Shown: piece by piece, positions 1 through 64,000 of the stretch | How the letters are laid out: each line of letters starts with the position of its first letter | Position numbering within the stretch: the first letter of the stretch is position 1 | IMG/VR virus record: IMGVR_UViG_3300005096_000137 | Coordinates: 64,001 to 128,000 of that record | Length of the DNA: 64,000 nt | Source: a virus | Strand: one strand, 5' to 3' | The notes under the pieces: generated by a model | Told to the model about the DNA's origin: nothing | Databases searched by the model: none | Seen by the model: the letters and a program-made list of their open reading frames with translations, nothing else | Program-made: the position numbers and the translations under genes

Positions 1-2
1 GG

Positions 3-698
3 CAAGTTAAGGTCTGGCGAGACCCTGATTCCCCTGGTGAGTGCATCCGCGCGATTGACATGCTTGACCAGGAGTACGTGGATACCCTTGAAGAAGGGTA
101 TGACACCTGCCCAAGCTGCAAGGGTACTCGACAAGTTCCAAAGAAGACACGGGTTGCCAAGATGGTCCCCTGTCCGAAAGAGAAGGCTCTCAAGAATCGG
201 CTTGCACAGTGCGAAGAGACAGGTCGGATTGTCATCTTCGCTGGTTTCCAGGGCAGTATTGACCGCATCAAGGGTATCTGCAAGAAGTCCGGCTGGGATG
301 TGGTCCAGTGTGACGGTCGCGGCTGGCAGGTTATTGATAAGACAGGGAAGAAGGTTCAGACCAACAAGCCTCTAAGCTACTGGGCTGATCGTGAGCACCA
401 TCAGCAGGTTGCCTTTGTGGCTCACCCTGCATCAGGTGGTTTGAGCCTCAATCTCACTGAAGCACGGATGATTGTGTACTGGTCCAATGACTTCAATCCT
501 GAGTCCAGATCTCAAAGTGAGGACCGGATCCACAGAAAGGGTATGTCTGAAAACCATGGGGCAAAGATTGTGGACCTCTACCACCTCCCTAGTGACGAAC
601 ACGTCCACACAGTACTCAAAGCTAATCGGAAGTTGGAGCTTATGACCCTCGGGGAATTGTTCCCTGATGCACCCGAGGTTAAGAAAACCAAGGGCTAA
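3..698 (+). CDS. SNF2-family helicase, C-terminal part (5'-truncated by window edge)
   Basis: Frame is open from position 3. Helicase-C motifs HPASGGLSLNLTEA and QSEDRIHRKG; CPSCKGT Zn-knuckle insert. Confidence 0.85.
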   Translation, partial: QVKVWRDPDSPGECIRAIDMLDQEYVDTLEEGYDTCPSCKGTRQVPKKTRVAKMVPCPKEKALKNRLAQCEETGRIVIFAGFQGSIDRIKGICKKSGWDVVQCDGRGWQVIDKTGKKVQTNKPLSYWADREHHQQVAFVAHPASGGLSLNLTEARMIVYWSNDFNPESRSQSEDRIHRKGMSENHGAKIVDLYHLPSDEHVHTVLKANRKLELMTLGELFPDAPEVKKTKG

Positions 699-703
699 GA
701 AAC

Positions 704-2086
704 TTGAACAATCTGGGGGAAATAGTCCCACCTCAAAGTGATTTCGACTATACTGGAAGTAGTCCAATACTACATAAAAAGGAACATCGCTTGACACTGA
801 AACTGACCAAAAGACGTGCTACATCCCTCAAGAGGGACATTGCCGCCGGGACCAAGTCCTTGCAAGCCCTGGCCAACAAATACAAGGTATCCAGGGGTTT
901 GGTGTCGGACATCGCCAACGAACGTACCCGTACGGATGTCCCATGGCCCGAGGACTATGAGCCCGCGTTGAATAAGAAGGGTGGTCAGCGGAAGAAGATA
1001 CTACATGATCCCACCGACGCACGGGTTCTGGAGCTGGAGGCAGAGGTCATTCATCTCAATGATGAGAAGAACCTGCTCAAGCGGCAAGCCAAGGCAGCGA
1101 CAAAGACCAGTGGTCTTTATAAAGCAGCTTGTGACGTTGTGTCCGAGAATCTGATCCCTATGAAGGCACTGCCAGTTCAACGTAAACGGGGTGCCCAACA
1201 AGACATCATTGAGGAAGATTTGGTTCTCCACCTCAGTGATGGTCACCATGACCAGGTGGTTCGGAAGGAAGAGACCGGCGACTTGGAGGAGTACAACTTC
1301 CCCATCTCCTGTGCGAGGGCAGAACGCCTCGTGGACACGGTCATCGAACACAGTCAAGGGCACTTGCCCAATTACCGATTCCGTAGGTTATGGATTCTTG
1401 CCAATGGCGATCATACCAGCGGCGAGATCCATGGTCACGAGAAGCGATCCTACTTCAAGAATCAGATGAAGAACACACTGGCTATTGGTCAGCTTCATGC
1501 TTTGATGATTCGCGACTTGGCTCCGTATTTCGACCAAGTGAATTGTGTCTATACACCAGGTAACCATGGACGTCGGACACTAAAGAAAGACCATTATGGT
1601 GCCCACGAGAATTGGGACTACATGGTAGCCAAAGTGACGGAACTCCATTGTGCCAAGCTGCGGAATGTAGCGTTCAAGATTCCAAATGCCTTTTCCGTCA
1701 ACCTGGACATCTGTGGACATGGTTTCCACCTCTGCCATGGTGATGACGTCAAAGGCTCCCTAGGTATTCCGTTCTACGGGATGGTCCGTAAACAGAAGAA
1801 CCTGATGGCGTTAAACGCTATCTCAGGGGGTACTCGTATCCGTTACTTCTGTATGGGACATCACCACGTCCAAGCCAGTATGGCTGATTTGGATGGTGAA
1901 CTGCTGGTCAATGGCGCCTGGCTCGGGAATGACCCATACAGCTACAATTCCTTCTCTGGCTATCGGGCACCTACCCAACTCCTCCATGGGGTACACAAGA
2001 AACACGGAGTTACCTGGAGACTCCCCATTGGTCTCAAGCATGACGCAGAGAGTAAGGGTCCAAAACGTTACAAGGTGAGTATTTGA
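704..2086 (+). CDS. Calcineurin-like metallophosphoesterase with N-terminal HTH and coiled coil
   Basis: Motifs LSDGH, NGD, PGNHG, CHGD, MGHHH. Start may be TTG at 791, which follows an AAGGA RBS. Confidence 0.8.
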   Translation: MNNLGEIVPPQSDFDYTGSSPILHKKEHRLTLKLTKRRATSLKRDIAAGTKSLQALANKYKVSRGLVSDIANERTRTDVPWPEDYEPALNKKGGQRKKILHDPTDARVLELEAEVIHLNDEKNLLKRQAKAATKTSGLYKAACDVVSENLIPMKALPVQRKRGAQQDIIEEDLVLHLSDGHHDQVVRKEETGDLEEYNFPISCARAERLVDTVIEHSQGHLPNYRFRRLWILANGDHTSGEIHGHEKRSYFKNQMKNTLAIGQLHALMIRDLAPYFDQVNCVYTPGNHGRRTLKKDHYGAHENWDYMVAKVTELHCAKLRNVAFKIPNAFSVNLDICGHGFHLCHGDDVKGSLGIPFYGMVRKQKNLMALNAISGGTRIRYFCMGHHHVQASMADLDGELLVNGAWLGNDPYSYNSFSGYRAPTQLLHGVHKKHGVTWRLPIGLKHDAESKGPKRYKVSI

Positions 2087-2442
2087 ACAACCCGAGCCCA
2101 CCCAGATTTGAACACCCAGACCAAGACTGTATTGATGCAGTCTTGGTTCATAGTGGCGGGTACCCACATTTCGTCTCCCTCTTTGAAGAGCCCGTGACTC
2201 GTGGTGCCCACAGCTTTATTACAACCAAACTCTCGGTGAGGTGGAAGGGTGACCTTCCAAACCACTGGTCTGGTAAGGGTGGATCATTCAAGTGGCATCG
2301 GGTATTCACTACTCTCAAACCCGTGACAGTGGTGGGCGTTGCACTAGAAGGGGCTGTGATCCAAGATGGTGATAGCCATCGATTGGCTGGCCCTGATGAA
2401 ATGTTGTACAACTCCAAAGCTTCCTACCCCTGTTACCTATAG
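2083..2442 (+). CDS. hypothetical protein
   Basis: Overlaps upstream stop and fills the gap. Confidence 0.55.
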   Translation: MNNPSPPRFEHPDQDCIDAVLVHSGGYPHFVSLFEEPVTRGAHSFITTKLSVRWKGDLPNHWSGKGGSFKWHRVFTTLKPVTVVGVALEGAVIQDGDSHRLAGPDEMLYNSKASYPCYL

Positions 2443-2451
2443 AGGACAACC

Positions 2452-3231
2452 ATGCTGCTAAGGTATCCAGGTGGGAAAAGTCGAGGACCTCTCTGCAAAC
2501 GGATTGTGGACTTGGTGGGCACAAAGTATGAAGGTGGGCTCTTTTCGGAGCCCTTCTTCGGTGGCGGTGGGATTACCTTTCGGCTCCTGAAAGACGGCAT
2601 GGTGGACCGGGTACTGATCAATGACCTCGACCGCCCACTCGCCAACTTATGGAATTTGGCGATTTACCGGCCATCCCACCTGTGCCGTCTCATCAATCTC
2701 TTCAGACCATCCGTCGAAAGCTTTCTGAGCTGTAAGAAAGCCATTTTGGACGAAATGCCTTATGATTTAGGTTTTGAGATGCTAGTGGTGAATCGACTCT
2801 CACACGCGGGTCGGGGTGTCAAGGCAGGTCCTCAGGGTGGGCTAAAGCAGTCGGGGAAGTACAAGATTGACTGCCGGTGGAATCCCACCACCCTGGTAAA
2901 TAATGTGTGGAAGGTCCACAATCTGTTCCTCCCACTGGAGTCTGGTGGGTGCCAGAACGCAAGTTACGAAGAGTTCTTAACGCAACCAGTGGGTCTTCAC
3001 TATTTGGATCCACCCTACTGGGAAGTTGGAGAGGAACTCTATCCGCAAGCATTCACGGAAGAGCAACACACTGAACTTCGCGACAGGCTCATCAAGTGTC
3101 CAAACTGGATTCTGTCCTATAACAATCACCCAGCTATCCGGGAATTGTACAAGGGGTTTAATATGGAAACCCTGGGTACCTCCGGAAATGGTGGGGAGAA
3201 AGCTAAGAGTGAACTACTGATATGGAATTGA
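2452..3231 (+). CDS. DNA adenine methyltransferase (Dam/D12 class)
   Basis: LRYPGGKS, EPFFGGG, INDLD, YLDPPY, ILSYN, SELLI. Confidence 0.92.
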   Translation: MLLRYPGGKSRGPLCKRIVDLVGTKYEGGLFSEPFFGGGGITFRLLKDGMVDRVLINDLDRPLANLWNLAIYRPSHLCRLINLFRPSVESFLSCKKAILDEMPYDLGFEMLVVNRLSHAGRGVKAGPQGGLKQSGKYKIDCRWNPTTLVNNVWKVHNLFLPLESGGCQNASYEEFLTQPVGLHYLDPPYWEVGEELYPQAFTEEQHTELRDRLIKCPNWILSYNNHPAIRELYKGFNMETLGTSGNGGEKAKSELLIWN

Positions 3232-3902
3232 ATGTGATCACAACTCCCATGACGCTCCCTGATGAAGCAAATAATAAGGTGAATGCTGATTGCCGTTCCT
3301 TCACAGAATCAATGGAGGGTAAGGGGCAGTCCCTGGAGTACTACGAAGAGAATCGAGCTGCCTGGGACCCCTGGTATGATGTCTTTGTGGGTAAGAAAGC
3401 AGAGTACTTTGCCAGCCTCTACATGACATACAAGAAGGACTACCCATTGGTGTACCCAGATGTGTCGGTCCGTCAAGGATACCGGAAGGGGTGGGGCTTT
3501 GATTTAACATACGAAGACCTTCCCTCCGTGCATGTCAAGTCTTGTACTCAGCGGACAATCGATAGTGTTGGTGACTACAGTTGGACATGGCAGTGGAAGA
3601 ATCAACATGATGACGGCGGTCGGGACAGGGTATTTACGCAAGAAGAGCCTGGTCTTGTGGTCTGTGTGTTTCTCCCGAGTCTATCTGCACCTACTGCGGA
3701 TATTAAATTGGTGCTGCCCACTGAGATGATGTTGGAGAAGGTCCGGGATCCAAAGAGCACAACACACATCGGTTTTAAGAAGTGCTTGTATTTTGCTGAT
3801 TTCAGTAACGACCCACTTCCACCCCGATACAAAGACATTTGCAATAGTCCCACACTATCCAGTGCTGATCTCGATGCAATGATTGGAGGACTCGGCGTAT
3901 GA
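3222..3902 (+). CDS. hypothetical protein, possible PD-(D/E)XK-type nuclease
   Basis: GKKAE...PD...DL...VHVKS pattern. Confidence 0.45.
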   Translation: MELNVITTPMTLPDEANNKVNADCRSFTESMEGKGQSLEYYEENRAAWDPWYDVFVGKKAEYFASLYMTYKKDYPLVYPDVSVRQGYRKGWGFDLTYEDLPSVHVKSCTQRTIDSVGDYSWTWQWKNQHDDGGRDRVFTQEEPGLVVCVFLPSLSAPTADIKLVLPTEMMLEKVRDPKSTTHIGFKKCLYFADFSNDPLPPRYKDICNSPTLSSADLDAMIGGLGV

Positions 3903-4690
3903 CACTATCCCGCCGAAAACTACTCAAGGGCCTTGGGCTCAGCGGATTGAGCCTGGCTGTCTGTGTGGGTACGAAAATGACCCTCCCCATAGCTCAGTCG
4001 GAATCCCCCGACCCAACCCCTGAACCAACTCCTGAACCAACTTCTAAGAAGGGGTCTCGGGGGTCCATCAAGGAAATAGAAGCCCACATCGACGACTGCT
4101 GCATACCAAAGGCAACGCCCAAGCCGTCAATTGACGAACTTGTCGTGGACCACCTCGACCATAGTTTGGTGTCTCAGGAGACTGTGAACCAGGTTGTGAA
4201 GCAAGGTATTGAGGACACCAGGGCGGACCGGGAGCAGGGTCTTGAAGAGCTGGCGAAGCAGATCACACTGGTGGCGGAGCAGCAGGCATGCGAATGGGAG
4301 CAGAAGAAACATGAGTGGGAGCGACGTCGGGACCAGGAACGTCAGATGCAGTATCAAAGCAGTCAGTACCATACCAGGAGGTACCCACAACCTGATGGAC
4401 CTGATGGACCTGATCCACATGGTTTTCACTATGAAGAAATGGGATCAATTGATACCGTGTTGGGGCAACGCTTCACTACGTGTCAAGCGCCCCTATTTGA
4501 CATTAACTGCTTTCGTGATGACTCCGTACGGATGCTCCCTAACACCTACAAGGAATACTTTGTACGAAAGGTGGTCACGATTGTCGGCGAATCGGCGTGG
4601 GGTCCAGTCGTAGAGGATGAGTCGGTCCCTTGTGGGTATCGAGTTGCTTATCCAACTGAAATGGGTTTAGAAAGTGAGTACACACGGTGA
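3899..4690 (+). CDS. Tat signal peptide protein
   Basis: N-terminus SRRKLLKGLGLSGLSLAV, then a PTPEPT linker and coiled coil. Confidence 0.7.
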   Translation: MTLSRRKLLKGLGLSGLSLAVCVGTKMTLPIAQSESPDPTPEPTPEPTSKKGSRGSIKEIEAHIDDCCIPKATPKPSIDELVVDHLDHSLVSQETVNQVVKQGIEDTRADREQGLEELAKQITLVAEQQACEWEQKKHEWERRRDQERQMQYQSSQYHTRRYPQPDGPDGPDPHGFHYEEMGSIDTVLGQRFTTCQAPLFDINCFRDDSVRMLPNTYKEYFVRKVVTIVGESAWGPVVEDESVPCGYRVAYPTEMGLESEYTR

Positions 4691-4929
4691 TACGTCGACG
4701 AATTTACAATGAGATGCCCGACATTGGAAAGGATTCTCCAATTGTCACCCTCCAGTCAGCCCCAATTGTCAAAGACACCGAATGTGTCTTTCTATGTGGG
4801 AACCTCCAGGTCCGGGGTCCCGAACAGGACTACGTCATTGATACAGAGACCGGGGTAATTACTTTCAATTTCAATTTGAAGAATGAACCAGGTCAACGTG
4901 ATACTGTGGCGGTTAGTTATAATCCCTGA
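4687..4929 (+). CDS. stand-alone virion-type beta-repeat domain protein
   Basis: TL..AP...E.VFL.G.LQ..G...DY.I....ITF.....D.V.V.Y resembles a repeat of phage tail/baseplate proteins (recalled, not searched). Confidence 0.5.
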   Translation: MIRRRIYNEMPDIGKDSPIVTLQSAPIVKDTECVFLCGNLQVRGPEQDYVIDTETGVITFNFNLKNEPGQRDTVAVSYNP

Positions 4930-4970
4930 GGACTGATCAGTAGTCCTTACATTCAAGAGGTAAATAAACT

Positions 4971-5189
4971 GTGACCAACCAGCGTGACATACCAACAGGC
5001 TCGGAATCTCACGTCATGTTGTTCCCCGACCCCATTCAGGTAAATGCAGGTGAGACATTAACGGTAGTTTATACCGTTGGTTTTGGTCCTGAGTGTCAGG
5101 GTGGGGCAGTGTGTCGCCTTGAGGGTGCTAGGGTTACATCTGAAAGCGGACTTGTTGTCCAAGACTTCGATTATCTAAATGGTTTATGA
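4971..5189 (+). CDS. small protein with F..P+.V..G+.+...Y/F motif
   Basis: GAGG RBS; motif shared with 5219..5986. Confidence 0.55.
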   Translation: MTNQRDIPTGSESHVMLFPDPIQVNAGETLTVVYTVGFGPECQGGAVCRLEGARVTSESGLVVQDFDYLNGL

Positions 5190-5218
5190 TTAGAGAAACT
5201 TTCCAGTAAGGTATCCAA

Positions 5219-5986
5219 ATGACAATTTCACGACGTGGTATGCTACGGGCTCTAGGGCTGGGTGGTGCAGGGCTGGCACTTGGGGCTCACAAGGGGTTGG
5301 CTAATCTACCTGCCCTGGTTGATGCAGGTTCAGATACAAAAGACTTACCTCAGACCCTCGAAGCGATCCAGGACCTCGCGGACGCGGCAGAGGTGTGTTC
5401 TACAAATATGGGCAAGGCTTGGAAGCCCATTAAGTTCCGGAATGAGACACAACTCCCACCCGAGTCTATTCTTCCTGATTCCCCAATCAGCTTTCACATC
5501 CCAGATGCTGATAAGTCCAAGGCGCTCCAGGGACTTGTGGATGACTATCTCATCCCAGGGTTGAAATACCCGAAAACGACTCACCATGACCGGCATCTGC
5601 TAATGACGTTCTCCACACCGGTTGCTGTTGATACCGGGGACAGAATCAATGCCACCTTCCCAGGCGGGAAGCGCAACTTCGATATCCTCGCCAGAATCAC
5701 AGCCATTGGTGTGACGTGTGCTGGTGAACTGGCGATTGACGATGAAAGTGCCGATGGTGGCGTAAGGGTGGCCCGTTGTTCGGAAGTCACATCAGGAACA
5801 CTCCAGGCGTCTGATGACCCCAAAATGGATGTGGCTCTCGCTAATTTCAACCGGCTGGGTGCCGAGAACTTGACACCCGGAGAATGGATGCTACTGTATA
5901 GTAGGGCTCCGGGTATTCTGGATCCCTTTCATCCTAGTAACTTTCCTAATTCCAAGACTCTCGGCGAATTTGACGAGCGTTACTAA
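5219..5986 (+). CDS. Tat signal peptide protein
   Basis: SRRGMLRALGLGGAGLALGA. Confidence 0.7.
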   Translation: MTISRRGMLRALGLGGAGLALGAHKGLANLPALVDAGSDTKDLPQTLEAIQDLADAAEVCSTNMGKAWKPIKFRNETQLPPESILPDSPISFHIPDADKSKALQGLVDDYLIPGLKYPKTTHHDRHLLMTFSTPVAVDTGDRINATFPGGKRNFDILARITAIGVTCAGELAIDDESADGGVRVARCSEVTSGTLQASDDPKMDVALANFNRLGAENLTPGEWMLLYSRAPGILDPFHPSNFPNSKTLGEFDERY

Positions 5987-6519
5987 TGTACACAATCACC
6001 CATGATGATCACCGCGCACACTACCTGGCAATGCCTCGGACAGGTTCCAAGGCTGTCCGGGATGCGTTCCGTTCTGTAGTTGGCTGTCGGACGGATGGGC
6101 ACCATTGTCTTGATGACTTCAAGCGGATGGTGTTTCCTGGTGACCTAGTGATGTCCACCGTGAGAAATCCATTTGATTGGTTTGTCTCATTCTGGTACCT
6201 CAATGGATGTCCTGGTAAGTTCGACCGGTTTGTGCCCAAACTCTGTGACACATCCGAGTGGATCAAACGGAATGCTGACGTTACGGAGTGCCGGTTGTTC
6301 TGGAAGTATGCACCCCTCTCCACTCATATCCTCCGGTACGAATATCTCCAGGATGACCTGGATACTGCCCTCATACTCAATGGATTCCCGGAGATGCCTC
6401 TCAAGCAGAATGGAACTCCTAAACCCAGACCCTATCAAACTTACTACAAGCGGTTGACACGAGACTACGTTCAGTCTCGCTTTGCTGCTGAAATCAAGGA
6501 ATATGGATACCAGTTTTGA
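5986..6519 (+). CDS. sulfotransferase family 2 protein
   Basis: 5'-PSB-like MPRTGSKAV; 3'-PB-like VRNPFDWFVSFW; LRYE; C-terminal EYGYQF. Confidence 0.8.
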   Translation: MYTITHDDHRAHYLAMPRTGSKAVRDAFRSVVGCRTDGHHCLDDFKRMVFPGDLVMSTVRNPFDWFVSFWYLNGCPGKFDRFVPKLCDTSEWIKRNADVTECRLFWKYAPLSTHILRYEYLQDDLDTALILNGFPEMPLKQNGTPKPRPYQTYYKRLTRDYVQSRFAAEIKEYGYQF

Positions 6520-7076
6520 CAGTCGTTAACCACAAATACAAGTACGTGTTCTTCCATGAGCCACACACTGGTGGTCGCTCGGTGGAGCAGTCTCTCATGC
6601 AGCACGAGGGTAGCCACAACTGCAACGGTGAGCACCACATTAGTGTACCCAGTATGCTGACGAAGGGGTTCATTACTCAGGACCAGCTCGAAGCATACAC
6701 CACCTTTCGAGTCGTTCGACATCCCCTCGATTGGTTGATGACCTGTTGGCTGAGGGTTCGACAACCTCACCAGACGCTGACTTTCTGGGATTGGCTCCAG
6801 CACTACGGTAAGCTCCAGATGATGGAGAGTCCAAAAGGGCGGACTCTGTTCTGGCGTTACCAGGGGCATGCCTTTGAGACCTTTAACTTGGAAGGGATTA
6901 CTCCCGATTTGACCATGTACCTTACCCGGTATACTGGCTGCCCCCAGTTCACCGTGGGCACAGTAGGCAAGACTGAAGATAAACCGAATTGGAGGGATGT
7001 ACTGACGGTTACCCAGCACTGGCAGGCTATCCAGATGTATCCTGATATCCAATACTACGGGTACAAATACTCATGA
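6516..7076 (+). CDS. sulfotransferase family 2 protein (degenerate motifs)
   Basis: FFHEPHTGGRSV, VVRHPLDWL, YGYKY. Confidence 0.7.
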   Translation: MTVVNHKYKYVFFHEPHTGGRSVEQSLMQHEGSHNCNGEHHISVPSMLTKGFITQDQLEAYTTFRVVRHPLDWLMTCWLRVRQPHQTLTFWDWLQHYGKLQMMESPKGRTLFWRYQGHAFETFNLEGITPDLTMYLTRYTGCPQFTVGTVGKTEDKPNWRDVLTVTQHWQAIQMYPDIQYYGYKYS

Positions 7077-7633
7077 GTCTAAGACACAGAAACGTGGACA
7101 TAAGCAACCCGCCGGTTCTCCGTAGTCAATTGACTAATGCGTTCTCTGTAGGTAGATGGGAAGCCCGGTGTACCAAGAAGTGGCTGGAAACAGAAGAGGC
7201 TGTCGACGGGACCACCCTAGCACTACCTATTTGGCACTGGATGGGAAACTGCCTGTACTCTGGGTACCAAACCCTCCAGGCAGATGACGAAGTTCGGGTG
7301 TCCTGCCCAAAGTCTGGGGATCACCTTGCGGTTCAGATTACGGACCCGAGCACCTTCATGTGGTGTCAGAAAGTCCCAGATGAACCATGGACATTAACCC
7401 AGATATGTGGCAGCCTCAAGGGGCACCAGATGTCAACGATTCACTTGGCGGTGCATATCCAGTGTGACCAAGATATTCAGAGTGATCTCTGGTGGGCAGG
7501 CTTGGATATTGCCCCTGACCTCAATATGACCATTGATGGTAAATGCTATTGGTTCCCATACTTCCAAGGTTCATTGACACCTGTGGTGGGTGGGAGCTAC
7601 CTTCTTCAGGGCAATTCCAAACCCTATATGTAA
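7073..7633 (+). CDS. hypothetical protein
   Basis: ATGA coupling to upstream gene. Confidence 0.6.
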   Translation: MSLRHRNVDISNPPVLRSQLTNAFSVGRWEARCTKKWLETEEAVDGTTLALPIWHWMGNCLYSGYQTLQADDEVRVSCPKSGDHLAVQITDPSTFMWCQKVPDEPWTLTQICGSLKGHQMSTIHLAVHIQCDQDIQSDLWWAGLDIAPDLNMTIDGKCYWFPYFQGSLTPVVGGSYLLQGNSKPYM

Positions 7634-7642
7634 GGAACTGAT

Positions 7643-7858
7643 TTGAATTACCCCAGGTATACCAAACCTCTTGTGACTTATGATATAAGACCTAGCCATA
7701 CCTTCCTGTGTGGACCTGATTGGTTTACCTTTGCTTGGTTCACAGTCCAGGAACGTCTTGTCTACCCACCACAGTGCTCAATGATAATTGATGAGCGGTC
7801 GTGCTTCTTCTCTGATGAGTTTCACCTCTGCCGGGAGTTCTCTGAGATTGTTCTTTGA
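7643..7858 (+). CDS. hypothetical protein
   Basis: AAGGA RBS before TTG. Confidence 0.5.
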   Translation: MNYPRYTKPLVTYDIRPSHTFLCGPDWFTFAWFTVQERLVYPPQCSMIIDERSCFFSDEFHLCREFSEIVL

Positions 7859-7871
7859 AAGGAACTAATTT

Positions 7872-8507
7872 GTGTTGAATCGACGTGACTTGTTAAAGAT
7901 GTTCGGCGTGGGGGCAGTCTCAGCCACCATCCCAGCATCCCTCTCTCGGGCTGTGGTTCCTAAGAACGAGATTGTTGAGGTGCCTTGGCAGGAACCTCCT
8001 GAGGCGGCACCCTTTGGGTTCGCTGACCCTCCCCCGAAACCAGATGAACTGGATGACCTGGTTGAGAACCTGCCCGTCCCGGCTCCCGTCGATGCAGTTC
8101 ATGAGAGCCTCAGGGGTCAGGGGTTAGTCAGGCTGGATGAACATGGTGTGGTTACGTTTCACAACACCAATACTGACGAGAAGGTACATCTCAAAATACA
8201 CGAGGGTTCCATGGCCTATGGGCAAAGTATGGATGTGCAGTTTAGTCATGACCGAGGTCGACTGACTGTGCCGAATGCCAGCCATGGTCCCCTAGAGGTC
8301 AGTTTGTACGCACGTATTGCAGAAGTGGTCTCCCCTAACCCTGGTTGGCTTCAGACAATTCGGAGTGCAGGTCCAGAGGGCCTGGATATGATCATCTCGT
8401 TGCCGAACTCTGACCTACTGGTACTGTTTTCCAGGTTGGTGTACCAGTCGATGTCTCTCGACCCCAAAGAAGGGCTATTTGAAATTGAAGGGGTATGCTA
8501 CAATTGA
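7872..8507 (+). CDS. Tat signal peptide protein with probable tail-tube-like domain
   Basis: NRRDLLKMFGVGAVSA, Pro-rich linker, beta-rich domain (LKIHEGSMAY...DRG.L...PLEVSL...FEIEGVC). The tail tube assignment is inference. Confidence 0.6.
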   Translation: MLNRRDLLKMFGVGAVSATIPASLSRAVVPKNEIVEVPWQEPPEAAPFGFADPPPKPDELDDLVENLPVPAPVDAVHESLRGQGLVRLDEHGVVTFHNTNTDEKVHLKIHEGSMAYGQSMDVQFSHDRGRLTVPNASHGPLEVSLYARIAEVVSPNPGWLQTIRSAGPEGLDMIISLPNSDLLVLFSRLVYQSMSLDPKEGLFEIEGVCYN

Positions 8508-9379
8508 GCTATGATTATGAAGTTGCTGGGCATGTCTACGTCGTCCCACTCCATGACATCTACGTGGACCCTGATTTCAATTGCCGGGGTGCATTTGCTC
8601 CTCATGAAGTTCACGGACTTGGTCAGAGTATCTCGGAAGAAGGTCAACGGGCTCCCATAGTTGTCCAACCTCTGGACGACGTCCCTGGACCAGAGCAGCC
8701 CCTGGGTGACTGGACCTTTCGTTTGATCGCCGGACATCGCCGCTACATGGCAATCGATAAATGGTCTACGGGTACTACTATCAACTGTGTGGTGGAGAGG
8801 GGACTGACCCGTGAACAGGCTTGCACTCTTAACTTCTCAGAGAATCTCCAGAGAAAGGACCTGAACATCTTGGAGGAGGCTCGCGCACTCCACCGCACCT
8901 GGCCAATCCAGTCATTGGGCATGATCTCAAAACTCATTGGGAAACCTAAGAAGTGGATCCACGCTCGCCGGATGCTCCTCCAGCTCCCTGATTACGTCCA
9001 GACACGGGCAGCCAGTAACGGTATTTCCCAGTACGATATCCTAATGCTTGCCAAACTCCCGCCCGACAGGGTGGAGGCAGCCTACGAGAAGCTGACTTCG
9101 TCAAAAGGAAAGACGGGGCGACGACCAGTGGTAGCCGGCAAACAGAAGTGGAGAAACCGACCTCGGGGAATCAATGAAATCTCAAAGATGGTCGCATTCC
9201 TGCTCCGCCACCAGCGATTCTCAGAACTTTCCGAAGCCGAAATTACTCTGGTCACGTCAACCCTGGTCTGGGTCACTAAAGGCATTGACGCACAGGAGTT
9301 ACTAGAGAACAGGTTTGGCTTCCCCGAGGGCAGCGTGGCTATCGATTCCACTGACGAAATTGAGGGAATGAAAGATTAG
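8495..9379 (+). CDS. ParB/Spo0J-like protein
   Basis: FNCR, GQRAPIVV, LIAGHRRYMA, NFSENLQRKDLNILEEA, then HTH. Confidence 0.88.
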   Translation: MLQLSYDYEVAGHVYVVPLHDIYVDPDFNCRGAFAPHEVHGLGQSISEEGQRAPIVVQPLDDVPGPEQPLGDWTFRLIAGHRRYMAIDKWSTGTTINCVVERGLTREQACTLNFSENLQRKDLNILEEARALHRTWPIQSLGMISKLIGKPKKWIHARRMLLQLPDYVQTRAASNGISQYDILMLAKLPPDRVEAAYEKLTSSKGKTGRRPVVAGKQKWRNRPRGINEISKMVAFLLRHQRFSELSEAEITLVTSTLVWVTKGIDAQELLENRFGFPEGSVAIDSTDEIEGMKD

Positions 9380-9404
9380 CCGCAGGTTTTATTGAAATTG
9401 GTTC

Positions 9405-9432
9405 TTGACTTCCCGGACCCATCGAGTATACT
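9405..9432 (+). promoter_or_regulatory. sigma70-type promoter for the ncRNA array
   Basis: TTGACT-16-TATACT. Confidence 0.75.
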
Positions 9433-9542
9433 TGGTAATAGAACGTGCCAAAGATTCAAGACTAATTCCAGCCAAAAGAGCTGGTGAACTCTAACTTGAG
9501 GACAGAACGATGTAGTTGGCTGGGTGAAAGCCCAGCACCCTT

Positions 9543-9667
9543 GGAGGGGTAGCTCAGTTGGTAGAGCGCCAGTAGCATAAAAACAGTTGTGACAAACTTG
9601 CTATTAAGCCGAACATAGCTGATTATCTCGGAACTGGATGTCGCGGGTTCGAGACCCGCCCCCTCCG
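9543..9667 (+). ncRNA. tRNA-shaped RNA with a Y-RNA module replacing the anticodon loop
   Basis: Acceptor GGAGGGG/CCCCTCC, D arm GCTC-AGTTGGTA-GAGC, stem CCAGT/ACTGG, T arm GCGGG-TTCGAGA-CCCGC. The 59-nt insert contains CAGTTGTG/CATAGCTG, ACTTG, AAGCCGAA and TTATC. Confidence 0.85.
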
Positions 9668-9669
9668 CT

Positions 9670-9734
9670 GCCTAAGCCGAAGTCAATGCGTTATCTTTCA
9701 TATGATTACCCGCACCGACATTCACTTGCCAGGC
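9670..9734 (+). ncRNA. minimal Y-RNA-like stem-bulge RNA
   Basis: GCCT/AGGC, AAG/CTT, unpaired CC, GAA/TTC, GTC/GAC, TGCG/CGCA; loop begins TTATC. Confidence 0.8.
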
Positions 9735-9759
9735 TATTTTAGATGTAGACCAATACTTT

Positions 9760-9878
9760 ACGGGGGTAGCTCAGTTGTTAGAGCACCAGCTCGGGCCATT
9801 ACGACAAACTGTCCGGACAGTCTTGTATAACGGGTCACAGGGAGCTGGGGGTCGGTGGTTCAATTCCTCCTCCCCGTA
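9760..9878 (+). ncRNA. tRNA-shaped RNA with a long hairpin in place of the anticodon loop
   Basis: Acceptor ACGGGGG/TCCCCGT, D arm GCTC/GAGC, CCAGCTC/GAGCTGG, T arm GGTGG-TTCAATT-CCTCC. Insert hairpin ACAA-ACTGT-CCGG-ACAGT-C-TTGT. Confidence 0.8.
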
Positions 9879-9883
9879 CTACT

Positions 9884-9949
9884 GCCTAAGCCGAAATCAA
9901 TGCGTTATCTTTCATATGATTACCCGCATTAACATTCACCTGCTATGGC
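9884..9949 (+). ncRNA. minimal Y-RNA-like stem-bulge RNA (copy 2)
   Basis: Near-identical to 9670..9734 with stems retained (AATGCG/CGCATT). Confidence 0.8.
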
Positions 9950-10037
9950 GTTTTGAGTGTAGACCACGGACTACGAGCATCTTAGGCTGCTTATGGCCCT
10001 GGGGTCTCAGTTGTAGTTCAAGTCTGCCGCACTCACC

Positions 10038-10109
10038 TTGGGCGAAGCCGCAGCTCATGCGTTATCCTTGTAAGATTTGCCGCATACAGCATCGACTTGC
10101 TAAGCCCAA
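10038..10109 (+). ncRNA. minimal Y-RNA-like stem-bulge RNA (diverged copy 3)
   Basis: TTGGGC/GCCCAA closing stem, AAGCCG, GCT/AGC, ATGCG/CGCAT, TTATC, ACTTG. Confidence 0.75.
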
Positions 10110-10200
10110 TAATACAAAGTCCCCGCCTTCGGGTGGGGCGTTCGCACAAAGTCCCTGTCCGCCCTTATGGCGGGCAGGGTAGTGATTCAAGGAGAGTAAT

Positions 10201-10572
10201 GTGTCTGATTACGATGAGTTTGAATCTGAGTTTGAAGCCGAGGAATTCAAGGCAGAAATCAAACAGATGCAAGCAGAGTCGCAAGGGGTGGCTCTAGACC
10301 ACGCAATTTATCGAGAAGCTTCACAGCATGCTGTGTTTGATGAATGGCAGATAGTCTCTTTATTGAACCAAGATGCCTACTTCGTGGATGGTTGTGATCT
10401 GGAAGCTGATCCCAAGACAGGTAAGTGTGTCTGTGTGATTCTCCGAGAGAAGGATGAGGGTACTGGTAAAATGTGTAACCACTATTATACACTGAAGAAT
10501 GCCCTGATCCGCCTCCGTCACATAACGCCCAACTTGTTCCTCGCGAACGTGAAGGGGCAATCGGATGACTGA
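10201..10572 (+). CDS. hypothetical protein, PxLF-motif paralog 1
   Basis: AAGGAG RBS; YTLKNALIRLRHITPNLF. Confidence 0.7.
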   Translation: MSDYDEFESEFEAEEFKAEIKQMQAESQGVALDHAIYREASQHAVFDEWQIVSLLNQDAYFVDGCDLEADPKTGKCVCVILREKDEGTGKMCNHYYTLKNALIRLRHITPNLFLANVKGQSDD

Positions 10573-10891
10573 CTCCAAGATACCAACCGAGTTGGAATTG
10601 GCTGAAAAGAAGTACCATTATTTAGTGATTCGAGAATCCATTTTGAAAGCCGCGAAATCACACCGGGTTTACTGGCCATTGCAGATTCTCCTACTTCTTA
10701 GGGACCAAGCTTATATTGAAGGTGGCTATGGTGGCAATTCATATGAGATTCCTTCTGGTGTGGTGCGCGTGAATCTGGATGTAAAAACCTTGAATCCTAC
10801 CAGTCCGGCGAAAAGACTCTATTCTTTAGATCGTGTTATGAAACGACTTCGGCAAATTCATCCAAGTCTATTTAACCTGGGGGTTGAATAA
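10565..10891 (+). CDS. hypothetical protein, PxLF-motif paralog 2
   Basis: YSLDRVMKRLRQIHPSLF. Confidence 0.7.
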   Translation: MTDSKIPTELELAEKKYHYLVIRESILKAAKSHRVYWPLQILLLLRDQAYIEGGYGGNSYEIPSGVVRVNLDVKTLNPTSPAKRLYSLDRVMKRLRQIHPSLFNLGVE

Positions 10892-10896
10892 CCAGA

Positions 10897-11463
10897 ATGA
10901 ACTTTCAGAATACGACTGGGAATTATGCCATTGCAGCCGGTCTGGCCGCTTCTGCGCATACTAAGCAACGTCGGAAAGACCCTGATAGGACCCCCTACAT
11001 CAATCACCCACTTGAAGTTGCCGTCCTCTTAACATATGATGGGCAAGTGGATGATGTGGATACTCTGATCGCAGCAGTCCTTCATGATGTTGTGGAAGAT
11101 ACAGATATCACGCTAGGTTTTATCTTCACCCTGTTTGGTCCCCGAGTGAGGGACATCGTGGCCGAGGTTACTGACGACAAGTCGCTCCCGAGTGCAACAA
11201 GGAAGCAACTACAAATTGACAACGCCCCTGGTAAGTCAGACGCCGCCAAGATGATTAAGATCGCGGATAAGATAGTCAATATCCAAGACATGAGCACAGA
11301 GTCCCCTGTTGGCTGGTCGACTGACCGGAAGTTCGAGTACATTGATTGGGCGACGAAAGTCGTGGCAGGTTGTGCCGGCGTGAATTCTAATTTGGATGCC
11401 ATATTTCACAGTGCGGCTATCCAAGCCAAAGCCAACTGTACTACTGTTGGGAACCATGAGTAA
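10897..11463 (+). CDS. HD-domain small alarmone hydrolase (MESH1/SpoT-HD-like)
   Basis: PYINHP, AAVLHDVVEDT, EVTDDKSLP, RKQLQI, IKIADK. Confidence 0.9.
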   Translation: MNFQNTTGNYAIAAGLAASAHTKQRRKDPDRTPYINHPLEVAVLLTYDGQVDDVDTLIAAVLHDVVEDTDITLGFIFTLFGPRVRDIVAEVTDDKSLPSATRKQLQIDNAPGKSDAAKMIKIADKIVNIQDMSTESPVGWSTDRKFEYIDWATKVVAGCAGVNSNLDAIFHSAAIQAKANCTTVGNHE

Positions 11464-11526
11464 CCTCAATTCTACACGGTAACTCTCCGAGGGTTACTGT
11501 GCAAACTTTATGATTGGAGACAGAGA

Positions 11527-11844
11527 ATGGCAATTACTTTAGACACCACCTATCACGGCGTAGTTCAAGAGGTCCGTAACCTAAGCTACCAATGGGCAGA
11601 CAATTTGGTCGCCCTCTTGATTGTCGAAGCGGCTATGAAGCAAGGGGCTTTTAATCCACAGCAGGTCCGGGTACTTTTAGCAGACGGAGCCACGACTAAT
11701 CCTAATGTCAATCCTCATTTTGGATTACCTCGGGACTTTGAGGTCCGGATAAGTAACAGCCACACAGGGGGTGTCGGGATGTCTCTTGAACAGGCAGTGA
11801 GTTACTTGAAAGAGACCCAGCCCAATTTGTTCCTGGCTGACTAA
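11527..11844 (+). CDS. hypothetical protein, PxLF-motif paralog 3
   Basis: GGAG RBS; MSLEQAVSYLKETQPNLF. Confidence 0.7.
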   Translation: MAITLDTTYHGVVQEVRNLSYQWADNLVALLIVEAAMKQGAFNPQQVRVLLADGATTNPNVNPHFGLPRDFEVRISNSHTGGVGMSLEQAVSYLKETQPNLFLAD

Positions 11845-11851
11845 TACATGT

Positions 11852-11984
11852 AGTCCAAGAGCAACGGAATCAGAACCGAATAATGACTCTAAACTGAATC
11901 GACAAATCTGACCACCCTGGGTGGAGTCCGAGAGCAACGGAATCAGAACCGAATAATGACTCTAAACTGAATCGACAAATCTGA
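11852..11984 (+). repeat. two 60-bp direct repeats separated by a 13-nt hairpin
   Basis: Copies at 11852-11911 and 11925-11984 differ at one base; spacer CCACC-CTG-GGTGG. Confidence 0.95.
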
Positions 11985-11990
11985 ATCGAT

Positions 11991-12137
11991 GCGACTGTGG
12001 TGTAATGGTAGCACACATACTAACTAGGTTGTCAATAACTTGCGCAGAAGAAGTACCTTCGGGGAACCACGCTGAGCCGAATGTTAACCGTTATCTCTTG
12101 CACGAGTGTGGACTAGGTTCAATTCCTAGCAGTCGTT
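11991..12137 (+). ncRNA. tRNA-shaped RNA with a Y-RNA module in the anticodon position, directly upstream of Ro60
   Basis: Acceptor GCGACTG/CAGTCGT, D arm GTGT-AATGGTA-GCAC, CATACT/AGTGTG, T arm CTAGG-TTCAATT-CCTAG. Insert contains GGTTG/TAACC, ACTTG, a cTTCGg hairpin, GAGCCGAA and TTATC. Confidence 0.85.
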
Positions 12138-12165
12138 TTAACAATTTCACTGGAGAACTGAAATC

Positions 12166-13740
12166 ATGTCCTACTCAACTGATATTGGTCGAACTGATCA
12201 AGTTACTAACAACCAAGGTGGTCGTGTCTTCCAGATTGACTGCTGGGCACGCCTAGAGCGGTTCCTCATTCTTGGACACGAGGGTGGGAGCTACTACGCC
12301 GAGCAGCAGAAGCTGACTCTTGAGACAGTTGTTTGTATTGATGAGTGTCTGGCTGAAAGTTCGTACCTCATGGTGAAGGCTATCGTGGACATCAGCCAAT
12401 CAGGACGGGCTCCAAAGAATGACCCGGCCATCTTTGCGCTTGCCTACGTAGTGTCAAAGAAGGACGAGTCATCCCAGTATGCGCTCAAGTTTCTGGGGGA
12501 TGTGTGTCGGATTGGGACACATCTTGCTCAGTTCCTAAATCACTGTAAGAACCTTGGCAGAGGTTGGGGTCCATCATTCACGCGGGCAGTTGCTGAGTGG
12601 TACAACCGTGATCCAGAACGGCTTGCCATGCAGGTGACAAAATACGCGAACCGAAAAGGGTGGACACATCGTGACATTCTCCGCAAGGCGCACCCTTCGT
12701 CCAAGGATAAGAAGCTTGACAACATCTTCTGTTACCTGACCCAACATGCGAAGTGGTCACGCCGGAAGAACTCGGGACCTGCTGATGAGTTCCTGTGTGC
12801 GGTGGATGAAGCTAAGGACTCAAAAACGACCGTGGCTCGGCTCGTGGAACTAATTCAGTTGTATGGGCTGGTGCGCGAGCACATGCCAACCAATGCTTTG
12901 AACAATCGAGAAGTCTGGATGGCGCTGCTTCAAAACATGCCACTCACGGCAATGATTCGCAACCTGGGTAAGATGTCCAGCATTCGACTCCTCACACCCC
13001 TGAGCACTGGTTCAAAGCTGGTGCGGTCTGCACTCGAAGACTCTGGAAACCTAAAGAAACAACGGGTTCATCCCTTGTCATTACTGATTGCGCTCAAGCA
13101 ATATGGCGAAGGTCAGGGTCTTCGTGGCTCCCTTACTTGGGACCCTGTCCCACAGATTATGACAGGCTTGGACAATGCCTTCTATGAGGCGTTTGACTTC
13201 GTGGAGCCGACCAATAAGAACCACCTCCTAGGTGTTGATGTCTCAGGCTCTATGGACTGGACCAACTGTGTTGGGGCAGGTGTTCTCAAATGTTCCGAGG
13301 GTGCAGCAGCTATGGCTATGCTGGCAGCTCGGACAGAAGAGAACACGCACGTCTTTGGTTTTGCCGACGATTTCCGTGACCTGGGTATCACTGCTTCAGA
13401 TTCCTTGCAGACTGCATTGAAGAAGACCGAGACTGGGACCTTCGGCGGTACGGATTGTGGACTCCCCATGCACTACGCCGCCAATCATGGGATTGAGGTG
13501 GATGTGTTCTGCGTCTACACGGACAATGAAACGGGTGGTGGCTACTACAGTCGGACCAAGGACCCACACCAGGAACTTGAACGCTACCGGCAGACAATGG
13601 GACGGGACGCTAAACTGGCAGTGTTCGGGATGGCACAGAACGAGTTTAGTGTTGCTGATCCTAAAGACGCTGGGCAAATGGACTTTGTTGGATTTGATGC
13701 GTCGGCTCCAACTTTACTTGCGAACTTCGTTCGTGACTGA
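12166..13740 (+). CDS. rsr: Ro60/Rsr ortholog (TROVE + vWA domains)
   Basis: NNQGG..F, RLERFLILGHEGGSYY, KYANRKGWTHRDILRKAHP, MPLTAMIRNLGKM, MIDAS DVSGSM, GGTDC, YTDNET, GFD. Confidence 0.95.
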   Translation: MSYSTDIGRTDQVTNNQGGRVFQIDCWARLERFLILGHEGGSYYAEQQKLTLETVVCIDECLAESSYLMVKAIVDISQSGRAPKNDPAIFALAYVVSKKDESSQYALKFLGDVCRIGTHLAQFLNHCKNLGRGWGPSFTRAVAEWYNRDPERLAMQVTKYANRKGWTHRDILRKAHPSSKDKKLDNIFCYLTQHAKWSRRKNSGPADEFLCAVDEAKDSKTTVARLVELIQLYGLVREHMPTNALNNREVWMALLQNMPLTAMIRNLGKMSSIRLLTPLSTGSKLVRSALEDSGNLKKQRVHPLSLLIALKQYGEGQGLRGSLTWDPVPQIMTGLDNAFYEAFDFVEPTNKNHLLGVDVSGSMDWTNCVGAGVLKCSEGAAAMAMLAARTEENTHVFGFADDFRDLGITASDSLQTALKKTETGTFGGTDCGLPMHYAANHGIEVDVFCVYTDNETGGGYYSRTKDPHQELERYRQTMGRDAKLAVFGMAQNEFSVADPKDAGQMDFVGFDASAPTLLANFVRD

Positions 13741-13742
13741 AT

Positions 13743-13922
13743 ATGACGAATAACGAAGACAGCATGACATGTTCCCAATGGGCAGAAGCACATCGAGCCA
13801 ACCCCACTGAGGACACACAAACTCCATCCCCGGAGTTGTTGCGAGTCCTAGAGTGGCAGCGTGAGCAGCGGTCAGTTCGCTGGTTCATAAAGTGGTTGTT
13901 CTCGGATAACAATAATCGCTAG
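13743..13922 (+). CDS. hypothetical 59-aa protein (not in ORF track)
   Basis: ATG 2 nt after the Ro60 stop, open to TAG. Confidence 0.4.
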   Translation: MTNNEDSMTCSQWAEAHRANPTEDTQTPSPELLRVLEWQREQRSVRWFIKWLFSDNNNR

Positions 13923-14006
13923 GAGGTGCCCAATGGTCCCTCTTTGGCCATGCGGTGCTTAGCACCCCGGCTGGACATATCAGTGTGGTTGGTCGCCACG
14001 AGTAGG

Positions 14007-14041
14007 GAGCCAGGTAGATTCATTTCTATCTGGCTCTTTTT
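14007..14041 (+). terminator. intrinsic terminator (first copy of a duplicated cassette)
   Basis: GAGCCAGGTAGA-ttcatt-TCTATCTGGCTC followed by TTTTT. Confidence 0.85.
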
Positions 14042-14046
14042 ATGCC

Positions 14047-14075
14047 TTGCCCAGAACCCCAGCTTCGATTAGAAT
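14047..14075 (+). promoter_or_regulatory. sigma70-type promoter
   Basis: TTGCCC-17-TAGAAT. Confidence 0.6.
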
Positions 14076-14114
14076 GGAGGGGTACCATTTCAACGCCACA
14101 ATGAGGATCAAACT

Positions 14115-14657
14115 ATGATATCTCCAGAGACCCGTGCCCACTTCGCCAAAGAGACCCAGCAGATTAAAGACATGGGGTTCAAGTATGAATTCGCGGACTA
14201 TCCGGCGATTGACGATGGCGGCTGCGACTATACTGGTGTCACCCTGAGTCGGACTGGTTTCGGACGATTGAGTGATAAGTTCACCCATGAGGAGGGGTGG
14301 GGTGTTTGTCCTGGAACCTTCTCCCGTGTGAGACACAATCTATTGATTCTGGTTTCAAAGACCTTTAGGATTATTACACCAGAGATGCACAGGTGGCATG
14401 GTCGCGACAAGTGGGGTCCTAAATTCAGTCCGTTCCCATCTGGGGTCAAGGGGTTTACTGGCATTCACACTCGGGAAGGGTGTGAATTGGCTTGGGCTCA
14501 GCTTCAGTATTTAGGTGTTACAACTGATGAATTCTACGAAATAGCAGAAATCCTGGACGCACCCCGGGTCTTTTATTTGGCTCCGGCTGATCCACCGCCA
14601 GCTACAGACCAGTTTCCCTTGTTCAATGCTATCCGTCGAGGGTTCCAATCCAAGTAG
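14115..14657 (+). CDS. hypothetical protein (moron-like unit)
   Basis: GAGGA RBS; own promoter and terminator. Confidence 0.7.
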   Translation: MISPETRAHFAKETQQIKDMGFKYEFADYPAIDDGGCDYTGVTLSRTGFGRLSDKFTHEEGWGVCPGTFSRVRHNLLILVSKTFRIITPEMHRWHGRDKWGPKFSPFPSGVKGFTGIHTREGCELAWAQLQYLGVTTDEFYEIAEILDAPRVFYLAPADPPPATDQFPLFNAIRRGFQSK

Positions 14658-14681
14658 TTAATTCAATCCGGACAGGATGCT

Positions 14682-14715
14682 GAGCCAGGTAGATTCATTT
14701 CTACCTGGCTCTTTT
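14682..14715 (+). terminator. intrinsic terminator (second copy)
   Basis: GAGCCAGGTAGA/TCTACCTGGCTC followed by TTTT. Confidence 0.85.
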
Positions 14716-14720
14716 ATGCC

Positions 14721-14748
14721 TTGACCTTACATCGGCTTCGATTAGAAT
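14721..14748 (+). promoter_or_regulatory. sigma70-type promoter for the polymerase operon
   Basis: TTGACC-16-TAGAAT. Confidence 0.7.
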
Positions 14749-14803
14749 GGAGGGATACCATTTCAATGCCAGCTCTGGGCAAACAAGAGCATAGGAGACA
14801 CTC

Positions 14804-17599
14804 GTGACAGCAGCCATTGATCCGAACGTTCCAGATAATTCTGAGTTCGTCCCCAAAGTATTCATTCAACCCAAGTTCGTCCTTGACGATGTCCGTGACC
14901 AGCTCAAGGTTGGTTTCGACATTGATGCCATTCAGAGGGAAATCGACGCGGGTGCAAAGACATACATCGATAGCGAGACCTGTGGTCTCCACTCCATGAT
15001 GGTCCTCTGGCAATTTGCCATTGATGAAGGACCTATCTACCTCTACCACATCTGGAAAGAACCTGTCTGGAAGACCATGCGGCTCTTCGAGATGCTCATG
15101 GGTCTGGACTACGTGGGGTTCAACCTCTCTTTCGATCACTTCCATGTGGCTAAGATTTACACCATTTGGGAGCGGCTGCCCAAGGACTGGATCCCCGAGG
15201 AGCACATTCTCGATATCGCCATCAATCATGAAGCTCAGGCTCAGATGGGTTCCTGTATCAAGCCTAAACGGGCATGTGACCTAATGCTGTGGTCACGTAA
15301 GGGTAAATTCCAGTCGGCGATGCAGCGTGGAAGTATCCGCATCCGGCGGGTACCCACCATACTATCATATGCCCTCGCGCGAGAATTAGGTCAGCGAGTT
15401 GAGTTGCCAGAGATTTGCTTTGCTAAAGCTCAGGACCCCAAGGGAAACCAGTGGAAGGTCCTGGACCGGGAAGACAAGGAAGGTCTAATCGACGAGCACT
15501 TCAAGGACGTCTCGCTGCGGTTCAACCCCGCCGGCGGTTTGAAGTACCTCACGGAATATGCACTCGGTTGGAAACCCAAGTACCACTTCACGGACGTCGA
15601 GCTTCCACGGACCATGAGCCCACCAGACAAGAAGCTGGGGTATATTCCCACAGCACTCGGCATGGCGCCCGGTGGGGCGGAGGACGATTGGCGGATGTAT
15701 GACAAGCACGGTAAGGAAATCGGACATGCCTGGCCATACTGGATTCAGAAACACATTGATCACTGGGTTGATAGTGAGAAGGCCCAGGAGTACGCCTACG
15801 AGGATATCACGTACACCCGGGCAATGTCTCACTACTTTGAAGACCCTGAACCTGGGGACGATGATAGTGAGTTGGCTTGCATGGTGGGCATCGTTCGCTG
15901 GCATGGCTTCGAGACAAACGATGATGGTCTCCGGGAACTTTGTGTCCTTGCTCAGGCTGAGCTGGATGCCTCTCCAATCAATTGCAATAAAGTTTGGGAA
16001 GTGCGGCGGTTCATTACAGACGCCATGGATGTCGAAGAGGCGGTGATGATCGAGCAGACGACTGATAAGAAAGCCCTGGAGCAAGTAACCAAGTTCCACT
16101 TCGACGAGAATGAGGATGGAGAAGAATGTACCAAGTGTGAGGGCGAGGGTGTCTATCTCCGGGAAGGTACAAAGAACTACCCGGAAGAAGAGATTACGTG
16201 TGTTCGTTGCTCAGGTAACGGGGTAATTGATGCGAGCAAGTCTCCTATCTTTGACCCAACTGGGGGGATTCGGGTGGGCAACCACCCCGCTGCCTTCCGT
16301 GCGCGTCAGCTCTTAGATGTCAAAGCCGCCGTGAAGGAAGTTGAACTTTACAACAAGCTCTTGGCAGCCGGCAAGTTCCATCCCGACTTTAACGTCATTG
16401 GTACATTGAGTACTCGAATGTCCGGCGGCTCCGGGCTGAATGCCCAGGGTATCAAGCATGATAAGTCTGTGCGAAGGATGTTCCCTCTGATGTGGGAGGG
16501 TATGATGCTGAGCGGGGGTGACTTTGATTCATTTGAAGTCGCGATTGCAGCCGCTGTCTATAAGGACCCAGACCTTGTCAATGCTCTGACAAAGAAGGTC
16601 GAGTGTGACGGTTGCAAGCATGGCAAGACCTGTGAGAAGTGTGGTGGGACTGGTCAGGTCGGCGAATTTGAGTGTGTCCACTGTCAAAAGGACGAGAACG
16701 GGACCACAGGTATCCGGAACTGTAAACTCTGTGGGGGCAGCGGAATCTTCCGGAAGAAACTCCACGCCCTGTTTGGGACCGCTCTTTACCCACATGCGTC
16801 CTACGAGGACGTGGTGGACTCTGATGGTACCAGCACAGACATGTACACGGCTGGTAAATCTGGTGTGTTCGCGCTTCTGTATGGTGGTAATTGGGTAACT
16901 CTGGTGAAGAACCTTGGTATCCAAGAAGAGCATGCTCAAGAGGCAGAAGAACGTTTCCTGAAGATGTTCCCCGGTATCCTAGAAGCACGGAAGTTGATTG
17001 AAGATCAATTCCAGAGTATGAAACAGGTTGATGGTCGCCAGATAGTCTGGAGTGACCCCAAGGAATATGTGGAATCACTGCTTGGGTTCCGACGCAGCTT
17101 CGAGCTGGAGAACAAGGTGTGTAAATGCCTGTTTGACCTGGCTCACAATCTGCCACCTAAGTGGAAGGGTAACCAGTGTAAGGTCAAGGTGGTTCGCTCG
17201 CTCGCCAAAGGGGTTCAAACCGCCGGGGGTGCCGTTGCCTCATCCTTGTTTGGTGCTGCCTTCGGGGTTCAAGGCTCCAACGTGCGAGCAGCCGCCAATC
17301 ACCAGATTCAATCGTTAGGGGCAACCCTCTGTAAATTGTTGCAGAGATCCCTGTGGGATTTACAACCCTCGGGGGTGGGGAAGTTGATTATGGCTCCCAT
17401 AAATGTCCACGATGAAGTTCTTTGCGTTATTGATCCGATTTTAGTTGACACCGCCGCCGCTGTGGTCGTCCGTATCGTCGAAGGGAATCGGAAGACTGTA
17501 CCTCTCCTAGGTCTTACCTGGACACTCGATATGGCTAATTGGGCAGAAAAGAAGGGTGGGGCAACCACTCTGAAGATAGCCCCACCGGAGATGAGATGA
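14804..17599 (+). CDS. polA: family A DNA polymerase with 3'-5' exonuclease and CxxCxGxG Zn-finger insertions
   Basis: Exo motifs IDSET, GFNLSFD, YAYED; motif A GDFDSFEV, motif B KSGVFALLYGG, motif C NVHDEV. Confidence 0.92.
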   Translation: MTAAIDPNVPDNSEFVPKVFIQPKFVLDDVRDQLKVGFDIDAIQREIDAGAKTYIDSETCGLHSMMVLWQFAIDEGPIYLYHIWKEPVWKTMRLFEMLMGLDYVGFNLSFDHFHVAKIYTIWERLPKDWIPEEHILDIAINHEAQAQMGSCIKPKRACDLMLWSRKGKFQSAMQRGSIRIRRVPTILSYALARELGQRVELPEICFAKAQDPKGNQWKVLDREDKEGLIDEHFKDVSLRFNPAGGLKYLTEYALGWKPKYHFTDVELPRTMSPPDKKLGYIPTALGMAPGGAEDDWRMYDKHGKEIGHAWPYWIQKHIDHWVDSEKAQEYAYEDITYTRAMSHYFEDPEPGDDDSELACMVGIVRWHGFETNDDGLRELCVLAQAELDASPINCNKVWEVRRFITDAMDVEEAVMIEQTTDKKALEQVTKFHFDENEDGEECTKCEGEGVYLREGTKNYPEEEITCVRCSGNGVIDASKSPIFDPTGGIRVGNHPAAFRARQLLDVKAAVKEVELYNKLLAAGKFHPDFNVIGTLSTRMSGGSGLNAQGIKHDKSVRRMFPLMWEGMMLSGGDFDSFEVAIAAAVYKDPDLVNALTKKVECDGCKHGKTCEKCGGTGQVGEFECVHCQKDENGTTGIRNCKLCGGSGIFRKKLHALFGTALYPHASYEDVVDSDGTSTDMYTAGKSGVFALLYGGNWVTLVKNLGIQEEHAQEAEERFLKMFPGILEARKLIEDQFQSMKQVDGRQIVWSDPKEYVESLLGFRRSFELENKVCKCLFDLAHNLPPKWKGNQCKVKVVRSLAKGVQTAGGAVASSLFGAAFGVQGSNVRAAANHQIQSLGATLCKLLQRSLWDLQPSGVGKLIMAPINVHDEVLCVIDPILVDTAAAVVVRIVEGNRKTVPLLGLTWTLDMANWAEKKGGATTLKIAPPEMR

Positions 17600-18255
17600 C
17601 ACTTACCCTTCAACAGGTCCTTGATGCTGTTTCTCTCCATTCTCGATGGCGAGGGATGCGGAGGCGGTGTTATGATTCCCGCACTCGTGGGTACGATCAC
17701 TATGGTGGTCGGGGTATCCAAGTGTGTGCAGCGTGGGAGGACTTCAACACATTCGCTGAGTGGTCCGTTAACAACGGGTACGACTCAGAGCTGTCCCTTG
17801 ATCGCCGGGATGGGGGCGGGGATTATACGCCCAGTAATTGCCGTTGGACAACCTCCACAGTTCAGAATCGAAACAAGGCAAGTGTGACCCTGACGCTGAC
17901 ACAGGTCGCGGAGATTCGCTGGCTGTGTGGGCAAGGGAAATCATTCTCCTCAATTGGCCAACTGTACTCTGTAAACGGTGGGTCGTGCAAGCAGATACAT
18001 GATGGGGCTTCCTATCAGGAGGTCACGGCAAAACCGCCAAAGGATTTTAAGGAAGTTGTGAATTCACTAAAAGACCGACGAGAAAGTCCACGACCACCCC
18101 AGAGTATCACAATTGATGGTCGCGAATTCCCAACCATTTCCGAGGGCGCCCGGCATACCCAGATACCCCGTACGCGGCTGTCGGTTGCCCTCCACAAAGG
18201 CTACCATACCTGTAGGGGTGTCAATAACCAGAAACACAAGGTATCATTCAAATGA
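17596..18255 (+). CDS. free-standing HNH-type homing endonuclease
   Basis: WRGMRRRC, YGGRGIQVC..W, SLDRRD...DY.PSNCRW, QNRNK; ATGA overlap with pol stop. Confidence 0.85.
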   Translation: MTLTLQQVLDAVSLHSRWRGMRRRCYDSRTRGYDHYGGRGIQVCAAWEDFNTFAEWSVNNGYDSELSLDRRDGGGDYTPSNCRWTTSTVQNRNKASVTLTLTQVAEIRWLCGQGKSFSSIGQLYSVNGGSCKQIHDGASYQEVTAKPPKDFKEVVNSLKDRRESPRPPQSITIDGREFPTISEGARHTQIPRTRLSVALHKGYHTCRGVNNQKHKVSFK

Positions 18256-18446
18256 GCCAGACCAAAGAAGAACAAACGAAGCAGGACCAACAATGGGTAG
18301 CCACCTGGTTGGAGTCCCTCCAAGCCGGCACTGTCCAACACCTCGCCCGACACTACAATCTGATTAAGTGGTACGAAACTGAACCCTCAGACTATCTCCG
18401 AACGCAACTCATGCTTCACTTAACCCAGGAAACATCAGTTGGCTAA
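18252..18446 (+). CDS. hypothetical protein
   Basis: ATGA coupling. Confidence 0.55.
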   Translation: MSQTKEEQTKQDQQWVATWLESLQAGTVQHLARHYNLIKWYETEPSDYLRTQLMLHLTQETSVG

Positions 18447-18894
18447 GAAGAAACGGAAGAACAAGTTCAAGCGGAACGCCGAGGAGACCAGACTACGCGA
18501 TAAGGTCATACGACCCATGCTGATTGACCTAGGCTGGCGTTGTGAGGTGACTCACGGGAACAAGTACATGAAGGGCTTCCCGGACCTCTACCTTATGCAC
18601 CCGGAGTTTGGTACTCGATGGGTCGATGTGAAGGTCAAAGGGCAATACGAGTACACCAAGGCACAGCAAGAGAAGTGGCCTATCTGGCACCAATTCAAGG
18701 TTGGTATCTGGATCATGGTGGATGGTACCGAAGCTGAGTACGAAAAGCTCTTCAAAGTACCAAATTGGCAAGATTACTGGAAGAAGAAGTACGGAGACCC
18801 TTTCCGCGCGTTTGATCCGGAAAGTGACTACGACGAGAGTTATGGGTTCGACCTGGAAGCTCTCCTGGACACCATTGAAGAAATCGAGGAATAA
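18439..18894 (+). CDS. VRR-NUC/Holliday-junction-resolvase-like PD-(D/E)XK nuclease
   Basis: EE...GFPDL...WVDVK...T.AQ. Confidence 0.75.
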   Translation: MAKKKRKNKFKRNAEETRLRDKVIRPMLIDLGWRCEVTHGNKYMKGFPDLYLMHPEFGTRWVDVKVKGQYEYTKAQQEKWPIWHQFKVGIWIMVDGTEAEYEKLFKVPNWQDYWKKKYGDPFRAFDPESDYDESYGFDLEALLDTIEEIEE

Positions 18895-18895
18895 G

Positions 18896-18952
18896 ATGAC
18901 ACCTGAACATATGACACCTGAACATATGACACCTGAACATATGACACCTGAA
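18896..18952 (+). repeat. 15-bp tandem repeat (ATGACACCTGAACAT x3.8) encoding MTPEH
   Basis: Read directly from sequence. Confidence 0.95.
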
Positions 18953-19486
18953 GATTACTTGCGGAATGCTTACTGTATTGCCTCCCAGAGCCGTGATTCC
19001 TCCAGTCAGAATGGATCCACGCTTGTGGGTCTCGGTGGTAGTATCATTGGCACGGGCGCCAATAACTTCCCCATCGGTGTCTCGTTTACTCGGGACCGAT
19101 CCGAGAAACGACCGGATAAGTACACCTACTTTGAGCACGCGGAACGGAACTCCATCTACTCGGCAGCCCGAGCCGGCAATTCTGTCTATGGAGCCACCAT
19201 GTACTGCCCGTGGGCAGCCTGCTGTGATTGTGCGCGTGGAATCATCAATGCAGGGGTGCGGGTCCTCTACATGCACAAGGAACGGATGGTGATGACCCCA
19301 AAGCGGTGGGGCGATTCGGTTATTAAAGCACAAGAAATGATGACGGAGGCCGGGATTGAGCTGGTGTTCCACCAAGGTCCCATTACCGATTGCCCTGACA
19401 TTCGTGTAAATGGTGAACTCTGGAACCCTTTCCAACCTCCTTTAGAGGGGGCTCTGGGTAACCAATCTGAGGGGATGGGGACATGA
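18896..19486 (+). CDS. dCMP deaminase
   Basis: HAERN and CCDCARGII zinc motifs. Confidence 0.9.
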   Translation: MTPEHMTPEHMTPEHMTPEDYLRNAYCIASQSRDSSSQNGSTLVGLGGSIIGTGANNFPIGVSFTRDRSEKRPDKYTYFEHAERNSIYSAARAGNSVYGATMYCPWAACCDCARGIINAGVRVLYMHKERMVMTPKRWGDSVIKAQEMMTEAGIELVFHQGPITDCPDIRVNGELWNPFQPPLEGALGNQSEGMGT

Positions 19487-19673
19487 TTTGGGCGCAAAAC
19501 AACCGGGCTTGACTTATCCCCCGCATGTGGTAAGTTTTAGAGACTTAATCCTTGTGTTTCATGAAGCTGGAGGTTATAATAGTGGTTGACGAATCAATTC
19601 TCTTTGTATCTAAGTTATTGCTGGGTCTGCTCTTAGGGGGTGGCTTAGCTCACCTCCTTTTCCGGAACCCCTG

Positions 19674-20171
19674 ATGAAAGAGCTGAAAACTCCCAATTCC
19701 TGGTCCTGCCTGCCAACAGCCTTTGCCATTGCCCTTGAGGTCCCTCTGGAAGCCGTTCTCGCCATTGTTGGACACGATGGCTCTGAGGAGAGGTTCAAGT
19801 CCTTACCGGACCCACAGCGTCGTCGTGGGTTCCACCATCAGGAACTGGTGAAGATGTGCGTAGAAGATGGGATGTCAGTTACGCCCATTGAACTAATACC
19901 AGCGATTGCCCCTTATGGTGAACCAATACCCTATGGGGACCCTGAGGGAGAACTCGACTGGTTTTTCCAGAATCTACGGAATAGCAGAGGTGTCCTGGAA
20001 TGTAGAACGTCCATGGGCATCGGGCACGCTATTGCTTACAACGGGTGTACACATTCCATTGAGGTCTGTGACCCTCGCAATGGTGAGAGGTTCGACATGG
20101 CAACCCTCGACGACCTCCAGAAACGGGGGTTGTTTGTGTTTAGCATGTGGAGGGTGGATCCCATCTCATGA
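19674..20171 (+). CDS. papain-like (C39-like) cysteine peptidase
   Basis: SCLPTAFAIAL...HAIAY...VCDP Cys-His-Asp arrangement. Confidence 0.6.
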   Translation: MKELKTPNSWSCLPTAFAIALEVPLEAVLAIVGHDGSEERFKSLPDPQRRRGFHHQELVKMCVEDGMSVTPIELIPAIAPYGEPIPYGDPEGELDWFFQNLRNSRGVLECRTSMGIGHAIAYNGCTHSIEVCDPRNGERFDMATLDDLQKRGLFVFSMWRVDPIS

Positions 20172-20776
20172 AAGAACCCAAACACCCATTGTTGATTGGT
20201 TCCGGACAGAGTGCCTCCCAGGAAAGCAATCATCGAGACATTTTAGTGATACGGGCACTACAACCTGGTCCCCACCAAACGGATCTCATCAACGACATGA
20301 TCCTCGCCAATATTCCCTTGGTGTTCCTGAAAGTGGGGTCCTACATCGACCTTCATTCGTCCGCAACTCATCTCAAGGAAGAAATGACTAATGAAGGTTC
20401 GCTGGCACTCACTCTCGCTGTTCAGAAACTAGCTGCTATGGGTACCCCTAGTGACGGCGGGAATCCCACTGGTTTTGTGGGTCAGCGTATCATCTGGGCT
20501 ATTTCCCGAGTGGCCGAGAAGGATGCTAAACAGAAGTTCCCTGCTGAGGCTATCAAAGAGGACATCCCTCTGGACCCTTGTGCCAACATTGAGACCCTGG
20601 ATATGCTGGAGGTAGCCTGCCATACTCCGGAAGATGTGATCCTTATCCATGCACGATTACGGGGTAGTACCAACCAAGAGATCGCGGATATCCTCGGAAC
20701 CACAAAGACCGCTGTGTCTCTCCAATGTCAAGACATTCGAGATCGATTTGAGATGTTACAAAGGGACGCCCAATGA
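20168..20776 (+). CDS. sigma70-family sigma factor-like protein
   Basis: Region 2-like MILANIPLV...EGSLAL..AV; region 4 HTH GSTNQEIADILGTTKTAVS. Confidence 0.7.
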   Translation: MKEPKHPLLIGSGQSASQESNHRDILVIRALQPGPHQTDLINDMILANIPLVFLKVGSYIDLHSSATHLKEEMTNEGSLALTLAVQKLAAMGTPSDGGNPTGFVGQRIIWAISRVAEKDAKQKFPAEAIKEDIPLDPCANIETLDMLEVACHTPEDVILIHARLRGSTNQEIADILGTTKTAVSLQCQDIRDRFEMLQRDAQ

Positions 20777-21360
20777 AACGAATAGTTCTTGATGTTGATG
20801 ATGTACTCAATGGGCTCACCATGCACATTCTTCGGCATTTCAAGTGTGATGTAGGTCCTTTCGAGTACAATATCTTTCCGACGGAAGTCGGGTATGATGT
20901 CATGACCGCTTGCCAAGTACTTCGAGGTGATGCCCCTACAGACCCGGCAGAGTTCTGGGATGAGGTCACACGGGCCGACCTATGGCGGACTGCCCCCAAG
21001 TCTCCCCAGTGTGATTGGCTCATGGAGATTGCTGCGGACATTGTGGGTCGGGACCAGGTGTTACTGGCCACCACACCAACGAAAGATCCCCAGTGCCATG
21101 CTGATAAGCTAGAGTGGATCTGGGAGAATTTACCTCCATGGATACACCGACAGTACAACCTCACTCCTCGGAAATGGTGTCTCGCCAAACCCGGGGTCAT
21201 ACTCTTTGACGATCATATAGCTAACTGTGAAGAGTTCATCGAAGAAGGTGGCGAAGCCCTACTCGTCCCCCGTCCATGGAACCCCGACCACGTGAAAGAC
21301 ACTGATTCAACTATTAACAACTGCCTTAACATCCTCAGATTGGAGATGACCTATGAGTGA
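20773..21360 (+). CDS. 5'(3')-deoxyribonucleotidase (HAD, NT5C-like)
   Basis: LDVDDVL, ATTP, KLEW, LFDD, PRPWN. Confidence 0.85.
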   Translation: MKRIVLDVDDVLNGLTMHILRHFKCDVGPFEYNIFPTEVGYDVMTACQVLRGDAPTDPAEFWDEVTRADLWRTAPKSPQCDWLMEIAADIVGRDQVLLATTPTKDPQCHADKLEWIWENLPPWIHRQYNLTPRKWCLAKPGVILFDDHIANCEEFIEEGGEALLVPRPWNPDHVKDTDSTINNCLNILRLEMTYE

Positions 21361-21805
21361 CCGATACCGTATTGCCCTATTGTATTTTGTGATATTCATG
21401 TGCCTGGGCGCCACTATCTTTCACACCTACATGGTTCGTGAAATGGCTACCAATTCGTTTATGGTAGACGCCTATGCCTCGTCCCTTTCAGTTCAAGCTG
21501 ACCATATTGCCAAGCTTGACGGTCGTGTGGAACGTATCGCCAAACAGTTTGTAAACTTGGTGGAAATCAATCAGAATTTGGAGTTGCAGCTTGAGTTTTC
21601 GAGTATAATAATGAAAGGGCAGGATGACTATGTCCGTCAACTCCTAGATACCCTGGGCACAAATGGGATTCCTATCCCACTGCCTAACAACCCCATTTTC
21701 CCGGAATTCCAACTTACACCCTTGGGACCTCAGTCAGTGGTTCCCAGTGGTCTTGACAAGAATGGGAATCCGGTAAACCCTTTAGAGGTTGCACCCGCAA
21801 CCTAA
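21353..21805 (+). CDS. membrane-anchored coiled-coil protein
   Basis: N-terminal TM helix, coiled coil, Pro-rich tail. Confidence 0.6.
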   Translation: MSDRYRIALLYFVIFMCLGATIFHTYMVREMATNSFMVDAYASSLSVQADHIAKLDGRVERIAKQFVNLVEINQNLELQLEFSSIIMKGQDDYVRQLLDTLGTNGIPIPLPNNPIFPEFQLTPLGPQSVVPSGLDKNGNPVNPLEVAPAT

Positions 21806-21811
21806 TCGGAG

Positions 21812-22942
21812 ATGATAATGCCTGTTGCTACTGAACTCAAACGACGTGAATTTCTCCAGCTTGCCCATACATACAAGCCTGAGAAACCACCCAAGGGTGG
21901 TTGGAACTTGGGCGGTTACCTCTCGTCAGAGAAGTTGGACGGTGGGCGTTGCTTTTGGGATGGGGGTTTATCCCGAGGGATGAACACAGTCGATGTTCCT
22001 TGGGCGAGTGTGACTGACCCAAAGACAGGTGGACGTAAGAAGAAGATCAAGCCAAAAGCCACAGGGTTGTGGTCTCGCTATGGTAATCCCATTATGGCCC
22101 CCGACTTCTTCCTCAATGGGCTTCCTACCTTCCCCCTCGATGGGGAACTCACAGCCGGTCGTGGTCGTTTTCAATACACCATGTCAGTGATTCGGAAAGA
22201 CAATCCTGTCGAAAACGAATGGTCGGACATCCAGTTTGCCGTTTACGGGAGCCCGCCACTCAGTGCAATCTTCGGCGATGGTGAAATCAAGAACGCCAAT
22301 TTCCATTGTGCCCTCCGTTGGGACGCAATTCGACCTTGGGTTCAGCAGCGGGCAAAGAAGCTTGGTGGCCACTTTCGTGAATGTGGGAATGGTGATACTT
22401 TCGCGCAGGAACTCATGGTCATCAAAGATGTACTGGAGACCCAGACGGACTTTGCCTACCTTCATAGACAGGTTGTTTTACCATCCAATCATCAGTTAGC
22501 CCTCGACGAGATTGAACGTCAACTGGAAACAGTCCTGGACGCGGGTGGTGAGGGGTTGATTCTTCGAGCCCCCCAAGGTCTCTGGGTGCCCAAGCGGATG
22601 AAATACATCCTGAAGTACAAGCCCTACCTCGACTCGGAAGCAACCATCACTGGCTTTACCTCCGGACGTATTGGTAAGACGGGTCAGCGGAAGGGTTTGA
22701 TTGGTGCCATGATTACTGACTACAAGGGTAAGAGGTTGGAAGTTGCTGGGTTCAACTTTAAGGAACTCGAATTCGCTAAAGACTTGATGATTCAACATGC
22801 CGCGAACCACCCAGGTGAAGACATGCCATCCGACTTCCAGGGTCTCCACTTCAAAGTGGGAGACACCCTCACCTTCCGCTACCGAGAACTTTCTGACGAT
22901 GGCATCCCCAAGGATGCCCGTTACCTTCGCTCAGCCAACTAG
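21812..22942 (+). CDS. ATP-dependent DNA ligase
   Basis: SEKLDG, LDGEL, EGLILR, LKYKP, C-terminal OB fold with TFRYREL..GIP. Confidence 0.9.
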   Translation: MIMPVATELKRREFLQLAHTYKPEKPPKGGWNLGGYLSSEKLDGGRCFWDGGLSRGMNTVDVPWASVTDPKTGGRKKKIKPKATGLWSRYGNPIMAPDFFLNGLPTFPLDGELTAGRGRFQYTMSVIRKDNPVENEWSDIQFAVYGSPPLSAIFGDGEIKNANFHCALRWDAIRPWVQQRAKKLGGHFRECGNGDTFAQELMVIKDVLETQTDFAYLHRQVVLPSNHQLALDEIERQLETVLDAGGEGLILRAPQGLWVPKRMKYILKYKPYLDSEATITGFTSGRIGKTGQRKGLIGAMITDYKGKRLEVAGFNFKELEFAKDLMIQHAANHPGEDMPSDFQGLHFKVGDTLTFRYRELSDDGIPKDARYLRSAN

Positions 22943-22993
22943 TACCCAGTCACCAGTACCCTCAGTCCCCAAGTAATCCTAGAGGAGCCAGTA

Positions 22994-24049
22994 GTGAGAA
23001 TTCCAAAATCGTTATCTCCGTCAGCATTCATGCTGTGGGAGAAAGATCCTACCGAGTATACAATGAAGTATCTGGTGGACGAGAAACCACCCCGTGACCC
23101 TCAGAGCCTCCCGATGTCAGTTGGTTCGGCTTTCGATGCAGTGGTGAAGTCCAAGCTCCACTCTGCCATATTCGGCGAAGGTAATGACCCACAGTTTGAG
23201 TTTGACGCCCTGTTTGAATCCCAGGTCGAATCTCATAATCGGGATGAGGCCCGGAGGATGGGCCTCCATGTGTTCGAGGACTATGACGCTACAGGGTCCT
23301 ATCAAGATTTACTTGATATGATGGATGGCGCTCAGGAGGCTCCACGATTCGAGTTTGATGCTGGCGCCACTCTGGAAGGTATCCCATTGTTTGGAAAACC
23401 TGACTGTTGCTTCATCAATCGAGACTGGGTCCGGGTTATTCTGGACTGGAAGGTCCGGGGTTACTGCTCCGTCCATAGTGCCAGCCCAACAAAGGGTTAC
23501 TTGTTATGCCGTGATGGGCTTGGTTGGATGGAACGGAACTTCACCAAAGCCAAGCTGAAGAAGATTGACGCAGGTATCGAAGGTGTGGTAGGCGCTCAGA
23601 GCCTAACTAACGGGAAGCCCCACAAACTGGTTCTTCCGGGTGACATCAAAGGTTTCCCGATCAATCAAGGATTCCTGGAGACCTGTAGTCCCACGTGGGC
23701 AATTCAATTGTCTATCTACAGTTGGATCACTGGTTCGGATGTCGGTGACGAAGATGTTGCAATCTGCCTTGATGAGGTAGCTTGTAAGTACATGGGTGAA
23801 GGTGAGAAACCCCTAATGCGTATAGCGAACCACCGCGCTCGTATTAGTTCGACTTTCCAGAAAGACCTTTTTGCCCGTATCCAGAAACTCTGGACAGCAA
23901 TTAACGATGGTCATATCTTCCAGGAAATGACCCGCGAAGATAGTGACAACCTCGTGACTATGCTTCAGGCGCGTGCCAGTGGCATGGGAATTGACACTGG
24001 TTCCGAAGACGATGAATGGTTTGCTAACCTTGGGAGACCCACGTACTAA
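22994..24049 (+). CDS. PD-(D/E)XK (RecB/Cas4-like) exonuclease
   Basis: LSPS, GSAFD, GKPD, LDWK, QLSIY. Confidence 0.8.
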   Translation: MRIPKSLSPSAFMLWEKDPTEYTMKYLVDEKPPRDPQSLPMSVGSAFDAVVKSKLHSAIFGEGNDPQFEFDALFESQVESHNRDEARRMGLHVFEDYDATGSYQDLLDMMDGAQEAPRFEFDAGATLEGIPLFGKPDCCFINRDWVRVILDWKVRGYCSVHSASPTKGYLLCRDGLGWMERNFTKAKLKKIDAGIEGVVGAQSLTNGKPHKLVLPGDIKGFPINQGFLETCSPTWAIQLSIYSWITGSDVGDEDVAICLDEVACKYMGEGEKPLMRIANHRARISSTFQKDLFARIQKLWTAINDGHIFQEMTREDSDNLVTMLQARASGMGIDTGSEDDEWFANLGRPTY

Positions 24050-24549
24050 TGACTGATTTCCGTGAAGCTGTGATGGGCGATTTACCACATTTACAAAACC
24101 TAGATTTGAAAGGATACGAACAACAGCCCGAGACCATGGACTGGTGGAAATCAGTCATCACCAACCCCTCAATGACGTGTGTTGTTGCCTGTCAGAACCA
24201 GACTCCCATTGGCATGGTAGTCTGGACACACCAGGAGTTTCAGAAACCATCTCCTATGTCTGGTCAAACTACGGTCCACGTTCACAAAATATGTGTCCAG
24301 AAGGGGTTTAGATACCGAGGGATTGGTTCCTCTTTGATGGCAAAGGCCCGCAAAGAGACCTACCGTCTGAAGTGCAAAACCATGAGTATCTCGGTGCCAG
24401 AGTACCAATGTATTTCGGATGACCCTGACAATGTTAGTCAGTGGCTACACAAACTGGGATTCAAGGCAGATTCAGTCTTACCCGTACCTCTCCATTTATA
24501 CGGGAAGAACTATGATCAGTACCTGTTTCTCTTTGAGGTGCCGAAATGA
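24049..24549 (+). CDS. GNAT acetyltransferase
   Basis: ICVQKGFRYRGIGSSLM, LHKLGF. Confidence 0.85.
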   Translation: MTDFREAVMGDLPHLQNLDLKGYEQQPETMDWWKSVITNPSMTCVVACQNQTPIGMVVWTHQEFQKPSPMSGQTTVHVHKICVQKGFRYRGIGSSLMAKARKETYRLKCKTMSISVPEYQCISDDPDNVSQWLHKLGFKADSVLPVPLHLYGKNYDQYLFLFEVPK

Positions 24550-24992
24550 GCGAGACAACCCCAAATGTTGGAGGACATCCTGAGACTGAGGCCGGTCCTG
24601 ATGGTTCCTTCCTGAACCCTGATGCTGGCCTCCAGGACTTTGATGCTGAAGCCCACCTCCGAGTCCTTCGTCATGATTCGGATCCTCGCATGGGTATTGT
24701 TCTCTTACTTGAACACACTGCTGTGCTCGCTGAGTCAATGGGGGTCAACATTGGGTGGCAGATTCATTCAGCAGTGGACGATTACCCCCTGGACCTTGAT
24801 AAGTTCGAGGAGGCCCTCGGGTGGTTATCCGCCACCCTTGTTGACACCAAGCTACGCAGTGAGATAGATGTGGACTCCCTGTTAGCCGAGTTAAATGCAC
24901 CCAAGGCTCCCGTGGTTACTGGGATCATTGTAGACCCCACAATCGATGTGGATTCATCAAGCAAGGGAGGGACTAATGAAGATACACCCTAG
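24546..24992 (+). CDS. hypothetical protein
   Basis: ATGA coupling, GAGG RBS. Confidence 0.6.
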   Translation: MSETTPNVGGHPETEAGPDGSFLNPDAGLQDFDAEAHLRVLRHDSDPRMGIVLLLEHTAVLAESMGVNIGWQIHSAVDDYPLDLDKFEEALGWLSATLVDTKLRSEIDVDSLLAELNAPKAPVVTGIIVDPTIDVDSSSKGGTNEDTP

Positions 24993-25197
24993 GGCTCTTG
25001 AAGCCCTCAAGGGCGCAAAGATAACCGGTGAAACTCTAGCGGAGATATTCACTGTGATGGAAGCACAAACAAACGTGGTGGGTGGTATCAGTAACAATTA
25101 CACCATTGACTACCAACACCCCGATTACGAAGTCACCGCCGATACCCTCATACCCCAACTGATTCTGGTTTTACGTCCAGCGGAGGTCTGCGAATGA
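24976..25197 (+). CDS. hypothetical protein
   Basis: GGAGG RBS. Confidence 0.6.
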   Translation: MKIHPRALEALKGAKITGETLAEIFTVMEAQTNVVGGISNNYTIDYQHPDYEVTADTLIPQLILVLRPAEVCE

Positions 25198-25457
25198 TGG
25201 GTTCCTTGTTAGGGTGGTCCGGGAACATTGCAACAGTTATGGGAATTGGGATGGTCTCATACAAACTGCGAATCGGGTTTCTGTTCGGTATTCTCGGAGG
25301 TCTGTTTTGGGGCATACAAGGTACCTTGACACACCAGATGGACTTGGTTATACTAGAGATTGTGATAGCAATTATCCAAGCTTTTTCATGGTGGAAGTGG
25401 GGGAAGGCAGATGTGGGACCAGTGTGTCGAGTTTGTTCAAAACCAGTTACAGAATAA
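25194..25457 (+). CDS. small 3-TM membrane protein (PnuC-like half transporter?)
   Basis: Three hydrophobic helices ending WWKW. Confidence 0.5.
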   Translation: MMGSLLGWSGNIATVMGIGMVSYKLRIGFLFGILGGLFWGIQGTLTHQMDLVILEIVIAIIQAFSWWKWGKADVGPVCRVCSKPVTE

Positions 25458-26679
25458 CGACCTCTTCCAGGGTGGTCTTCTGCTCATGGTGGGTGGTGCC
25501 ATTTTGGCGTTGGTTCGCTCATGGCCTTTCAGGTTCTGGGGATTCATTAAATACCATTCCATGGTCGTCATTGATATCCCAGACAGGGACAGGTCCTTCA
25601 AGTGGGTTGACAGATGGCTGTCAAATCATAGTTATGCACTAAAGCATGCACGGGTGCTGACAGTGGACACTAAGGGATCACATCGTCCTCGACTATTGTC
25701 AAGGACACATATTATGTTCACGCCCGCACCAGGCACTCACTGGCTGTTTTACAAGTACCGATTGATCATACTTAGCCGCTCACGGAAGATTCAAGAGAAT
25801 GGCGACAGTGACGACGCCTATCGGGAAGCGTTTACCATCCGCGTCCTTGGACGTGACCGTGCTATCGTGCGGGAGTTGTTAGAAGAGGCTCGGGATACTT
25901 TCAAGCCTGAGAGTCAAAACAACATGGTCGTGTACACTCGTGGCCTAGGGTACTGGGATGATTATTATGTACCTACCAGGTCCATGGAGTCTGTGATACT
26001 TCCTGAAGGGCAGTCTGAAATGCTCATCCAGGATATGACAAGCTTCCTAAGTTCGGAGGTATGGTACCGGGAAAAAGGAGTCCCATACCATCGGGGGTAC
26101 CTATTCCATGGACCTCCTGGGTCAGGTAAGACTTCGTTTCTGTTAGCCCTGGCAACCCATCTGGAGAGGGACATAGCCCTCGTAAATCTCAAGTCTACGG
26201 ACCTAGCTGACGGCGGTCTGGCGACTGCCCTTACGGAGGTCCCACGTAATACCATTCTCCTAATCGAGGACGTGGATTGTGTGGTACCTACACGGGAAGG
26301 TCGATCCACAGAGGGGATAAGCTTTGCGGGGTTACTGAACGCCCTGGATGGTTTGACAACTCCTCACGGGCAAATTGTCTTTATGACGACCAACCATCGA
26401 GAGAAACTTGATCCCGCACTAATCCGGCCAGGGCGATGTGACACTGAGGTTCTTTTTACACATGCTACCAACTTTCAAAAGGAGATGATGTTTACTCGGT
26501 TCTTTCCTGATTCACCTTTGGCCTCGAAGTTTGCGCAAGTTGCTGATGGCAATATCAGCATGGCGGAGATTCAGAAATACATGATGCTTTATACCGATAG
26601 CCCCCAAGCTGCCCTTGAGAATACAAACCAACTACGGAGAGTGCAAGATGAGACGGAAGCGAAAACGCCAGAAGAATAA
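25411..26679 (+). CDS. BCS1-like AAA ATPase
   Basis: N-terminal TM, PAPGTHW BCS1_N motif, WY...GVPYHRGYLFHGPPGSGKTS, IEDVD, MTTNH..LDPALIRPGRCD. Confidence 0.9.
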   Translation: MWDQCVEFVQNQLQNNDLFQGGLLLMVGGAILALVRSWPFRFWGFIKYHSMVVIDIPDRDRSFKWVDRWLSNHSYALKHARVLTVDTKGSHRPRLLSRTHIMFTPAPGTHWLFYKYRLIILSRSRKIQENGDSDDAYREAFTIRVLGRDRAIVRELLEEARDTFKPESQNNMVVYTRGLGYWDDYYVPTRSMESVILPEGQSEMLIQDMTSFLSSEVWYREKGVPYHRGYLFHGPPGSGKTSFLLALATHLERDIALVNLKSTDLADGGLATALTEVPRNTILLIEDVDCVVPTREGRSTEGISFAGLLNALDGLTTPHGQIVFMTTNHREKLDPALIRPGRCDTEVLFTHATNFQKEMMFTRFFPDSPLASKFAQVADGNISMAEIQKYMMLYTDSPQAALENTNQLRRVQDETEAKTPEE

Positions 26680-27454
26680 ACGTAAGACACGGGACTACAG
26701 TCAGGACGCCCCAGAATCCCTATCACACGAGGATGAAATGAGTCGGAGACGTCAGAAACGATTACGAGGTGAGAAGCCTAAATTCAGTGGATACAAACCT
26801 GCTAAAGTCGAACCCCGCTCGGAACACCAAGCTCAGTACGTCAATTCCATCAATGCCAATGATCTCGTGCTCTGCCATGGTCCGGCCGGCACAGGTAAGA
26901 CTCATCTGGCTGCTGGTATGGCTGTCAAGATGATGCGTGCAGGTGGCATTGAGAAGATAGTTCTGTGCCGCCCCGTCGTGGGTGTTGGTAAGGACATTGG
27001 CTTCCTGCCTGGTACAAAAGAAGACAAGGTAGGACCCTACCTCACCCCTTTGTTTGATGAAATGTCCTACTACTGTGAAAACAGCCTGGTCAAAGAGTGG
27101 ATGGACCAGGGCAAGCTGGAGATCGTCCCACTGTCCATGATGCGAGGGCGGACGTTCAATGACTGCTTTGTCATTTTGGATGAAGCACAAAACGCATCCA
27201 TGATGGAGCTACGTATGCTAATGACCCGTCTAGGTGTTGGGTCAACGATGGTCATTTCTGGCGATCTGACCCAGTCGGACCTCCCCGAGCATCAGCGTGG
27301 CGCTTTCAACACAGTTGTGGATCGTCTGAATCACGTCGAGTCTATTGGCGTCGTTCAACTTACAAACGAAGACATTGTTCGACACCAATTGATTGGTGTC
27401 ATTGAATCATTACTAAATACGTCGCCGGTTGGAGATTTTGTGGGATGCAGTTAG
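26648..27454 (+). CDS. phoH: PhoH-family ATPase
   Basis: GPAGTGKT, IGFLPG, MRGRTF, LDEAQN, TRLG, GDLTQSD, VRH. Confidence 0.93.
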   Translation: MRRKRKRQKNKRKTRDYSQDAPESLSHEDEMSRRRQKRLRGEKPKFSGYKPAKVEPRSEHQAQYVNSINANDLVLCHGPAGTGKTHLAAGMAVKMMRAGGIEKIVLCRPVVGVGKDIGFLPGTKEDKVGPYLTPLFDEMSYYCENSLVKEWMDQGKLEIVPLSMMRGRTFNDCFVILDEAQNASMMELRMLMTRLGVGSTMVISGDLTQSDLPEHQRGAFNTVVDRLNHVESIGVVQLTNEDIVRHQLIGVIESLLNTSPVGDFVGCS

Positions 27455-30114
27455 AGACCATTCAGATGTCGGTGTTTGCGGACACCATCATGAAACAGAA
27501 ATACTCACATGAACTCACGGGCTCGATTGCCGAGAAGATGGAGGTACCTGACGGGACCAAAGAGGAATGGCCTAGTATTGCTTACCGTGTGACTAAGAAC
27601 GTGTTGAAACCCTTGGGGTACACAATGCGGGACAAGGTATCCCAGGATATTTGCAAGATGATCACTGAGAGGAAGTTCCTCCCCGCCGGGCGGTATCTGT
27701 ATGCCAGTGGACGTCCGTATAGTCAAGTTCAGAATTGCTACAGTGCGGAGACTGAGGTCATCACCAGTTTGGGGACCTTCACCATTCAGGAACTGTCCGA
27801 GACCAATGCAGGTAAGCATACCATCATGACCTCCCAGGGTAGGTGGGTGGAAGCTGATTTCAGGTGTTTTGGTGTACAAACTCTCATGGAGGTTGAATTA
27901 GGCTTCGGACGCGGGGGTAAGACACTGTATGCCACAGCAGAACATAGTTGGCGAGTAGCTGAGTCGTTTGGGATCGATCAGTCCCGAGGGGGTCGAAGAC
28001 GCTTTACACAGAAACATAAGGTTCTCACTCAAGACCTGACACCCGGGGATACACTCTGGCAGACCTTCGGGTATGGTATGAGTCGCACCCCTATCAACCC
28101 TGTGGGTATCCAACATGGTTTTGTCTGGGGTGACGGGAACATTAGTACTAAGGGGCATCAGTGTACTGTGCGACTGTGTGGGGACAAGCAAGAGTACATG
28201 GATGAGTACTTCGCATTGTTCCCTAACCATGTGATTGAGGATGACATTGAATTGTCACTCCTCCCAAGCCATTTCAAAAGCCTTGTGCCCCTCCAGTATG
28301 ATAGGTCCTACCTTCTCGGTTGGTTAGTCGGGTACTTCGCAGCAGATGGGTGTGTCGCCGACAACGGACGCATGACCCTCCTCAGTCATGATATATCCTC
28401 GGTGCAACACGTAAAGGACGTCTGTGCTATCCTGGGTATTGGGTGCAATCAAATACTGACTGGCACCAAGACATCCAATCTGGATGGTAAGGAATACACC
28501 CACTATTCGGTGTCATTTGACCGTTCCACTGTCACAAAAGACTTCTTCCTCAACCCTGAGCACCAAGACCGCTGGTTGGAAAACCCACCCCAGAAACAGA
28601 CCTTCTGGAAGGTAAAGTCGGTCAAGCGAACGGATAGGGTCGAACCTGTGTATTGCGCAATTGTGCCTGATACTCATGAGTTTGTCTTGGCAGACAATAT
28701 CCTAACGGGTAACTGCCTACTCTTGAGGTGCCATGACAGTCGAGAAGGTTGGTCAGAGCTACTCCACAATGCCAGCATGGCTCTGATGACCGGTGCTGGT
28801 ATCGGAGTGGACTATTCGGACCTCCGCAGTGAGGGTGCCACGATTCGGGGAACAGGCGGGAAAGCCACCGGACCTATTGCCTTGATGCAGATGCTCAATG
28901 AGTGTGGTCGTGGTATTATGCAGGGAGGCGCGCGTCGCAGTGCTATCTGGGCTGGTCTCCGCTGGGACCATCCGGACATTCACAAGTTTATTCGTATTAA
29001 GAATTGGTCGGATGACGTCAAAGCCATGAAGGCTAAGGACTTCAATTTCCCCGCTCCTCTGGATTGTACCAACATCAGTGTGCAACTCAACGACGAGTTC
29101 TTTGAAGCCTTCCACGACAACGAACATGTAAAGCACTCGCTCGCACAATCAGTGTACTGGGCAGTGATTGAACAAGCCCTGGAGACGGCTGAGCCTGGAT
29201 TCAGTGTGGACACTGGTAAGAACAGTGGTGAGACCCTGCGGAATGCTTGCACAGAAATCTCCTCCAAGGATGACTCCGACATCTGTAATTTAGGTTCAAT
29301 CAATTTAGCGAGAATCGACGATATCGAGGAATTCGAGAAGGTGGTTGATTTGGGTACCCTGTTCCTACTTGCAGGCACAGTTTACAGTGATGTACCCTAC
29401 GAGAAGGTCGATCGCGTGCGTACCAAGAACCGACGTTTAGGTCTTGGACTCATGGGCGTTCACGAGTGGCTTATCAAGCGAGGGAAGCCCTATGCTCCCG
29501 ATGAGGACCTTGAGAAGTGGCTGAAGAAGTATAAGAAGTCGGGGAAGATTGCGAACAAGTATGCGGATCAATTTGGACTCTCGCGTCCGAAGAAGACTCG
29601 GTCCATTGCTCCCACGGGTACCATCTCGATTATTGCTGAGACAACCGGTGGGCTGGAACCACTGTTTTGTATTGCGTATAAGCGACGATACCTAAAGCAC
29701 AACAATTGGTGCTACCAGTATGTCATTGACCCAACAGCAAAGCGACTCATTGATGCTGGTGCTGATCCCCATTCCATAGAGGACGCCTATACGTTGGCAG
29801 AAGACGTGGAAAGACGGGTCAAGTTCCAGCATTGGATTCAGCAGTTCGTCGACCATGGAATCAGCAGTACGGTCAACCTACCCGCATGGGGTACCAAATT
29901 GAACAACAAATCCAAGGTGCAGCCTTTTGGAACCATGCTAATGAAGTACCTCCCTGAGCTACGAGGGATCACCTGCTACCCAGATGGGTGCCGTTCTGGA
30001 CAACCCTTCACGCCATGTGACTATGAAGAAGCCTTGCGTCACGAGGGTGCTGAATTGGTTGAAGAAGCCGTCCAAGCCTGTAGTTTGGCAAAAGGCGGAG
30101 ATTGTGGAGATTAG
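27445..30114 (+). CDS. nrdJ: class II (adenosylcobalamin-type) ribonucleotide reductase containing an intein
   Basis: FLPAGR, GAGIG.DYS.LR, GGARRSA, NACTE, CNLGSINL, RRLGLG, APTGT, ISST.NLP; no small subunit nearby. Confidence 0.88.
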   Translation: MQLETIQMSVFADTIMKQKYSHELTGSIAEKMEVPDGTKEEWPSIAYRVTKNVLKPLGYTMRDKVSQDICKMITERKFLPAGRYLYASGRPYSQVQNCYSAETEVITSLGTFTIQELSETNAGKHTIMTSQGRWVEADFRCFGVQTLMEVELGFGRGGKTLYATAEHSWRVAESFGIDQSRGGRRRFTQKHKVLTQDLTPGDTLWQTFGYGMSRTPINPVGIQHGFVWGDGNISTKGHQCTVRLCGDKQEYMDEYFALFPNHVIEDDIELSLLPSHFKSLVPLQYDRSYLLGWLVGYFAADGCVADNGRMTLLSHDISSVQHVKDVCAILGIGCNQILTGTKTSNLDGKEYTHYSVSFDRSTVTKDFFLNPEHQDRWLENPPQKQTFWKVKSVKRTDRVEPVYCAIVPDTHEFVLADNILTGNCLLLRCHDSREGWSELLHNASMALMTGAGIGVDYSDLRSEGATIRGTGGKATGPIALMQMLNECGRGIMQGGARRSAIWAGLRWDHPDIHKFIRIKNWSDDVKAMKAKDFNFPAPLDCTNISVQLNDEFFEAFHDNEHVKHSLAQSVYWAVIEQALETAEPGFSVDTGKNSGETLRNACTEISSKDDSDICNLGSINLARIDDIEEFEKVVDLGTLFLLAGTVYSDVPYEKVDRVRTKNRRLGLGLMGVHEWLIKRGKPYAPDEDLEKWLKKYKKSGKIANKYADQFGLSRPKKTRSIAPTGTISIIAETTGGLEPLFCIAYKRRYLKHNNWCYQYVIDPTAKRLIDAGADPHSIEDAYTLAEDVERRVKFQHWIQQFVDHGISSTVNLPAWGTKLNNKSKVQPFGTMLMKYLPELRGITCYPDGCRSGQPFTPCDYEEALRHEGAELVEEAVQACSLAKGGDCGD
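27736..28713 (+). mobile_element. intein (326 aa) with LAGLIDADG endonuclease
   Basis: QN|CYSAETEV start, block B ATAEHSW, LVGYFAADG, end HEFVLADNILTGN|C. Confidence 0.9.
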
Positions 30115-30117
30115 GGG

Positions 30118-30146
30118 TTGACCTTACTCTTTGGACCAACTAGGAT
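30118..30146 (+). promoter_or_regulatory. sigma70-type promoter
   Basis: TTGACC-17-TAGGAT. Confidence 0.6.
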
Positions 30147-30180
30147 AGAGGAATAGAAACAAACTCTCTGGAGACATACA

Positions 30181-30747
30181 ATGCTGATTGCTGATTACGT
30201 TGCACAAGCCCGTTCGGTTGCCCACTACCATGACAAGGCTCCGAATGCCAATTTCATCTACCCCGCCCTGGGGCTCTGCGGTGAGATTGGGGAGGCTCTT
30301 GATAAGGTACAACACGTAGATGACGCGGAGGCCATCACTGGAGAATTAGGTGATGTCCTGTGGTACGTGGTAAACACCGCCTTGGATTTGGACATCACCA
30401 TCCCTTCCGTCATTGATAGTATCATTCTTGGTGGTACAGAGTGTCAGACCTTTGACCAACTTCAAGGTCGTTTCCTTGCCCTGGATGCCTCCTGCTTTCT
30501 AGCCTTCGTGGTGTATGCCGGACGTATTGCAGAAATTGCAAAGAAATCCATCCGTGATACCAACGGGTCTGTTTCTGACGAGAAAGTACAGATCATTCGC
30601 GAGAACTTAGGCTACATCCTCCTGGGCATCACACGCTTTGCCGATATGTATAGCGTACCCCTCCAGGCTGTAGCACAAGCTAACATTAACAAACTGTTTT
30701 CCCGCCGCGACCGAGGGGTTCTCTCGGGTGACGGCGACAATCGCTAA
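30181..30747 (+). CDS. mazG: MazG-like NTP pyrophosphohydrolase
   Basis: LGLCGEIGE..DK, ELGDVLWYV, N..KL.SR..RG...G.GDNR. Confidence 0.88.
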   Translation: MLIADYVAQARSVAHYHDKAPNANFIYPALGLCGEIGEALDKVQHVDDAEAITGELGDVLWYVVNTALDLDITIPSVIDSIILGGTECQTFDQLQGRFLALDASCFLAFVVYAGRIAEIAKKSIRDTNGSVSDEKVQIIRENLGYILLGITRFADMYSVPLQAVAQANINKLFSRRDRGVLSGDGDNR

Positions 30748-30761
30748 TACGGAGAAACACT

Positions 30762-31112
30762 GTGGCTGACTTTACGAGCTTTACAATCGAGAAAGAAGTG
30801 GACCTGGGATACTACCCAGCCCGTCTCTTTGACCGGAATCGGACGATTACGATACCTGTCGAAGGTACCCCCAATTCGGACGTCATCTTTACCCCGACCG
30901 TGAATACTAACCCACCCGAGGACACTAACCCATCCGAGAGTCTGGAAACGGCCATCGTGAATACGTTGGATTTTCCAAATGAAGAAGAGTTTGACGCCCT
31001 GTTCAAACGCAATGATTCACTTCGGGAACAAGGCCTCCAGACCTTGGAGGATGTTCCTGATATCACCCGAAGGGTGAAACTCCGGATCACCGTTGAAGTT
31101 CTCGACGACTAA
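30762..31112 (+). CDS. hypothetical protein
   Basis: GGAG RBS before GTG. Confidence 0.65.
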   Translation: MADFTSFTIEKEVDLGYYPARLFDRNRTITIPVEGTPNSDVIFTPTVNTNPPEDTNPSESLETAIVNTLDFPNEEEFDALFKRNDSLREQGLQTLEDVPDITRRVKLRITVEVLDD

Positions 31113-31167
31113 CTTTATGCACGTTGCTTGCCATGTCCCTCTTTGGGCCCGCAGCGACGATGCACAA

Positions 31168-31216
31168 CCCCGACCGTGACGCCACCCCCCCCTATGGCTC
31201 ATAGTCGGGGTCTTTT
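31168..31216 (+). terminator. intrinsic terminator
   Basis: CCCCGAC...GTCGGGG followed by TCTTTT. Confidence 0.65.
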
Positions 31217-31237
31217 CATTTACCTTTGGAGATTGAT

Positions 31238-32026
31238 ATGCAAAACTACTTGGATTTGATGCAGACTATCCTGGACCATGGGAACCGGAAGGGCGATCGT
31301 ACTGGGACCGGGACTCTGAGTCTCTTTGGTCCTCAGCTTCGATTCGACCTAGCTGCTGGGTTCCCCTTGCTGACCACCAAGAAGCTCCACCTCCGTTCCA
31401 TAATCTATGAACTGCTGTGGTTCATGCGTGGGCGTAACGACCTCGCCTACCTCCATAAACACGGGGTGAAGATTTGGGACGAATGGGCGTTGGATGACGG
31501 AACCATCGGACCTGGGTATGGTGTCCAGTGGCGTAGCTTCAATGAAGACCCAACCTGTGACCAACTCCAAGATGTACTTGACACCCTCAAGGGGAACCCC
31601 AACTGTCGGCGAATGATTGTCTCGGCGTGGAACCCCCTCCAGACGGGTAAGATGGCATTACCACCTTGTCATTTACTGTTCCAGTTCTATGTCGCCAATA
31701 ACAAACTCTCGTGCAAGATGTACCAGAGAAGCTCCGATATGTTTCTAGGGGTGCCATTCAATATCGCCAGTTATGCCCTCCTCACTATGATGATGGCTAA
31801 GATGGCAGACCTAGAACTCGGGGATTTCATCTGGACATCTGGCGATTCACACATTTACTCGAACTGTATTGAACAGACCAAGACACAAGTCATGCGGGAC
31901 TGCCGGAGGCTGCCGACCATGACCCTCAAAAATCGAGGTCAGGGGTTAAGTGACTGGGAGTACGACGATTTCAAATTGACCGGTTATGACCCCCACCCTC
32001 ACATCAAGGCTAAAGTTTCCGTTTGA
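31238..32026 (+). CDS. thyA: thymidylate synthase
   Basis: DRTGTGT, FPLLTTKK, MALPPCH, YQRSSDMFLGVPFNIASY, HIY. Confidence 0.97.
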   Translation: MQNYLDLMQTILDHGNRKGDRTGTGTLSLFGPQLRFDLAAGFPLLTTKKLHLRSIIYELLWFMRGRNDLAYLHKHGVKIWDEWALDDGTIGPGYGVQWRSFNEDPTCDQLQDVLDTLKGNPNCRRMIVSAWNPLQTGKMALPPCHLLFQFYVANNKLSCKMYQRSSDMFLGVPFNIASYALLTMMMAKMADLELGDFIWTSGDSHIYSNCIEQTKTQVMRDCRRLPTMTLKNRGQGLSDWEYDDFKLTGYDPHPHIKAKVSV

Positions 32027-32051
32027 CAACCACAACTTTATCAGGTACACT
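32023..32051 (+). promoter_or_regulatory. sigma70-type promoter (likely leaderless transcript)
   Basis: TTGACA-17-TACACT with ATG 6 nt downstream. Confidence 0.75.
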
Positions 32052-32057
32052 TGCAAT

Positions 32058-32582
32058 ATGGCGATCGTTTACGAAGCCACTGAGGATCGAGACTACTACG
32101 GGACACCCCCTGAATGGGCGGAACGTTGCCGCACAGTCTTGGATGGTATCGACTTAGATCCCGCTTCTTGTGAAGAAGCGAATCGACAGGTCATACGGGC
32201 AAACCGATTCATGGACAAGGAAATGAACGCTTTGGAGCAAGATTGGAATTGCCGGTCCTTGTTTCTCAATCCACCATACAGCCGGACACTTCTCCCAGCA
32301 TTTGCGAAGAAGTTTCGTACACAATGGAACCTTAACAACATTAGAGAATCGGCGATTGTTCTGATAAACAATTCCACAGAGACAGGTGCATTTGAACAGT
32401 TTAGTAGGTGTTCTGATCTTCGGGCAGAGCCCTGTGCCCGCATCCAGTTCGTGAGCACAGAAGGTCGGAGTGTGACAGGTAATCCCCGGGGTCAGGTCTT
32501 CTTTTATTATGGCCCTGATCCTGATTTATTCTCCCGAGTCTTCCGTTGGGCGGGTTGTCGGATAATGAAGGTAGTTGAATGA
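32058..32582 (+). CDS. phage DNA N6-adenine methyltransferase
   Basis: Y.TP, IDLDPAS, LFLNPPYS, RIQF. Confidence 0.85.
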   Translation: MAIVYEATEDRDYYGTPPEWAERCRTVLDGIDLDPASCEEANRQVIRANRFMDKEMNALEQDWNCRSLFLNPPYSRTLLPAFAKKFRTQWNLNNIRESAIVLINNSTETGAFEQFSRCSDLRAEPCARIQFVSTEGRSVTGNPRGQVFFYYGPDPDLFSRVFRWAGCRIMKVVE

Positions 32583-33058
32583 TCACAGGCAACATTAGTT
32601 ACGCGGCGGTCCAAATACAGGCGTTCAAGTATCGTCAGGGGGATTCCGTGTTCTGGGATGACATCAAGCACGAAGTTCCTTCGCATTCCTGCTGGGAAGA
32701 TTTGACTGGCGCTGACTTCCCAGGCAGTCATCCCCTGCTCCGCATCCTGGAGGATGTGTACGGGCTCTATGTGAATTCGATCGGAGATTGGAACATTGGT
32801 TATTCGTCCTTCGTCGAGCATTATGACTTTCAGAATCATCCAGAGGTCGGGCTACTTGAACACATGCCTCAGATAGTCAAGTTGCTGGAAGCCGAATTTG
32901 CGAAGCACCACGACAACCCCAAACAGGTGAGCATCACAACAATGTGGTCTGAGACCACATGGCAAACTCACGAAGGTGACTATGATTCGATGATTACGTT
33001 CCATGGCGGTTTCAACCTGCGTGACCTTGTAAGTCTTGCTACACCAATGGGTACCTGA
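32579..33058 (+). CDS. hypothetical protein, PxHS family paralog 1
   Basis: VQIQA...G..V...VPSHSCW..L. Confidence 0.7.
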   Translation: MITGNISYAAVQIQAFKYRQGDSVFWDDIKHEVPSHSCWEDLTGADFPGSHPLLRILEDVYGLYVNSIGDWNIGYSSFVEHYDFQNHPEVGLLEHMPQIVKLLEAEFAKHHDNPKQVSITTMWSETTWQTHEGDYDSMITFHGGFNLRDLVSLATPMGT

Positions 33059-33059
33059 T

Positions 33060-33575
33060 ATGTCGACCACTTACAGTATCGTCCAAATCCAGGGCAAGGC
33101 CTTCTCGAAGGGGGAGTTGGTGTACCATGATCAATGTGATGACCTGACCCCTGGTCATTCGACTTGGGACAACCTTGCTGATGAGAAGGAGAGGTTCATC
33201 CCTAGTGGCGACCCTAATGTGGACTTTCGGGACACATCAGAGTGGGAGATAAAGGAGGATTGTATTGGGTTACGATTCACCGCGCTTGGTACACAAACCC
33301 TTCATTGGAATTCATTCTTCATCGAGTTTGTGGAGAAGTATGGGATCTTGCGGGTTGTTGAACCTTTTCGGAAGGTTATTGTAGCAGATGTTCAGGCTGC
33401 AATGGATAGGGCCTCCGAGGACTTCTGGGCACTCAAATACCACCAGACTATCAACACTCTCTGGTCGTACACCCACTGGGATACCGCAAAGCCACACAAG
33501 ACACACAAGCCAGCTCTCGTGTACCACGGACCCTTTGATATCAAAGACCTTTTATCCCTGACTCCAAGAAACTAA
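33060..33575 (+). CDS. hypothetical protein, PxHS family paralog 2
   Basis: SIVQIQG...KGELV...TPGHSTWDNL. Confidence 0.7.
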   Translation: MSTTYSIVQIQGKAFSKGELVYHDQCDDLTPGHSTWDNLADEKERFIPSGDPNVDFRDTSEWEIKEDCIGLRFTALGTQTLHWNSFFIEFVEKYGILRVVEPFRKVIVADVQAAMDRASEDFWALKYHQTINTLWSYTHWDTAKPHKTHKPALVYHGPFDIKDLLSLTPRN

Positions 33576-34084
33576 TGAATACCATAAATAGCCACTCAAT
33601 TGTCCAGGTAATTGCGGAGAGGTTCCACAAAGGTCAGCCAGTGCTCTTTGAACGCCTCAAGGACATGGTTCCTTGCCATTCTTCTTTTGACAAACTGACT
33701 GACGCCCTGGGTTGTAGTGAGCAACCATGTGCTAGTGTGCTCCCCACTGATGAGAGAACGTTCAAGGAAGCAGCATTCGGTATGACATTTCATTCGGTGG
33801 GAGAGCCAACCGGCGGGCATCCCTCTTGTTTTGAATACACACGGAGCCAGCAATCTCTGGAGGAGATGGTGGCCCCCTACCACACCAAGTTCGTGACCTA
33901 TTGCAAGCAACACTTTCAAGCAGCCCAGAATGCCAGGACTGTCAGTAGCAACATTGTTTCGATACTCACCCTCTGGGGGAGTGCAGTTTGGATGGACAGG
34001 ACGGGTAAGATTGTTACTGACAACCAGTTCCGTGGTATCCTGAACATGAACGTGTTGACAGATAATTTACTTGACAGGCAGTAG
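33575..34084 (+). CDS. hypothetical protein, PxHS family paralog 3
   Basis: SIVQVIA...KGQPV...VPCHSSFDKL. Confidence 0.7.
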   Translation: MNTINSHSIVQVIAERFHKGQPVLFERLKDMVPCHSSFDKLTDALGCSEQPCASVLPTDERTFKEAAFGMTFHSVGEPTGGHPSCFEYTRSQQSLEEMVAPYHTKFVTYCKQHFQAAQNARTVSSNIVSILTLWGSAVWMDRTGKIVTDNQFRGILNMNVLTDNLLDRQ

Positions 34085-34099
34085 TCTATGGTGTACACT
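34071..34099 (+). promoter_or_regulatory. sigma70-type promoter heading the five-gene Tat operon
   Basis: TTGACA-17-TACACT. Confidence 0.8.
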
Positions 34100-34126
34100 T
34101 GAGAGTAAACCTGTTGGAGACTTCAA

Positions 34127-35062
34127 ATGCTTGATCGTCGTGTATTTCTAAAGACCCTAAGCGCTGGTGCAATTGCGGCTATCCATGCAGCTAATGCAGC
34201 TAATGCAGCTAATGCAGAGACACCCCCGCTACCTCACTCTCACCCACTCCCACGTCCACAGTTTATCTGCCTTCCAAAGCGGTTCCCGGAGCCCCCAAGA
34301 CAAATTCACATAGGTCCTCGAAAAGGAAAGCATGCGCCACGCCTCTGGCAAGTCCCACAAGGTTGGTTTAAGTATCGGGACCATAAACTACTGGGCACTT
34401 GTGGCGCTGGCAGTACCACAGAAGAGGACATCGGGACCTTTACAGCAGGTCCCGGAGAAGACAAGCTTCAGTACCGTTTTGGCAAGACCCTGGAGTGCGA
34501 CGGTTTTATGCGAATAGGTGCCAGTCACACTGGTTGGACAAATCCCATATTCCTCCTGGCAGTTCATGACGGACCTGTTGTTGAATTCGGGTGTTACGGT
34601 CGCCAACCCGGCGATCTGGCGTTGGAATTGGGGTCCCGTCCATACTATCACCCCTGCTCGTTTGTCTCAGTGTTCCGACCCAATAGTCCACTACCTGATG
34701 ATGGTCACTACGAGACCACGATTGATTGGGACCTAGGTTCCCAGAAGGCAGACCCATACAAAACTGCCCTTCGCTTGAATTTTGCATACGAACATTACAG
34801 TCTTTCACGATCCCAGCGGATGGCTGATTTCGTGATGCCTCCTCGAATGCTGGCTTTTGAATATGACAATGATGCGTATGATGCAATTATGTATGCTATG
34901 GATAGTTACAAGGTTGCTCCCACCCAGGGCTTCCGGATATCAAGCCACGGGTACAATTTCCAACTCTCTACCCGAAATCCACCAGTCCTGGCTCAGAATT
35001 ACGCAATACAATCAGCCAGTGCCATGCGAGGCAGTCCAGTATGCTTAGACGAGACTTCCTAA
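34127..35062 (+). CDS. Tat signal peptide protein, paralog family member A
   Basis: DRRVFLKTLSAGAIAA with ANA repeats; G..+.CDG and P+FL+A+.+GP+VE motifs. Confidence 0.75.
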   Translation: MLDRRVFLKTLSAGAIAAIHAANAANAANAETPPLPHSHPLPRPQFICLPKRFPEPPRQIHIGPRKGKHAPRLWQVPQGWFKYRDHKLLGTCGAGSTTEEDIGTFTAGPGEDKLQYRFGKTLECDGFMRIGASHTGWTNPIFLLAVHDGPVVEFGCYGRQPGDLALELGSRPYYHPCSFVSVFRPNSPLPDDGHYETTIDWDLGSQKADPYKTALRLNFAYEHYSLSRSQRMADFVMPPRMLAFEYDNDAYDAIMYAMDSYKVAPTQGFRISSHGYNFQLSTRNPPVLAQNYAIQSASAMRGSPVCLDETS

Positions 35063-35634
35063 AGGCAACGGGCGCGAGCCTAGCACTGTCAAGCATGGCA
35101 GTTGCTGGGCTCCCGGTGTTGACACCACCACCAAAATGCAAACCTATACCCCAGTACCTGGAACTGTTCCAGCCATACCATCGCCGACTCGACGGTGTAA
35201 AACCTGGTCAGTTCTTTACGTACAAGGGTCATTGGAAACAAGTCGAGAGTTACGGAAGTGAAGTACGTTGTGACGGGTACATGTACCTGGGTGATCGTTT
35301 GATGCCACCAAAGAATCGATGGTCCATTGGAGATGCACCAGTGTTTTTGATTGCACTCACTAATGGTCCCATTGTTGAATTGGTAGGCGACTGCTTGGAA
35401 GACCCAGCATTCGCGAAACTCCTGGGACCAATAACTCACCCGTACCCATTTGAATTGTACACCATGATGAACGAGGATGTGCTGTCCGACTTCACATGGT
35501 ATTATGCGGACGTCACACAGAATGCGTGCGAAGAAATGACTTATGGTTCACCCAGCTACCTGGACGTTGAGTCCAGAATGCAGAAGGTGCGAAGTTATTA
35601 TAACATTGACGAGCACGGTATGGTTCAGAAATAG
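35041..35634 (+). CDS. Tat signal peptide protein, paralog family member B
   Basis: LRRDFLKATGASLAL..AVA; GSEVRCDG, PVFLIALTNGPIVE. Confidence 0.78.
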   Translation: MLRRDFLKATGASLALSSMAVAGLPVLTPPPKCKPIPQYLELFQPYHRRLDGVKPGQFFTYKGHWKQVESYGSEVRCDGYMYLGDRLMPPKNRWSIGDAPVFLIALTNGPIVELVGDCLEDPAFAKLLGPITHPYPFELYTMMNEDVLSDFTWYYADVTQNACEEMTYGSPSYLDVESRMQKVRSYYNIDEHGMVQK

Positions 35635-35644
35635 GGGATTTCAG

Positions 35645-36475
35645 ATGGACAGACGCGGATTTCTAGGCAAGCTTGGTATTGGGGTAGCAGCGGCTGGTGT
35701 TTTGGGCCGTGAGGCTATCGCGCGGATTCCCAAGGAGACCAAGAAACTTCCCAAGGAGCTATTACTACCTCCCGAGAAACTCACCTTGGCTGAGGTGACC
35801 ACTGCTGAGGTGACCACTGCTCTCAAGAGTAATTTCCCGGGGTTTGTGGACCAGGTTTCAAATACCGCGACAAAAGTTCCCCGCCGGTTGCCCACTCACA
35901 TTGCCCACCACCTCTACCCAGACAATGGTTTGTACCTCCAATTGATGAACTGCGATCACCATGTCCCTAACAAACGTTACGGTAAATACCGATCGGGAGA
36001 ATACGTGATCCAGAGTATCAATGACCCACCTGGCTTACAGGTCCTTGGTTCAGAGTTTACCATTGATGGCGCTGCCATGGCAGGTTATGTGGCGGTACAC
36101 AGTCCAACGGGGATTATATCCGAGGACCTAAAGAGTCCATTGTTCACTGATTTCCAACTCATGGCCAAGCGGAACCCACTCGACTATCATGTTGGCTGTG
36201 TCATGTGGTTAGCCCTGAGGAATGGTCCAGTGGTTGCATATAACTTCTTGAACAAAGCCCAACATCGGTGTGCCCGTACCCTTCGAGGCTCTCAGGACGT
36301 TGCATATCCTTGGTGTCTACAATCACGGGAATTTCGCAACAATGTGGGTGTGAATCACATTCGCTTTTATTACATGGCTGTGGCTGGAACTACACACGAA
36401 CCCCGGACTACACCCGAATCAATACGTGAGAGATTTGTGGAAGAAGGTATGTCTAACCCTGGAGAATTACGATGA
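35645..36475 (+). CDS. Tat signal peptide protein, paralog family member C
   Basis: True start MDRRGFLGKLGIGVAAAG after AGGGG RBS; YLQL, GSEFTIDG, WLALRNGPVV. Confidence 0.78.
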   Translation: MDRRGFLGKLGIGVAAAGVLGREAIARIPKETKKLPKELLLPPEKLTLAEVTTAEVTTALKSNFPGFVDQVSNTATKVPRRLPTHIAHHLYPDNGLYLQLMNCDHHVPNKRYGKYRSGEYVIQSINDPPGLQVLGSEFTIDGAAMAGYVAVHSPTGIISEDLKSPLFTDFQLMAKRNPLDYHVGCVMWLALRNGPVVAYNFLNKAQHRCARTLRGSQDVAYPWCLQSREFRNNVGVNHIRFYYMAVAGTTHEPRTTPESIRERFVEEGMSNPGELR

Positions 36476-37275
36476 GTTTGAATCGACGCGGCTTTCTTGG
36501 ATTCCTTGGACTGGGTGCAGTTGCTGCTGGAGCAGCATCTATTCCAGCCAAAGCTTTGGCGGGCGCCAAGGACGTGCTCCCTGAGTCTTTATTGACAGAG
36601 GTCTCAACCCCTGAGGCTCTTGTGCCCCACCAAGGGGCTCACTTAGACCCCACCACGGATTACCCTCACATACTCCGCTTGGTCCATGGGAATAGCCATT
36701 GGGCACGCCGTGGGCAGGCTGAGGCTGGGGACTGGATTACCCATGCGTGGAGGTCCAAGCAGTGTGTCTCCCATGGTCGCCGTCTGAGGTGCATCGGGTT
36801 TCGACATTTGGGCGATGTCGCCTTCCACTTCCACGAGCTGGAAGCAGGCACTGTGACAGACAAGTACACAGATCCGGATAGTCCAGAGTTCAAGGAGGTT
36901 GTCCAGAAGGCAGGCGAGTCCCGAGTCCCTTATGGTGTCAGTCATTATGCCTGGGGACCCCGCTATTCCATAACCCTTGTAGGTATTGGAGCTGTCGAAT
37001 TCACGGGGTTGAACCGGAGCAACCGGGGGTTTATGCGGCAGGCGATGGGCAAGCGGACCTCTTGTGACGCATTCACACTGGTGTCCCAAAAGGTGGTTCA
37101 CTCAACTGGCGGAACCTGGTTTAAGCCTACGATGGAATTCATTGATTCAAATGAGAGTAAGCTGTGGACACCCAGCTTAACTCAGCGAGTTGGAAAGAGT
37201 CAAATCTCCAAGTTCGCCAACATGTCCTCAACCCAGTTTGAATCAATGTATCGTGATGACAGGGATATGAGATGA
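36472..37275 (+). CDS. Tat signal peptide protein, paralog family member D (putative phage SSB-like domain)
   Basis: NRRGFLGFLGLGAVAAG..ALA; LRL...S, DPDSPEF, WGPRY, TWFKP. Confidence 0.75.
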   Translation: MSLNRRGFLGFLGLGAVAAGAASIPAKALAGAKDVLPESLLTEVSTPEALVPHQGAHLDPTTDYPHILRLVHGNSHWARRGQAEAGDWITHAWRSKQCVSHGRRLRCIGFRHLGDVAFHFHELEAGTVTDKYTDPDSPEFKEVVQKAGESRVPYGVSHYAWGPRYSITLVGIGAVEFTGLNRSNRGFMRQAMGKRTSCDAFTLVSQKVVHSTGGTWFKPTMEFIDSNESKLWTPSLTQRVGKSQISKFANMSSTQFESMYRDDRDMR

Positions 37276-38288
37276 ACAACCGACGTGATTTCTTAAAGAC
37301 ATTGGGACTTGGAGCCGCTGGGGTTACCCTGGTGGGTCGGCAGTTGTTGGTAGGGTCTCCTAAGGGTGTCCCCTCAGTCAAACTCCCACCAATTAGGGCT
37401 CTGGGGAGTGACTCACTTCCGGTTGATCCCCCGAGGATTGAACTTCCACCAGTTGGAATGACCTACCCTACTCAGGATAACCTACTGCCCTCAATGTGGG
37501 CAGTCAGTGCTCAGAGACTCCTTGAACAGAATCTGGTCATGGGTAATCTGGTTCACCGGGATTGTAGCGACGAGGTGTCACAGTTTGGGGACATAATCAA
37601 TTTGAGAAGCCCTGGCTGCAATATCCCAATACCACTGGACCAGCTTTTCTCCACACACTTTGTCATCAGAGATGGGGATGCCTCCAAGTCCTTTCAAGAA
37701 TTAAGGGAGCAATACCTCCGCCCGAGTATCCAAAAGCTTGCTCGCCAGATTGACCAGGCACTCATTGGGCAAGCTGTCCACTACACGGATAATACCGTTG
37801 GGGGTCAGTACTCTCTCTATGGTGCTAATGCAACCAACACCATCATTGATGCTCGCCGGAAACTAAACGATAATAGGGCACCCCTCTCTGACCGTAACCT
37901 GGTGTTGTCGACTGCCAGCTCGCAAGCCCTAAAGTGTTCAGAGATACTCCCGGTCATTCGGGATGGGGGTGGGTATCCGCCTCAAATCACTGCTCTCGAA
38001 GAAGCACGTCTGGGAAAGTACATTGGCTTCACCTGCTGGCATGTTCCTGATATGCCGTGGCATATCAACCTGGGTTTCCACCCTGACACAATGGCCCTGG
38101 TCACCCGACCATTACCTCTGGCCCTACCTAGACTCCCCATCCGCTCAGGTATTGGTGTTCACAACAACCTTGCACTCCGGGTGTCAATGATGTATGACGT
38201 GCAGACGTCTGGGACACGGATAACCACGGATGTGTTGGCGGGTATTGGTGTTCTTGACACTAACTTAGGCGTTATCATAGAAGGCTAG
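37272..38288 (+). CDS. Tat signal peptide fused to a P22 gp5-type (HK97-fold) major-capsid-like domain
   Basis: NRRDFLKTLGLGAAG; LVMGNLVHRD...FGD.IN, YLRP....LA.QID, IDARRKLN...AP...R.LVL, GFH..MALVTRPL, LRVSM.YD, DVL.G..VLD. Confidence 0.82.
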   Translation: MNNRRDFLKTLGLGAAGVTLVGRQLLVGSPKGVPSVKLPPIRALGSDSLPVDPPRIELPPVGMTYPTQDNLLPSMWAVSAQRLLEQNLVMGNLVHRDCSDEVSQFGDIINLRSPGCNIPIPLDQLFSTHFVIRDGDASKSFQELREQYLRPSIQKLARQIDQALIGQAVHYTDNTVGGQYSLYGANATNTIIDARRKLNDNRAPLSDRNLVLSTASSQALKCSEILPVIRDGGGYPPQITALEEARLGKYIGFTCWHVPDMPWHINLGFHPDTMALVTRPLPLALPRLPIRSGIGVHNNLALRVSMMYDVQTSGTRITTDVLAGIGVLDTNLGVIIEG

Positions 38289-38295
38289 ACATATT

Positions 38296-39372
38296 ATGTA
38301 CAGAATAATCAGAGGCGATAATTTGGACTGGTTTGACCAGACCTATCGGAGGTTTGACACCATCTTTGCCGACCCACCTGATAACATCGGGCTGGGGTAC
38401 AATGAGTACGTGGATAAGGTGGTCGCGACCACTTACACCACAAGTCTAAGTATGTGGCTCCATGCCTTTATTCCTCGCGCTGAGACTACCTGGCTGTCCT
38501 TCAATTCCCGATGGTTATTACCGATGGCAGCCATTGCACAGCAGGTGGTTGATAAGTTTGGTGTCGAATTCAAACCCTGCGTCCAGACCTTCAGCTTCTA
38601 TCAGAACAACAAGTTCGACTTGGGCAATGCCCACCGTCCCCTCTGGAGGTTCTGTCATCCTGGGGTCAAGCTGTATCCAGAGGCTGTGAAGGTCCCCTCC
38701 TGGCGTCAGCTCAATGGCGACAAGCGTGCAACCGCCGGCGGGAAGGTCCCGGGCGATGCGTTTGACTTCACTAAGCTTCCCGAGAAGCAACGTCGAGATT
38801 GGCACACCAGAGCGGTTCAGAGCGGCGAGTGGGTCGTGGACGCCCTCATCCCTGATGATCACTTCGATTTCACCCGAGTCACTGGGAATAGTAAACAGCG
38901 TCGAAACTGGCATCCCACCCAATTGGGGGAGGGACTTGTCGAACGGTGCGTCCGGCTGACAACACCCAACGGGGGAACTGTCATGGACCCCTTTGCAGGT
39001 ACAGGTACCACCCTCCGGGTATGCAAGAGCATCGGGAATCTGGATTGCACCCTGGTTGAATTAGATCCAAAGTACTGCCAACATATTGCGGAGGAACACA
39101 ATTTGACTGTCGAAGCAATTAAACAAGAGTTTTGTGCGAAGTGTCACAATACAGACCCAAACAAGACAACAGGAGTCGAGTATGCTTACGGATCACCAGA
39201 CCGATATGATGGCGTCTCTGAATGGCGCTGCGCTGTATGTCATGCCCGCACCGGTCGTTGGTCTGGGAAAGTGCTCACCGGTGGCGAGAAGGAGCGTAGA
39301 TTTGGCGTGGATTATAAAGACCAAGAAACCCTTGAAGACGGAACCACCCTCCAACATAGGTACGAACGATGA
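38296..39372 (+). CDS. beta-class N4/N6 DNA methyltransferase with C-terminal Zn ribbon
   Basis: IFADPPDN (motif IV variant), HPTQ, MDPFAGTGTT, ELDP.YC; CAKC...CAVC. Confidence 0.82.
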   Translation: MYRIIRGDNLDWFDQTYRRFDTIFADPPDNIGLGYNEYVDKVVATTYTTSLSMWLHAFIPRAETTWLSFNSRWLLPMAAIAQQVVDKFGVEFKPCVQTFSFYQNNKFDLGNAHRPLWRFCHPGVKLYPEAVKVPSWRQLNGDKRATAGGKVPGDAFDFTKLPEKQRRDWHTRAVQSGEWVVDALIPDDHFDFTRVTGNSKQRRNWHPTQLGEGLVERCVRLTTPNGGTVMDPFAGTGTTLRVCKSIGNLDCTLVELDPKYCQHIAEEHNLTVEAIKQEFCAKCHNTDPNKTTGVEYAYGSPDRYDGVSEWRCAVCHARTGRWSGKVLTGGEKERRFGVDYKDQETLEDGTTLQHRYER

Positions 39373-39409
39373 CTGATTCCATTTACGATTTACGAATGCG
39401 GAGACAACA

Positions 39410-39628
39410 ATGAGTACAATGAATGACTGTCGAGGTACAACAATCCATCTTGGTGATCGAGTGGTGTTTCCCGATGAAAGGGATGGTTATCTGAGGCTGC
39501 GCGAAGGGGTGGTGACCAATGTGAGCCAAGAGAGGGTATGCGCGATGCCACTCCCTGAGAGTGACATCCCTCATTGTATCTACGTCCTTCGTTCACCTCA
39601 CTTGATGATGGTTACGAACGGTGACTGA
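39410..39628 (+). CDS. small D..G..I..GD (SH3/KOW-like) protein
   Basis: MNDCRGTTIHLGDRVVF. Confidence 0.65.
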   Translation: MSTMNDCRGTTIHLGDRVVFPDERDGYLRLREGVVTNVSQERVCAMPLPESDIPHCIYVLRSPHLMMVTNGD

Positions 39629-40268
39629 AACAATTGGCTTCCCGCACGGGCACCATTGGTACTCGTTGATGGACCGTATGGGCATACCACATCGGAAATC
39701 AGTGTTTGAACGACTCCGGGATAGTTATTCTGAACCTGCCCGAGCGTACCACAATGGGGTTCATCTCTCGAACTGTCTGGCTGAGTTGAGTGTGTGGCAT
39801 GGGCTTGCCAGGTATCCTGATGAAGTTGAGTTTGCCTTGTGGTTTCATGACATAGTCTATGACACACATCGTGATGACAATGAAGACCACAGTGCCGCAT
39901 TTGCTGCGGAAATTCTCGATTATGCTGGTTGTGATGAACAAGTCCGCTACCGTATCATTGGGAATATCCTCGCAACCAGTCACACTGAGGGTTGGAACCA
40001 CACAGACGAGAAACTTACTGCTGATATTGACCTCACTACCCTGGGTGAGTCAGAGTGGGTGTACTGCGAATTTGAGAGAGCAATCCGGCTGGAATACCTC
40101 TGGGTGCCCCTTCCGGAGTATTGTAAGAAACGGATCGAGGTTTTGCAGGGCTTCCTCGATCGGGAACGTATTTACCACCATGCTGCAATTGCCGACCTCT
40201 TTGAGGAACCAGCTAGGCGGAATTTGAAACGGGCAATAGGGTGGGTGTCCGCAAGCAGTGGCATTTGA
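39621..40268 (+). CDS. HD-superfamily phosphohydrolase (COG4339-like)
   Basis: YSEPARAYHN..H, ALWFHDIVYD, NE..SA, DIDL, IR.EY. Confidence 0.88.
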   Translation: MTETIGFPHGHHWYSLMDRMGIPHRKSVFERLRDSYSEPARAYHNGVHLSNCLAELSVWHGLARYPDEVEFALWFHDIVYDTHRDDNEDHSAAFAAEILDYAGCDEQVRYRIIGNILATSHTEGWNHTDEKLTADIDLTTLGESEWVYCEFERAIRLEYLWVPLPEYCKKRIEVLQGFLDRERIYHHAAIADLFEEPARRNLKRAIGWVSASSGI

Positions 40269-40278
40269 CAACTTCCAC

Positions 40279-40307
40279 TTGACAACTTCCACTTGATAAA
40301 CTAGAAT
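40279..40307 (+). promoter_or_regulatory. sigma70-type promoter within a 14-bp tandem duplication
   Basis: TTGACA-17-TAGAAT; TTGACAACTTCCAC occurs twice. Confidence 0.75.
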
Positions 40308-40317
40308 TGAGAGTAGG

Positions 40318-40533
40318 ATGAACGACATGTATTTAACTGACTTCCGAGGCGTAATCATCCGGCATGGGGACACCATTGTCTGTGCCATGTTCGTACTCGG
40401 AACACTGACGATGGTGGAAGGTAAGGTCACGTCTATTGGTGGCAATTACCTGACAGTCGAAGACATTACAGGGGAGTCCCACAGTATTATGGGCATGAAT
40501 TTGGTTACTGTTTTGGAGGATCACCGTGCTTGA
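40318..40533 (+). CDS. small D..G..I..GD protein
   Basis: TDFRGVIIRHGDTIV. Confidence 0.65.
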   Translation: MNDMYLTDFRGVIIRHGDTIVCAMFVLGTLTMVEGKVTSIGGNYLTVEDITGESHSIMGMNLVTVLEDHRA

Positions 40534-40738
40534 TTGTGCCGGACTGGATATTGACGTCAGAGACGAAGTTGTGTTTGTGGATATCGACGAGTTGGGACAT
40601 CAATGCCTGACCTGTGCCAACGTGTCTGTCGTGAATGATGTTGGCATTAGGGTGGTTGAACAAGATGGTACAGCTTGCAACATCACAGAGTCAAAGAAGG
40701 TTGCTGTCACTTGGAAAGAGGGTTACAGACAAGAATGA
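40526..40738 (+). CDS. small D..G..I..GD protein
   Basis: LDCAGLDIDVRDEVVF; GGAGG RBS. Confidence 0.65.
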   Translation: MLDCAGLDIDVRDEVVFVDIDELGHQCLTCANVSVVNDVGIRVVEQDGTACNITESKKVAVTWKEGYRQE

Positions 40739-40926
40739 ACGACTATTGGGGCGATGAAATCCAGAAGGATGATGTGCTTGCCTTCAGCGACGGCAGCCGA
40801 ATGATCCAAGTCAGGGTAGTGAAACTATTCTGTAATGGTGTCGACGTGATCCATGAGGGGGGCACCCCTGATATGTTCTTCATCGAAGATACCGAAGAAT
40901 CCACAATCATTAAAGCCCGAGTCTAG
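40735..40926 (+). CDS. small D..G..I..GD protein
   Basis: NDYWGDEIQKDDVLAF; ATGA coupling. Confidence 0.65.
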   Translation: MNDYWGDEIQKDDVLAFSDGSRMIQVRVVKLFCNGVDVIHEGGTPDMFFIEDTEESTIIKARV

Positions 40927-40927
40927 C

Positions 40928-41158
40928 ATGCCCAATACTTACGACGACACTGCCCCCCAGACTGACTTCTATGGGAAGGAAATCAAAGTGGGCGACCGCC
41001 TACTCTGTATTGGGTATTTCAAGGAGTTCCTGGTTGTCAATGTTACCGAGGTGTACCAAGACAGAGTGATTACGGACCATCCCAATGGTGCCTTCTGTGG
41101 CTTCTCGCTGACCCGGACTAACAGAAACACTATCATCCAATCAAAGGAAACCACCTGA
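40928..41158 (+). CDS. small D..G..I..GD protein
   Basis: TDFYGKEIKVGDRLL. Confidence 0.65.
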   Translation: MPNTYDDTAPQTDFYGKEIKVGDRLLCIGYFKEFLVVNVTEVYQDRVITDHPNGAFCGFSLTRTNRNTIIQSKETT

Positions 41159-41382
41159 TGCCCGTTTATGATTACGTTTGTGAAGCCTGCGAAGTTATTT
41201 CCACCATCACTCATGGTATGCACGAGACAAAGAAGAAGTGTCCAGAGTGTGGTAAGCTCAAGTTGAAACGGTCGTGGCAGAAGGTCGCCGCGTATCACAC
41301 TCGCGTGTCCAACATGCACCCCCGGGTCAACCGGGGCAAGGGTAACACCGGAGTCTACAAAGGGGGTAAACATGACAAATAA
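41158..41382 (+). CDS. FmdB-type zinc ribbon protein
   Basis: MPVYDYVCEAC...CPECG. Confidence 0.85.
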   Translation: MPVYDYVCEACEVISTITHGMHETKKKCPECGKLKLKRSWQKVAAYHTRVSNMHPRVNRGKGNTGVYKGGKHDK

Positions 41383-42079
41383 ACCCTTCTCCAGGTTCGT
41401 TTCGATTGACATCGAGACCACTGGGCTGGACGAGAATACCTGTGATATCATCGAGATTGGTGCAGTGATTGATGATTGGCTGGAACCCCTTGAGGACCCA
41501 CCAACGTTCCACTGTTACCTGAAACGGGGTAGCTACAAGGGTGAACCTTATGCTCTGTCCATGCACCCAATCATCTTCCGACGCATCGCCGAGGAGGAGG
41601 AAGGGTATGATTATCATTACCCCAACCAAGTCGCTAAGATATTTGGCAGTTGGATGCGGGAAAATGGCGCATACTCCATGGGTGAGGACGGACGGTATGG
41701 TCGCGCCAATGTTGCAGGCAAATGTTTTGCAAACTTTGATCATCCATTCCTAAAGAAACTACCTGACTGGGTGGAGCAGACCCGGTACGTCCGACGAGTC
41801 TTGGATCCCGGTATGTTGTACTGGAATCCACTTGAGGATGATTGTTTGCCCAGCTTGGACCAGTGTATGGCACGGGCTGGTATTGAGGGTATTGTACCAC
41901 ACACTGCATTGGAGGATGCCATTCTCACTGCCCTGGTAATCCATAAGGGTATCCACCGCCTCAAGTGTATGCCCAATTCAGTACCAGGCGGCGAACACCC
42001 TCCATTTAATACCGAAGGTACACTGAGTGGTCGGTTATCTGGAAAACACCCTAATGAATCCAACGGGGGTAAACCGTGA
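41372..42079 (+). CDS. DEDDh 3'-5' exonuclease
   Basis: IDIETTGL, IEIGAV, NFD..FL, HTALEDA. Confidence 0.88.
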   Translation: MTNKPFSRFVSIDIETTGLDENTCDIIEIGAVIDDWLEPLEDPPTFHCYLKRGSYKGEPYALSMHPIIFRRIAEEEEGYDYHYPNQVAKIFGSWMRENGAYSMGEDGRYGRANVAGKCFANFDHPFLKKLPDWVEQTRYVRRVLDPGMLYWNPLEDDCLPSLDQCMARAGIEGIVPHTALEDAILTALVIHKGIHRLKCMPNSVPGGEHPPFNTEGTLSGRLSGKHPNESNGGKP

Positions 42080-42468
42080 ACGCCAACAATATCATCCAAC
42101 AGATACGAGGTATGAAGGGGTTGGTCCTGGAAGGGAACCGAACTACTATTGCGATCAGGTTCCGTGACCTGATTACCGAGTCTTTGAAAGCAGCCGGGGA
42201 GTCCACCTCTGGCTATATGAAGTGGGTTGAGAACGACGCTAAGTTGTTCATCAAAGCCTGTGACCTGACACACCCTCCGACTCGGACTGACGTCGACATG
42301 TCTGCACCAGCAACCTTACTTGCCCAATTCGTTGACAAGTGGGCAGCAGTGGATTCAGTTAAGGTCGACGATGGTGAATTCCAACAGATGTCTCAAGAAA
42401 CCTTCAATGTGAAGAGCAGCCTCCTCCAAGAATTGAAAGCCGTGATTGATGCTGGGGGTCCAGACTAA
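42076..42468 (+). CDS. hypothetical protein
   Basis: GTGA coupling. Confidence 0.55.
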   Translation: MNANNIIQQIRGMKGLVLEGNRTTIAIRFRDLITESLKAAGESTSGYMKWVENDAKLFIKACDLTHPPTRTDVDMSAPATLLAQFVDKWAAVDSVKVDDGEFQQMSQETFNVKSSLLQELKAVIDAGGPD

Positions 42469-42643
42469 TGAAACTGATTGTCATGGATTTGGTCCTCCGT
42501 AAATTTGAGGAGGCGAGGTTGGCGGAGATGGATGAGTTAGGCAAGGCTTATGCAGAAGATGCCGACCGTACTTCCCCCGTTTTTCCACAACCACCTCTCC
42601 CTCCCAACCCTCACCCTAAACCCCCTTATTGGAACTTTTGGTA

Positions 42644-43723
42644 ATGTCGAAAACAATAGTTAGCGTCGAACGTGTTAATGCTGTAGAAGCCCATCCCAAT
42701 GCTGATCGTCTGGAAGTTATCCGGGTGCTTGGTTATCAAGTGGTTACCCAGAAGGGTAACTACAAGGTTGGAGACCTTGCTGTATACTTCCCTCCGGATA
42801 TCCTCATCCCGCTTGACGCGGCTGAAGAGTTGGGGGTCGCGAAGTATTTGAAACATGCGATATTTCCGGGTGAGGAAGTTCAGACACAGTGCCGAGTCGG
42901 AGCCACTCGTTTGCGAGGGAAGCCTTCGCATGGGTTCTGTACGCCCACCACCCATGACTGCCGAATACCGGCTGGTACACCCCTTGGGACTAACGTCTCT
43001 GACTACTACAATGCCCACAAGTATGACCCACCGGTTCGGCTTGGCGCTGGAGATGCGGCCAGCCCCTTGGAAGCTTTCCATGGGTATACTAGTATCGAGA
43101 ATGTACAACGATACACTGATGCGTTCCAAGAAACGGATCAGGTAGTTATTACCGAGAAGCTTCATGGCGTCAATTGCCGGTTGGGTCTCATCCGTGACCC
43201 CAGTGGTGAGTACCAGTTCTGCGCTGGGTCCCACAATGTCCGTCGAAAAGAGGGCGGGTTGTATTGGCACTTCATGCAGGAACAGGTCCTCCATATGCTT
43301 ACGTCCCTAGTTGCGGGACGGGATGGTGAACCCTGCCATAACGCTATTATCTTCGGGGAAATCTTTGGACCTGGCATTCAAGACTTGGATTATGGGCGGT
43401 CTGAGAAGTCATTCCGGGTTTTCGACATCTCCATTGATGGCGAGTACATGAACTACTGGGATATGGTGAAACACTGTGATGCCCACCGGCTGAGGTGTGT
43501 TCCCCACCTGTATACAGGTGCCTACAGTGCTGATGTCGTGGAACACCATACCTATGGGGACACCACCTTTGATGACACAAAGAGTACGTTCAAAGGGCGG
43601 GAGGGCTGTGTAGTCCGACCTATCCACGAAGCCTATAGTGACATCCTTGGCGGACGTTTGATTGTGAAGTCAGTCTCAGCCGACTATCGGGACCGTAAGG
43701 GTGCCAAAGACACTGGTGAGTAG
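42644..43723 (+). CDS. RNA ligase, DRB0094/Rnl5 family
   Basis: N-terminal OB HPNADRLE, TEKLHG.N, FGEIFGPGIQ, FDI, REGCV, KSVS..Y. Confidence 0.9.
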   Translation: MSKTIVSVERVNAVEAHPNADRLEVIRVLGYQVVTQKGNYKVGDLAVYFPPDILIPLDAAEELGVAKYLKHAIFPGEEVQTQCRVGATRLRGKPSHGFCTPTTHDCRIPAGTPLGTNVSDYYNAHKYDPPVRLGAGDAASPLEAFHGYTSIENVQRYTDAFQETDQVVITEKLHGVNCRLGLIRDPSGEYQFCAGSHNVRRKEGGLYWHFMQEQVLHMLTSLVAGRDGEPCHNAIIFGEIFGPGIQDLDYGRSEKSFRVFDISIDGEYMNYWDMVKHCDAHRLRCVPHLYTGAYSADVVEHHTYGDTTFDDTKSTFKGREGCVVRPIHEAYSDILGGRLIVKSVSADYRDRKGAKDTGE

Positions 43724-43726
43724 CGG

Positions 43727-43779
43727 CGCATAACTGACGCATAACTGACGCATAACTGACGCATAACTGACGCATAACT
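43727..43779 (+). repeat. 11-bp tandem repeat (CGCATAACTGA x4.8)
   Basis: Read directly; intergenic, just before an RBS. Confidence 0.95.
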
Positions 43780-43791
43780 TCGGAGAGACAG

Positions 43792-44040
43792 ATGGAAATC
43801 GGAGAACTCGTTAAATTCCTCAATGACCGGTGTGTAACCACCAGTGCCAACCTCCCACTCGCTTCCTTTATGAAGGCACTTCGGGACTGGCTCCCGGTGG
43901 GTACACCCTTTGTGTCCATCTCCGAGATGGAGGACATGCTGATCACTACTGGACGGTTTAGGACATCTCAGGTTGGTGGGCGTCTTGTGGTGATCGGGTG
44001 TGCTATTCCGGATGTTCAACGGGACATGGGGAGTTCATAA
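43792..44040 (+). CDS. hypothetical protein
   Basis: GGAGAG RBS. Confidence 0.6.
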   Translation: MEIGELVKFLNDRCVTTSANLPLASFMKALRDWLPVGTPFVSISEMEDMLITTGRFRTSQVGGRLVVIGCAIPDVQRDMGSS

Positions 44041-44093
44041 ACCAATTACCGATCGAGTGATCCCCTTGCTTGACCATGAGGCAGCTCTTTTAT

Positions 44094-44122
44094 TTGACAA
44101 CGGGCAGTTTGTAGTGTAAGCT
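44094..44122 (+). promoter_or_regulatory. sigma70-type promoter (likely leaderless)
   Basis: TTGACA-17-TAAGCT with ATG 6 nt downstream. Confidence 0.7.
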
Positions 44123-44128
44123 TAGGGT

Positions 44129-44428
44129 ATGAACATCAAACAACAAGTCGCAGACTTCGAGAAGTACCAAAAACAACTTAATCAGACCATCATGGTTCAG
44201 CTTGCCGCACGCGCCACGAAGCAGGGCATCACAAGCATGTTGTTTACTGATGGAGTCGGGCATTACCGACGAGGTCACCATCTCGTTCGGGATGTGGACT
44301 TAGACACTCTGGGGTTGTCCTACGTGCGGACAATGGCTCTGGGGTTAACAGACGTCTCTTGGGATCCGAAATACGGCTGGCTAGGTCCTAGTGGCAAAGT
44401 TATCACGTTTGATTCGAGGAATCTATAG
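44129..44428 (+). CDS. hypothetical protein
   Basis: Follows promoter. Confidence 0.6.
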   Translation: MNIKQQVADFEKYQKQLNQTIMVQLAARATKQGITSMLFTDGVGHYRRGHHLVRDVDLDTLGLSYVRTMALGLTDVSWDPKYGWLGPSGKVITFDSRNL

Positions 44429-44490
44429 AAACATGGGGTATCAGGTTTGGATCCACATGGTCCCGATATGCAATGGCTTGAAATAAGCGG

Positions 44491-45066
44491 ATGGAAGATG
44501 ACGGAATGACAAACGAAGATTCACAAATCGTTCACGCAGGTGACCCAGTCTACCAGACCGAGAGTTTGGTGACGTGCGACTTACCACCAGAACCATTGGA
44601 GTCCCACTATGTTGTTGAGAAGGACGTGATGCTCCACCAAATGCTTCAGATGCAACTCATGGAAGTCAAGCACTATGGGAACACACATCTTGCCCAGTAC
44701 AGTGTATCTCAGGCATTCCGACTGATTGGTGATGGTACCGACAAACTGAGCATCCTCTTACACAATTGCAAAGTGAAGCTGTGTTCACAGAGGTACTCGC
44801 TTTTCCAGAACCAACGAGTGTGTGTCAATTGTGGGGTAGAGGGTAAGGTGTTCTGTCTGGATTTACCCCGCTCCGAACGGCAGCGGTGGAACAAGACTAC
44901 CAACCCGCTCCGCGCCCACTTCAATCTGTATGGGATCATGTCCTCGGGTCGGATTGTGATGCTGACCAAGGATCACATCGTCCCCTCGTCTAAGGGTGGG
45001 AAGTGTGTGATGAGTAACTACCAGTGCATGTGTGAAACATGTAACGCAGAGAAAGGTGACCGATGA
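44491..45066 (+). CDS. HNH endonuclease
   Basis: CVNC, TKDHIVPSSKGG, NYQCMCETCNAEKG. Confidence 0.88.
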   Translation: MEDDGMTNEDSQIVHAGDPVYQTESLVTCDLPPEPLESHYVVEKDVMLHQMLQMQLMEVKHYGNTHLAQYSVSQAFRLIGDGTDKLSILLHNCKVKLCSQRYSLFQNQRVCVNCGVEGKVFCLDLPRSERQRWNKTTNPLRAHFNLYGIMSSGRIVMLTKDHIVPSSKGGKCVMSNYQCMCETCNAEKGDR

Positions 45067-45494
45067 AACTTCGCACCCTTCAGAGAAAGCAGATATTATC
45101 GCGGCACCTAGCCCCTGGTAATGTCTACCGGAATCGTCGATATTTACAGACCTTTGAACCCATGTATATCTTTGATTTCCTCTCACGACATGGTGGTAGT
45201 ACCACCTCGTTTCTCAGTGGATATACGGTTCAGATAACTGTGAACTTCAAGCGAGTCTGTGCATCCCCAGTATGTACTCGATGTGGGTGTTGTGGGCTCT
45301 TAGTGAGCCTTGATCACGACTTGTCGAGGGGCTCCTGTAACTTATTACACCTCTACACCCTCGATAGACAAGAACAGCCTGTGATGATGACTATTGATCA
45401 CATTATCCCTAAGCGACATGGTGGTACCAATAACCGTCAGAATCTCCAAATTATGTGTGAAACATGTAACGCGAAGAAGGGGCATATGGTATGA
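45063..45494 (+). CDS. HNH endonuclease (tandem paralog)
   Basis: CTRC, TIDHIIPKRHGG, NLQIMCETCNAKKG. Confidence 0.88.
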   Translation: MKLRTLQRKQILSRHLAPGNVYRNRRYLQTFEPMYIFDFLSRHGGSTTSFLSGYTVQITVNFKRVCASPVCTRCGCCGLLVSLDHDLSRGSCNLLHLYTLDRQEQPVMMTIDHIIPKRHGGTNNRQNLQIMCETCNAKKGHMV

Positions 45495-46399
45495 GCAGTT
45501 TACTTCAACGACTTACGGAAGATGGGTACATCAACCCACCCAAGTACATTGATAATGTGTGCTTTGAAACTATCACCGGTAGCCAGGCATATGGGGTGAG
45601 CACAGATACCAGCGACTGTGATGTGGTAGGGTTCTATATTCCACCAGCCAATATGTTGTTCCCACACTTGGAGGGTCACCTGTTGGGCTTTAACAAGGAT
45701 CCTAAGCCGCCTAAGATATGGCAGCAACACCACATCAGGACGGACCCCGACGGACGTCATAAGGGGAAACACTTCGACATTGCCATGTACCCTATTACAA
45801 CGTTCTTTAAGTTGGCAATGGAGTGCAATCCTAACATCATTGATGTGTTGTATGCCCCTCGGGATTGCATATTGTCATTAACAATGGTGGGCGAGATGGT
45901 TCGGGATAATCGTGACCTGTTCCTCCACCGTGGTGCATGGGTCAAGTACAAGGGATATGCCTACCAGCAACTCCATAAGATGGACATCAAGCAGCCTAAA
46001 GAGGTGAGTGCTAGGTATGCCAGTCATCAGGAGCATGGGTACGACTTGAAATTTGCCTACCACCTGGTTCGGCTCTTGCTGGAGTGCGAAATGATGTTGA
46101 CGGAGCACACCATTGATCTTCGTCGTCACAGGGAACACCTCAAGGGTATCCGACGTGGGGAACATACCTTTGAGTATATCAAGCAATGGTTTGTGGACAA
46201 AGAGAAGTACCTGGAGAGGTGCTACGAAGAATCGACTCTCAAGGATTTACCGGCTCGGGAGTCTATCAAACGGCTTTTGATAGCCTGCCTGGAGCCCCAT
46301 TATGGGGACCTCAGTGCATTAAAGACTGTGCGGGCATCATCCACCCCTGACAGGGAAACTCTTCTGGCTATCCAGGCTCTGTGTGATGGAGTACTCTGA
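45491..46399 (+). CDS. Pol-beta-superfamily nucleotidyltransferase (RlaP/YcgL-like)
   Basis: GSQAYG.ST..SD.D, NPNII..L, GYD.KFAYHLVRL. Confidence 0.85.
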   Translation: MSSLLQRLTEDGYINPPKYIDNVCFETITGSQAYGVSTDTSDCDVVGFYIPPANMLFPHLEGHLLGFNKDPKPPKIWQQHHIRTDPDGRHKGKHFDIAMYPITTFFKLAMECNPNIIDVLYAPRDCILSLTMVGEMVRDNRDLFLHRGAWVKYKGYAYQQLHKMDIKQPKEVSARYASHQEHGYDLKFAYHLVRLLLECEMMLTEHTIDLRRHREHLKGIRRGEHTFEYIKQWFVDKEKYLERCYEESTLKDLPARESIKRLLIACLEPHYGDLSALKTVRASSTPDRETLLAIQALCDGVL

Positions 46400-46537
46400 T
46401 GCGTGGCGACCAACTTATTGAGGACCTGCTGGACGAGTGTATGAATGTGCTCCATCATGATGGTGAAGAGGATGAGCCGTCCACCCTCTGGGAACTGAAG
46501 CTCTTAGAGATGAAGTTCCGTCATGTCCTCGTAAAAC

Positions 46538-46876
46538 ATGGAGTCCTTGATGCTTGAGCTTTGGGAAATACTGGTCCCCTGTACAAGCAACAGCGGGAAG
46601 CCATTTCGGACCCGATGCCACAAGGAGTGGGACCGTCGCATCCGGAAGATTACGGGAGGTTTGACCATCTTCCCGCCAGTCAAAGGCCAGTGGGTTGCTC
46701 CAAGTGGTGAGATATTCTCGGAACGTATGATCTGCGTACGTGTTGCAACCACCGCCAAGTTTATGCAAAAGATAGCGGACATCACAGCAGTGTTTTATCA
46801 GCAAGAAGCCGTGATGTATTACAAAGTCAGTGACACCGTGATCATCAAAGAGTACCCCGAATTTAAGGCAGAGTGA
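46538..46876 (+). CDS. hypothetical phage protein
   Basis: LWEILVP...WD...GGLTI...GQW. Confidence 0.65.
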   Translation: MESLMLELWEILVPCTSNSGKPFRTRCHKEWDRRIRKITGGLTIFPPVKGQWVAPSGEIFSERMICVRVATTAKFMQKIADITAVFYQQEAVMYYKVSDTVIIKEYPEFKAE

Positions 46877-47208
46877 TGTTTATTCCCGAGCAAGACCCTG
46901 ATCATCCAAACCACCCTAGTAAGGGTTTTTATCCTGGACCCACGGTCAGTCGGTACATTACACATGGACACATGGGGCGGAGTTTACCGCACATACACAT
47001 AGTGTCTCGGGTGGATACCCCACATGTCATCACTGTGTACTATGAGACTATCCAACGACTCCTACGAGACTGTGGGAGCTTCCGACATCTCGTGACTCTG
47101 GATTGTCGGACACCCTCACGAGGTTTCAAACTCCCTGATACTTATCAAACATTTCACGCTGAAAGACCTTATTATGAGTCGATTTCAAGTAAAGCTCGCG
47201 GACGCTAA
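46873..47208 (+). CDS. hypothetical protein
   Basis: GTGA coupling. Confidence 0.5.
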   Translation: MMFIPEQDPDHPNHPSKGFYPGPTVSRYITHGHMGRSLPHIHIVSRVDTPHVITVYYETIQRLLRDCGSFRHLVTLDCRTPSRGFKLPDTYQTFHAERPYYESISSKARGR

Positions 47209-47479
47209 TCTCCAGGATTTGGGAAGGTCCCTAGACTTTGATTTCGCAGATGCTATGCTTCTTAGTGTAGTCTTGGAAGATGGGCGCACCTTCAAACTGA
47301 ATTTCCACACAGACGGGGAGTTGTCCATCATAACATTCGGGAACCATCCGCACCTTACGGGGTATGTCCCTCAGTCAAGGTTTCTGACGAAGATTCACCC
47401 TGAGAAACCCTTTACCTGCTCCAGTTGCGGGGCTGCCGTATTTGATGAGGAAGTCCCTCATTGTGACTATTGTATTTAG
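47174..47479 (+). CDS. hypothetical protein with C-terminal Zn ribbon
   Basis: CSSCGA...CDYC. Confidence 0.55.
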   Translation: MSRFQVKLADANLQDLGRSLDFDFADAMLLSVVLEDGRTFKLNFHTDGELSIITFGNHPHLTGYVPQSRFLTKIHPEKPFTCSSCGAAVFDEEVPHCDYCI

Positions 47480-47489
47480 GAGAGCGAAG

Positions 47490-47792
47490 ATGTTGAATCT
47501 AAAGAACCACTTAAACACACAACTGAATATCGCTGATGCAGAGTGCCCCCTAATCACTGAAGCCTATGAGAAGGTACAGGGTTACCTTGAGCAGTGTGCT
47601 TGTGACCATTTCTGGCAGGCGGTTGTGGAGGTCGGCTCACCCTTAGTGGCGAGTCTGAAGGTTCGCCGTCAGTACGAGGGTTTAATGCGGCGACTCAGTG
47701 CTGGTGGGCTGACGGTGCAGGATGACCTTCACAAGGACATGAGTGGCTCCATACTTATCACCTGGGGCAAATTCCCTGGTGGCTACAACTAA
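47490..47792 (+). CDS. hypothetical protein
   Basis: AGGAG RBS. Confidence 0.6.
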   Translation: MLNLKNHLNTQLNIADAECPLITEAYEKVQGYLEQCACDHFWQAVVEVGSPLVASLKVRRQYEGLMRRLSAGGLTVQDDLHKDMSGSILITWGKFPGGYN

Positions 47793-47811
47793 ACTATCGA
47801 GGACATCAGAG

Positions 47812-48426
47812 ATGCCACAAGTTTATTCTATTTCAGTTGAAGTCCAGCTCCAGGGTGGAGACCGGGAGCCTGGTGACCCCCTAATCCCCATTGCAGCCAA
47901 TATATCGGTGGCTCAGGGTGACAAAGGGTATGACAAGGTTGTCGGGCACATTCAGGGCACACTGATTCCAAGCTCTTGCCGGGGTCAACGGGTCGACATG
48001 CTTCTGGCAGCGGACGATGAGTCTCAAGACCTATACGAACTGGTCCAGACGGTATCCAATGGTACTCACTGGCATGTGGGCAATGACCTGTGTTTAGACC
48101 ACATCACGGGTGGCCTCCTTTGTCTTGAGACCGCCAACATTGACCCCGAATACCGGGGTTTCAACATTGCACCTGTGGCAGGGTCTGAACTCATTGACAT
48201 TCTTGGATGTTGCGTCGGTCTGGTGGTCACCCGACCCCACCCTATCCTGGATGAGTTGCACCCCATCACAGATGAGGCTATCGCCACCGCTATCCAGAAG
48301 ATTGCAAAACACTGGGAACAGGTCGGGTTTGTGGAAAATCCACTACACCCAGGCTACATGTATCTGGATCCTACTCTACGGCGACCATATCCACTTTTGA
48401 AATGTGGCTTGACAACCGACAAATAG
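47812..48426 (+). CDS. hypothetical protein, GNAT-like fold
   Basis: IDPEYRG.NI...HWEQVGF. Confidence 0.55.
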   Translation: MPQVYSISVEVQLQGGDREPGDPLIPIAANISVAQGDKGYDKVVGHIQGTLIPSSCRGQRVDMLLAADDESQDLYELVQTVSNGTHWHVGNDLCLDHITGGLLCLETANIDPEYRGFNIAPVAGSELIDILGCCVGLVVTRPHPILDELHPITDEAIATAIQKIAKHWEQVGFVENPLHPGYMYLDPTLRRPYPLLKCGLTTDK

Positions 48427-48437
48427 TGTGGCATACT
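48409..48437 (+). promoter_or_regulatory. sigma70-type promoter
   Basis: TTGACA-17-CATACT with extended -10 TG. Confidence 0.7.
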
Positions 48438-48486
48438 TGAAGAGTAACCAATCGGATGAAATGTACCCAACCATGAGGAGTCAGCG

Positions 48487-48735
48487 ATGAGCAATCCAAT
48501 TCAAGGCATCAATGCGAATCGACTCCCCCGGGAACCCCTCGAACGGAAGTTTAGTGTTCTCTGGGACCATATAAACGATAGACAGCGGGTGCTCTCATAC
48601 ATTTTGGATAGGTCCCAGGCAAATCGAGGGGATTATAACCCCACCAAAGTTGAGATAGAGGTCGTGGCCACAGTCATTCAGTGGTTAGGGAGCCCTGTTG
48701 GTCAGGGTTTTCTGGCAGATATCCCGACCAGTTAA
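48487..48735 (+). CDS. hypothetical phage protein
   Basis: GAGGAG RBS; ATVIQWLGSPVGQGFL. Confidence 0.7.
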   Translation: MSNPIQGINANRLPREPLERKFSVLWDHINDRQRVLSYILDRSQANRGDYNPTKVEIEVVATVIQWLGSPVGQGFLADIPTS

Positions 48736-48737
48736 CT

Positions 48738-48870
48738 ACACGAACAATTCACACGAACAATTCACACGAACAATTCACACGAACAATTCACACGAACAAT
48801 TCACACGAACAATTCACACGAACAATTCTTCACACGAACAATTCACACGAACAATTCACACGAACAATTC
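48738..48870 (+). repeat. 13-bp tandem repeat (ACACGAACAATTC x10, one TTC insertion)
   Basis: Read directly; intergenic. Confidence 0.97.
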
Positions 48871-48887
48871 ACTACGAGGATTTTGAG

Positions 48888-50288
48888 ATGAGCGACCAAC
48901 CTTACTTGATGATTGAGAACAAGGGTGAAGCCCCAGTAGAGGGATACACCGTGCTTGGTCTGTCCACGACTCGGGGTAGCAAAGCTGATGGAGTAATCGG
49001 TCAGTTTGGCTCCGGAAACAAGCATGCCATCAATGTGTGCCTGCGAAACGGGCTTACCGTCTGGGTCTATTGTGGGACCACTCGCTTGGAATTCAGTACC
49101 CAATCGGAGATGGTGGATGATGGGTTGGTCAAGACTGAGGCACGACATGTTGTGTACCGCAAGGGTGCCAGTGCCTGGAAGAAGACTGGTTGGGTTTTGG
49201 ACATGGGGGTCCTGGACTGGGATAGTGTTGGGATGGGGCTCCGAGAGTTCGTCTCTAATGCGATTGATCGAACTATCCGAGAAGGTGATATAAACAGCCA
49301 GGTCCTTGTCATTAAGACAGTGGACCCCAAAGACCGCCGTGCCCGGGCTGGGTTCACGCGGATCTTCGTGGAACTCAATACCGATGTTCGTCAGTATTAT
49401 GAGGAATTGGGTAGTAATTTCCTTCACTTCTCAGATGATCCCAGCAAAGCTGTCCCCGGTATTCTGGAGAAGACTGAAGAGGGTGGCGCTAAGATTTACC
49501 GCGAGGGTGTCTATGTCCGTGCCCTACGGGAGCCGAGCTTGTTTGACTACAATTTCAGTAAAGATGATTTGCCCATCGACGAATGTCGTAATAGTTCCGA
49601 GTACGTGATTAAGGCCTCAGTCGCGCGGATGCTGGGAAACGCTTCACAGGGTATTATTGAGCAAGTGCTCCAGGAGGTCCAGTGTGAAGGTAATTGGCTC
49701 GAAACTAACTTGGACACCGATTATCTCTTTGGATCCTGTTACACAGACCCGGATGATTCCCAGTCAGAAAGTTGGAGCAATGCCTGGGCTGCGACCGCAG
49801 GTGTTGGCGCTGTTGTGTGTCGTGACTCCCATTCAAGTGGGTTCGTGGAACGCAAAGGTTTATCCCCTGGTGTAGTGAAAGAGGGTTGGTTGAGACCCCT
49901 GTCTAAGGTGGAGGGGGTCCAGACCTGCGACGATGTACTGGATGACGCTGAATCAGCAGGAAAAACAATCACACCTGCGGGGATACTTATTGAGAGTGCG
50001 ATGGATAAAGCCTGGGATGTGTTTGAGAGCGCAGGTTTGACCAGGTACCTTAGTCAGCCTCAGGTGCTGTGCTTTGAGCAAGCGGGGGAAGACGCGCATA
50101 TCGCCGACTCTTACTACTGTGGTGTGGGTAATCTTGTGTATATCAGGTCTCACCTAGCAGGTCCAGAGTGCCACAATGACAGATACCAGGCGGCCATCGG
50201 CGTGTGTGCCTTGCACATCAGTTCAGATGACGGTTGCGAGTTGACACCCGATGATTTGCTCATCAAGCTGGTGGCAGAACTTACTTGA
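48888..50288 (+). CDS. GHKL (MORC/Hsp90-like) ATPase-domain protein
   Basis: IENKG, IGQFGSGNK, LREFVSNAID; GAGGA RBS before ATG at 48888. Confidence 0.7.
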   Translation: MSDQPYLMIENKGEAPVEGYTVLGLSTTRGSKADGVIGQFGSGNKHAINVCLRNGLTVWVYCGTTRLEFSTQSEMVDDGLVKTEARHVVYRKGASAWKKTGWVLDMGVLDWDSVGMGLREFVSNAIDRTIREGDINSQVLVIKTVDPKDRRARAGFTRIFVELNTDVRQYYEELGSNFLHFSDDPSKAVPGILEKTEEGGAKIYREGVYVRALREPSLFDYNFSKDDLPIDECRNSSEYVIKASVARMLGNASQGIIEQVLQEVQCEGNWLETNLDTDYLFGSCYTDPDDSQSESWSNAWAATAGVGAVVCRDSHSSGFVERKGLSPGVVKEGWLRPLSKVEGVQTCDDVLDDAESAGKTITPAGILIESAMDKAWDVFESAGLTRYLSQPQVLCFEQAGEDAHIADSYYCGVGNLVYIRSHLAGPECHNDRYQAAIGVCALHISSDDGCELTPDDLLIKLVAELT

Positions 50289-50313
50289 CAAACCTTGATC
50301 CATCACCTATGAT
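50285..50313 (+). promoter_or_regulatory. sigma70-type promoter
   Basis: TTGACA-17-TATGAT. Confidence 0.8.
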
Positions 50314-50347
50314 TGAGTTGTAAGCCAATTTAACCAGGAGAAACACC

Positions 50348-50572
50348 ATGCTGCCAACCATCATTGAATTCGACTACAAAGAAAAGCGTCGGCTGGTCAT
50401 CGAGATTGGCGACGATAAGCGGGGCAACGGTTGTATCCTGTGCCAGCAACTGAGTCCCAAACGTGGATTACGCTCCTTCAAACCCGAACAACGGACCAAT
50501 CTAAAGAAGCTTGGAATACTCAGAACTATATACCACCTTGGGAGGAGAGAATGGGCGATATTGAGAACCTGA
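50348..50572 (+). CDS. small WYL-like (SH3/Sm-fold) protein
   Basis: IEFDY..KRRLV...GLRSFK. Confidence 0.5.
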   Translation: MLPTIIEFDYKEKRRLVIEIGDDKRGNGCILCQQLSPKRGLRSFKPEQRTNLKKLGILRTIYHLGRREWAILRT

Positions 50573-50688
50573 TCAAGTGGATCGCCTGCATCAGGATTAC
50601 CTGTTTTGTGTTTGTGATGATCTCAATTATTACGACTTGTAGCCTCATTGGTTATGTGGTCTGGCGACTATTCGCCACGAGCGGTTAG
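50551..50688 (+). CDS. small membrane protein, paralog 1
   Basis: GGAGG RBS; TM ending GYVVWRLF. Confidence 0.6.
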   Translation: MGDIENLIKWIACIRITCFVFVMISIITTCSLIGYVVWRLFATSG

Positions 50689-50713
50689 GTTTAACACTAC
50701 TGGAGAATATCAG

Positions 50714-50893
50714 ATGATGAACAATCTCGGAAGACCAGTGAACAAACAGATGATTGACATGGAGAAACAGATGAAGTTGGGTTTTCGCCTCGTCGTAGGT
50801 TGGTTTGTGTTTGTGGCGATATCTGTTGTCACAGCCCTCAGCCTCCTAGGCTATGTGGTCTGGCGTCTGCTCGTCGCGAATGGGTTGGTCTAA
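50714..50893 (+). CDS. small membrane protein, paralog 2
   Basis: TM ending GYVVWRLLVANG. Confidence 0.6.
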   Translation: MMNNLGRPVNKQMIDMEKQMKLGFRLVVGWFVFVAISVVTALSLLGYVVWRLLVANGLV

Positions 50894-50914
50894 CTTCATC
50901 GGAGAGGGCTATGG

Positions 50915-51067
50915 ATGGGTTTTAGACACATTATGGATTCTGCGAATCGACGGGCGTACAAGGATACTTTTGGGTTGATCATGACTTTTGTAAGTATGCT
51001 CACCCTGACCGCCACATTTGTCCTGTTTATCATGTGGCGTGTTTTGATATCTTATGGGATCATGTGA
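50915..51067 (+). CDS. small membrane protein, paralog 3 (50 aa, not in ORF track)
   Basis: TM ending FIMWRVLISYG. Confidence 0.55.
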   Translation: MGFRHIMDSANRRAYKDTFGLIMTFVSMLTLTATFVLFIMWRVLISYGIM

Positions 51068-51084
51068 GCTTTGAAAGGGCGTCT

Positions 51085-51192
51085 ATGTTCAAGAAGTACA
51101 TTATTGCGGTCATCCTCCTGGTACTGGGTTGCTTTGCCATCCTGGTCGGTCTGTGGGTCTATATGTTAGCCTATGCTGGCTGGGGTATGTAA
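51085..51192 (+). CDS. 35-aa membrane peptide (not in ORF track)
   Basis: MFKKYIIAVILLVLGCFAILVGLWVY...; TAATG coupling to next gene. Confidence 0.5.
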   Translation: MFKKYIIAVILLVLGCFAILVGLWVYMLAYAGWGM

Positions 51193-51425
51193 TGACTCAC
51201 TTTCAGAAGTGGTGGCTGAAGTTCAAGAGGAAGAACCCGAACTTTGACCAACCTAACGACACCAAGTTCACGATGACCATCGGCAATCTCCGGAAGGTCC
51301 TGACCCAGGCCCACAAGCATGGGTTCTCCTGTGGGATGGAGACTTCCAAGGACATCGAGAAACTCAAGGGCACTGACCCAAATTCATTTGGAGATTTAAT
51401 GAACATGTTTAAGGGGCATAAATGA
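51192..51425 (+). CDS. hypothetical protein
   Basis: Coupled start. Confidence 0.55.
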   Translation: MTHFQKWWLKFKRKNPNFDQPNDTKFTMTIGNLRKVLTQAHKHGFSCGMETSKDIEKLKGTDPNSFGDLMNMFKGHK

Positions 51426-51838
51426 ACACAATTTGGAAGTCCAACCTGTCCGGATCACTGGGCACATTTGAGTGGTACAAACCCGGGACCAGGGAAGTCC
51501 AGAATCTTGGACCTGTCCTGGACATCTGTGTTCGGGCGCAGGTGGTGCCACCTATCACGTCCCCAAAATCGAACTGCATCATGTATCTGGTGGAGGTGCT
51601 CTACAGTAGAAAGCACATCAAGGGCGACCGGTTTGATGCCCAATACTCGCTCGCCCACCTAAAAGCGACCATGGGTGACGATGCACGGATTTGTTTGGCA
51701 ACATTCAAGAGTGATAAATTCGGGCAGGCGTACCGACTTGCATTACATGAACAGGCTGAGAGCGGATACCACACCCACTCTTTGACCATTGACAATTGGG
51801 TGTGGGATAATGGATGTCAACCTCTGGCTGGCAAGTAA
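51422..51838 (+). CDS. hypothetical protein
   Basis: Coupled start. Confidence 0.55.
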   Translation: MNTIWKSNLSGSLGTFEWYKPGTREVQNLGPVLDICVRAQVVPPITSPKSNCIMYLVEVLYSRKHIKGDRFDAQYSLAHLKATMGDDARICLATFKSDKFGQAYRLALHEQAESGYHTHSLTIDNWVWDNGCQPLAGK

Positions 51839-51864
51839 ATTATGTTAAAAGGACTAGCAACACT

Positions 51865-52146
51865 ATGATAACTCGCGTGAACTTTACGAAATTGGACGGT
51901 CGACGAATCACCCTGGACCTCATGGATGTGTGCAATGTCGAAGACACCCCTGAGGGGGTTGTTGTACTCTACGCAGTGCTAGCCACTGAGAAGAAATCCT
52001 TCATAGCGGGTATGACTTATGATCAAGTGGTCGCCGAACTGGACCGGGGTCGTAATCTCATGATGCCCTTTTCACAGGGGGATGAGGATGGTGAGTTCGA
52101 GTCCGGGGATGAATGGAAGGCAGGCGGTGAAAGTGACGAGTATTGA
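51865..52146 (+). CDS. hypothetical protein
   Basis: AAGGA RBS; acidic tail. Confidence 0.55.
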   Translation: MITRVNFTKLDGRRITLDLMDVCNVEDTPEGVVVLYAVLATEKKSFIAGMTYDQVVAELDRGRNLMMPFSQGDEDGEFESGDEWKAGGESDEY

Positions 52147-52561
52147 GCTAGGACCTCAGCCACTACCAGCTCCCCAGCAACGTTACAGGGACTGTAGTGG
52201 GTTTCAAGGGGACGTGAGATTCCGTGACTACGCGGATATGCTCCATGCCGGAGACATCTTGGGTTGCGAGGAATTCTGTAAGGAACACGTCGAGGACCCA
52301 GAGATACTCAGAAAGGTACGTACCCTGGAGCGCCAGTGGGTTACGGAGATGTCACGCCTCGTGCGGGAACTCCAGATTACTGCCCGCGAAAGCCTTGGGT
52401 ATCGGACATTATCTGAGGGCTACTGTAAGCAGGCATATGGCACCCAAGCCTCAACGTGGGTAAAGCGTAAGCTGAAGGCTGGCAACAACTTACTTCGCAA
52501 TGCTGATGCCGCCCGCCTTGACCACGAACGTGTCGAAGTCCCGGTCGGTTTCAAGAAATGA
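52127..52561 (+). CDS. hypothetical protein (start uncertain)
   Basis: Fills gap before promoter. Confidence 0.55.
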   Translation: MKVTSIELGPQPLPAPQQRYRDCSGFQGDVRFRDYADMLHAGDILGCEEFCKEHVEDPEILRKVRTLERQWVTEMSRLVRELQITARESLGYRTLSEGYCKQAYGTQASTWVKRKLKAGNNLLRNADAARLDHERVEVPVGFKK

Positions 52562-52562
52562 T

Positions 52563-52590
52563 TTGACAAGCTGCTTTTGCAAGGTAGTAT
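52563..52590 (+). promoter_or_regulatory. sigma70-type promoter
   Basis: TTGACA-16-TAGTAT. Confidence 0.6.
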
Positions 52591-52613
52591 TGGTGTAGAA
52601 AGGGACTACGACA

Positions 52614-52940
52614 ATGAACGAACACGAATACGAAACAGACGACCTCCTGGGCGGGACCGCAAAGGCAACCGTTTGGGTCCAGTACACTACTGAGAACCAG
52701 ATTCGATACAATCCTGACGGGGGTGGATTCGAGTCTAGTATCATTGAGGTTGAAGTCTGGGACGCCAAGGTCACTAGCTACAGTACTCCAGGATGTGACC
52801 TGGACCGGGCTGGGATCGAGAAGCTGGGTGGCGATGGTTCATGGGCAAAGTTGGCGGATGGTTTATTGCTTGACCACCTCAATGACGCGATGGTGGACGA
52901 CACATTCGAGTATCATGAGTTGGTTGAACAGGTCCTTTGA
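52614..52940 (+). CDS. acidic hypothetical protein
   Basis: AAGGGA RBS. Confidence 0.6.
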   Translation: MNEHEYETDDLLGGTAKATVWVQYTTENQIRYNPDGGGFESSIIEVEVWDAKVTSYSTPGCDLDRAGIEKLGGDGSWAKLADGLLLDHLNDAMVDDTFEYHELVEQVL

Positions 52941-52985
52941 GTTTCTATTTTATTGAACAAACTAGTTAATTGGAGGAACAAGAGA

Positions 52986-53366
52986 ATGACCGAATCGAAA
53001 CCAAGTGAGCAGAAACCCCTAGGTGTTGTTGGGTTCATTGGAGTCAGTGTGTTCGCAGTCTTCGGGGGTTTATTTGTTTTAGGAGGCATTCAACATGATA
53101 TGTCCAATGCCCCCTCATCCTTACTCCAAGCTGCCACTGCCCCTATTATGGGCGACATCCATCGACAGGTCGCCGACGATTCAATTGACCAGTATTGGTT
53201 GGCAAAGACACATGGCAACCCCGTGGACGCATACGTCCATGCAGGTATGGTCTGTGCCGCGATGTCCCAGGCAGGCGACAAAGCTGGATACATCAAGTGG
53301 AAGGCTATCGAGAAGCGTGAGAAGGCGACTTTTGAGTCTGACCTGAAGTCACAGTTTAGTCTTTGA
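52986..53366 (+). CDS. membrane-anchored hypothetical protein
   Basis: GGAGG RBS; TM helix; AYVHAGMV.AA..QA.D..Y.KWK. Confidence 0.65.
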   Translation: MTESKPSEQKPLGVVGFIGVSVFAVFGGLFVLGGIQHDMSNAPSSLLQAATAPIMGDIHRQVADDSIDQYWLAKTHGNPVDAYVHAGMVCAAMSQAGDKAGYIKWKAIEKREKATFESDLKSQFSL

Positions 53367-53408
53367 GTTTCTGAGTTTCTATTTTATTCCTTGAAAGGTC
53401 CACGACAC

Positions 53409-54071
53409 ATGCGATTCAAAACACTACTCTTTCTCCTGCTTTCCCTCAGTGTAACCAGTATCTCGAACGCCCAACCACAGGTGGTCAACAATCCGTTTGT
53501 TAACCAGGTGACTACCCCCAAAGGTAGCCCTAGGTTAGATGCCAAGGCGTTTCTCCAGTTTACGGCATCCGCGCCCGCGACGTTGGTTGAGTTTCACCAC
53601 CAGTACCCCCATGCCCAGGGCTTTCTGGACTTTGGGGTACCTGGAGTCTATGCCCGTTATGATAGCCGTCTAGCTATTGTTCCGCCATTACCCACTGGGT
53701 CAACCCTACTGGCTCCCGCATACAAAACAGTCGCCTATTATAAGGGGCAGGTGTTTGCGTATGAGAGCTGTCTGAAATCCCAACCCCTCCCCGAATCATA
53801 CGTCCTTTCGACCCTCACCCCTACTTTTGACAATGGCGACTACACCCGGGTTTCCACAGTAGATAGCAAGGGGATTGTGTGGGCTGCCAACGCAGACCCT
53901 AAGGTCAAGACCCGCCTCTGGTTTGAGTACAACAAAGTGGGGCAAGTTACCGTCACCCATCTTGCTGTGGTTAACGTCCCCATGGCAAAACAGGCAATTA
54001 AAGCCATAAAAGACTTCATCAAACAACAGAAAGAGAAACAGAATGTCGTTCCTAAACGAAGAACCGCCTAA
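53409..54071 (+). CDS. Sec signal peptide secreted protein
   Basis: MRFKTLLFLLLSLSVTSISNA|Q. Confidence 0.65.
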   Translation: MRFKTLLFLLLSLSVTSISNAQPQVVNNPFVNQVTTPKGSPRLDAKAFLQFTASAPATLVEFHHQYPHAQGFLDFGVPGVYARYDSRLAIVPPLPTGSTLLAPAYKTVAYYKGQVFAYESCLKSQPLPESYVLSTLTPTFDNGDYTRVSTVDSKGIVWAANADPKVKTRLWFEYNKVGQVTVTHLAVVNVPMAKQAIKAIKDFIKQQKEKQNVVPKRRTA

Positions 54072-54318
54072 AGCCAATCGACGGCGACTATTCCTGATGG
54101 GACTTGTCCCCGTCAGTGTCCTCGGTGCCCTACTCGCGGTAGTCGTGACTAACTCGGTAGAAAGTCACCGAGATGCAGCCGTCGAACATGCGGTCGACTA
54201 TTCCGTGGAGAAAGCCGAAGACAAGTTCCAAGATGCTACGGTCAAACTCAAGGACAAGTTCCAAGATGCGAAAGACTCGCTTAAAGAGAAATTCAATGGA
54301 CTCAACAAATCGAAATGA
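54043..54318 (+). CDS. membrane-anchored protein with KDKFQDA repeats
   Basis: TM followed by amphipathic repeats. Confidence 0.6.
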   Translation: MSFLNEEPPKANRRRLFLMGLVPVSVLGALLAVVVTNSVESHRDAAVEHAVDYSVEKAEDKFQDATVKLKDKFQDAKDSLKEKFNGLNKSK

Positions 54319-54417
54319 TCCAACGTACATGTAGAGGGGTTGATAAATCTGTCAAAATTGGTGGCGTTGGTGTAACCCTCGCCAATGGGTAACGATTATA
54401 CCGGTCCCTACTTTCTC

Positions 54418-54450
54418 CCCGCTTCTGGCTTATGGTCAGGGCGGGTTTTT
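54418..54450 (+). terminator. intrinsic terminator
   Basis: CCCGC-TTCTGGC...GTCAGG-GCGGG followed by TTTTT. Confidence 0.7.
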
Positions 54451-54452
54451 AT

Positions 54453-54481
54453 TTGACAACCTGCCATTTATGTGGCATACT
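54453..54481 (+). promoter_or_regulatory. sigma70-type promoter (likely leaderless)
   Basis: TTGACA-17-CATACT with extended -10; ATG 6 nt downstream. Confidence 0.7.
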
Positions 54482-54487
54482 TCTAGT

Positions 54488-54973
54488 ATGACAATCGACT
54501 ACTACCAACATGACGACATATACCTGGCAACCACCGGAAAACACCCCTCGGGTTTCAAGGGGGTTCTCCAGATTGTGTTCACGGGTCCAAGCGTGGATCA
54601 AGTTACTGAACAAGTCATATCAGTCTTGGTCCTCGACGGACTGGACCAAGTGGCAGATGTCCCTGCTGACTGGGAAGCGGCCTTTGAAACACTGGGCTGT
54701 ATTTCGACACCCCAAAAACGGGTCCGGAAACGATCCGAGTATCCAAACCACGCCCGCCCACCACGCCGTGCAGGGAAGCGTCAGGAGTTCTTTGACCACT
54801 TGTCCGCCGGGACTGATGTGGCGACTGCGGTGGCTGCTTCCGGCTATGATTTCGAGGAAGTTGAAACAACCACAGGGATGACTGTCAAGGAGAAGGAAGA
54901 AGCGTTGGTAGGGTTTACCTACCTCATCCTGGGTTCGATTCTGATTCCGATTGTATGGAGTTTATTCACATGA
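54488..54973 (+). CDS. hypothetical protein with C-terminal TM
   Basis: Follows promoter. Confidence 0.6.
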   Translation: MTIDYYQHDDIYLATTGKHPSGFKGVLQIVFTGPSVDQVTEQVISVLVLDGLDQVADVPADWEAAFETLGCISTPQKRVRKRSEYPNHARPPRRAGKRQEFFDHLSAGTDVATAVAASGYDFEEVETTTGMTVKEKEEALVGFTYLILGSILIPIVWSLFT

Positions 54974-55422
54974 GTGAAGATTATCGAAACGTTTATGACT
55001 ACCGGAATGCACCTCATGGGGAGGGTCCATTCGCGGGGCATTGGAACGACAAGCCACATCGACTCTTCTGGGATGTCTGTGACATCATGGAGGAGATGCA
55101 ACCCATTCAGCCCACATTGCTGATTCACAAGGCAAAGCATGGTGATCGCCATGTTATCATCCTTAGCAAGGCACACGAGTCCTTTGCTTGGTCACGGTTA
55201 TTTGAAATCCTTGATGCAGAGGGATACTACGTTCCCGAACACTGGGATGATGAGGAGATGGTTGCCCTCTATAAGCAGGTCAAGTCGCATGGCCAGGGTA
55301 AGGACGCGAAATACTTCCTGCAATGGCGTAGCGATCATGGTTATGAGTACGAACACATCGAGATTGAGTACCCCAGCACCCATGAGATGCTTTCAGACGA
55401 ACTGGAGCGGAAGAAGGCTTGA
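54970..55422 (+). CDS. hypothetical protein
   Basis: ATGA coupling. Confidence 0.6.
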   Translation: MSEDYRNVYDYRNAPHGEGPFAGHWNDKPHRLFWDVCDIMEEMQPIQPTLLIHKAKHGDRHVIILSKAHESFAWSRLFEILDAEGYYVPEHWDDEEMVALYKQVKSHGQGKDAKYFLQWRSDHGYEYEHIEIEYPSTHEMLSDELERKKA

Positions 55423-55447
55423 CAACCGGCAAATCATCACCTATACT
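55419..55447 (+). promoter_or_regulatory. sigma70-type promoter
   Basis: TTGACA-17-TATACT. Confidence 0.8.
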
Positions 55448-55483
55448 TTCAGAGTAACCACTTAATCATCGGAGAACACAACC

Positions 55484-56182
55484 ATGCCACGACCCACGAC
55501 GCCCGTCACCATTAAGCCAGGACATTTCCCTGAGGACGAAGTCCATACACACCCCTCATATGGGGTCATTCAGATATCTCGCATGTCAGGGCAGGCAGAT
55601 TTATTCAATTCGCCAGTGAAGCACCAACACTTCATTGCACTCCGGGTGTCTACCGCCAAGCTCCACACGGATGGTCTCCATGATAATATCTGGGGTGACG
55701 ACCAACTGGTCGAGGTGTACATGTCCGAGAGTCAGTTCGCTCGGGCAATCACGAGTATTGGGATGGGCGCTGGCGCTCCATGTACTATTTCCAGCACCAA
55801 GGACGAACGAATGACGCCCGGGGCAGAGCCCCGAGACCTAGCTGCACAGCAGAAGACCATGATCCGTGACAAGTTTGAGAAGGTCATGGACGGTCAACAG
55901 GAAATTACAAAACAGATGCAGGAGTGGCACACGGCAAAACACCGCCCTACCTTGAAGGAGATGGATGACATCATCCACCGGATGGAGGTCGCCACAGGGA
56001 ACTTTGCAAGTAATACCCAGTTCTACACGGATGCCTACATCGAGCGTATCGAGGGGATTGTTGATGACGCCAAGACGGAGCTTGAAACCCACGCCCTAGG
56101 AGTAGCCGGTAAGCTGGGCATATCGGAAGACCAGTGTCCGACTATTTCGATGAGAAAACCTGAGCCTGGGTTACTCGAATGA
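55484..56182 (+). CDS. hypothetical phage protein
   Basis: HPSYG.I..SR, LF.S...H, EV.MSE.QFA..I.S...G.G.PCTI. Confidence 0.75.
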   Translation: MPRPTTPVTIKPGHFPEDEVHTHPSYGVIQISRMSGQADLFNSPVKHQHFIALRVSTAKLHTDGLHDNIWGDDQLVEVYMSESQFARAITSIGMGAGAPCTISSTKDERMTPGAEPRDLAAQQKTMIRDKFEKVMDGQQEITKQMQEWHTAKHRPTLKEMDDIIHRMEVATGNFASNTQFYTDAYIERIEGIVDDAKTELETHALGVAGKLGISEDQCPTISMRKPEPGLLE

Positions 56183-56424
56183 TACTGTACTTAGTTATCG
56201 TAAGCGACAAACATACGGATGACGAGTATCACGCCCACTCATCTATCGAGGGTGCTCATACAAGGGTCAATGCTTGCCTCGTTGACCTGATAACAACATA
56301 CCAACGAGCGCCCGAGACCATCAAGATTTCACCAAGTGCTAGGTCAGAAGGTTGGCGGTTCCTCGCTGATGATCCACTAGGGGTTTGGCAGGCGGCTATC
56401 AGGGAGATTGAGGTATCCGAATGA
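56179..56424 (+). CDS. hypothetical protein, Y.V...E+EV family
   Basis: LYLVIV...AIREIEV. Confidence 0.55.
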   Translation: MILYLVIVSDKHTDDEYHAHSSIEGAHTRVNACLVDLITTYQRAPETIKISPSARSEGWRFLADDPLGVWQAAIREIEVSE

Positions 56425-56675
56425 GAGAGCAGCATTATTTCATGGTGGTGTGCATCTCTCCGAGGGAGGAACCTCAGATTGAATTGTTCACCACCATCCT
56501 GAAGGCAAATATCGCTGCCTCCATATTTATGACTCGGGAGTGCTGGATACGCCGTATCCCCCAGAAGGATATAGAGACCGTCGAACCCCCGGACATCCTT
56601 GGATGTTATCGACGTATCCGAACAACCTGTGAAAGGTGGTCCGCCACCGTGAAAAACACCTGGGTAGTAGATTGA
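56421..56675 (+). CDS. hypothetical protein
   Basis: ATGA coupling. Confidence 0.55.
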   Translation: MREQHYFMVVCISPREEPQIELFTTILKANIAASIFMTRECWIRRIPQKDIETVEPPDILGCYRRIRTTCERWSATVKNTWVVD

Positions 56676-57118
56676 CAGTACACATTCGAGCTTACCCGCC
56701 TCAGGGTAAACAATATGAACCACCTGGACCCTTCACTGAATGCGTGGTAGGCGGTAACGGCGATTCAATCGTTCAGGGGATGGGTAAACAATGGGGTTCG
56801 GTGGACATCACACGCTTCAATCTGGAGGATCGGGTTGTTCGTAAGACCTACTTTCGGCACACTATGAATATCCAGGATGTTTGGGTGTACTACCTGGTCG
56901 AGGACGACTTCGGGACCCCATACCCCCATCACCAGATTTACAAAACACTCTCTGAGGCATACACGTTTGCCGAGAAACTCTGGTCCCATCATTCCTCGGA
57001 TGCTCTGTGCAGCGTCACCACACGGATGAGACACATCGAACTGACGGTGACCCAGCCATGGACCCAGGCAGTGGGTAAATCCTACGTTAGAGTCAAGGAA
57101 ATTGAGGTACCAGTATGA
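56672..57118 (+). CDS. hypothetical protein, Y.V...E+EV family (start uncertain)
   Basis: VYYLV...RVKEIEV. Confidence 0.55.
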   Translation: MTVHIRAYPPQGKQYEPPGPFTECVVGGNGDSIVQGMGKQWGSVDITRFNLEDRVVRKTYFRHTMNIQDVWVYYLVEDDFGTPYPHHQIYKTLSEAYTFAEKLWSHHSSDALCSVTTRMRHIELTVTQPWTQAVGKSYVRVKEIEVPV

Positions 57119-57441
57119 AAAGGTTTTTAGGCTTCCTAATTAAGACGCAAGTATGTGGATTCGTCGTTGGCGCAATCCTGATGACTGCGGTAATCCCAAC
57201 CATGTACCTCTGGACAATGGATGATTATGTACCCCTGACACGTCCCGAGCTTCAGAAGGGGGTGGAGTCTGGGTATGGAGTCATCAACTACCTAGGTGGC
57301 GACTGGTACCTGGTGGAGGTCCAACGGGACTATTGGACTACCAACCCTTTACCCTTTGGGAAGAAGGACATTAAGGTCCGAGTGCCTCACTTGGTCAGAT
57401 TGCGGAAAAGAGAGCTTGACAAAGTGCTGAATGGGAGGTAA
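57115..57441 (+). CDS. membrane-anchored hypothetical protein
   Basis: N-terminal TM. Confidence 0.55.
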   Translation: MKRFLGFLIKTQVCGFVVGAILMTAVIPTMYLWTMDDYVPLTRPELQKGVESGYGVINYLGGDWYLVEVQRDYWTTNPLPFGKKDIKVRVPHLVRLRKRELDKVLNGR

Positions 57442-57444
57442 GCT
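57416..57444 (+). promoter_or_regulatory. sigma70-type promoter
   Basis: TTGACA-17-TAAGCT. Confidence 0.65.
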
Positions 57445-57479
57445 TGGAGTGTTCACTTAATTTGGATTCGGAGCCACCC

Positions 57480-58004
57480 ATGATACAGTACCTAGTCGTC
57501 AATCAACCTGCTGATGTCCCTTGCGAATACACAATTTGGAAATCGATCATCGACGCGATTAGTTATGCTCAGAATTGCTTAAAGGTTCCCGCCTCTGGAC
57601 CTCCTAGCACCCACCGCTATGATGATCGGGCAGATGGGGTTCGGTTTGTTGGGACTCGTGCGTTCCCACTCAGTATTGTGGTTGTGAGAGAACTGGAGGT
57701 GGAGGGGCTCGCGAAAGGTGAGATGGAAGACCCTACGATGTCTTTCAAACAGGCAATGGTTCTATTCACTGTGATGTGTGGGGACCACGAAATAGGCGTT
57801 GATGAGGAAGGGACTCTTGCCTCAGACTGGATCTCACCTGAGGTCAATAGTGCCATACGGCTTGCATGTTCCTCAGTGCCTCACTACGACACTTGGCGCA
57901 GGGCCCAGAACAATCATATGGTCGCCCGCGAAACAATTACAGGCTTTGTAACCTACATGCGTGGGTGGCTTAATGCACTTGAACTTGGAATGGAGAAACC
58001 ATGA
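57480..58004 (+). CDS. hypothetical protein, Y.V...E+EV family
   Basis: IQYLVV...VVRELEV; GGAG RBS. Confidence 0.55.
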   Translation: MIQYLVVNQPADVPCEYTIWKSIIDAISYAQNCLKVPASGPPSTHRYDDRADGVRFVGTRAFPLSIVVVRELEVEGLAKGEMEDPTMSFKQAMVLFTVMCGDHEIGVDEEGTLASDWISPEVNSAIRLACSSVPHYDTWRRAQNNHMVARETITGFVTYMRGWLNALELGMEKP

Positions 58005-58420
58005 GATTTCGAGACACATTACTTATTTTGATTATCGCATTTGTTACACCCGGTGCGATTGGTACGGCTGACATCATCAAAACGACTAAGACTGTACGGA
58101 CCTTCGAGACTCCTCGGGGTACTGAGACAACCCAGATTACTGAGACCTTCCATGCACCAACGGCAGGTCAGAATCCCGCGACTAAGATCATGGCGGTTGC
58201 TGCCCCAGCGGTTGCTGCCCCAGCGGTTGCTGTCCCAGCGGTTGCTGCCCCAGCGGTTGCTGTCCCACACCCAGTTCGGGACCAATTCGCGATCGCGGCT
58301 TTTCAGCACCTTGCTAAGAGTAACAAGTGGTTGGGGCTCAATAATTCATCTGAGAAGACTGCCGACAAAGCTTATGAACTCGCGGATGCCATGATGTCCC
58401 GCCGAAAGGAAGTAAAATGA
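58001..58420 (+). CDS. signal/TM protein with RD.FA...AYELADAM domain
   Basis: Hydrophobic N-terminus, AVAAP repeats, motif common in phages. Confidence 0.65.
   Translation: MRFRDTLLILIIAFVTPGAIGTADIIKTTKTVRTFETPRGTETTQITETFHAPTAGQNPATKIMAVAAPAVAAPAVAVPAVAAPAVAVPHPVRDQFAIAAFQHLAKSNKWLGLNNSSEKTADKAYELADAMMSRRKEVK
58193..58267 (+). repeat. 15-bp in-frame tandem repeat x5 (AVA[A/V]P)
   Basis: GCGGTTGCTG[C/T]CCCA. Confidence 0.95.
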
Positions 58421-58695
58421 GAACTCGAAATGAGAAGTGGCTCAATCGCATTCCCCTGGTATTTGCTCTCACCCTGACACTGCTACTGGTGGGTATCATT
58501 GTTAAAGGAATCTCCGCAGGCGAGCGATCTCCAAACCGGAGCGCGTTGGTTCAACGAGACGTCATTGCCATACACATCATGGCGGAGATGGCTGGACCTC
58601 AGGGACCAGGTCTCCCGAAGGCGTTGGATTCCCGGTATGCCAAGCGGTCATACGAACTCGCTGATGCGTTAATCAAAGAAGGGAGGCGAAAATGA
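58417..58695 (+). CDS. TM protein with RD.IA...SYELADAL domain (paralog of upstream gene)
   Basis: Shared motif. Confidence 0.65.
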   Translation: MRTRNEKWLNRIPLVFALTLTLLLVGIIVKGISAGERSPNRSALVQRDVIAIHIMAEMAGPQGPGLPKALDSRYAKRSYELADALIKEGRRK

Positions 58696-59165
58696 ACCTG
58701 TCCCAACTGACTGCCCCACACCGGGACTCACCCTCCGAACCAATGGTCTACCTTGCTGACCAGGACCGCCTGTATGGTCGTGTGCTGGACTATGGGTGTG
58801 GACATGGCTATGACGCTGACTACTATGGTCTGGACGGCTACGACCCCTACCTCCGACCCAAGAAGCCGAAGGGTAAGTATGACACCATAACTTGCATGTT
58901 TGTTCTCAACGTCCTAGAAAATGAAGCCGAGGCAGTAAGGGTCCTCACAGACATACAGAGCCATCTCAAGAGGAATGGTATGGCGTACATTGTAGTGCGC
59001 AACGACAAACGGGCGCTGACCGGTGGTCCAACAGAGATTGGGACCTACCAACAGCATGTCGTCCTCCGCCTCCCCGTCCGCAGATGTCAGGACGGCTATG
59101 TGATGTACACTCTGGACAACGAGGACAACCTTACTCCAAGTGTGGTTGCCTTTTTCACTTACTAA
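58692..59165 (+). CDS. class I SAM-dependent methyltransferase
   Basis: VLDYGCGHG, YDPY, YDTITC.FVLNV, AYI.VR. Confidence 0.85.
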   Translation: MNLSQLTAPHRDSPSEPMVYLADQDRLYGRVLDYGCGHGYDADYYGLDGYDPYLRPKKPKGKYDTITCMFVLNVLENEAEAVRVLTDIQSHLKRNGMAYIVVRNDKRALTGGPTEIGTYQQHVVLRLPVRRCQDGYVMYTLDNEDNLTPSVVAFFTY

Positions 59166-59417
59166 CGGGGGTTCGGATGTTGATACTTGTATGCCATGTA
59201 GCCGCACGGTTTACATTGCTATGGCAGATGTCCCTGTGGGTATCTATCTACTTCACCCATGACTCAGGTAACTACCGGGTCTTTACTGTGAGTGAGATGT
59301 GTTGTGTCACCATTGTCGTACTGTTGTGTAGGGCAAAGCCACCAACTAGGACTAGTGTGAATCCCCTTTTACCTCCAACAACCCCTATGTACCCACGCCA
59401 ATAAGAATCAAGGACAT

Positions 59418-59840
59418 GTGATGAAACTACGAGACTTGAATAAGCTGGAGCAGATACATGTCAATGCTATGTTGGCTACCCATGGGTACTGTCTGTATTT
59501 TGATGACACCCCAGTACCTACGAAGTACCGAGACACAAGGAAAACCTATAAGACCTACCTTGGTAGGGGTAACTATACCCATATCTTCTACCAAAAGACT
59601 GATGCTGGTCAATTTCCGCAACTCTGGTCGGCAATAAAACTTCTGGTCTGGAGCGCAGGGTTGGTGTCCTCTGGGCAGACCTTCCTGGAATTCGCGGATG
59701 GGACGGTTGGAGAAGGTCTTGGCGATAAATATGTGTGGTGTAAAATGGACTGGCGGTCCTTGACAGACCTAGGTATGTCAGCAACTGACCTCGCGGAATT
59801 TGATGAACTGTTCTCTTACTTGAGCTTTACGGATGACTAA
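59418..59840 (+). CDS. hypothetical protein, GQ.FLE family
   Basis: P.LW...LVWSA..V..GQTFLEFA...W..L..LG. Confidence 0.7.
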   Translation: MMKLRDLNKLEQIHVNAMLATHGYCLYFDDTPVPTKYRDTRKTYKTYLGRGNYTHIFYQKTDAGQFPQLWSAIKLLVWSAGLVSSGQTFLEFADGTVGEGLGDKYVWCKMDWRSLTDLGMSATDLAEFDELFSYLSFTDD

Positions 59841-60372
59841 CTACAAACCAACGCCAATTCAGTATGATGCTCAAGATCGACTCATTGCCGGGCATGGGTT
59901 TGAGATGGAGGCCATTTGCTGTGGACCCTGTGGCGATGCCATGCCCAAGGGGTACCTCAACTTCCAGGTGACGATTAAGCGGGGTTCCATTAACTGGAGC
60001 CAGTTGGTTCAGGAGCTATCAAATCACCCACCACGACTTGGGGACCTGATGGTGAACGCACTGAACGATGCAGCCCGATACCGGCAGGACCCTGAGTGTA
60101 CTGACTTCCTCGCGAAGGGGTGGGGACGGACACTTGAGGACTACCAGAGGTGTTTTGGGTGCTTCGAGGGATTGACCCGTCTTGGAGTCAATAAAGCAGA
60201 GTATCACGAATTGATCAATTCCTCGGATCGGGTGATGTTTGGTTTCCAGATGACCGAGGAGTTGGACAAGCAGGATGCCGAGAGGTTGGAGGTAGAATTT
60301 AAGGCGTTAATGGCTGAGCCGTCCAAGGGTACAGACGCGGACGGGGATACCCGAGGTTCCCAACGTGACTGA
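59833..60372 (+). CDS. hypothetical protein, diverged GQ.FLE family
   Basis: PP.L..L...DA...YQ.C...GL..LG. Confidence 0.65.
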   Translation: MTNYKPTPIQYDAQDRLIAGHGFEMEAICCGPCGDAMPKGYLNFQVTIKRGSINWSQLVQELSNHPPRLGDLMVNALNDAARYRQDPECTDFLAKGWGRTLEDYQRCFGCFEGLTRLGVNKAEYHELINSSDRVMFGFQMTEELDKQDAERLEVEFKALMAEPSKGTDADGDTRGSQRD

Positions 60373-60772
60373 TATTACACCAGAGATGGAAGCTTTGATG
60401 GATAAGGCGCTCGGAATGTGCGGCTTCTCCTTTACTTGCAGTATGATACCTGACACCCTGGATGACTCCGGGACTGCTGAGTATCGAGCTGCCATTCAAC
60501 GGGGATCAACGCAACTCTGGGGTACCTACATACTAGCCCATGAGCCAGCAATGTGGGAGATTGTCCAAGGTTTAGTCTGGAGTGCCGTGCGAGTATCTCA
60601 GGGGCAGAGCTTCTTGGAGTATGCAGCTTCTCAGGACTTTGACGAGTGTGGGGTGTCTTACCCTCTTGATATCGAGATTTGGACGGGGTTACAAGACCTG
60701 GGTTTGAACCATGAATCCCTGGCCCCACTCGTGAATCTATTTGACACAATTCAAGGTGTGGAGGGTGGGTGA
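60365..60772 (+). CDS. hypothetical protein, GQ.FLE family
   Basis: LVWSAVRVSQGQSFLEYA...WTGLQDLG. Confidence 0.7.
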   Translation: MTDITPEMEALMDKALGMCGFSFTCSMIPDTLDDSGTAEYRAAIQRGSTQLWGTYILAHEPAMWEIVQGLVWSAVRVSQGQSFLEYAASQDFDECGVSYPLDIEIWTGLQDLGLNHESLAPLVNLFDTIQGVEGG

Positions 60773-61206
60773 CGAATATGACGACACAGTTGATAACCCC
60801 TGAGAACATGACCTTGTTAAACATTGACCTGGTATGTCGTGGATTCTCGGTGAGCTACTACATCGGTGAGGCAGTTGACTACATCCCTGAGGGTTGGTCA
60901 GGTGGACCTCTGGGAGTCACCAACGTCCAGGCAGTGCTGTCCCGAGGTATGAAGCAGTTTACATATAGTTATGGTATCCAGGCACCACCAGACCTCTGGG
61001 CTGTGGTCGCCACAGTAATACGTGGCGCTGAACGTATTGCCCGGGCCTCCTCCCTCCTAGAGTACACCCTGACCCGGACTTGTGATAATTGTGGAGCACT
61101 TTATGCACGAGACCTCGCACTCTGGGAAGGGTTACAGACACTAGAGGTTTTTCAGCCAGAGCGAGAATCAATTTACCGTCTGATGGGTTTTGCAGGTTGC
61201 AATTAA
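60769..61206 (+). CDS. hypothetical protein, GQ.FLE family
   Basis: PDLW...SLLEYT...CG..Y...WEGLQTL. Confidence 0.7.
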   Translation: MTNMTTQLITPENMTLLNIDLVCRGFSVSYYIGEAVDYIPEGWSGGPLGVTNVQAVLSRGMKQFTYSYGIQAPPDLWAVVATVIRGAERIARASSLLEYTLTRTCDNCGALYARDLALWEGLQTLEVFQPERESIYRLMGFAGCN

Positions 61207-61239
61207 GAAAACACGAGCTATACTTAGGGTGAGGTTCAA

Positions 61240-61500
61240 ATGTCACAGACAAGTCAAACACAGATAGTGAAACGAATCAAAGAGATTACTGCGGCGTGCA
61301 TCAGAGCCAATGGCGGCTGTACCACGCGGGAGTGCTCACAGGCGCATAACCGGCAGTATGGGTTCGGGATCGGCGAAGAATACATCAAGAGTGTCTGGGA
61401 ACAATTAGATAATTTGGAAGTGACTGCCAGCCAGCACTATCACATCGCAACCGAGAAAGACATTAAGGAAAACACGGATGACACAACGGACTCTGACTGA
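61240..61500 (+). CDS. hypothetical protein
   Basis: Upstream TTGCAA-16-TATACT and GAGG RBS. Confidence 0.55.
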   Translation: MSQTSQTQIVKRIKEITAACIRANGGCTTRECSQAHNRQYGFGIGEEYIKSVWEQLDNLEVTASQHYHIATEKDIKENTDDTTDSD

Positions 61501-61813
61501 ATTCACGGAGCAGATACGTGGTATTACAGAACGGCAGATTGACTTCTGTGGGTTCTGCACCATGCAGGCTTGCCAGCGGAATCACAAACTTATGTATGGT
61601 GGGACAACAGGGGAACGTCCAATCCTCCGTGTCTGGACTACCTGGGACGCTGTCACACTCGTGGAAGATGAGCATTCCTTTAGTGCCGTCGGGGAGCTAG
61701 AAGTCGAGTGGATTGAGACAGATGAATGGGCTCTGCAACTTGCGCAACATGAACACCCTGAGTGGCTCGTCGAAAATGACCTCGCAACTGAATCCCCTAA
61801 TGGAGATAATTGA
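61478..61813 (+). CDS. hypothetical protein
   Basis: AAGGA RBS. Confidence 0.55.
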   Translation: MTQRTLTEFTEQIRGITERQIDFCGFCTMQACQRNHKLMYGGTTGERPILRVWTTWDAVTLVEDEHSFSAVGELEVEWIETDEWALQLAQHEHPEWLVENDLATESPNGDN

Positions 61814-62334
61814 TGGCCGACATAACGATTAAGTACCACCTCTACTGTGGTGACAACGTCCAAACCAAACTCAATGAGTTCAGTGTTACTGAGGATTTGG
61901 AGAGTGACATCCAATTACATGGCGAATCACTTTGTGAAGACTTAAACTACGAACTCCCACCTGCCCCCGAAGAATCAGCGGACACAGCTTCGGAGGCTTG
62001 GGCGGTCGACTCCGTTGATGTTGAGGAATGGGACTACGACTTTGAGAACCCCGAGAACTTTGGCGACCTTGACGAGTACGGGGAGTACATCGAGGCATGT
62101 CAACAGTATGGTGACGCTTACCGGCTCCGCCACGAAGCCAGGGGCTCCTGTGACATGGACGAGTACGAGGGTGAGTACAACGAAGACGAGGATTTCGCCC
62201 GTGAATACATTGAACGAAGCTGTTGCATTCCCTCGGCAGTCGAAGACTTCATCGATTGGGGTGACCTGACCAAGTCGGTCATGGAGGAATTCGACAGTTA
62301 CACTGATGGTGGGTGTCACATATTTACTAAATAG
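61813..62334 (+). CDS. ArdA-like antirestriction (DNA-mimic) protein
   Basis: Very acidic; YEGEY..DEDFA.EY......IP......FIDW...GCHIF. Confidence 0.75.
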   Translation: MADITIKYHLYCGDNVQTKLNEFSVTEDLESDIQLHGESLCEDLNYELPPAPEESADTASEAWAVDSVDVEEWDYDFENPENFGDLDEYGEYIEACQQYGDAYRLRHEARGSCDMDEYEGEYNEDEDFAREYIERSCCIPSAVEDFIDWGDLTKSVMEEFDSYTDGGCHIFTK

Positions 62335-62354
62335 TGGGGTGGTTACCCACAAAC

Positions 62355-62406
62355 AGCGGACCAGCCAGAGTTGCGTGCTCTAGGTTAGGCTGGTTCGCTT
62401 TCTTAC
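62355..62406 (+). terminator. intrinsic terminator-like hairpin
   Basis: AGCGGACCAGCC...GGCTGGTTCGCT followed by a short T-rich tract. Confidence 0.55.
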
Positions 62407-62419
62407 ATTCGGAGAAGTT

Positions 62420-62914
62420 ATGGATCTTGTAATAATTGCAGCGGTCGCGGACAACGGAGTGATTGGGCTGGCTGGGAAGATGCCTTGGCATCTCCCTGAT
62501 GATTTGTCTGACTTCCGCGAACGAACCCTAGGTCACCCTCTCATCATGGGGCGGAATACCTTCCGCTCGACTGGTGTGTTACCCGGGCGGGACACCATCA
62601 TTCTCACCAGGGATGTGAACTTCCGTATCCGTGACCCTTGCTGTCATACCGCGAACACGTTGGAACACGCCTATGACATTGCAAAACGTATTGCTGAGCC
62701 CGAAGGGGTGACCAAGGCGTTTGTCTGTGGAGGTGCTGAGATATACCGACTGGCAATGCCCGCCATCACTATGATGTACATTAGCTGGCTGGATGTCCAG
62801 ACTCAGGGCGACACTTATTTCCCGGCGATCAATCCCAGATATTGGTGTGTCAAATACGAGAAGAGGACGTCCTATGGGTGCGTCACAAAGTACATTCGGC
62901 AAAGAAGCGACTAG
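62420..62914 (+). CDS. folA: dihydrofolate reductase
   Basis: IAAVADNGVIG, MPWHLPDDL..F, IMGRNTF, LPGR, GGAEIY, GDTYFP. Confidence 0.95.
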   Translation: MDLVIIAAVADNGVIGLAGKMPWHLPDDLSDFRERTLGHPLIMGRNTFRSTGVLPGRDTIILTRDVNFRIRDPCCHTANTLEHAYDIAKRIAEPEGVTKAFVCGGAEIYRLAMPAITMMYISWLDVQTQGDTYFPAINPRYWCVKYEKRTSYGCVTKYIRQRSD

Positions 62915-62919
62915 TGCCC

Positions 62920-62947
62920 TTGACAAACCCCTGGTGCAACCTATACT
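62920..62947 (+). promoter_or_regulatory. sigma70-type promoter
   Basis: TTGACA-16-TATACT. Confidence 0.75.
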
Positions 62948-62986
62948 CTTGGGGTACCCCAATGCGTCCAGGACAGGCAAGGTAAC

Positions 62987-63370
62987 ATGGCAACATCACA
63001 GCAAATCAAAGATGTCACAGTGGAACTAGAGCGGCGGGGCTTCTCTGCGGTTCCGATACCAGGGGACGTCACTAACAAGGGAACTATTTGGAATGTCCCT
63101 ATACGTCGCTTTGCCAGGTGCTATCAGATCCAAATCACTCAGACACCACCCCCACCCATATGGTTTACGCTCGGGCTAGTGGTATGGCGCGCTGGGCAAG
63201 TTGCGACAGGTCAATCATTCCTTGAGTATACTGCCAAAGCAAACAGGGATGCCTGTGGCATTGCATGGGCGGAATTTGAGAGCGACTGGCTTGGGCTCCA
63301 ACGGCTCGGCGTTGATATCAACGAGCTTGGGCAACTGTCAGAGATGTTCGTTCCATTTGAGATTCTGTAA
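62987..63370 (+). CDS. hypothetical protein, GQ.FLE family
   Basis: VVWRAGQVATGQSFLEYT...WLGLQRLG. Confidence 0.7.
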   Translation: MATSQQIKDVTVELERRGFSAVPIPGDVTNKGTIWNVPIRRFARCYQIQITQTPPPPIWFTLGLVVWRAGQVATGQSFLEYTAKANRDACGIAWAEFESDWLGLQRLGVDINELGQLSEMFVPFEIL

Positions 63371-63404
63371 GATTGAGCAATAAAATCTATTCAAGGAGAA
63401 GAGT

Positions 63405-63782
63405 ATGAAGTACCGACCATCACGCGCTGCAACACTCAACGATTGGGGCTTCACAGTGAAGACTCGTTTCGACGAGCCCCAACCCACCGTGTCTTTATTC
63501 CTGGGGACAGGTGCTTACACCTTCAATGTAGGTACCCCTAGAGATATGTCAGTGGTTCAAGCCCTGCGACACCTCATCCCACGCGCCAGGCTTGTGTCCC
63601 GACACCCTGCGTATCACGACTTCGCCGAGTCACTACCCCACAAGGGCGTCACTTGGGATCAGTACCAAGCCTGTCAGCGTGACCTCCAAGGTCTCCAGTC
63701 ACTTGGGTTGGATGAGATTGACCTCATGCACCTGGCAAACCTTACCCAATCCCCGGAGTGTTACTTGCGCGATGAGATTTAA
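63405..63782 (+). CDS. hypothetical protein, diverged GQ.FLE family
   Basis: AAGGAG RBS; A.LV...DFA...YQAC...GLQSLG. Confidence 0.65.
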   Translation: MKYRPSRAATLNDWGFTVKTRFDEPQPTVSLFLGTGAYTFNVGTPRDMSVVQALRHLIPRARLVSRHPAYHDFAESLPHKGVTWDQYQACQRDLQGLQSLGLDEIDLMHLANLTQSPECYLRDEI

Positions 63783-64000
63783 CGAAATAGATGATAATAT
63801 CGTAGACCTCTGTAAAAAGTCCGAGATCCTCATTAAACAGCAATGTGACGAGTTTGCGTTCCAGGATAGTGGGGAGTCGCTGTTGGCTCTAATGTCCAAT
63901 TCGCTGGCGTATATCACATCCTGGCCAGATGCTCCAATGGTAACACCTGATCAGGCAATTCTGGTGTATGCTCAACGAGGAATGCTTGCCCACTTCCACG
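63772..64000 (+). CDS. hypothetical protein, 3'-truncated by window edge
   Basis: Open from ATG at 63772 to the end. Confidence 0.5.
   Translation, partial: MRFNEIDDNIVDLCKKSEILIKQQCDEFAFQDSGESLLALMSNSLAYITSWPDAPMVTPDQAILVYAQRGMLAHFH

What the first reader, a model, noticed from the sequence alone, without database searches (positions are those of the whole stretch)
9543..9667. tRNA-Y chimera: Ro-binding module inserted at the anticodon, with free acceptor ends
Seen: an intact tRNA body whose anticodon loop is replaced by 59 nt. The insert holds the Y strands in reversed order (ACTTG first, then AAGCCGAA...TTATC) joined by a short loop. Established: described YrlA RNAs have their ends at the Ro-binding stem and a loop-closed acceptor stem. 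This RNA is therefore a circular permutation with a real acceptor end and no encoded CCA. Inference: it could be CCA-tailed or charged, tether Ro60 to tRNA-handling enzymes or ribosomes, or decoy tRNA-targeting toxins. A CAT triplet sits at positions 34-36 but follows A32-G33, so it is probably not a decoding tRNA.
Basis: partly seen in the sequence, partly recalled or inferred. Interest (0 to 1): 0.8.

Follow-up and report, generated by a model that had tools for sequence, protein, structure and literature searches.

The report
tRNA-shaped Y RNA beside phage Ro60
A large uncultured phage encodes, 2.5 kb upstream of its own Ro60 gene, a small RNA wired like an ordinary tRNA whose anticodon arm ends in a loop-closed copy of the Ro60 docking helix; this is a circular permutation of the known bacterial YrlA RNAs, recurs in related phages and many bacterial phyla, and I found no description of it in the papers I could search.

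Summary
Observation confirmed. Window 9543-9667 scores as tRNA (52.6 bits). It has a perfect 7-bp open acceptor stem, D and T arms, and a 59-nt insert in place of the anticodon loop.

The insert holds the Y-RNA Ro60-binding helix in reversed strand order: ACUUGC, then a 4-nt loop, then AAGC[C]GAA, and further on AUUAUC.

- Seven syntenic phage relatives (ParB, RNAs, Ro60, PolA) keep the same RNA.
- 95% of pair cells are paired, against 28-47% in slid controls.
- 14 of 28 pairs show compensatory changes.
- The bulged-C core never varies.

A second copy lies at 11991-12137, 29 nt before Ro60 (12166-13740). Tested on 80 bacterial Ro60 loci, a model of the RNA finds units of the same design (7 of 7 acceptor pairs) in about 25 of them. 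Rfam's YrlA model finds nothing in the 40 loci I scanned.

Most likely this is a Ro60-bound Y RNA matured like a tRNA (RNase P, 3' trimming, CCA addition), and it also punctuates a polycistronic array of three small Y hairpins. Ro60 binding, the mature ends and CCA addition are inferred, not shown. Splicing into a normal tRNA is unlikely.

It is a new variant of a known kind. Earlier notes from this scan describe the same design on other DNA.

The parts
9405..9432 (+). sigma-70-like promoter (TTGACT, 16 nt, TATACT) ahead of the RNA cluster
   Evidence: 10 of 12 consensus matches; one such site is expected by chance in this region. Similar hexamers precede the clusters in L162 and L179. Function is inferred.
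9498..9536 (+). conserved 5' leader: GAGGACAGAACG-AUG-UAG (9498-9515), then a tetraloop-type hairpin (9518-9536) ending 6 nt before the acceptor stem
   Evidence: The GGAGACAGAAC-AUG motif and a hairpin with compensatory changes and GAAA, GAGA, UUCG, GCAA or CUUG loops precede most of the 8 phage units (the motif is absent before three of them). Role unknown.
9543..9667 (+). W1, the finding: a tRNA-order Y RNA. Acceptor 9543-9549 with 9660-9666; D arm 9552-9567; anticodon-stem equivalent 9569-9573 with 9633-9637; T arm 9643-9659; discriminator G9667.
   Evidence: Alignment A2 with covariation. Model R1 scores it at 102 bits.
9584..9627 (+). apical Y module of W1. Middle helix 9584-9591 with 9614-9621. 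Ro-type helix: U9598-A9612, U9599-G9611, bulged C9610, G9600-C9609, C9601-G9608, closed by a short loop. AUUAUC at 9622-9627.
   Evidence: The U-G, G-C and CCG positions are the same in all 8 sequences and the closing stem covaries UA to CG. The same AAGCCGAA and CUUGC core occurs in the neighbouring small Y hairpins.
9670..9734 (+). small Y RNA hairpin 1, in canonical strand order (GCCU-AAGC[C]GAAG ... GUUAUC ... CACUUGCC-AGGC). It starts 3 nt after W1's discriminator.
   Evidence: Weak match to the nematode stem-bulge (Y-like) family RF01656: 22 bits, E = 0.24. Homologous hairpins in bacterial loci pass that family's gathering score.
9760..9878 (+). W2: a second tRNA-like unit (7 of 7 acceptor pairs, trailer A-C-U) with a 52-nt arm that has lost the CCGA bulged core
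   Evidence: R1 scores it at 51 bits.
9884..9949 (+). small Y RNA hairpin 2, in canonical order
9955..10034 (+). possible degenerate tRNA-like spacer: GAGUGU pairs with GCACUC, there is a T-loop-like GUAG-UUCAAGU-CUGC, and a long hairpin
   Evidence: My reading and the fold. No detector reports it, so this is tentative.
10038..10109 (+). small Y RNA hairpin 3, in canonical order (GGGCGAAG ... GUUAUC ... GACUUGC)
10119..10179 (+). two GC-rich hairpins that close the gene-free RNA region. They have no U tract, and the terminator scan did not call them.
11991..12137 (+). W3: a second tRNA-order Y RNA (7 of 7 acceptor pairs, 76-nt insert with AACUUGC, a closing hairpin, GAGC[C]GAA and GUUAUC), 29 nt upstream of Ro60
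   Evidence: Homologs at L120:4109-4233, L121:4256-4380, L162:8901-9030, L179:3574-3699 and L124:662-807.
12166..13740 (+). phage Ro60 ortholog (524 aa), the presumed protein partner
   Evidence: Pfam TROVE 1.6e-35 and vWA_Ro60 2.5e-51.

Best explanation
W1 is a Y RNA, meaning a non-coding partner of the phage's own Ro60, built on a tRNA scaffold in native tRNA strand order. The tRNA part (7-bp acceptor stem, D arm, T arm, variable loop, all the usual tertiary-contact nucleotides) should fold into the L shape. The anticodon arm is lengthened by an 8-bp helix and ends in a loop-closed copy of the bulged-C helix that Ro60 recognises in Y RNAs. Motif order, spacing and strand polarity from that helix through GUUAUC, the anticodon-stem 3' strand and the variable loop to the T arm match YrlA. 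The assembled particle should therefore look like Ro60-YrlA; only the positions of the chain ends differ. I infer the following steps. (1) One promoter drives a roughly 700-nt precursor: W1, small Y hairpin, W2, small Y hairpin, spacer, small Y hairpin. (2) Host RNase P and 3' tRNA-processing enzymes cut at the tRNA-like units. This matures W1 and also sets the ends of the small Y RNAs. (3) W1 ends in N73-C74 and is completed to CCA by the host enzyme. (4) Ro60 binds the apical helix, while the tRNA body gives nuclease resistance and a docking surface for a tRNA-binding effector. Shown here: sequence anatomy, conservation, covariation, linkage to Ro60, and a trailer shared with true tRNAs. Inferred: transcription, processing, CCA addition, Ro60 binding and biological role.
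For: tRNA body: 52.6 bits, and the cloverleaf is the minimum-energy fold. U8, A14, G15-C48, G18G19, G53-C61 and the T-loop UUCGAGA are read directly. W1's T arm is almost identical to that of S. Typhimurium YrlA and matches the Rfam YrlA consensus; the D arm is also very close (sequence, consensus). Eight phage homologs whose Ro60 proteins are 59-64% identical: 95.1% of pair cells are paired against 28-47% when the partners are slid; 14 of 28 pairs change on both sides; 0 of 500 shuffles reach the observed values. The acceptor stem covaries at 6 of 7 pairs. The CUUG and CCG core never varies, while the stem that closes it covaries. The same AAGCCGAA and CUUGC core sits in the adjacent canonical-order Y hairpins. 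The apical-order composite motif occurs only in W1 and W3 in 148 kb. Ro60 lies 2.5 kb downstream on the same strand. Synteny ParB, RNAs, Ro60, PolA holds in relatives. Canonical YrlA loci show the same order GNCGA, 8-10 nt, GGUUAUC, (G)GGA, CYGG, variable loop, T arm. All 12 true tRNAs of the phage, and W1 and W2, end N73-C74-U75 with no CCA. In 4 of 8 phage loci a small Y hairpin starts 2-4 nt after the discriminator. Precedent: M. smegmatis YrlA is cut by RNase P, gains CA, and is processed with YrlB from one precursor. Model R1 finds units with 7 of 7 acceptor pairs beside Ro60 in about 25 of 80 bacterial loci.
Against: No expression, end-mapping or binding data exist for this RNA. W1's closing stem below the bulged C is only 3 bp plus a 4-nt loop, whereas relatives have 6 bp or more, so W1 may bind Ro60 less well than they do. 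The published motif GNCGAAN0-1G is only partly met: GCCGAA is followed by CAUAG. W2 has lost the core altogether, which shows that units of this array can drift away from Ro binding. The promoter call is no better than chance for the region. The phage has no CCA-adding enzyme of its own, so CCA addition would depend on the host.
Confidence: 0.68

Rival explanations
1. Intron-containing tRNA. The 54-59-nt module is cut out, the exons are joined (for example by the phage RtcB), and a normal decoding tRNA results. The released module might itself act as a Y RNA.
For: ARAGORN can model W1 as tRNA-Pro(CGG) with a 54-nt intron that leaves the loop CUCGGAA. It models L121a and L162a as Pro(UGG). The phage encodes RtcB. 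Stand-alone apical-order Y hairpins exist at L162 around 7440-7520 and L179 around 3240-3310, so a freed module could be functional. 18 of 67 family members keep a complete anticodon-like hairpin next to the module.
Against: The insert is too short for a group I intron, and no intron or ribozyme family matches. The fold shows no bulge-helix-bulge. The phage genome has no splicing endonuclease, and none is reported in bacteria. Across the 8 type A units the residue left after removal is 5-7 nt and has U33 in only 4 (alignment). Its GGA matches the (G)GGA of canonical YrlA, not a conserved anticodon. The position of the module differs between family members: before the anticodon stem in some, inside it in others. 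RtcB next to Ro60 is already the known operon association.
Confidence: 0.08
2. Processing signal only. W1 is a tRNA-like 'punctuation mark' whose job is to recruit RNase P and RNase Z so that the neighbouring small Y RNAs are released. Its own module is a relic that no longer binds Ro60.
For: The small Y hairpin begins 3 nt after W1's discriminator. W2 plays the same positional role without a Y core. W1's closing stem is truncated to 3 bp.
Against: The core nucleotides never vary across 8 diverged phages, while flanking stems covary. W3 and many bacterial units stand alone without an adjacent small hairpin. The middle helix and GUUAUC are also kept.
Confidence: 0.12
3. Chargeable tRNA with a handle. 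The RNA is CCA-tailed and aminoacylated with the arm retained, and acts on EF-Tu, ribosomes or tRNA-targeting host defences while carrying Ro60.
For: The acceptor stem is a full 7 bp with a discriminator and a tRNA-type trailer. M. smegmatis YrlA gains CCA. Some bacterial members keep a full anticodon loop, and one has a Ser-type long variable arm with UGA.
Against: W1 has no closed anticodon loop, and position 33 is G. No synthetase identity set is recognisable (A3-U70, G73). I judge that an arm of about 50 nt would clash in the decoding site; that is inference only.
Confidence: 0.08
4. Canonical YrlA after all. The leader hairpin (9518-9536) would act as the T arm, CCCU would pair with the acceptor 5' strand as a closed acceptor stem, and the D arm would follow, as in the weak Rfam YrlA match at 9517-9567.
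For: Rfam RF02553 gives a partial match of 18.2 bits, E = 2.3.
Against: The score is far below the gathering score of 69. The leader hairpin loop is not a T loop. There is no GNCGAA strand upstream. Pairing between the leader and the acceptor strand is not possible in the relatives, whereas the long-range 7-bp acceptor stem covaries.
Confidence: 0.02

Closest known systems
YrlA (Y RNA-like A; Rfam RF02553; Chen et al. 2014, PMC4201824; structure in Wang et al. 2018, 10.1101/312249)
   Same: Encoded near Ro60 on the same strand. Modular: a Ro-binding bulged helix with a (G)NCGA strand and GGUUAUC, joined through the anticodon-stem position to a tRNA-like domain. W1's T and D arms are almost identical to the YrlA consensus. 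Motif order and spacing are the same once the circle is rotated.
   Different: The chain ends differ. YrlA starts and ends at the Ro stem and its acceptor stem is closed by a loop (T arm 5' of D arm). W1 starts and ends at a 7-bp acceptor stem and its Ro helix is closed by a loop (D arm 5' of T arm). The Rfam model does not detect W1. Both strands of the Ro helix look like the animal type here, whereas only the 5' strand is recognisable in Salmonella and M. smegmatis YrlA.
Mycobacterium smegmatis YrlA after processing (Chen et al. 2014)
   Same: A 7-bp acceptor stem, RNase P cleavage, a CCA-tailed free acceptor end, and co-transcription with a small YrlB.
   Different: In M. smegmatis the free acceptor ends arise by cutting a closed loop, which gives a two-piece RNA that also has open ends at the Ro stem. 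W1 is one piece, and the acceptor ends are its only ends.
Deinococcus radiodurans Yrn1
   Same: A Y RNA with tRNA-like features, in D-to-T order, with both strands of the Ro helix conserved.
   Different: In Yrn1 the Ro stem takes the acceptor position and an anticodon-like arm is retained. In W1 the Ro helix takes the anticodon position and the acceptor stem is free.
Animal Y RNAs and nematode stem-bulge RNAs (RF01656)
   Same: The bulged-C helix (GC[C]GA with UUGC) and the GUUAUC internal-loop motif. The small hairpins of this locus follow the same plan.
   Different: Those RNAs are simple hairpins with their ends at the base of the conserved helix and have no tRNA domain.
tRNA-like processing signals (from my own knowledge: mascRNA at MALAT1, mitochondrial tRNA punctuation) and tmRNA
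   Same: A tRNA-shaped element directs RNase P and RNase Z cleavage of a longer transcript. tmRNA shows that a tRNA-like acceptor and T domain can carry a large non-tRNA module.
   Different: There is no mRNA-like part and no evidence of charging. Here the tRNA-like element also carries a protein-docking helix.

Membership tests
YrlA (RF02553) | Encoded within about 4 kb of a Ro60 (TROVE) gene, on the same strand | tested here: met
   W1 ends at 9667. Ro60 is at 12166-13740 on the + strand. W3 lies 29 nt upstream of Ro60.
YrlA (RF02553) | Ro60-binding module with the GNCGAAN0-1G motif on the 5' strand | tested here: inconclusive
   GCCGAA at 9608-9613 fits GNCGAA, but the following G is missing (CAUAG). 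Relatives read RCCGAM. CCG never varies.
YrlA (RF02553) | tRNA-like domain with conserved T and D arms and tRNA tertiary-contact nucleotides | tested here: met
   The T arm differs from S. Typhimurium YrlA at its last base only; the D arm is GUAGCUCAGUUGGUAGAGC.
YrlA (RF02553) | T arm 5' of D arm, a loop-closed acceptor-like stem between them, and RNA ends at the Ro stem | tested here: not met
   The D arm is 5' of the T arm. The acceptor strands are 110 nt apart and covary. The Ro helix is closed by UAUU.
YrlA (RF02553) | Reaches the Rfam gathering score (69 bits) | tested here: not met
   Only a partial match of 18.2 bits at 9517-9567. No YrlA match at the gathering score in the window.
tRNA (RF00005) | Cloverleaf with acceptor, D and T arms | tested here: met
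   52.6 bits against a gathering score of 29.
tRNA (RF00005) | Closed 7-nt anticodon loop with U33 and a purine at 37 | tested here: not met
   A 59-nt insert, with G at position 33. ARAGORN without introns finds nothing.
Y RNA (animal type, stem-bulge RNA) | Conserved bulged-C helix recognised by Ro60 | tested here: met
   U-A, U-G, bulged C, G-C and C-G at 9598-9601 with 9608-9612. These positions never vary in 8 homologs.
Y RNA (animal type, stem-bulge RNA) | Binds Ro60 | not testable with these tools
   Needs a pull-down or gel-shift assay with the protein encoded at 12166-13740.
Intron-containing tRNA (group I or bulge-helix-bulge) | A group I catalytic core, or a bulge-helix-bulge motif with a splicing endonuclease | tested here: not met
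   59 nt. No intron or ribozyme family match. No bulge-helix-bulge in the fold. No PF01974 in the phage genome.

The most novel reading that the evidence does not exclude
W1-type RNAs are matured, CCA-tailed and aminoacylated like tRNAs while carrying Ro60. They would then bring an RNA-surveillance ring to EF-Tu, ribosomes or tRNA-targeting host defence enzymes. The tRNA-order form would also be the ancestral design, from which tandem copies gave rise to the permuted YrlA.
Probability: 0.12. Interest if true: 0.9.

Novelty: new variant of a known kind. Interest (0 to 1): 0.7.

Why it matters
Bacterial Y RNAs are known in two wirings, YrlA and Yrn1, and the partner of their tRNA-like domain is still unknown. 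Chen et al. 2014 noted that some Ro60-bearing bacteria had no strong YrlA candidate.

- **A third wiring.** The only ends of this RNA are tRNA acceptor ends. That may supply Y RNA candidates for lineages such as Armatimonadota, Chloroflexota, Myxococcota, Planctomycetota and these phages.
- **A testable origin.** Published work proposes that YrlA arose from dimeric tRNA transcripts. Tandem tRNA-order units become YrlA simply by shifting the transcript ends.
- **A direct question.** It becomes possible to ask whether a Y RNA can be CCA-tailed or charged.
- **An annotation problem.** Annotation pipelines will call these RNAs tRNAs with introns, or miss them.

Tried and rejected
- **Phage database searches.** A blastn of the RNA cluster and a tblastn of the DNA polymerase against 50,697 phage records found nothing. 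The lineage has no cultured relative.
- **Ro60 search in viral contigs.** The single Ro60 protein found no relative in viral contigs. An alignment query gave two loci.
- **First DNA pattern.** AACTTGC..AAGCCGAA in viral contigs returned only chance matches.
- **Second DNA pattern.** TTATC..CYGG..GCAGGTTCGA returned mostly coding-sequence hits or canonical YrlA. It gave one true new member, L162, and one array, L164.
- **Contig retrieval.** Four of twelve contig look-ups returned no DNA.
- **Middle helix.** MAFFT misregisters the middle helix of the module, so I left it out of the pair count.
- **tRNA-Pro ancestry.** I rejected this idea for type A. C1-G72 with A73 is also found in the phage's tRNA-Ile, whose acceptor stem is identical to L124a and L127a. 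The 'GG' also matches the GGGA of canonical YrlA.
- **Cross-pairing of W1 with W2.** Pairing of W1's 3' half with W2's 5' half into one giant YrlA is poorer (5 of 7 acceptor pairs, no Ro helix) than pairing within each unit.
- **Review papers.** Two reviews of bacterial Y RNAs (PMC10870794, PMC6047535) are not held, so the literature check is incomplete.

Full report
**Setting.** The window is bases 64001-128000 of a 148,427-bp IMG/VR virus record. Neither its DNA polymerase nor the RNA cluster matches any deposited phage. Earlier notes of this scan suggest a host in the Planctomycetota; I did not test that.

**The observation.** Between a ParB-like gene (8495-9379) and the next ORF (10201) lies about 800 nt without genes.
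- Rfam calls two tRNAs there, at 9543-9667 (52.6 bits) and 9760-9878 (47.4 bits). Each has a long insertion where the 7-nt anticodon loop should be.
- ARAGORN sees neither unless introns are allowed. With introns allowed it adds a third element at 11991-12137.
- For 9543-9667 (W1), RNAfold returns a cloverleaf on its own, z = -3.1.
- The acceptor stem is 7 of 7 Watson-Crick pairs.
- U8, A14, G15-C48, G18G19, G26, G53-C61 and the T loop UUCGAGA are all in place.
- The 59-nt insert reads, in order: a 10-nt single strand; CAGUUGUG; ACAA; ACUUGC; UAUU; AAGCCGAA; CAUAGCUG; AUUAUC; UCGGA.
- CAGUUGUG pairs with CAUAGCUG (8 bp).
- ACUUGC and AAGCCGAA form U-A, U-G, a bulged C, G-C and C-G. This is the helix that Ro60 recognises in Y RNAs, but here it is closed by a loop where Y RNAs have their ends.

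**More than chance.**
- The composite motif in this 'apical' order occurs only twice in the whole genome on either strand, in W1 and in the element at 11991-12137 (W3).
- W3 lies 29 nt upstream of a full-length Ro60 gene at 12166-13740, with TROVE and Ro60-vWA domains.
- Three small hairpins at 9670-9734, 9884-9949 and 10038-10109 carry the same AAGCCGAA/CUUGC-type core in the canonical Y-RNA order.
- The first hairpin weakly resembles nematode stem-bulge RNAs, which are reported to be Y-RNA homologues (abstract listed).

**Comparative evidence.**
- Ro60 relatives at 55-64% identity lie on metagenomic phage contigs with the same gene order: ParB, a gap, Ro60, PolA.
- Seven of these contigs, plus L162 found by a DNA pattern, carry a homolog of W1. 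Six carry a homolog of W3.
- In the 8-sequence alignment A2, RNAalifold recovers the cloverleaf and the module, with 21 of 37 pairs showing compensatory change.
- For a hand-checked 28-pair structure, 95.1% of cells pair, against 28-47% when partners are slid by 1-3 columns. Fourteen pairs change on both sides, and no shuffle out of 500 reaches the observed values.
- The acceptor stem covaries at 6 of 7 positions, so the long-range pairing of the two ends is under selection.
- The U-G, G-C and CCG of the core never vary, while the stem that closes it switches UA to CG. I read that pattern as a protein-recognition site held in a structural frame.

**Relation to YrlA.** Published YrlA RNAs run as follows: Ro 5' strand (GNCGAAN0-1G), variable region, T arm, loop-closed acceptor-like stem, D arm, Ro 3' strand. 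They are described as resembling circularly permuted tRNAs.
- Canonical YrlA loci that my pattern search pulled in show the order GNCGA, 8-10 nt, GGUUAUC, (G)GGA, CYGG, variable loop, T arm, closed stem, D arm.
- W1 has the same series from AAGCCGAA to the T arm.
- W1's T arm differs from that of S. Typhimurium YrlA at its last base only, and it matches the Rfam consensus.
- W1 is therefore homologous to YrlA but rotated. It is nicked at the acceptor stem and closed at the Ro helix.
- It fails the Rfam YrlA model (18.2 bits, partial). The alternative fold behind that weak match is not conserved in relatives.

I file W1 as working like YrlA but not as a member of RF02553.

**How widespread.**
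- Model R1, built from A2, finds 118-181-nt units on the Ro60 strand in about 25 of 80 bacterial Ro60 loci. The loci come from Armatimonadota, Chloroflexota, Myxococcota, Candidatus Brocadia, Thiotrichaceae and Gemmatimonadota, among others.
- These units have 7 of 7 acceptor pairs. Their module reads CYUGCC, hairpin, GGGCCGA, and then GGUUAUC.
- Across 67 collected units, 57 have 7 of 7 acceptor pairs and the rest have 6 of 7.
- In the 40 loci I scanned, Rfam reports no YrlA. It calls several of these units 'tRNA', and it matches small hairpins to the stem-bulge family above its gathering score.
- L164 shows three such units alternating with small Y hairpins directly upstream of a Ro60 gene.
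- I found no description of this wiring in the papers I could search. Two reviews were not available.
- Earlier notes of this scan report the same design on other DNA. I treated these as leads and re-derived the claims here.

**How it probably works.**
- The phage's 12 ordinary tRNAs all end N73-C74-U75 with no CCA. W1 (G-C-U) and W2 (A-C-U) do the same. This points to a shared 3' maturation route and completion to CCA by a host enzyme, since the phage has none.
- M. smegmatis YrlA gives the precedent: RNase P cleavage, addition of CA, and co-processing with YrlB from one precursor.
- In W1's array a small Y hairpin starts 3 nt after the discriminator. The same holds in 4 of 8 phage loci. Processing at the tRNA-like units would therefore also release the small Y RNAs.
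- Ro60 binding to the apical helix is inferred from motif identity and linkage only.
- Putting the only ends of the RNA into a CCA-capped acceptor stem may protect it from exonucleases. Chen et al. raised this idea for the processed mycobacterial RNA.
- The phage also encodes RtcB, which matches the known association of Ro60 with RtcB operons.

**Rivals.** Splicing to a normal tRNA is unlikely, for these reasons:
- no intron or ribozyme family matches;
- the fold has no bulge-helix-bulge;
- the phage has no splicing endonuclease;
- the nucleotides left after removal number 5-7 and lack U33 in half of the type A units;
- the module sits at different positions in different members.

It cannot be excluded, because ARAGORN can draw a Pro-like loop for W1 and two relatives. 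A 'processing signal only' reading is possible for W1 in particular, because its closing stem is only 3 bp and its neighbour W2 has lost the core. The invariance of the core across relatives argues against it.

**Verdict.** This is a real, conserved, Ro60-linked RNA. It is a new wiring of a known kind of RNA. Function and maturation remain inferences.

Noticed in passing
window 9760-9878: W2 is a tRNA-like unit with 7 of 7 acceptor pairs and a tRNA-type trailer. Its 52-nt arm keeps GACAAACU and AGGGA, but a plain helix (CUGUCC with GGACAG) replaces the bulged CCGA core. It looks like a diverged paralog that probably no longer binds Ro60.
   Followed up: partly
window 11991-12137: W3 is a second tRNA-order Y RNA, 29 nt before Ro60. 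It has a 76-nt module with a long closing hairpin and discriminator U73. After the module comes UUGCACG, which ARAGORN reads as Cys GCA, but position 37 is C. Its trailer is UUU, not CU.
   Followed up: partly
window 9498-9536, and the same place in L120, L121, L122, L124, L126, L127, L162, L179: A conserved leader lies before type A units. It has a Shine-Dalgarno-like GGAGACAGAAC followed by AUG (in the window, AUG-UAG, a start-stop pair), then a stable tetraloop hairpin with compensatory changes. Its purpose is unknown.
   Followed up: partly
window 9745-9753 and 9958-9966: The linker TGTAGACCA is repeated after small Y hairpins 1 and 2 and their U-rich tails. The second copy begins a possible degenerate tRNA-like element (9955-10034) with a T-loop-like GUAG-UUCAAGU-CUGC.
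   Followed up: no
window 10897-11463: An HD_4 domain protein (Pfam 1.5e-13) lies between the RNA cluster and Ro60. From my own knowledge, this family includes the RelA/SpoT-type (p)ppGpp hydrolase domain.
   Followed up: no
G000:C1:135839-137167 (outside the window): The phage encodes a full-length RtcB RNA ligase (345 bits). It has no CCA-adding enzyme and no tRNA splicing endonuclease.
   Followed up: yes
L192:5018-5143, L182:3617-3741, L208:2085-2209, L249:911-1045, L121:4256-4380, L177:3132-3255 and others: In 18 of 67 family members the Y module sits between the D arm and a complete anticodon-like hairpin with a 7-nt Y-U-NNN-R-N loop. Position 36 is mostly U and positions 37-38 are mostly AA. 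One member has a Ser-type long variable arm with UGA. Whether these decode, are charged, or only keep an ancestral loop is open.
   Followed up: partly
L162:7440-7520 and L179:3240-3310: Stand-alone hairpins carry the Ro helix at the tip (apical order) without any tRNA body. They sit at the start of the RNA clusters, just after promoter-like hexamers.
   Followed up: no
L182, L192, L204, L216, L225, L246, L247: Many bacterial Ro60 genes sit inside or beside arrays of 10-25 ordinary tRNA genes on the same strand.
   Followed up: no
L211:593-720 and 723-849: Two tRNA-order units lie 2 nt apart, and their acceptor strands can cross-pair at 6 of 7 positions. Tandem copies therefore already contain a YrlA-like closed acceptor stem. 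This fits the published model that YrlA arose from dimeric tRNA transcripts.
   Followed up: partly
L121, L124, L126, L127, just 3' of the type A unit: Another conserved hairpin (UUGACG-GUGGGAAUG-...-GCGUCAA) replaces the small Y hairpin at this position. I could not identify it.
   Followed up: no
L207:806-1251: A GOLLD RNA (166 bits) lies about 1.7 kb upstream of a Ro60 gene, on a contig labelled uncultured Enterobacteriaceae.
   Followed up: no
G000:C1:59420-59494 and 56882-57073 (outside the window): Further odd tRNA-like genes occur in the phage's tRNA region. One has a 5-nt 'anticodon loop'. The other is a pair of fused tRNA-like units that ARAGORN reads as one tRNA with a 117-nt intron.
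   Followed up: no

What the first reader, a model, noticed from the sequence alone, without database searches (positions are those of the whole stretch)
9670..10109. Three minimal Y RNAs resembling metazoan Y and nematode stem-bulge RNAs
Seen: 65-72-nt hairpins with unpaired C residues in AAGCCG, an opposite AC(T/C)TG strand and an apical loop starting TTATC, with no tRNA domain. Established: human Y1 has GUCCGAAG...GUUAUC and 3' ACUUGAC, and nematode sbRNAs carry UUAUC. Inference: such close motif spacing in a phage RNA bears on the origin of animal Y RNAs.
Basis: partly seen in the sequence, partly recalled or inferred. Interest (0 to 1): 0.7.

Follow-up and report, generated by a model that had tools for sequence, protein, structure and literature searches.

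The report
Short Y RNAs beside phage Ro60
A large uncultured phage that carries its own Ro60 protein also encodes three roughly 65-72-base hairpin RNAs of the kind that dock on Ro60. They belong to a large family found beside Ro60 genes in many phages and bacteria, and the core of that family matches nematode stem-bulge RNAs almost base for base.

Summary
H1 (9670-9734), H2 (9884-9949) and H3 (10038-10109) are three hairpins on the + strand. Each has a GCCG(A/C)A 5' strand with one bulged C, an AC(U/C)UG 3' strand, a 9-bp upper stem and a loop starting UUAUC. They lie about 2.1-2.5 kb upstream of a Ro60 (TROVE+vWA) gene on the same strand.

A covariance model built from them found 210 relatives, all on the Ro60 strand, in 46/80 viral and 55/80 bacterial Ro60 loci, with strong covariation. 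A model trained only on the bacterial members hits exactly these three sites in the window.

They are therefore new members of a known kind: short bacterial/phage Y RNAs, like YrlB, Yrn2 and phiLo Yrl2.

The animal resemblance is partly upheld:
- The Rfam nematode sbRNA model scores H1 at 22 bits, below its threshold, but four relatives pass it.
- The vertebrate Y_RNA model never hits.
- GYCGNN-N9-UUAYC spacing holds in about 92% of members.

The phage itself is not special. Bacterial Y RNAs share the core, and bacterial Ro60s score nearer animal Ro60 than this phage's does. "No tRNA domain" holds only for the hairpins; two are directly preceded by tRNA-shaped elements. Other notes of this scan cover this same genome, not other DNA.

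The parts
9405..9432 (+). Sigma-70-like promoter (TTGACT, 16-nt spacer, TATACT) placed to drive the RNA array
   Evidence: 10 of 12 consensus matches. One such site is expected by chance in the region, so only its position supports it.
9543..9667 (+). tRNA-shaped element 1. It has a 7-bp acceptor stem, D arm and T arm, and its anticodon loop is replaced by a Y module closed by a loop (ACUUGC-UAUU-AAGCCGAA-N9-UUAUC), which makes it a circular permutation of YrlA. Its 3' end abuts H1.
   Evidence: Rfam tRNA 52.6 bits with a 59-nt insert; fold. The same layout occurs in L098, L101 and L110. Covered by another report of this scan.
9670..9734 (+). Y RNA hairpin H1. Terminal stem GCCU/AGGC; G-C and C-G pairs; bulged C9678; G.U and A-U pairs; 9-bp upper stem; UUAUC at 9691-9695; AUC/GAU mini-helix; 3' AUUCAC bulge followed by UUGC.
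   Evidence: R1/R2/R3 hits. Rfam RF01656 22.1 bits. Fold -15.9 kcal/mol, z -2.7.
9760..9878 (+). tRNA-shaped element 2, with a long anticodon arm lacking a recognisable Ro60 motif. Its 3' end lies 5 nt before H2.
   Evidence: Rfam tRNA 47.4 bits with a 52-nt insert; fold.
9884..9949 (+). Y RNA hairpin H2, a near copy of H1. The 3' strand reads ACCUGC, which gives an A x C mismatch at a position that 20 of 82 distinct family members also leave unpaired.
9955..10037 (+). Structured spacer before H3. It has a 6-bp end stem GAGUGU/GCACUC and a T-loop-like GUAG-UUCAAGU-CUGC. It is not a tRNA by covariance model.
   Evidence: Fold z -1.0; no tRNA hit at E<=10. The acceptor/T-arm reading is by eye only.
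10038..10109 (+). Y RNA hairpin H3. Terminal stem UUGGGC/GCCCAA; AAGCCGCAG with bulged C10049; UUAUC at 10062-10066; ACUUGC at 10095-10100.
   Evidence: R1 E 3e-4 (H3 was not in R1's training set). R3 29.0 bits, E 4.5e-4.
10121..10180 (+). Two G+C-rich hairpins after the array, each preceded by CAAAGUCCC and without a U tract. They may mark the transcript end or protect it.
   Evidence: Sequence. Not called as terminators by the scan.
11991..12137 (+). Second tRNA-shaped permuted Y RNA. Acceptor GCGACUG/CAGUCGU; ...AACUUGC...GAGCCGAAUGUUAACCGUUAUC...; T arm. It ends 28 nt before the Ro60 start codon.
   Evidence: Sequence read, following a lead from earlier finding e1-5762893.
12166..13740 (+). 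Phage Ro60 ortholog (524 aa), the presumed protein partner of the hairpins
   Evidence: Pfam vWA_Ro60 2.5e-51 and TROVE 1.6e-35. PDB RO60 9nen 372 bits, Xenopus 1yvp 371 bits, D. radiodurans Rsr 357 bits.

Best explanation
H1, H2 and H3 are short-form Y RNAs, the RNA partners of the phage-encoded Ro60 protein.

**Shown**
- They belong to a large conserved RNA family that lies beside Ro60 genes, always on the Ro60 strand, in phages and in bacteria of many phyla.
- The family has a fixed architecture, read from the ends inward:
  1. A terminal stem.
  2. A G-Y / R-C helix interrupted by one bulged C, followed by a G.U pair and an A-U pair.
  3. One unpaired A opposite a 5-6-nt ANNAC bulge.
  4. 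A 9-bp upper stem that covaries freely.
  5. Two invariant unpaired U residues.
  6. A short helix (A)YC/GR(U) that closes a small variable loop.

**Inferred**
- The bulged-C helix docks on the outer face of the Ro60 ring, as in the Xenopus Ro60-Y RNA structure.
- The UU + YC/GR element lies about one helical turn away. That spacing is held at 9 nt in about 92% of members. The element is either a second contact with Ro60 near the mouth of its cavity, or a fixed kink that aims the distal part of the RNA.
- Without a tRNA-like effector module, these minimal forms would mainly occupy, stabilise or gate Ro60. The tRNA-shaped Y RNAs of the same locus would tether Ro60 to a tRNA-binding factor or to host PNPase.
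- The array is probably one transcript from the promoter-like site at 9405-9432. Host tRNA-end enzymes would cut it: RNase P at the 5' ends of the tRNA-like bodies, and RNase Z or equivalent just after their discriminator bases. This would create hairpin 5' ends with 2-5-nt leaders.

The shared core with nematode sbRNAs and vertebrate Y RNAs marks a pan-domain Y RNA module, not a feature of this phage.
For: - **Partner gene.** Ro60 lies on the same strand about 2.1 kb downstream.
- **Family size and placement.** R2 found 85 hits in 46/80 viral Ro60 loci and 125 hits in 55/80 bacterial Ro60 loci. All 210 are on the Ro60 strand, none is inside the gene, and the median distance is 230-420 nt.
- **Covariation, viral set.** 93.3% of cells are paired against 68.1% in shuffles. 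There are 373 double changes against 103, and slid controls give 26-46%.
- **Covariation, bacterial set.** 92.7% against 75.4%, and 390 double changes against 73.
- **Conserved positions.** The bulged C is C in 83/88. The pair next to it switches C-G to U-A (60 vs 22). The G.U pair occurs in 71/82. UU is present in 88/88. The loop helix has Y-R as UA 46 / CG 7 / UG 5 and C-G in 73/74.
- **Spacing.** 9 nt in about 92%.
- **Test with a model not trained on the window.** R3, trained on bacterial members only, hits only H1, H2 and H3 in the window.
- **Published motif.** GCCGAAG fits the GNCGAAN0-1G motif of bacterial Y RNAs (PMC4201824). Simple hairpin Y RNAs that bind Ro60 are known: YrlB and Yrn2 in the same paper, and phiLo Yrl2 in PMC12135203.
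- **Processing.** A hairpin starts 2-7 nt after a tRNA-like 3' end here and in L098, L101 and L110. M. smegmatis YrlA is cut by RNase P, and its YrlA and YrlB come from one precursor (PMC4201824).
Against: - No binding, expression or end-mapping data exist for this phage; all RNA ends are inferred from structure.
- H2 and H3 deviate from the core. H2 has an A x C mismatch. H3 reads GCCGCAG. Each scores only about 29 bits with the bacterial-only model.
- Their individual folds are not unusually stable (z -1.8 and -1.1).
- The hairpins lie about 2.1-2.5 kb from Ro60 with four ORFs between, further than the family median.
- Alignments A5 and A7 were fitted to the model's structure, which inflates pair counts somewhat.
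- The role given to UUAYC is inference only. In animals the known minimal Ro60 site is the lower stem, and UUAUC has been tied to DNA replication activity (PMC4726728).
- The promoter match is no better than chance.
Confidence: 0.85

Rival explanations
1. The hairpins are not released as separate minimal RNAs. Each stays joined to the tRNA-shaped element upstream, or the whole array stays in one piece. The functional RNA would then be a multi-module scaffold that carries several Ro60 rings together with tRNA-like effector handles.
For: - Only 2-5 nt separate each tRNA-like 3' end from the next hairpin.
- tRNA-like 2 has no Ro60 motif of its own, so tl2+H2 together would supply both modules of a YrlA.
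- phiLo Yrl1 has two CGAA hairpins and forms higher-order Ro60 complexes (PMC12135203).
- Tandem arrays of 2-6 modules are common in the family.
Against: - 7-bp acceptor stems with T arms are classic RNase P and RNase Z substrates.
- M. smegmatis YrlA is cleaved by RNase P in vivo, and its YrlA and YrlB are processed from one precursor (PMC4201824).
- Most family members (74 of 79 short viral ones, judged by eye from the upstream sequences) have no tRNA-like element directly upstream, so the hairpin can stand alone.
Confidence: 0.3
2. The likeness to nematode sbRNAs and vertebrate Y RNAs is convergence, or a shared constraint imposed by a conserved Ro60 surface. On this view it is not descent of the RNA from a common ancestor and says nothing about where animal Y RNAs came from.
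For: - The shared letters are few, about 25-30 nt, and sit in the part that a conserved protein would constrain.
- The vertebrate Y_RNA model never hits.
- The upper stem covaries freely, so matches there are partly luck.
- The Rfam consensus for enterobacterial YrlA has AACUAC where this family has UUAUC, so the motif can be lost or replaced.
- The literature treats bacterial Y RNAs as not homologous to the vertebrate clades (PMC4726728).
Against: - The match extends beyond the known Ro60 site. The 9-nt spacing is the same, GGGUUAUC is shared, and so is the (A)CCAAC/ANNAC bulge before UUG.
- Four members pass a curated nematode family threshold.
- C. elegans sbRNAs were not recovered with the worm Ro60 protein (ROP-1) in worm extracts (PMC4726728), so present-day Ro60 binding does not readily explain the motif in them.
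- The associated Ro60 proteins of these bacteria score as high or higher against animal Ro60 than against Deinococcus Rsr.
Confidence: 0.45
3. The hairpins are only transcription terminators or tRNA-trailer processing hairpins and have no Ro60 role.
For: H1 and H2 are followed by UUUU. A run of four or more T follows 26/79 short viral family members, against 3% background.
Against: - Terminators do not keep a bulged C, a G.U pair, a fixed 9-bp stem and UUAYC across phyla.
- They do not track Ro60 genes on one strand in 101 loci.
- Only 6/73 bacterial members have the T run.
- The terminator scan calls none of them.
Confidence: 0.03

Closest known systems
Short hairpin bacterial/phage Y RNAs: S. 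Typhimurium and M. smegmatis YrlB, D. radiodurans Yrn2 (Chen et al. 2014, PMC4201824), and Thermus phage phiLo Yrl2 (PMC12135203)
   Same: They are encoded near Ro60 on the same strand. [quoted passage not shown] They often occur alongside a tRNA-like Y RNA in one precursor.
   Different: - YrlB had no detectable homologs outside Salmonella by BLAST (PMC4201824). The family here spans many phyla and is defined by covariance.
- A fixed N9 spacer and the UUAYC/GR helix are not described for those RNAs in the papers I could read.
- Here each hairpin abuts a tRNA-shaped element.
YrlA (Rfam RF02553), the tRNA-mimicking Y RNA
   Same: It has the same Ro60-binding lower module. Canonical YrlA-type relatives in these loci carry GYCGRAG-N9-UUAYC before the T arm (L145 7659-7798). 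A conserved UA that kinks the stem at this junction is reported for YrlA (bioRxiv 10.1101/312249).
   Different: - H1-H3 have no T arm, D arm or acceptor hairpin in the loop, and give no RF02553 hit.
- The only YrlA match in the region is a partial 18-bit match at 9517-9567, in the leader and the start of tRNA-like 1.
- The Rfam YrlA consensus shows AACUAC where this family has UUAUC.
Nematode stem-bulge RNAs (Rfam RF01656, ceN72-3_ceN74-2)
   Same: The core matches at nucleotide level. The sbRNA consensus is ...GGUCCGGaGucgaUGGGUUAUC...CCCAucgaCACCAACUUGACC. The consensus of the bacterial family (R3) is GCGGGCCGaAGcaugUGGGUUaUC...CCCAcaugCAaccACuUGCCCGC. They share the bulged C, the 9-nt spacing, the UUAUC and the bulge before UUG. 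Four relatives pass the gathering score.
   Different: - H1 reaches only 22.1 bits, and H2 and H3 do not hit.
- sbRNAs are eukaryotic RNAs of about 130 model positions with large loops.
- sbRNAs act in DNA replication, and C. elegans sbRNAs were not recovered with the worm Ro60 protein in worm extracts (PMC4726728).
- Homology is not shown.
Vertebrate Y RNAs (Rfam RF00019)
   Same: According to the literature they have a Ro60 site made of a helix with a single bulged C and a bulge on the opposite strand, plus a UUAUC motif in the loop next to the upper stem (PMC4726728).
   Different: - There is no covariance-model hit at any threshold tried.
- They have larger, protein-binding loops.
- I did not compare sequences directly, because no vertebrate sequence is held by the tools.
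D. radiodurans Y RNA, Yrn1 (Rfam RF01053)
   Same: The Rfam consensus begins GgCCgaAGuGGuCaCGGUUa, that is GCCGAAG, about 10 nt, then UUA. Its binding to Ro60 (Rsr) is shown experimentally (PMC4201824).
   Different: It is a much larger RNA with a PNPase-binding distal part. Only weak hits occur here: 20 bits on an L145 hairpin and 35 bits on an L250 long form.

Membership tests
Bacterial/phage Y RNA (criteria of Chen et al. 2014) | Encoded within about 4 kb of a Ro60 ortholog, on the same strand | tested here: met
   The hairpins at 9670-10109 and Ro60 at 12166-13740 are both on the + strand. All 210 family hits are on the Ro60 strand.
Bacterial/phage Y RNA (criteria of Chen et al. 2014) | GNCGAAN0-1G motif on the 5' strand of the stem formed by the RNA's two ends | tested here: met
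   H1 has GCCGAAG, an exact fit. H2 has GCCGAAA and H3 has GCCGCAG, each one letter off and within the family's variation.
Bacterial/phage Y RNA (criteria of Chen et al. 2014) | Bound by the Ro60 ortholog | not testable with these tools
   Needs a gel shift or co-immunoprecipitation.
YrlA (Rfam RF02553) | tRNA-like T arm, closed acceptor hairpin and D arm in the distal part; score at or above 69 bits | tested here: not met
   No RF02553 hit on H1-H3 at E<=10. Their loops are only 15-20 nt.
Nematode sbRNA (Rfam RF01656) | Covariance-model score at or above the gathering score of 38 bits | tested here: not met
   H1 scores 22.1 bits; H2 and H3 give no hit. Relatives L250 (42.5), L195 (41.0), L221 (39.3) and L102 (38.1) do meet it.
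Vertebrate Y RNA (Rfam RF00019) | Covariance-model match | tested here: not met
   No hit at E<=10 on H1 alone, on the 1-kb region, or on relatives.
Metazoan-type Y RNA core (literature definition) | Helix with a single bulged C and an opposite-strand bulge, plus UUAUC in the loop next to the upper stem | tested here: met
   Bulged C in 83/88, 5-6-nt 3' bulge and UUAYC. The definition is taken from PMC4726728.
The family defined here (models R2, R3) | Significant score with a model that does not contain the window's own sequences | tested here: met
   R3, built from bacterial members only, scores H1 at 38.5 bits (3.9e-6), H3 at 29.0 bits (4.5e-4) and H2 at 28.9 bits (4.6e-4). There are no other hits in 64 kb.

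The most novel reading that the evidence does not exclude
The bulged-C helix, the 9-bp ruler and the UU + YC/GR element together form one ancestral Y RNA core. It is shared by bacteria, their phages, nematode sbRNAs and vertebrate Y RNAs. If so, animal Y RNAs and sbRNAs are true homologs of bacterial Y RNAs and moved between domains together with Ro60. The UUAUC motif, known in animals only for DNA-replication activity, would have begun as part of the Ro60 particle, as a second protein contact or a fixed kink. A possible lead on the route is that Ro60 of a Verrucomicrobiia MAG scores highest against animal RO60 (451 bits) and that Verrucomicrobial Y hairpins are the ones that pass the nematode model's threshold.
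Probability: 0.35. Interest if true: 0.75.

Novelty: new member of a known kind. Interest (0 to 1): 0.6.

Why it matters
- **For the phage.** A roughly 148-kb uncultured phage carries a complete Ro60 particle kit. It has the protein, three minimal Y RNAs and tRNA-shaped Y RNAs, presumably to redirect host RNA decay or RNA quality control during infection.
- **For the field, family size.** Short Y RNAs were thought to elude homology search. Here they form a large family that a model can detect: 210 members in 101 of 160 Ro60 loci.
- **For the field, animal link.** The family's core matches the nematode sbRNA consensus closely enough that four members pass Rfam's curated threshold.
- **A testable question.** The role of UUAUC becomes testable in a simple protein-RNA pair from bacteria or phages. 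The result also reopens the published view that bacterial Y RNAs are unrelated to animal ones.
- **Limit.** None of this singles out phages as the source of animal Y RNAs.

Tried and rejected
- **DNA similarity search.** blastn of 9380-10200 against the GenBank phage collection gave no match.
- **ARAGORN.** It calls no tRNA in the window.
- **Close-relative search.** Searching viral contigs with the single Ro60 protein found nothing. An alignment of 20 homologs was needed.
- **Exact-pattern scan.** TAAGCCGAA-N8-10-GTTATC in viral contigs returned 95 stretches, roughly what I would expect by chance; I did not use them.
- **MAFFT.** Its alignment of the three hairpins, and of the tRNA-shaped elements, misplaced the stems. 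I used model-based alignments instead.
- **Canonical YrlA upstream of tRNA-like 1.** The partial 18-bit YrlA match at 9517-9567 suggested one. I rejected it because there is no GNCGAA strand upstream, the hairpin there has a 5-nt loop rather than a T loop, and the 7-bp acceptor pairings of both tRNA-like bodies covary in the tRNA topology.
- **Terminator reading.** Rejected on the comparative evidence.
- **Ro60 tree with animal sequences.** Not possible. No tool returns animal Ro60 as a usable sequence, so I compared bit scores against the three PDB Ro60 entries instead. One query (L250) failed on an in-frame stop.
- **Literature.** The review PMC10870794 is not held.
Full report
**1. What is in the sequence**

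The window is bases 64001-128000 of a 148,427-bp viral record. Between a ParB-like ORF (8495-9379) and the next ORF (10201 onward) lies about 800 nt of non-coding DNA. On the + strand it holds, in order:
1. a sigma-70-like promoter match, TTGACT-16-TATACT, at 9405-9432;
2. a tRNA-shaped element at 9543-9667, scoring 52.6 bits on the Rfam tRNA model with a 59-nt insert in place of the anticodon loop;
3. hairpin H1 at 9670-9734;
4. a second tRNA-shaped element at 9760-9878, scoring 47.4 bits with a 52-nt insert;
5. hairpin H2 at 9884-9949;
6. an 83-nt structured stretch at 9955-10037;
7. hairpin H3 at 10038-10109;
8. two G+C-rich hairpins at 10121-10180.

ARAGORN calls no tRNA. A 524-aa Ro60 ortholog lies at 12166-13740 on the same strand (Pfam vWA_Ro60 2.5e-51, TROVE 1.6e-35).

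- AAGCCG with an unpaired C, at 9678, 9892 and 10049.
- AC(U/C)UG on the opposite strand.
- UUAUC directly after a 9-bp upper stem, at 9691-9695, 9905-9909 and 10062-10066.

**2. Are the hairpins more than chance?**

I built a covariance model (R1) from H1 and H2 alone, using a Y-RNA-like pairing scheme. I then searched 80 viral loci recovered with a Ro60 protein alignment.
- R1 found H3 (E 3e-4) and 14 further hairpins with E below 0.15. Every one is on the Ro60 strand, just upstream or downstream of the Ro60 gene.
- A second model (R2) built from those 17 found 88 hits at E<0.05. Three are H1-H3 and the other 85 lie in 46 of the 80 viral loci.
- R2 also found 125 hits in 55 of 80 bacterial genome loci. 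These include Verrucomicrobiota, Chloroflexota, Armatimonadota, Myxococcota and Alphaproteobacteria.
- All 210 hits outside the window are on the Ro60 strand. None is inside the gene. Median distances are 230-420 nt, and arrays of 2-6 copies are common.
- In the phage's own 148-kb genome R2 hits only H1-H3.
- To avoid circularity I built R3 from the bacterial hits only. In the whole window, both strands, at E<=10, it returns exactly H1 (38.5 bits, 3.9e-6), H3 (29.0 bits) and H2 (28.9 bits).

**3. Anatomy of the family**

Pair counts on the viral and bacterial sets agree:

| Measure | Viral set | Bacterial set |
|---|---|---|
| Cells paired | 93.3% | 92.7% |
| Paired in shuffles | 68.1% | 75.4% |
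| Paired in slid controls | 26-46% | 31-48% |
| Cells changed on both sides | 373 | 390 |
| Same, in shuffles | 103 | 73 |

Both alignments were fitted to the model, which flatters these numbers. The margin is nevertheless large, and all nine pairs of the upper stem vary on both sides.

Fixed features in the viral set:
- The pair below the bulge switches between C-G (60) and U-A (22).
- The bulged base is C in 83/88.
- The next pair is G.U in 71/82.
- One unpaired A follows.
- The upper stem is followed by UU in 88/88, then A (78), U or C (60/18), then C (82).
- The Y and C of that motif pair with a conserved R and G across a small loop. Y-R is UA 46, CG 7, UG 5, and C-G is 73/74. In the bacterial set C-G is 100/100.
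- The 3' strand carries a 5-6-nt ANNAC bulge before UU(G/A).

The distance from GYCGNN to UUAYC is 9 nt in about 92% of members where both motifs are found, in short and long forms alike. H1 fits this consensus exactly. H2 has an A x C mismatch at a position that 20/82 members leave unpaired. H3 has C where most have A or G.

**4. Relation to known bacterial Y RNAs**

GCCGAAG fits the GNCGAAN0-1G motif that Chen et al. (2014, PMC4201824) found in Y RNAs near Ro60 in 254 bacterial species and 22 phages. That paper describes two forms:
- YrlA, which has a tRNA-like distal domain.
- Simple long hairpins with small loops (YrlB, Yrn2), which are also bound by Ro60.

Thermus phage phiLo has two such RNAs that bind its Ro60 in vitro (PMC12135203). 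H1-H3 are of the simple type. They give no Rfam YrlA hit.

The longer hits in related loci are canonical YrlA-type RNAs and carry the same GYCGRAG-N9-UUAYC before the T arm. An example is L145 7659-7798, which scores 44.9 bits on RF02553, below its threshold of 69. The Rfam consensus of the D. radiodurans Y RNA also begins GgCCgaAG...CGGUUa.

Wang et al. (bioRxiv 10.1101/312249) report a conserved UA that kinks the YrlA stem at this junction. That is probably the UA of UUAYC. I found no paper in the held library that links a bacterial motif to the animal UUAUC.

**5. The tRNA-shaped neighbours**

'No tRNA domain' needs qualifying.
- H1 starts 2 nt after the discriminator base of tRNA-like 1, and H2 starts 5 nt after that of tRNA-like 2.
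- H3 starts 2 nt after an A that follows the end stem of the 9955-10037 element.
- The same adjacency, with a hairpin 2-7 nt after a tRNA-like 3' end, occurs in L098, L101 and L110.
- tRNA-like 1 carries a Y module in its anticodon arm with the strands in swapped order, closed by a loop: ACUUGC-UAUU-AAGCCGAA-N9-UUAUC. This is a circular permutation of YrlA. I saw it before consulting earlier notes. Another report of this scan covers it, and a second copy lies at 11991-12137.
- The acceptor stems of tRNA-like 1 and 2 differ at three positions with matching changes on the other strand. This favours the tRNA topology over a reading as tandem canonical YrlAs.

My inference is one precursor cut by host RNase P and RNase Z-type enzymes. 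M. smegmatis YrlA is cut by RNase P, and its YrlA and YrlB come from one precursor (PMC4201824). The alternative, that the modules stay joined as a multi-Ro60 scaffold, cannot be excluded.

A run of four or more T follows 26/79 short viral members, including H1 and H2, against 3% background. It follows only 6/73 bacterial ones.

**6. The animal resemblance**

Vertebrate Y RNA:
- The Rfam vertebrate Y_RNA model never hits. This holds on the 1-kb region, on H1 alone in an 79-nt search at E<=10, and on relatives.

Nematode sbRNA:
- Family RF01656 hits H1 at 22.1 bits (E 0.079 in 1 kb, 0.006 in 79 nt), below its gathering score of 38. H2 and H3 do not hit.
- Relatives do better. L250 (Limisphaerales) scores 42.5, L195 scores 41.0 and L221 scores 39.3 (both Verrucomicrobia), and the viral L102 scores 38.1. 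Ten more score 25-37.5.
- The printed alignments show what is shared: the CCGRAG strand with its bulged C, the 9-nt spacer, (U)GGGUUAUC, CCCA, and (A)CCAACUUG.
- The consensus of the bacterial-only model, GCGGGCCGaAGcaugUGGGUUaUC...CCCAcaugCAaccACuUGCCCGC, can be laid beside the sbRNA consensus with no shift.

According to Kowalski and Krude (PMC4726728):
- UUAUC is conserved in sbRNAs and vertebrate Y RNAs and is needed for sbRNA activity in DNA replication.
- C. elegans sbRNAs were not recovered with the worm Ro60 protein.
- Bacterial Y RNAs are regarded as not homologous to the vertebrate clades.

My data show that the architecture is shared at nucleotide resolution. They do not decide between common descent and a shared constraint.

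**7. Ro60 similarity**

I could not build a tree with animal sequences. As a rough substitute I scored six Ro60 proteins against the three PDB Ro60 sequences:

| Ro60 protein | RO60 9nen | Xenopus 1yvp | D. radiodurans 2nvo |
|---|---|---|---|
| This phage | 372 | 371 | 357 |
| Viral L145 | 407 | 404 | 397 |
| Verrucomicrobiia L235 | 451 | 427 | 392 |
| Myxococcota L215 | 434 | 435 | 430 |
| Rhodomicrobium L236 | 432 | 421 | 403 |
| Chloroflexota L183 | 432 | 439 | 387 |

Five of the six score higher against both animal entries than against Deinococcus Rsr. Myxococcota L215 is essentially level. This phage's protein is the furthest from animals of those tested. The phage is a carrier of a widespread bacterial system, not a special link to animals.

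**8. Mechanism, with status of each step**

| Step | Status |
|---|---|
| Family membership, covarying structure, association with Ro60 and fixed spacing | Shown |
| The bulged-C helix binds the outer face of the Ro60 ring | Inferred from the Xenopus and D. radiodurans work cited in PMC4201824 and bioRxiv 10.1101/312249 |
| The UU + YC/GR element, about 11 bp (one helical turn) from the bulged C, is a second contact or a fixed kink | Inferred from the invariant spacing |
| Minimal forms occupy or gate Ro60, while the tRNA-shaped forms tether it to an effector such as host PNPase | Inferred by analogy with the Ro60/Y RNA/PNPase complex (RYPER) and with phiLo |
| The array is processed by tRNA-end enzymes | Inferred |

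**9. Verdict**

The hairpins are new members of a known kind, short Y RNAs beside Ro60.

The added value is at the family level:
- It is a large family, detectable by a model, across phages and bacteria.
- Its core matches nematode sbRNAs closely enough for four members to pass the curated threshold.
- It has a strict 9-nt ruler.

The claim about the origin of animal Y RNAs remains open, and it is not specific to phages.

Noticed in passing
window 11854-11984: Two copies of a direct repeat of about 58 nt (GTCC-[A/G]AG-AGCAACGGAATCAGAACCGAATAATGACTCTAAACTGAATCGACAAATCTGA), with a period of 73 nt. They lie in the intergenic stretch just upstream of the second tRNA-shaped Y RNA and Ro60. They contain ACCGAAU but no UUAYC, and the Y RNA models do not hit them.
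   Followed up: no
window 9955-10037: The element before H3 shares GUAGACCA with the spacer before tRNA-like 2. It then diverges into a long imperfect hairpin with a T-loop-like GUAG-UUCAAGU-CUGC and an end stem followed by ACC. It is not a tRNA by covariance model. It may be a decayed tRNA-like body that still serves as a processing signal.
   Followed up: partly
window 10121-10180: Two strong G+C hairpins, each preceded by CAAAGUCCC and lacking a U tract, close the RNA array just before the ribosome-binding site of the next ORF (10201).
   Followed up: no
window 10897-11463: An HD-domain protein (Pfam HD_4 1.5e-13) sits between the Y RNA array and Ro60. Three small ORFs around it (10201-10572, 10565-10891, 11527-11844) have no Pfam match.
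   Followed up: no
L235, L250, L195, L221, L190 (Verrucomicrobiota genome loci): A Verrucomicrobiia Ro60 (L235) scores highest against animal RO60 (451 bits, against 392 for Deinococcus Rsr). The short Y hairpins of Verrucomicrobial loci are the ones that pass or nearly pass the nematode sbRNA gathering score. This is a possible lead on where an animal-bacterial exchange of Ro60 and Y RNA occurred.
   Followed up: partly
L145 8600-10035, L099 4270-5200, L195, L223, L248, L212: Many Ro60 loci, both viral and bacterial, have dense arrays of ordinary tRNA genes next to the Y RNA arrays on the same strand.
   Followed up: no
L172 1450-2210, L101 270-670, L162 4830-5035, L141 3680-3835: Some loci interleave canonical and permuted tRNA-like Y RNAs so tightly that a D arm of one and a T arm of the next can be read either way. 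A simple pattern scan cannot tell the two topologies apart there.
   Followed up: partly
viral family members: A run of four or more T lies within 14 nt after 26 of 79 short viral Y hairpins, against 3% background, but after only 6 of 73 bacterial ones. Phage Y hairpins may double as weak terminators or keep a U tail.
   Followed up: partly

What the first reader, a model, noticed from the sequence alone, without database searches (positions are those of the whole stretch)
37272..38288. Tat-tagged, internally trimmed major capsid protein
Seen: a canonical NRRDFLK signal and Pro-rich linker precede about 270 aa with P22 gp5-family motifs in order. Between GDIINLRSPG and IPLDQ only about 3 residues remain where the long E-loop normally lies. 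GF...P runs straight into NLGFH, where an insertion domain often sits. Inference: an assembly-incompetent HK97-fold monomer targeted for export, located away from any head genes. This is the strongest single piece of evidence for the decoy idea.
Basis: partly seen in the sequence, partly recalled or inferred. Interest (0 to 1): 0.9.

Follow-up and report, generated by a model that had tools for sequence, protein, structure and literature searches.

The report
Export-tagged, trimmed capsid protein copy
A large uncultured phage carries a second, old copy of its capsid protein. The copy has lost the parts that link capsid subunits and has gained a bacterial Tat export signal, so it probably works in the cell envelope rather than in the virus shell, doing something still unknown.

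Summary
ORF 37272-38288 (338 aa) starts with a twin-arginine signal (NRRDFLK; TIGR01409 20.4 bits, cut-off 16.7). A proline-rich linker and a confident HK97-fold core of the P22-coat family follow (PF11651 41 bits; pLDDT above 90 for residues 70-338).

Compared with 142 homologs:
- The E-loop segment is 7 residues; 120 homologs have exactly 27.
- The roughly 170-aa insertion domain is absent.

It is not the virion's capsid protein. The 148-kb record is cut at both ends and holds no terminase or portal. In close relatives, whose tail proteins are 67-83% identical to this record's, the order terminase, portal, scaffold, 471-aa capsid protein sits directly upstream of the tail genes that open this record.

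Nine other Tat-tagged proteins lacking the insertion domain form one clade with this ORF. Where context is known, they lie among nucleic-acid metabolism genes.

Best reading: an exapted capsid-fold paralog exported by the host Tat system, co-transcribed with four other Tat proteins. Its function in the envelope is unknown, and the "decoy" idea is untested.

This scan has noted Tat-tagged capsid copies before on other phage DNA (e1-5704116, e1-5370870, e1-3266402). I found no published equivalent.

The parts
34071..34099 (+). Sigma-70-like promoter match (TTGACA-17-TACACT) in front of the five-gene Tat block
   Evidence: It is a consensus match only: 8 sites were found in the region against 6.7 expected.
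34127..35062 (+). Tat-leader ORF 1 (311 aa), first of four weak paralogs
   Evidence: MLDRRVFLK start; paralogy; no Pfam or PHROG family.
35041..35634 (+). Tat-leader ORF 2 (197 aa), paralog
   Evidence: MLRRDFLK start; PF10518 E 0.011; TIGR01409 14.0 bits, below cut-off.
35645..36475 (+). Tat-leader ORF 3 (276 aa), paralog
   Evidence: MDRRGFLG start; TIGR01409 18.0 bits, cut-off 16.7; BLAST match to ORF 4.
36472..37275 (+). Tat-leader ORF 4 (267 aa), paralog; its stop overlaps the start of the capsid-fold ORF
   Evidence: TIGR01409 18.2 bits. A Tat-tagged homolog exists in related phage L010:1178-1987 (32% identity, 4e-18). The AF2 core is weakly OB-fold-like, which is inconclusive.
37272..38288 (+). 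Tat-tagged, trimmed capsid-fold (HK97 / P22-coat family) protein, 338 aa
37272..37355 (+). Twin-arginine signal peptide, residues 1-28: n-region NRRDFLK, h-region TLGLGAAGVTLVG, c-region RQLLVG. Cleavage after G28 is inferred.
   Evidence: HMM matches. The clade-wide c-region pattern (hydrophobic residues, then A/G, then [AGS]-P) is seen. The cleavage site is inference only.
37356..37475 (+). Pro-rich, disordered linker (residues 29-68) in place of the capsid N-arm
   Evidence: pLDDT 42-67 with no secondary structure. Canonical homologs have about 22 residues before P73; the Tat clade has 51-98.
37476..38285 (+). HK97-fold core (residues 69-338): spine helix 141-171, P-domain sheet, A domain
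   Evidence: pLDDT mostly above 90. Foldseek top hits are phage capsid proteins (Douge gp8 2.9e-13, Che8, P-SCSP1u, P22 gp5) and encapsulins.
37593..37634 (+). E-loop stub (residues 108-121): short hairpin, about 20 residues shorter than in relatives
38031..38066 (+). Site where the roughly 170-residue insertion domain of relatives is missing (residues 254-265)
3899..4690 (+). Further Tat-leader ORF (263 aa) elsewhere in the window
   Evidence: MTLSRRKLLK start; no family.
5219..5986 (+). Further Tat-leader ORF (255 aa)
   Evidence: MTISRRGMLR start; TIGR01409 15.1 bits, below cut-off.
7872..8507 (+). Further Tat-leader ORF (211 aa)
   Evidence: MLNRRDLLK start; TIGR01409 14.5 bits, below cut-off.

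Best explanation
This is an old, diverged second copy of the phage's own P22-type (HK97-fold) major capsid protein, re-tooled into a substrate of the host's twin-arginine (Tat) export pathway.

Shown:
- The core fold (spine helix, P domain, A domain) is kept.
- The N-arm is replaced by a Tat signal plus a roughly 40-residue Pro-rich linker.
- The tip of the E-loop (about 20 residues) and the roughly 170-residue insertion domain are deleted.
- The gene is the last of five tightly packed Tat-leader genes in the nucleic-acid-metabolism part of the genome.
- Nine similar Tat-tagged, insertion-less proteins from other uncultured phages form one clade with it.
- Close relatives of this phage have a normal 471-474-aa capsid protein in a normal head module.

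Inferred:
- The protein folds in the cytoplasm and is carried across the inner membrane by host TatABC.
- Its signal is cut near G28/S29, or it stays as an anchor.
- The capsid-fold domain then works on the periplasmic side, apart from virion assembly, probably together with the four co-transcribed Tat proteins.
- Its activity there is unknown. I favour an envelope-side role in the infected cell, such as keeping out competing phages or remodelling or guarding the envelope until lysis, over a cytoplasmic role.
For: 1. Tat leader: matches. The leader is enriched in the record, 8 of 235 ORFs against 0.27 expected.
2. Conservation: RRxFLK is kept in all Tat-clade members although the passengers are only 31-35% identical.
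3. One clade: the 10 Tat-tagged proteins form a single clade, nested in a 25-row clade (SH-aLRT 95) among 470-aa capsid proteins.
4. Fold: HK97 fold at high confidence.
5. Relaxed assembly constraints: E-loop length is 27 in 120 of the 142 homologs, 133 of them canonical, but varies from 7 to 28 in the Tat clade. The insertion domain is lost in every Tat-clade member. The A-domain loop GDxGTALREAxLGR is conserved in canonical proteins and mostly deleted in the Tat clade. Core residues (P73, W76, R96, D107, F130, D134, P151, D161, R208, R279, R303, D320, G324) stay invariant.
6. Context: Tat-type homologs in L010 and L012 sit between RNA ligase and UvrD helicase, near ArdC, HNH and RlaP genes. 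This is partly syntenic with this window, and none sits in a head module.
7. Not the sole capsid protein. The record is cut at the left in an ORF and ends at the right in a tandem repeat. It has no terminase or portal. Relatives L019 and L073 carry terminase, portal, scaffold and a 471-474-aa capsid protein directly upstream of homologs of this record's first genes.
8. No protease seen: no prohead protease was seen among the L019 head-module ORFs scanned, which argues against a protease-cleaved capsid-targeting leader.
Against: - Export is not demonstrated. The host is unknown, and no Tat component is encoded in the record.
- PF10518 scores just under its cut-off, and four of the eight leaders are under the TIGR01409 cut-off.
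- The canonical capsid gene of this very phage was not seen; it is inferred from relatives.
- No function is known for an HK97-fold protein outside the cytoplasm, so the envelope role is a guess.
- A similar claim on other DNA, Tat export of capsid-derived decoys, was marked down by a later check in this scan (e1-3266402).
- Most clade members keep a full E-loop, so some self-association cannot be excluded.
Confidence: 0.58

Rival explanations
1. Exported or export-directed decoy. The trimmed capsid fold mimics the real capsid protein for a host immune sensor. The Tat leader then sequesters the bound sensor at the translocon or carries it out of the cytoplasm, in the way Tat 'hitchhiker' partners are co-exported.
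For: - The passenger keeps the conserved core surface of the capsid protein while shedding its assembly elements.
- Several other Tat-leader genes in the phage may be copies of core phage proteins. The OB-fold hint is weak, and a copy of the C-terminus of a structural protein lies next to Tat ORF 3899.
- Tat can co-export bound partners (PaoABC, PMC4273604).
- The scan noted the same design in unrelated phage lineages.
Against: - No sensor, no binding and no host are known.
- Capsid-sensing defences described so far act in the cytoplasm, where an early-made mimic would be as likely to trigger them as to blunt them.
- The four neighbouring paralogs have no significant match to any phage core protein.
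- A later check of the same bold reading on other DNA gave it about one chance in three.
Confidence: 0.15
2. The leader is not used for export. It tethers the protein to the membrane or to TatBC on the cytoplasmic side, or acts as a shared capsid-targeting or scaffolding-type propeptide. The protein then takes part in head assembly as a minor or vertex subunit, or as an assembly or size regulator, like T4 gp24 or the capsid-like Ccm of phage satellites.
For:
- The core residues shared with canonical capsid proteins are strongly kept.
- Most clade members keep a full E-loop.
- A shared N-terminal peptide on several proteins recalls the T4 capsid-targeting sequence.
Against: - The leader matches the Tat consensus in all its parts: RR-x-F-L-K, a Gly/Ala-rich uncharged h-region and a small-residue c-region.
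- No prohead protease was seen among the head-module ORFs of the close relative that were scanned.
- The gene is never in a head module.
- The elements that make inter-subunit contacts (N-arm, E-loop tip, insertion domain, A-domain loop) are exactly the parts lost.
Confidence: 0.15
3. A decaying duplicate of the capsid gene with no function of its own, whose Tat-like start is fortuitous.
For: It has large deletions relative to the parent family. No near-identical relatives were found: the best is 44% identical.
Against: - The frame is intact at 338 aa and the predicted fold is confident.
- Ten-member clade with the leader and the core motifs conserved at 31-35% overall identity.
- It is translationally coupled to the upstream gene.
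- Eight such leaders occur in one genome.
Confidence: 0.04

Closest known systems
Canonical major capsid proteins of this phage lineage (P22 coat family PF11651 / phrog_283), e.g. L019:9956-11371 (471 aa) and P0002-P0008
   Same: 40-47% identity in the aligned blocks, with the same order of motifs and the same HK97 core of spine helix, P domain and A domain.
   Different: The canonical proteins have no Tat leader, a short N-arm, a 27-residue E-loop segment and a roughly 170-residue insertion domain. They sit after terminase, portal and scaffold and before the tail genes. The window protein lacks these elements and lies among nucleic-acid metabolism genes.
Specialised capsid-protein paralogs: T4 gp24 vertex protein; capsid-like Ccm of phage-inducible chromosomal islands
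   Same: A second, diverged HK97-fold copy alongside the main capsid protein.
   Different: Those proteins co-assemble into capsids in the cytoplasm, keep their contact elements and carry no export signal (from my own knowledge; not tested here).
Encapsulins (HK97-fold shells of bacteria and archaea)
   Same: An HK97 fold taken out of the virion context. Encapsulins are among the structural matches (Foldseek 1.5e-9 to 1e-7).
   Different: Encapsulins are cytoplasmic self-assembling shells with an E-loop and cargo genes with targeting peptides next to them. Here the E-loop is truncated, there is an export signal, and no cargo-type neighbour was seen.
Bacterial Tat substrates and Tat 'hitchhiker' complexes (TorA, hydrogenase small subunits, PaoABC)
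   Same: N-terminal S/T-R-R-x-F-L-K leader with a weakly hydrophobic h-region, on a passenger that must fold before transport.
   Different: Known passengers are mostly cofactor-binding redox enzymes or cell-wall amidases. I found no report of a virus capsid fold as passenger in the searched literature.
Tat-tagged copies of capsid, portal or tail proteins noted earlier in this scan in other phage lineages (e1-5704116, e1-5370870, e1-3266402)
   Same: The same design: a Tat-type leader on an old copy, or a piece, of the phage's own structural protein, placed outside the head module.
   Different: Those involve other capsid families (phrog_2522-like, T4 gp23-like) or only fragments. This one is a nearly whole P22-type core with specific loss of the E-loop tip and insertion domain. 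They are AI notes, not independent evidence.

Membership tests
P22 coat protein family (PF11651 / phrog_283), HK97 fold | Sequence match above the curated cut-off | tested here: met
   PF11651 41.2 bits against cut-off 24; phrog_283 E 5.6e-26; 831 homologs at E up to 1e-3.
P22 coat protein family (PF11651 / phrog_283), HK97 fold | HK97 core fold (spine helix, P-domain sheet, A domain) | tested here: met
   AF2 pLDDT above 90 over most of residues 70-338; Foldseek probability 1.00 to phage capsid proteins.
P22 coat protein family (PF11651 / phrog_283), HK97 fold | Full-length E-loop hairpin | tested here: not met
   7 residues against 27 in 120 of 142 homologs; 20-residue gap in the pairwise alignment; only a 6+6 hairpin in the model.
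P22 coat protein family (PF11651 / phrog_283), HK97 fold | Insertion domain, present in P22 gp5 and in the nearest 470-aa relatives | tested here: not met
   15 residues at the site against 160-200. Some genuine small capsid proteins of the family also lack it (P0052, P0095 and others).
Functional major capsid protein of the virion | Gene in the head module next to portal and scaffold; the only capsid gene of the genome | tested here: not met
   The gene lies among methylase and RNA-ligase genes. Relatives have a separate canonical capsid gene in the head module. This phage's own head module lies off the truncated record, so that step is inferred.
Functional major capsid protein of the virion | Assembles into capsomers and shells; present in virions | not testable with these tools
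   Needs expression with assembly assays or virion proteomics.
Tat (twin-arginine) export substrate | N-terminal S/T-R-R-x-F-L-K motif with an uncharged h-region, matching curated signal models | tested here: met
   NRRDFLK plus 13 uncharged residues. TIGR01409 20.4 bits against cut-off 16.7. PF10518 21.8 bits against cut-off 22.7, marginally under.
Tat (twin-arginine) export substrate | Leader conserved among relatives of the passenger | tested here: met
   Nine further homologs carry it. One of them, P0065, has a cut N-terminus and keeps only the h-region, without the RR motif.
Tat (twin-arginine) export substrate | Actual Tat-dependent translocation; a host with TatABC | not testable with these tools
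   Host unknown; no TatA/B/E gene in the record.
Encapsulin | Self-assembling shell protein with an E-loop and an adjacent cargo gene with a targeting peptide | tested here: inconclusive
   Encapsulins give structural matches. However, the E-loop is truncated, the sequence family is the phage P22-coat type, and the neighbours are Tat-leader ORFs and a methylase. Cargo peptides were not searched for.

The most novel reading that the evidence does not exclude
Phages of several lineages make Tat-tagged, assembly-disabled copies of their own core proteins (here the capsid protein). These bind host factors that recognise the core proteins, then remove or sequester those factors through the Tat translocon by hitchhiker export. 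This would be an anti-defence strategy based on disposal by export. Alternatively, the exported capsid fold builds a protective layer in the periplasm.
Probability: 0.12. Interest if true: 0.9.

Novelty: new variant of a known kind. Interest (0 to 1): 0.62.

Why it matters
The HK97 capsid fold is known from virions, gene transfer agents, satellites and cytoplasmic encapsulins. A conserved clade of capsid-fold proteins carrying a bacterial export signal, and shedding their assembly elements, would be a new use of this fold. It would mean that large phages send folded copies of their own structural proteins to the cell envelope.

It also gives a simple, testable handle on why many uncultured phages carry Tat-type leaders: leader-reporter export, RR-to-KK controls, and knock-outs in a cultured relative.

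If the function turns out to be exclusion of rival phages or evasion of host sensing, it would add a new mechanism to phage-host and phage-phage conflict.

Tried and rejected
Self-association: the test of the mature domain (3 copies, residues 66-338, with alignment) gave no verdict. I draw nothing from it.

Searches for close relatives in IMG/VR:
- With the query: none.
- With P0073: none.
- With P0132: only a canonical capsid gene.
- The 9-sequence Tat-clade alignment was too diverged for a pattern search.

Attempts to extend the record's left end or find the phage's own head module:
- No other contig encodes the first complete gene.
- That gene has no homologs by word search.
- Metagenome records behind L019, L073 and similar loci cannot be searched whole. 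I therefore could not see whether those relatives also carry a Tat-tagged copy.

Ideas checked and dropped:
- The 468-aa ORF in L010 is not a capsid protein. It belongs to phrog_8203, like window 48681-50288.
- The Microcystis phage MaAM05 match is a plain 278-aa capsid-type protein without a leader.

The four upstream Tat paralogs:
- No Pfam, PHROG or word-search homologs.
- No profile relation to the capsid family.
- An Atlas lead to tail-tube gp19 scored only 0.78.
- Structure matches to OB-fold SSBs are weak: Foldseek E 0.04 or worse, VIA Z 3-4.5, top Z 6.5 to a PhiC31 gp3 fusion.

Other: there is no gp32-family or TatA-family gene in the record.
Full report
**What is there**

Window 37272-38288 (+) is an intact 338-aa ORF. 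Its ATG overlaps the stop codon of the upstream ORF (ATGA), and AGGGA lies 6 nt upstream.

The N-terminus reads M-N-N-R-R-D-F-L-K, followed by 13 uncharged Gly/Ala-rich residues. It matches the Tat signal models: PF10518 at E 1.7e-4 and 21.8 bits (cut-off 22.7), and TIGR01409 at 20.4 bits (cut-off 16.7).

The rest matches the P22 coat family: PF11651 at 41.2 bits (cut-off 24) and phrog_283 'major head protein' at 5.6e-26.

An AlphaFold2 model built on a 143-sequence alignment has mean pLDDT 85. Residues 1-68 are disordered and residues 70-338 are mostly above 90. Foldseek against the PDB returns phage capsid proteins first (Douge gp8 2.9e-13, Che8, P-SCSP1u, P22 gp5) and encapsulins. So a Tat leader, a Pro-rich linker and an HK97-fold core are all real.

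**The trimming**

The nearest homologs are roughly 470-aa proteins without a leader. One of them, P0004, sits in a normal head-tail module.

Alignment shows three differences in the window protein:
- An N-terminal extension.
- A 20-residue gap in the E-loop.
- Absence of about 170 residues between GF and NLGFH.

Over 142 homologs, the segment between the P114 and L122 equivalents is exactly 27 residues in 120 of them. It is 7 in the window protein, the shortest of all. The insertion segment is 15 residues against 160-200.

The model keeps a 6+6-residue hairpin where the E-loop should be. The loop is therefore truncated rather than wholly lost.

**It belongs to a family**

An exhaustive profile-free search found 831 homologs. 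Nine of them carry the same kind of leader (MSxSRRNFLK and similar) and also lack the insertion domain. One of the nine, P0065, has a cut N-terminus and shows only the h-region.

In a maximum-likelihood tree the ten Tat-tagged proteins form one clade. The window protein is the earliest branch. The clade is nested among 470-aa capsid proteins in a 25-row clade with SH-aLRT 95.

Members are only 31-35% identical to the window protein, yet they keep the RRxFLK motif and the core capsid motifs.

Of 72 columns that are at least 80% conserved in the 133 canonical proteins, the core ones stay invariant in the Tat clade: P73, W76, R96, D107, F130, D134, P151, D161, R208, R279, R303, D320, G324. The parts that change are different:
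- E-loop length drifts between 7 and 28 residues.
- An A-domain loop (GDxGTALREAxLGR) is mostly deleted.
- The insertion domain is gone.

This is the pattern expected if the fold is under selection but the inter-subunit contacts are not.

**It is not the virion's capsid protein**

The window is bases 64001-128000 of a 148,427-bp virus record. The record is cut:
- Its first ORF is open at the 5' end.
- Its right end is an 18-nt tandem repeat.
- No ORF matches a terminase, portal or other capsid family.

The record opens with tail genes; the tape measure is at 7539-11405.

A metagenome scan with the Tat-clade alignment returned mostly canonical capsid genes. In many of those loci the capsid gene is followed by homologs of this record's first genes:
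- In L019 the tail proteins are 67-83% identical to ours. Upstream lie terminase (phrog_675, 6e-83), portal, adaptor, scaffold and a 471-aa phrog_283 capsid protein.
- In L073 the homologs of our first four genes follow a 474-aa capsid gene after one small ORF.

The relative's terminase and portal have no match in our record. Its capsid protein matches only the Tat ORF, in three blocks that skip the E-loop tip and the insertion domain.

The real capsid gene of this phage therefore almost certainly lies just beyond the record's left end. That step is inferred, not seen.

**Context**

The ORF is the last of five tightly packed or overlapping ORFs (34127-38288) that all begin with a Tat-type leader followed by a Pro-rich stretch. 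A promoter-like site precedes the first, but this is weak evidence. A DNA methylase follows.

Three more Tat-leader ORFs lie at 3899, 5219 and 7872. In all, 8 of 235 ORFs carry such a leader, against 0.27 expected from shuffled N-termini.

The four upstream ORFs are weak paralogs of one another. One has a Tat-tagged homolog in a related phage, L010:1178-1987. Their fold is unresolved; there are weak OB-fold-like matches only.

Tat-type capsid homologs in L010 and L012 lie between RNA ligase and UvrD helicase, near ArdC, HNH and RlaP genes. This is partly syntenic with this window, and never in a head module.

**Mechanism**

Shown: the anatomy, the family, the relaxed assembly elements and the position outside the structural genes.

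Inferred: the protein folds in the cytoplasm and is exported by the host Tat system. Its signal is cut near G28/S29. The clade shares a c-region of hydrophobic residues, then A or G, then [AGS]-P. The capsid-fold domain then works in the envelope together with its operon partners.

What it does there is unknown. I favour an envelope-side role in the infected cell.

Rivals:
- A decoy for host sensors, possibly using Tat hitchhiker export (PMC4273604).
- A non-export role of the leader in head assembly.
- A dead duplicate.

No prohead protease was seen among the ORFs I scanned in the relative's head module, which weakens the capsid-targeting-peptide idea. The self-association test gave no verdict.

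**Comparison and novelty**

By sequence and fold this is a member of the P22-coat/HK97 family, but it fails the features of a working capsid subunit: E-loop, insertion domain and head-module position.

It differs from T4 gp24 or Ccm-type paralogs and from encapsulins by its export signal and by the loss of contact elements.

Three full-text literature searches found no description of a Tat-tagged capsid-fold protein.

Earlier notes of this scan describe the same design in other phage lineages, and one bold 'exported decoy' reading was marked down on later checking. These notes are leads, not evidence.

I rate it a new variant of known kinds, of moderate to high interest, with the function open.

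Noticed in passing
whole record (G000:C1 1-148427); L003:3-938; last ~80 bases of the record: The record is rated 100% complete by CheckV but is cut. Its first ORF is 5'-open, its right end is an 18-nt tandem repeat (TCCAATCCGGACAGTCCA), and no terminase or portal is present. Relatives place the head module just before the record's first genes.
   Followed up: yes
window 34127-37275: Four weakly paralogous Tat-leader ORFs of no known family lie here. One has a Tat-tagged homolog in related phage L010:1178-1987. The AF2 core (residues 65-225, pLDDT about 80) gives only weak OB-fold/SSB-like matches, and its top VIA match is a PhiC31 gp3 fusion at Z 6.5.
   Followed up: partly
window 4687-4929: An 80-aa ORF directly after Tat ORF 3899-4690 is 49% identical to the C-terminal 74 residues of the record's first ORF, a 5'-cut structural-type protein. 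A related domain also occurs in the 375-aa tail protein and in genome ORF 55986-56711.
   Followed up: no
window 38296-39372: This N6/N4 DNA methylase has a C-terminal extension holding two CxxCH-like motifs. These give weak, sub-threshold cytochrome-c-type hits and are more likely a zinc ribbon.
   Followed up: no
genome 12377-20218 (L003): Eight consecutive paralogous genes (five of about 300 aa, three of about 365 aa) lie after the tape measure. They have tail-fibre-like N-termini (phrog_8469) and form a large cassette of receptor-binding-type paralogs.
   Followed up: no
window 42629-46399, 48681-50288; genome 135656-137191: The phage carries an RNA-repair set: RNA ligase, an RlaP-type nucleotidyltransferase and RtcB, plus the Ro60/Y-RNA locus noted by other readers. 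It is partly syntenic with L010, which also holds a phrog_8203 protein of unknown function.
   Followed up: no
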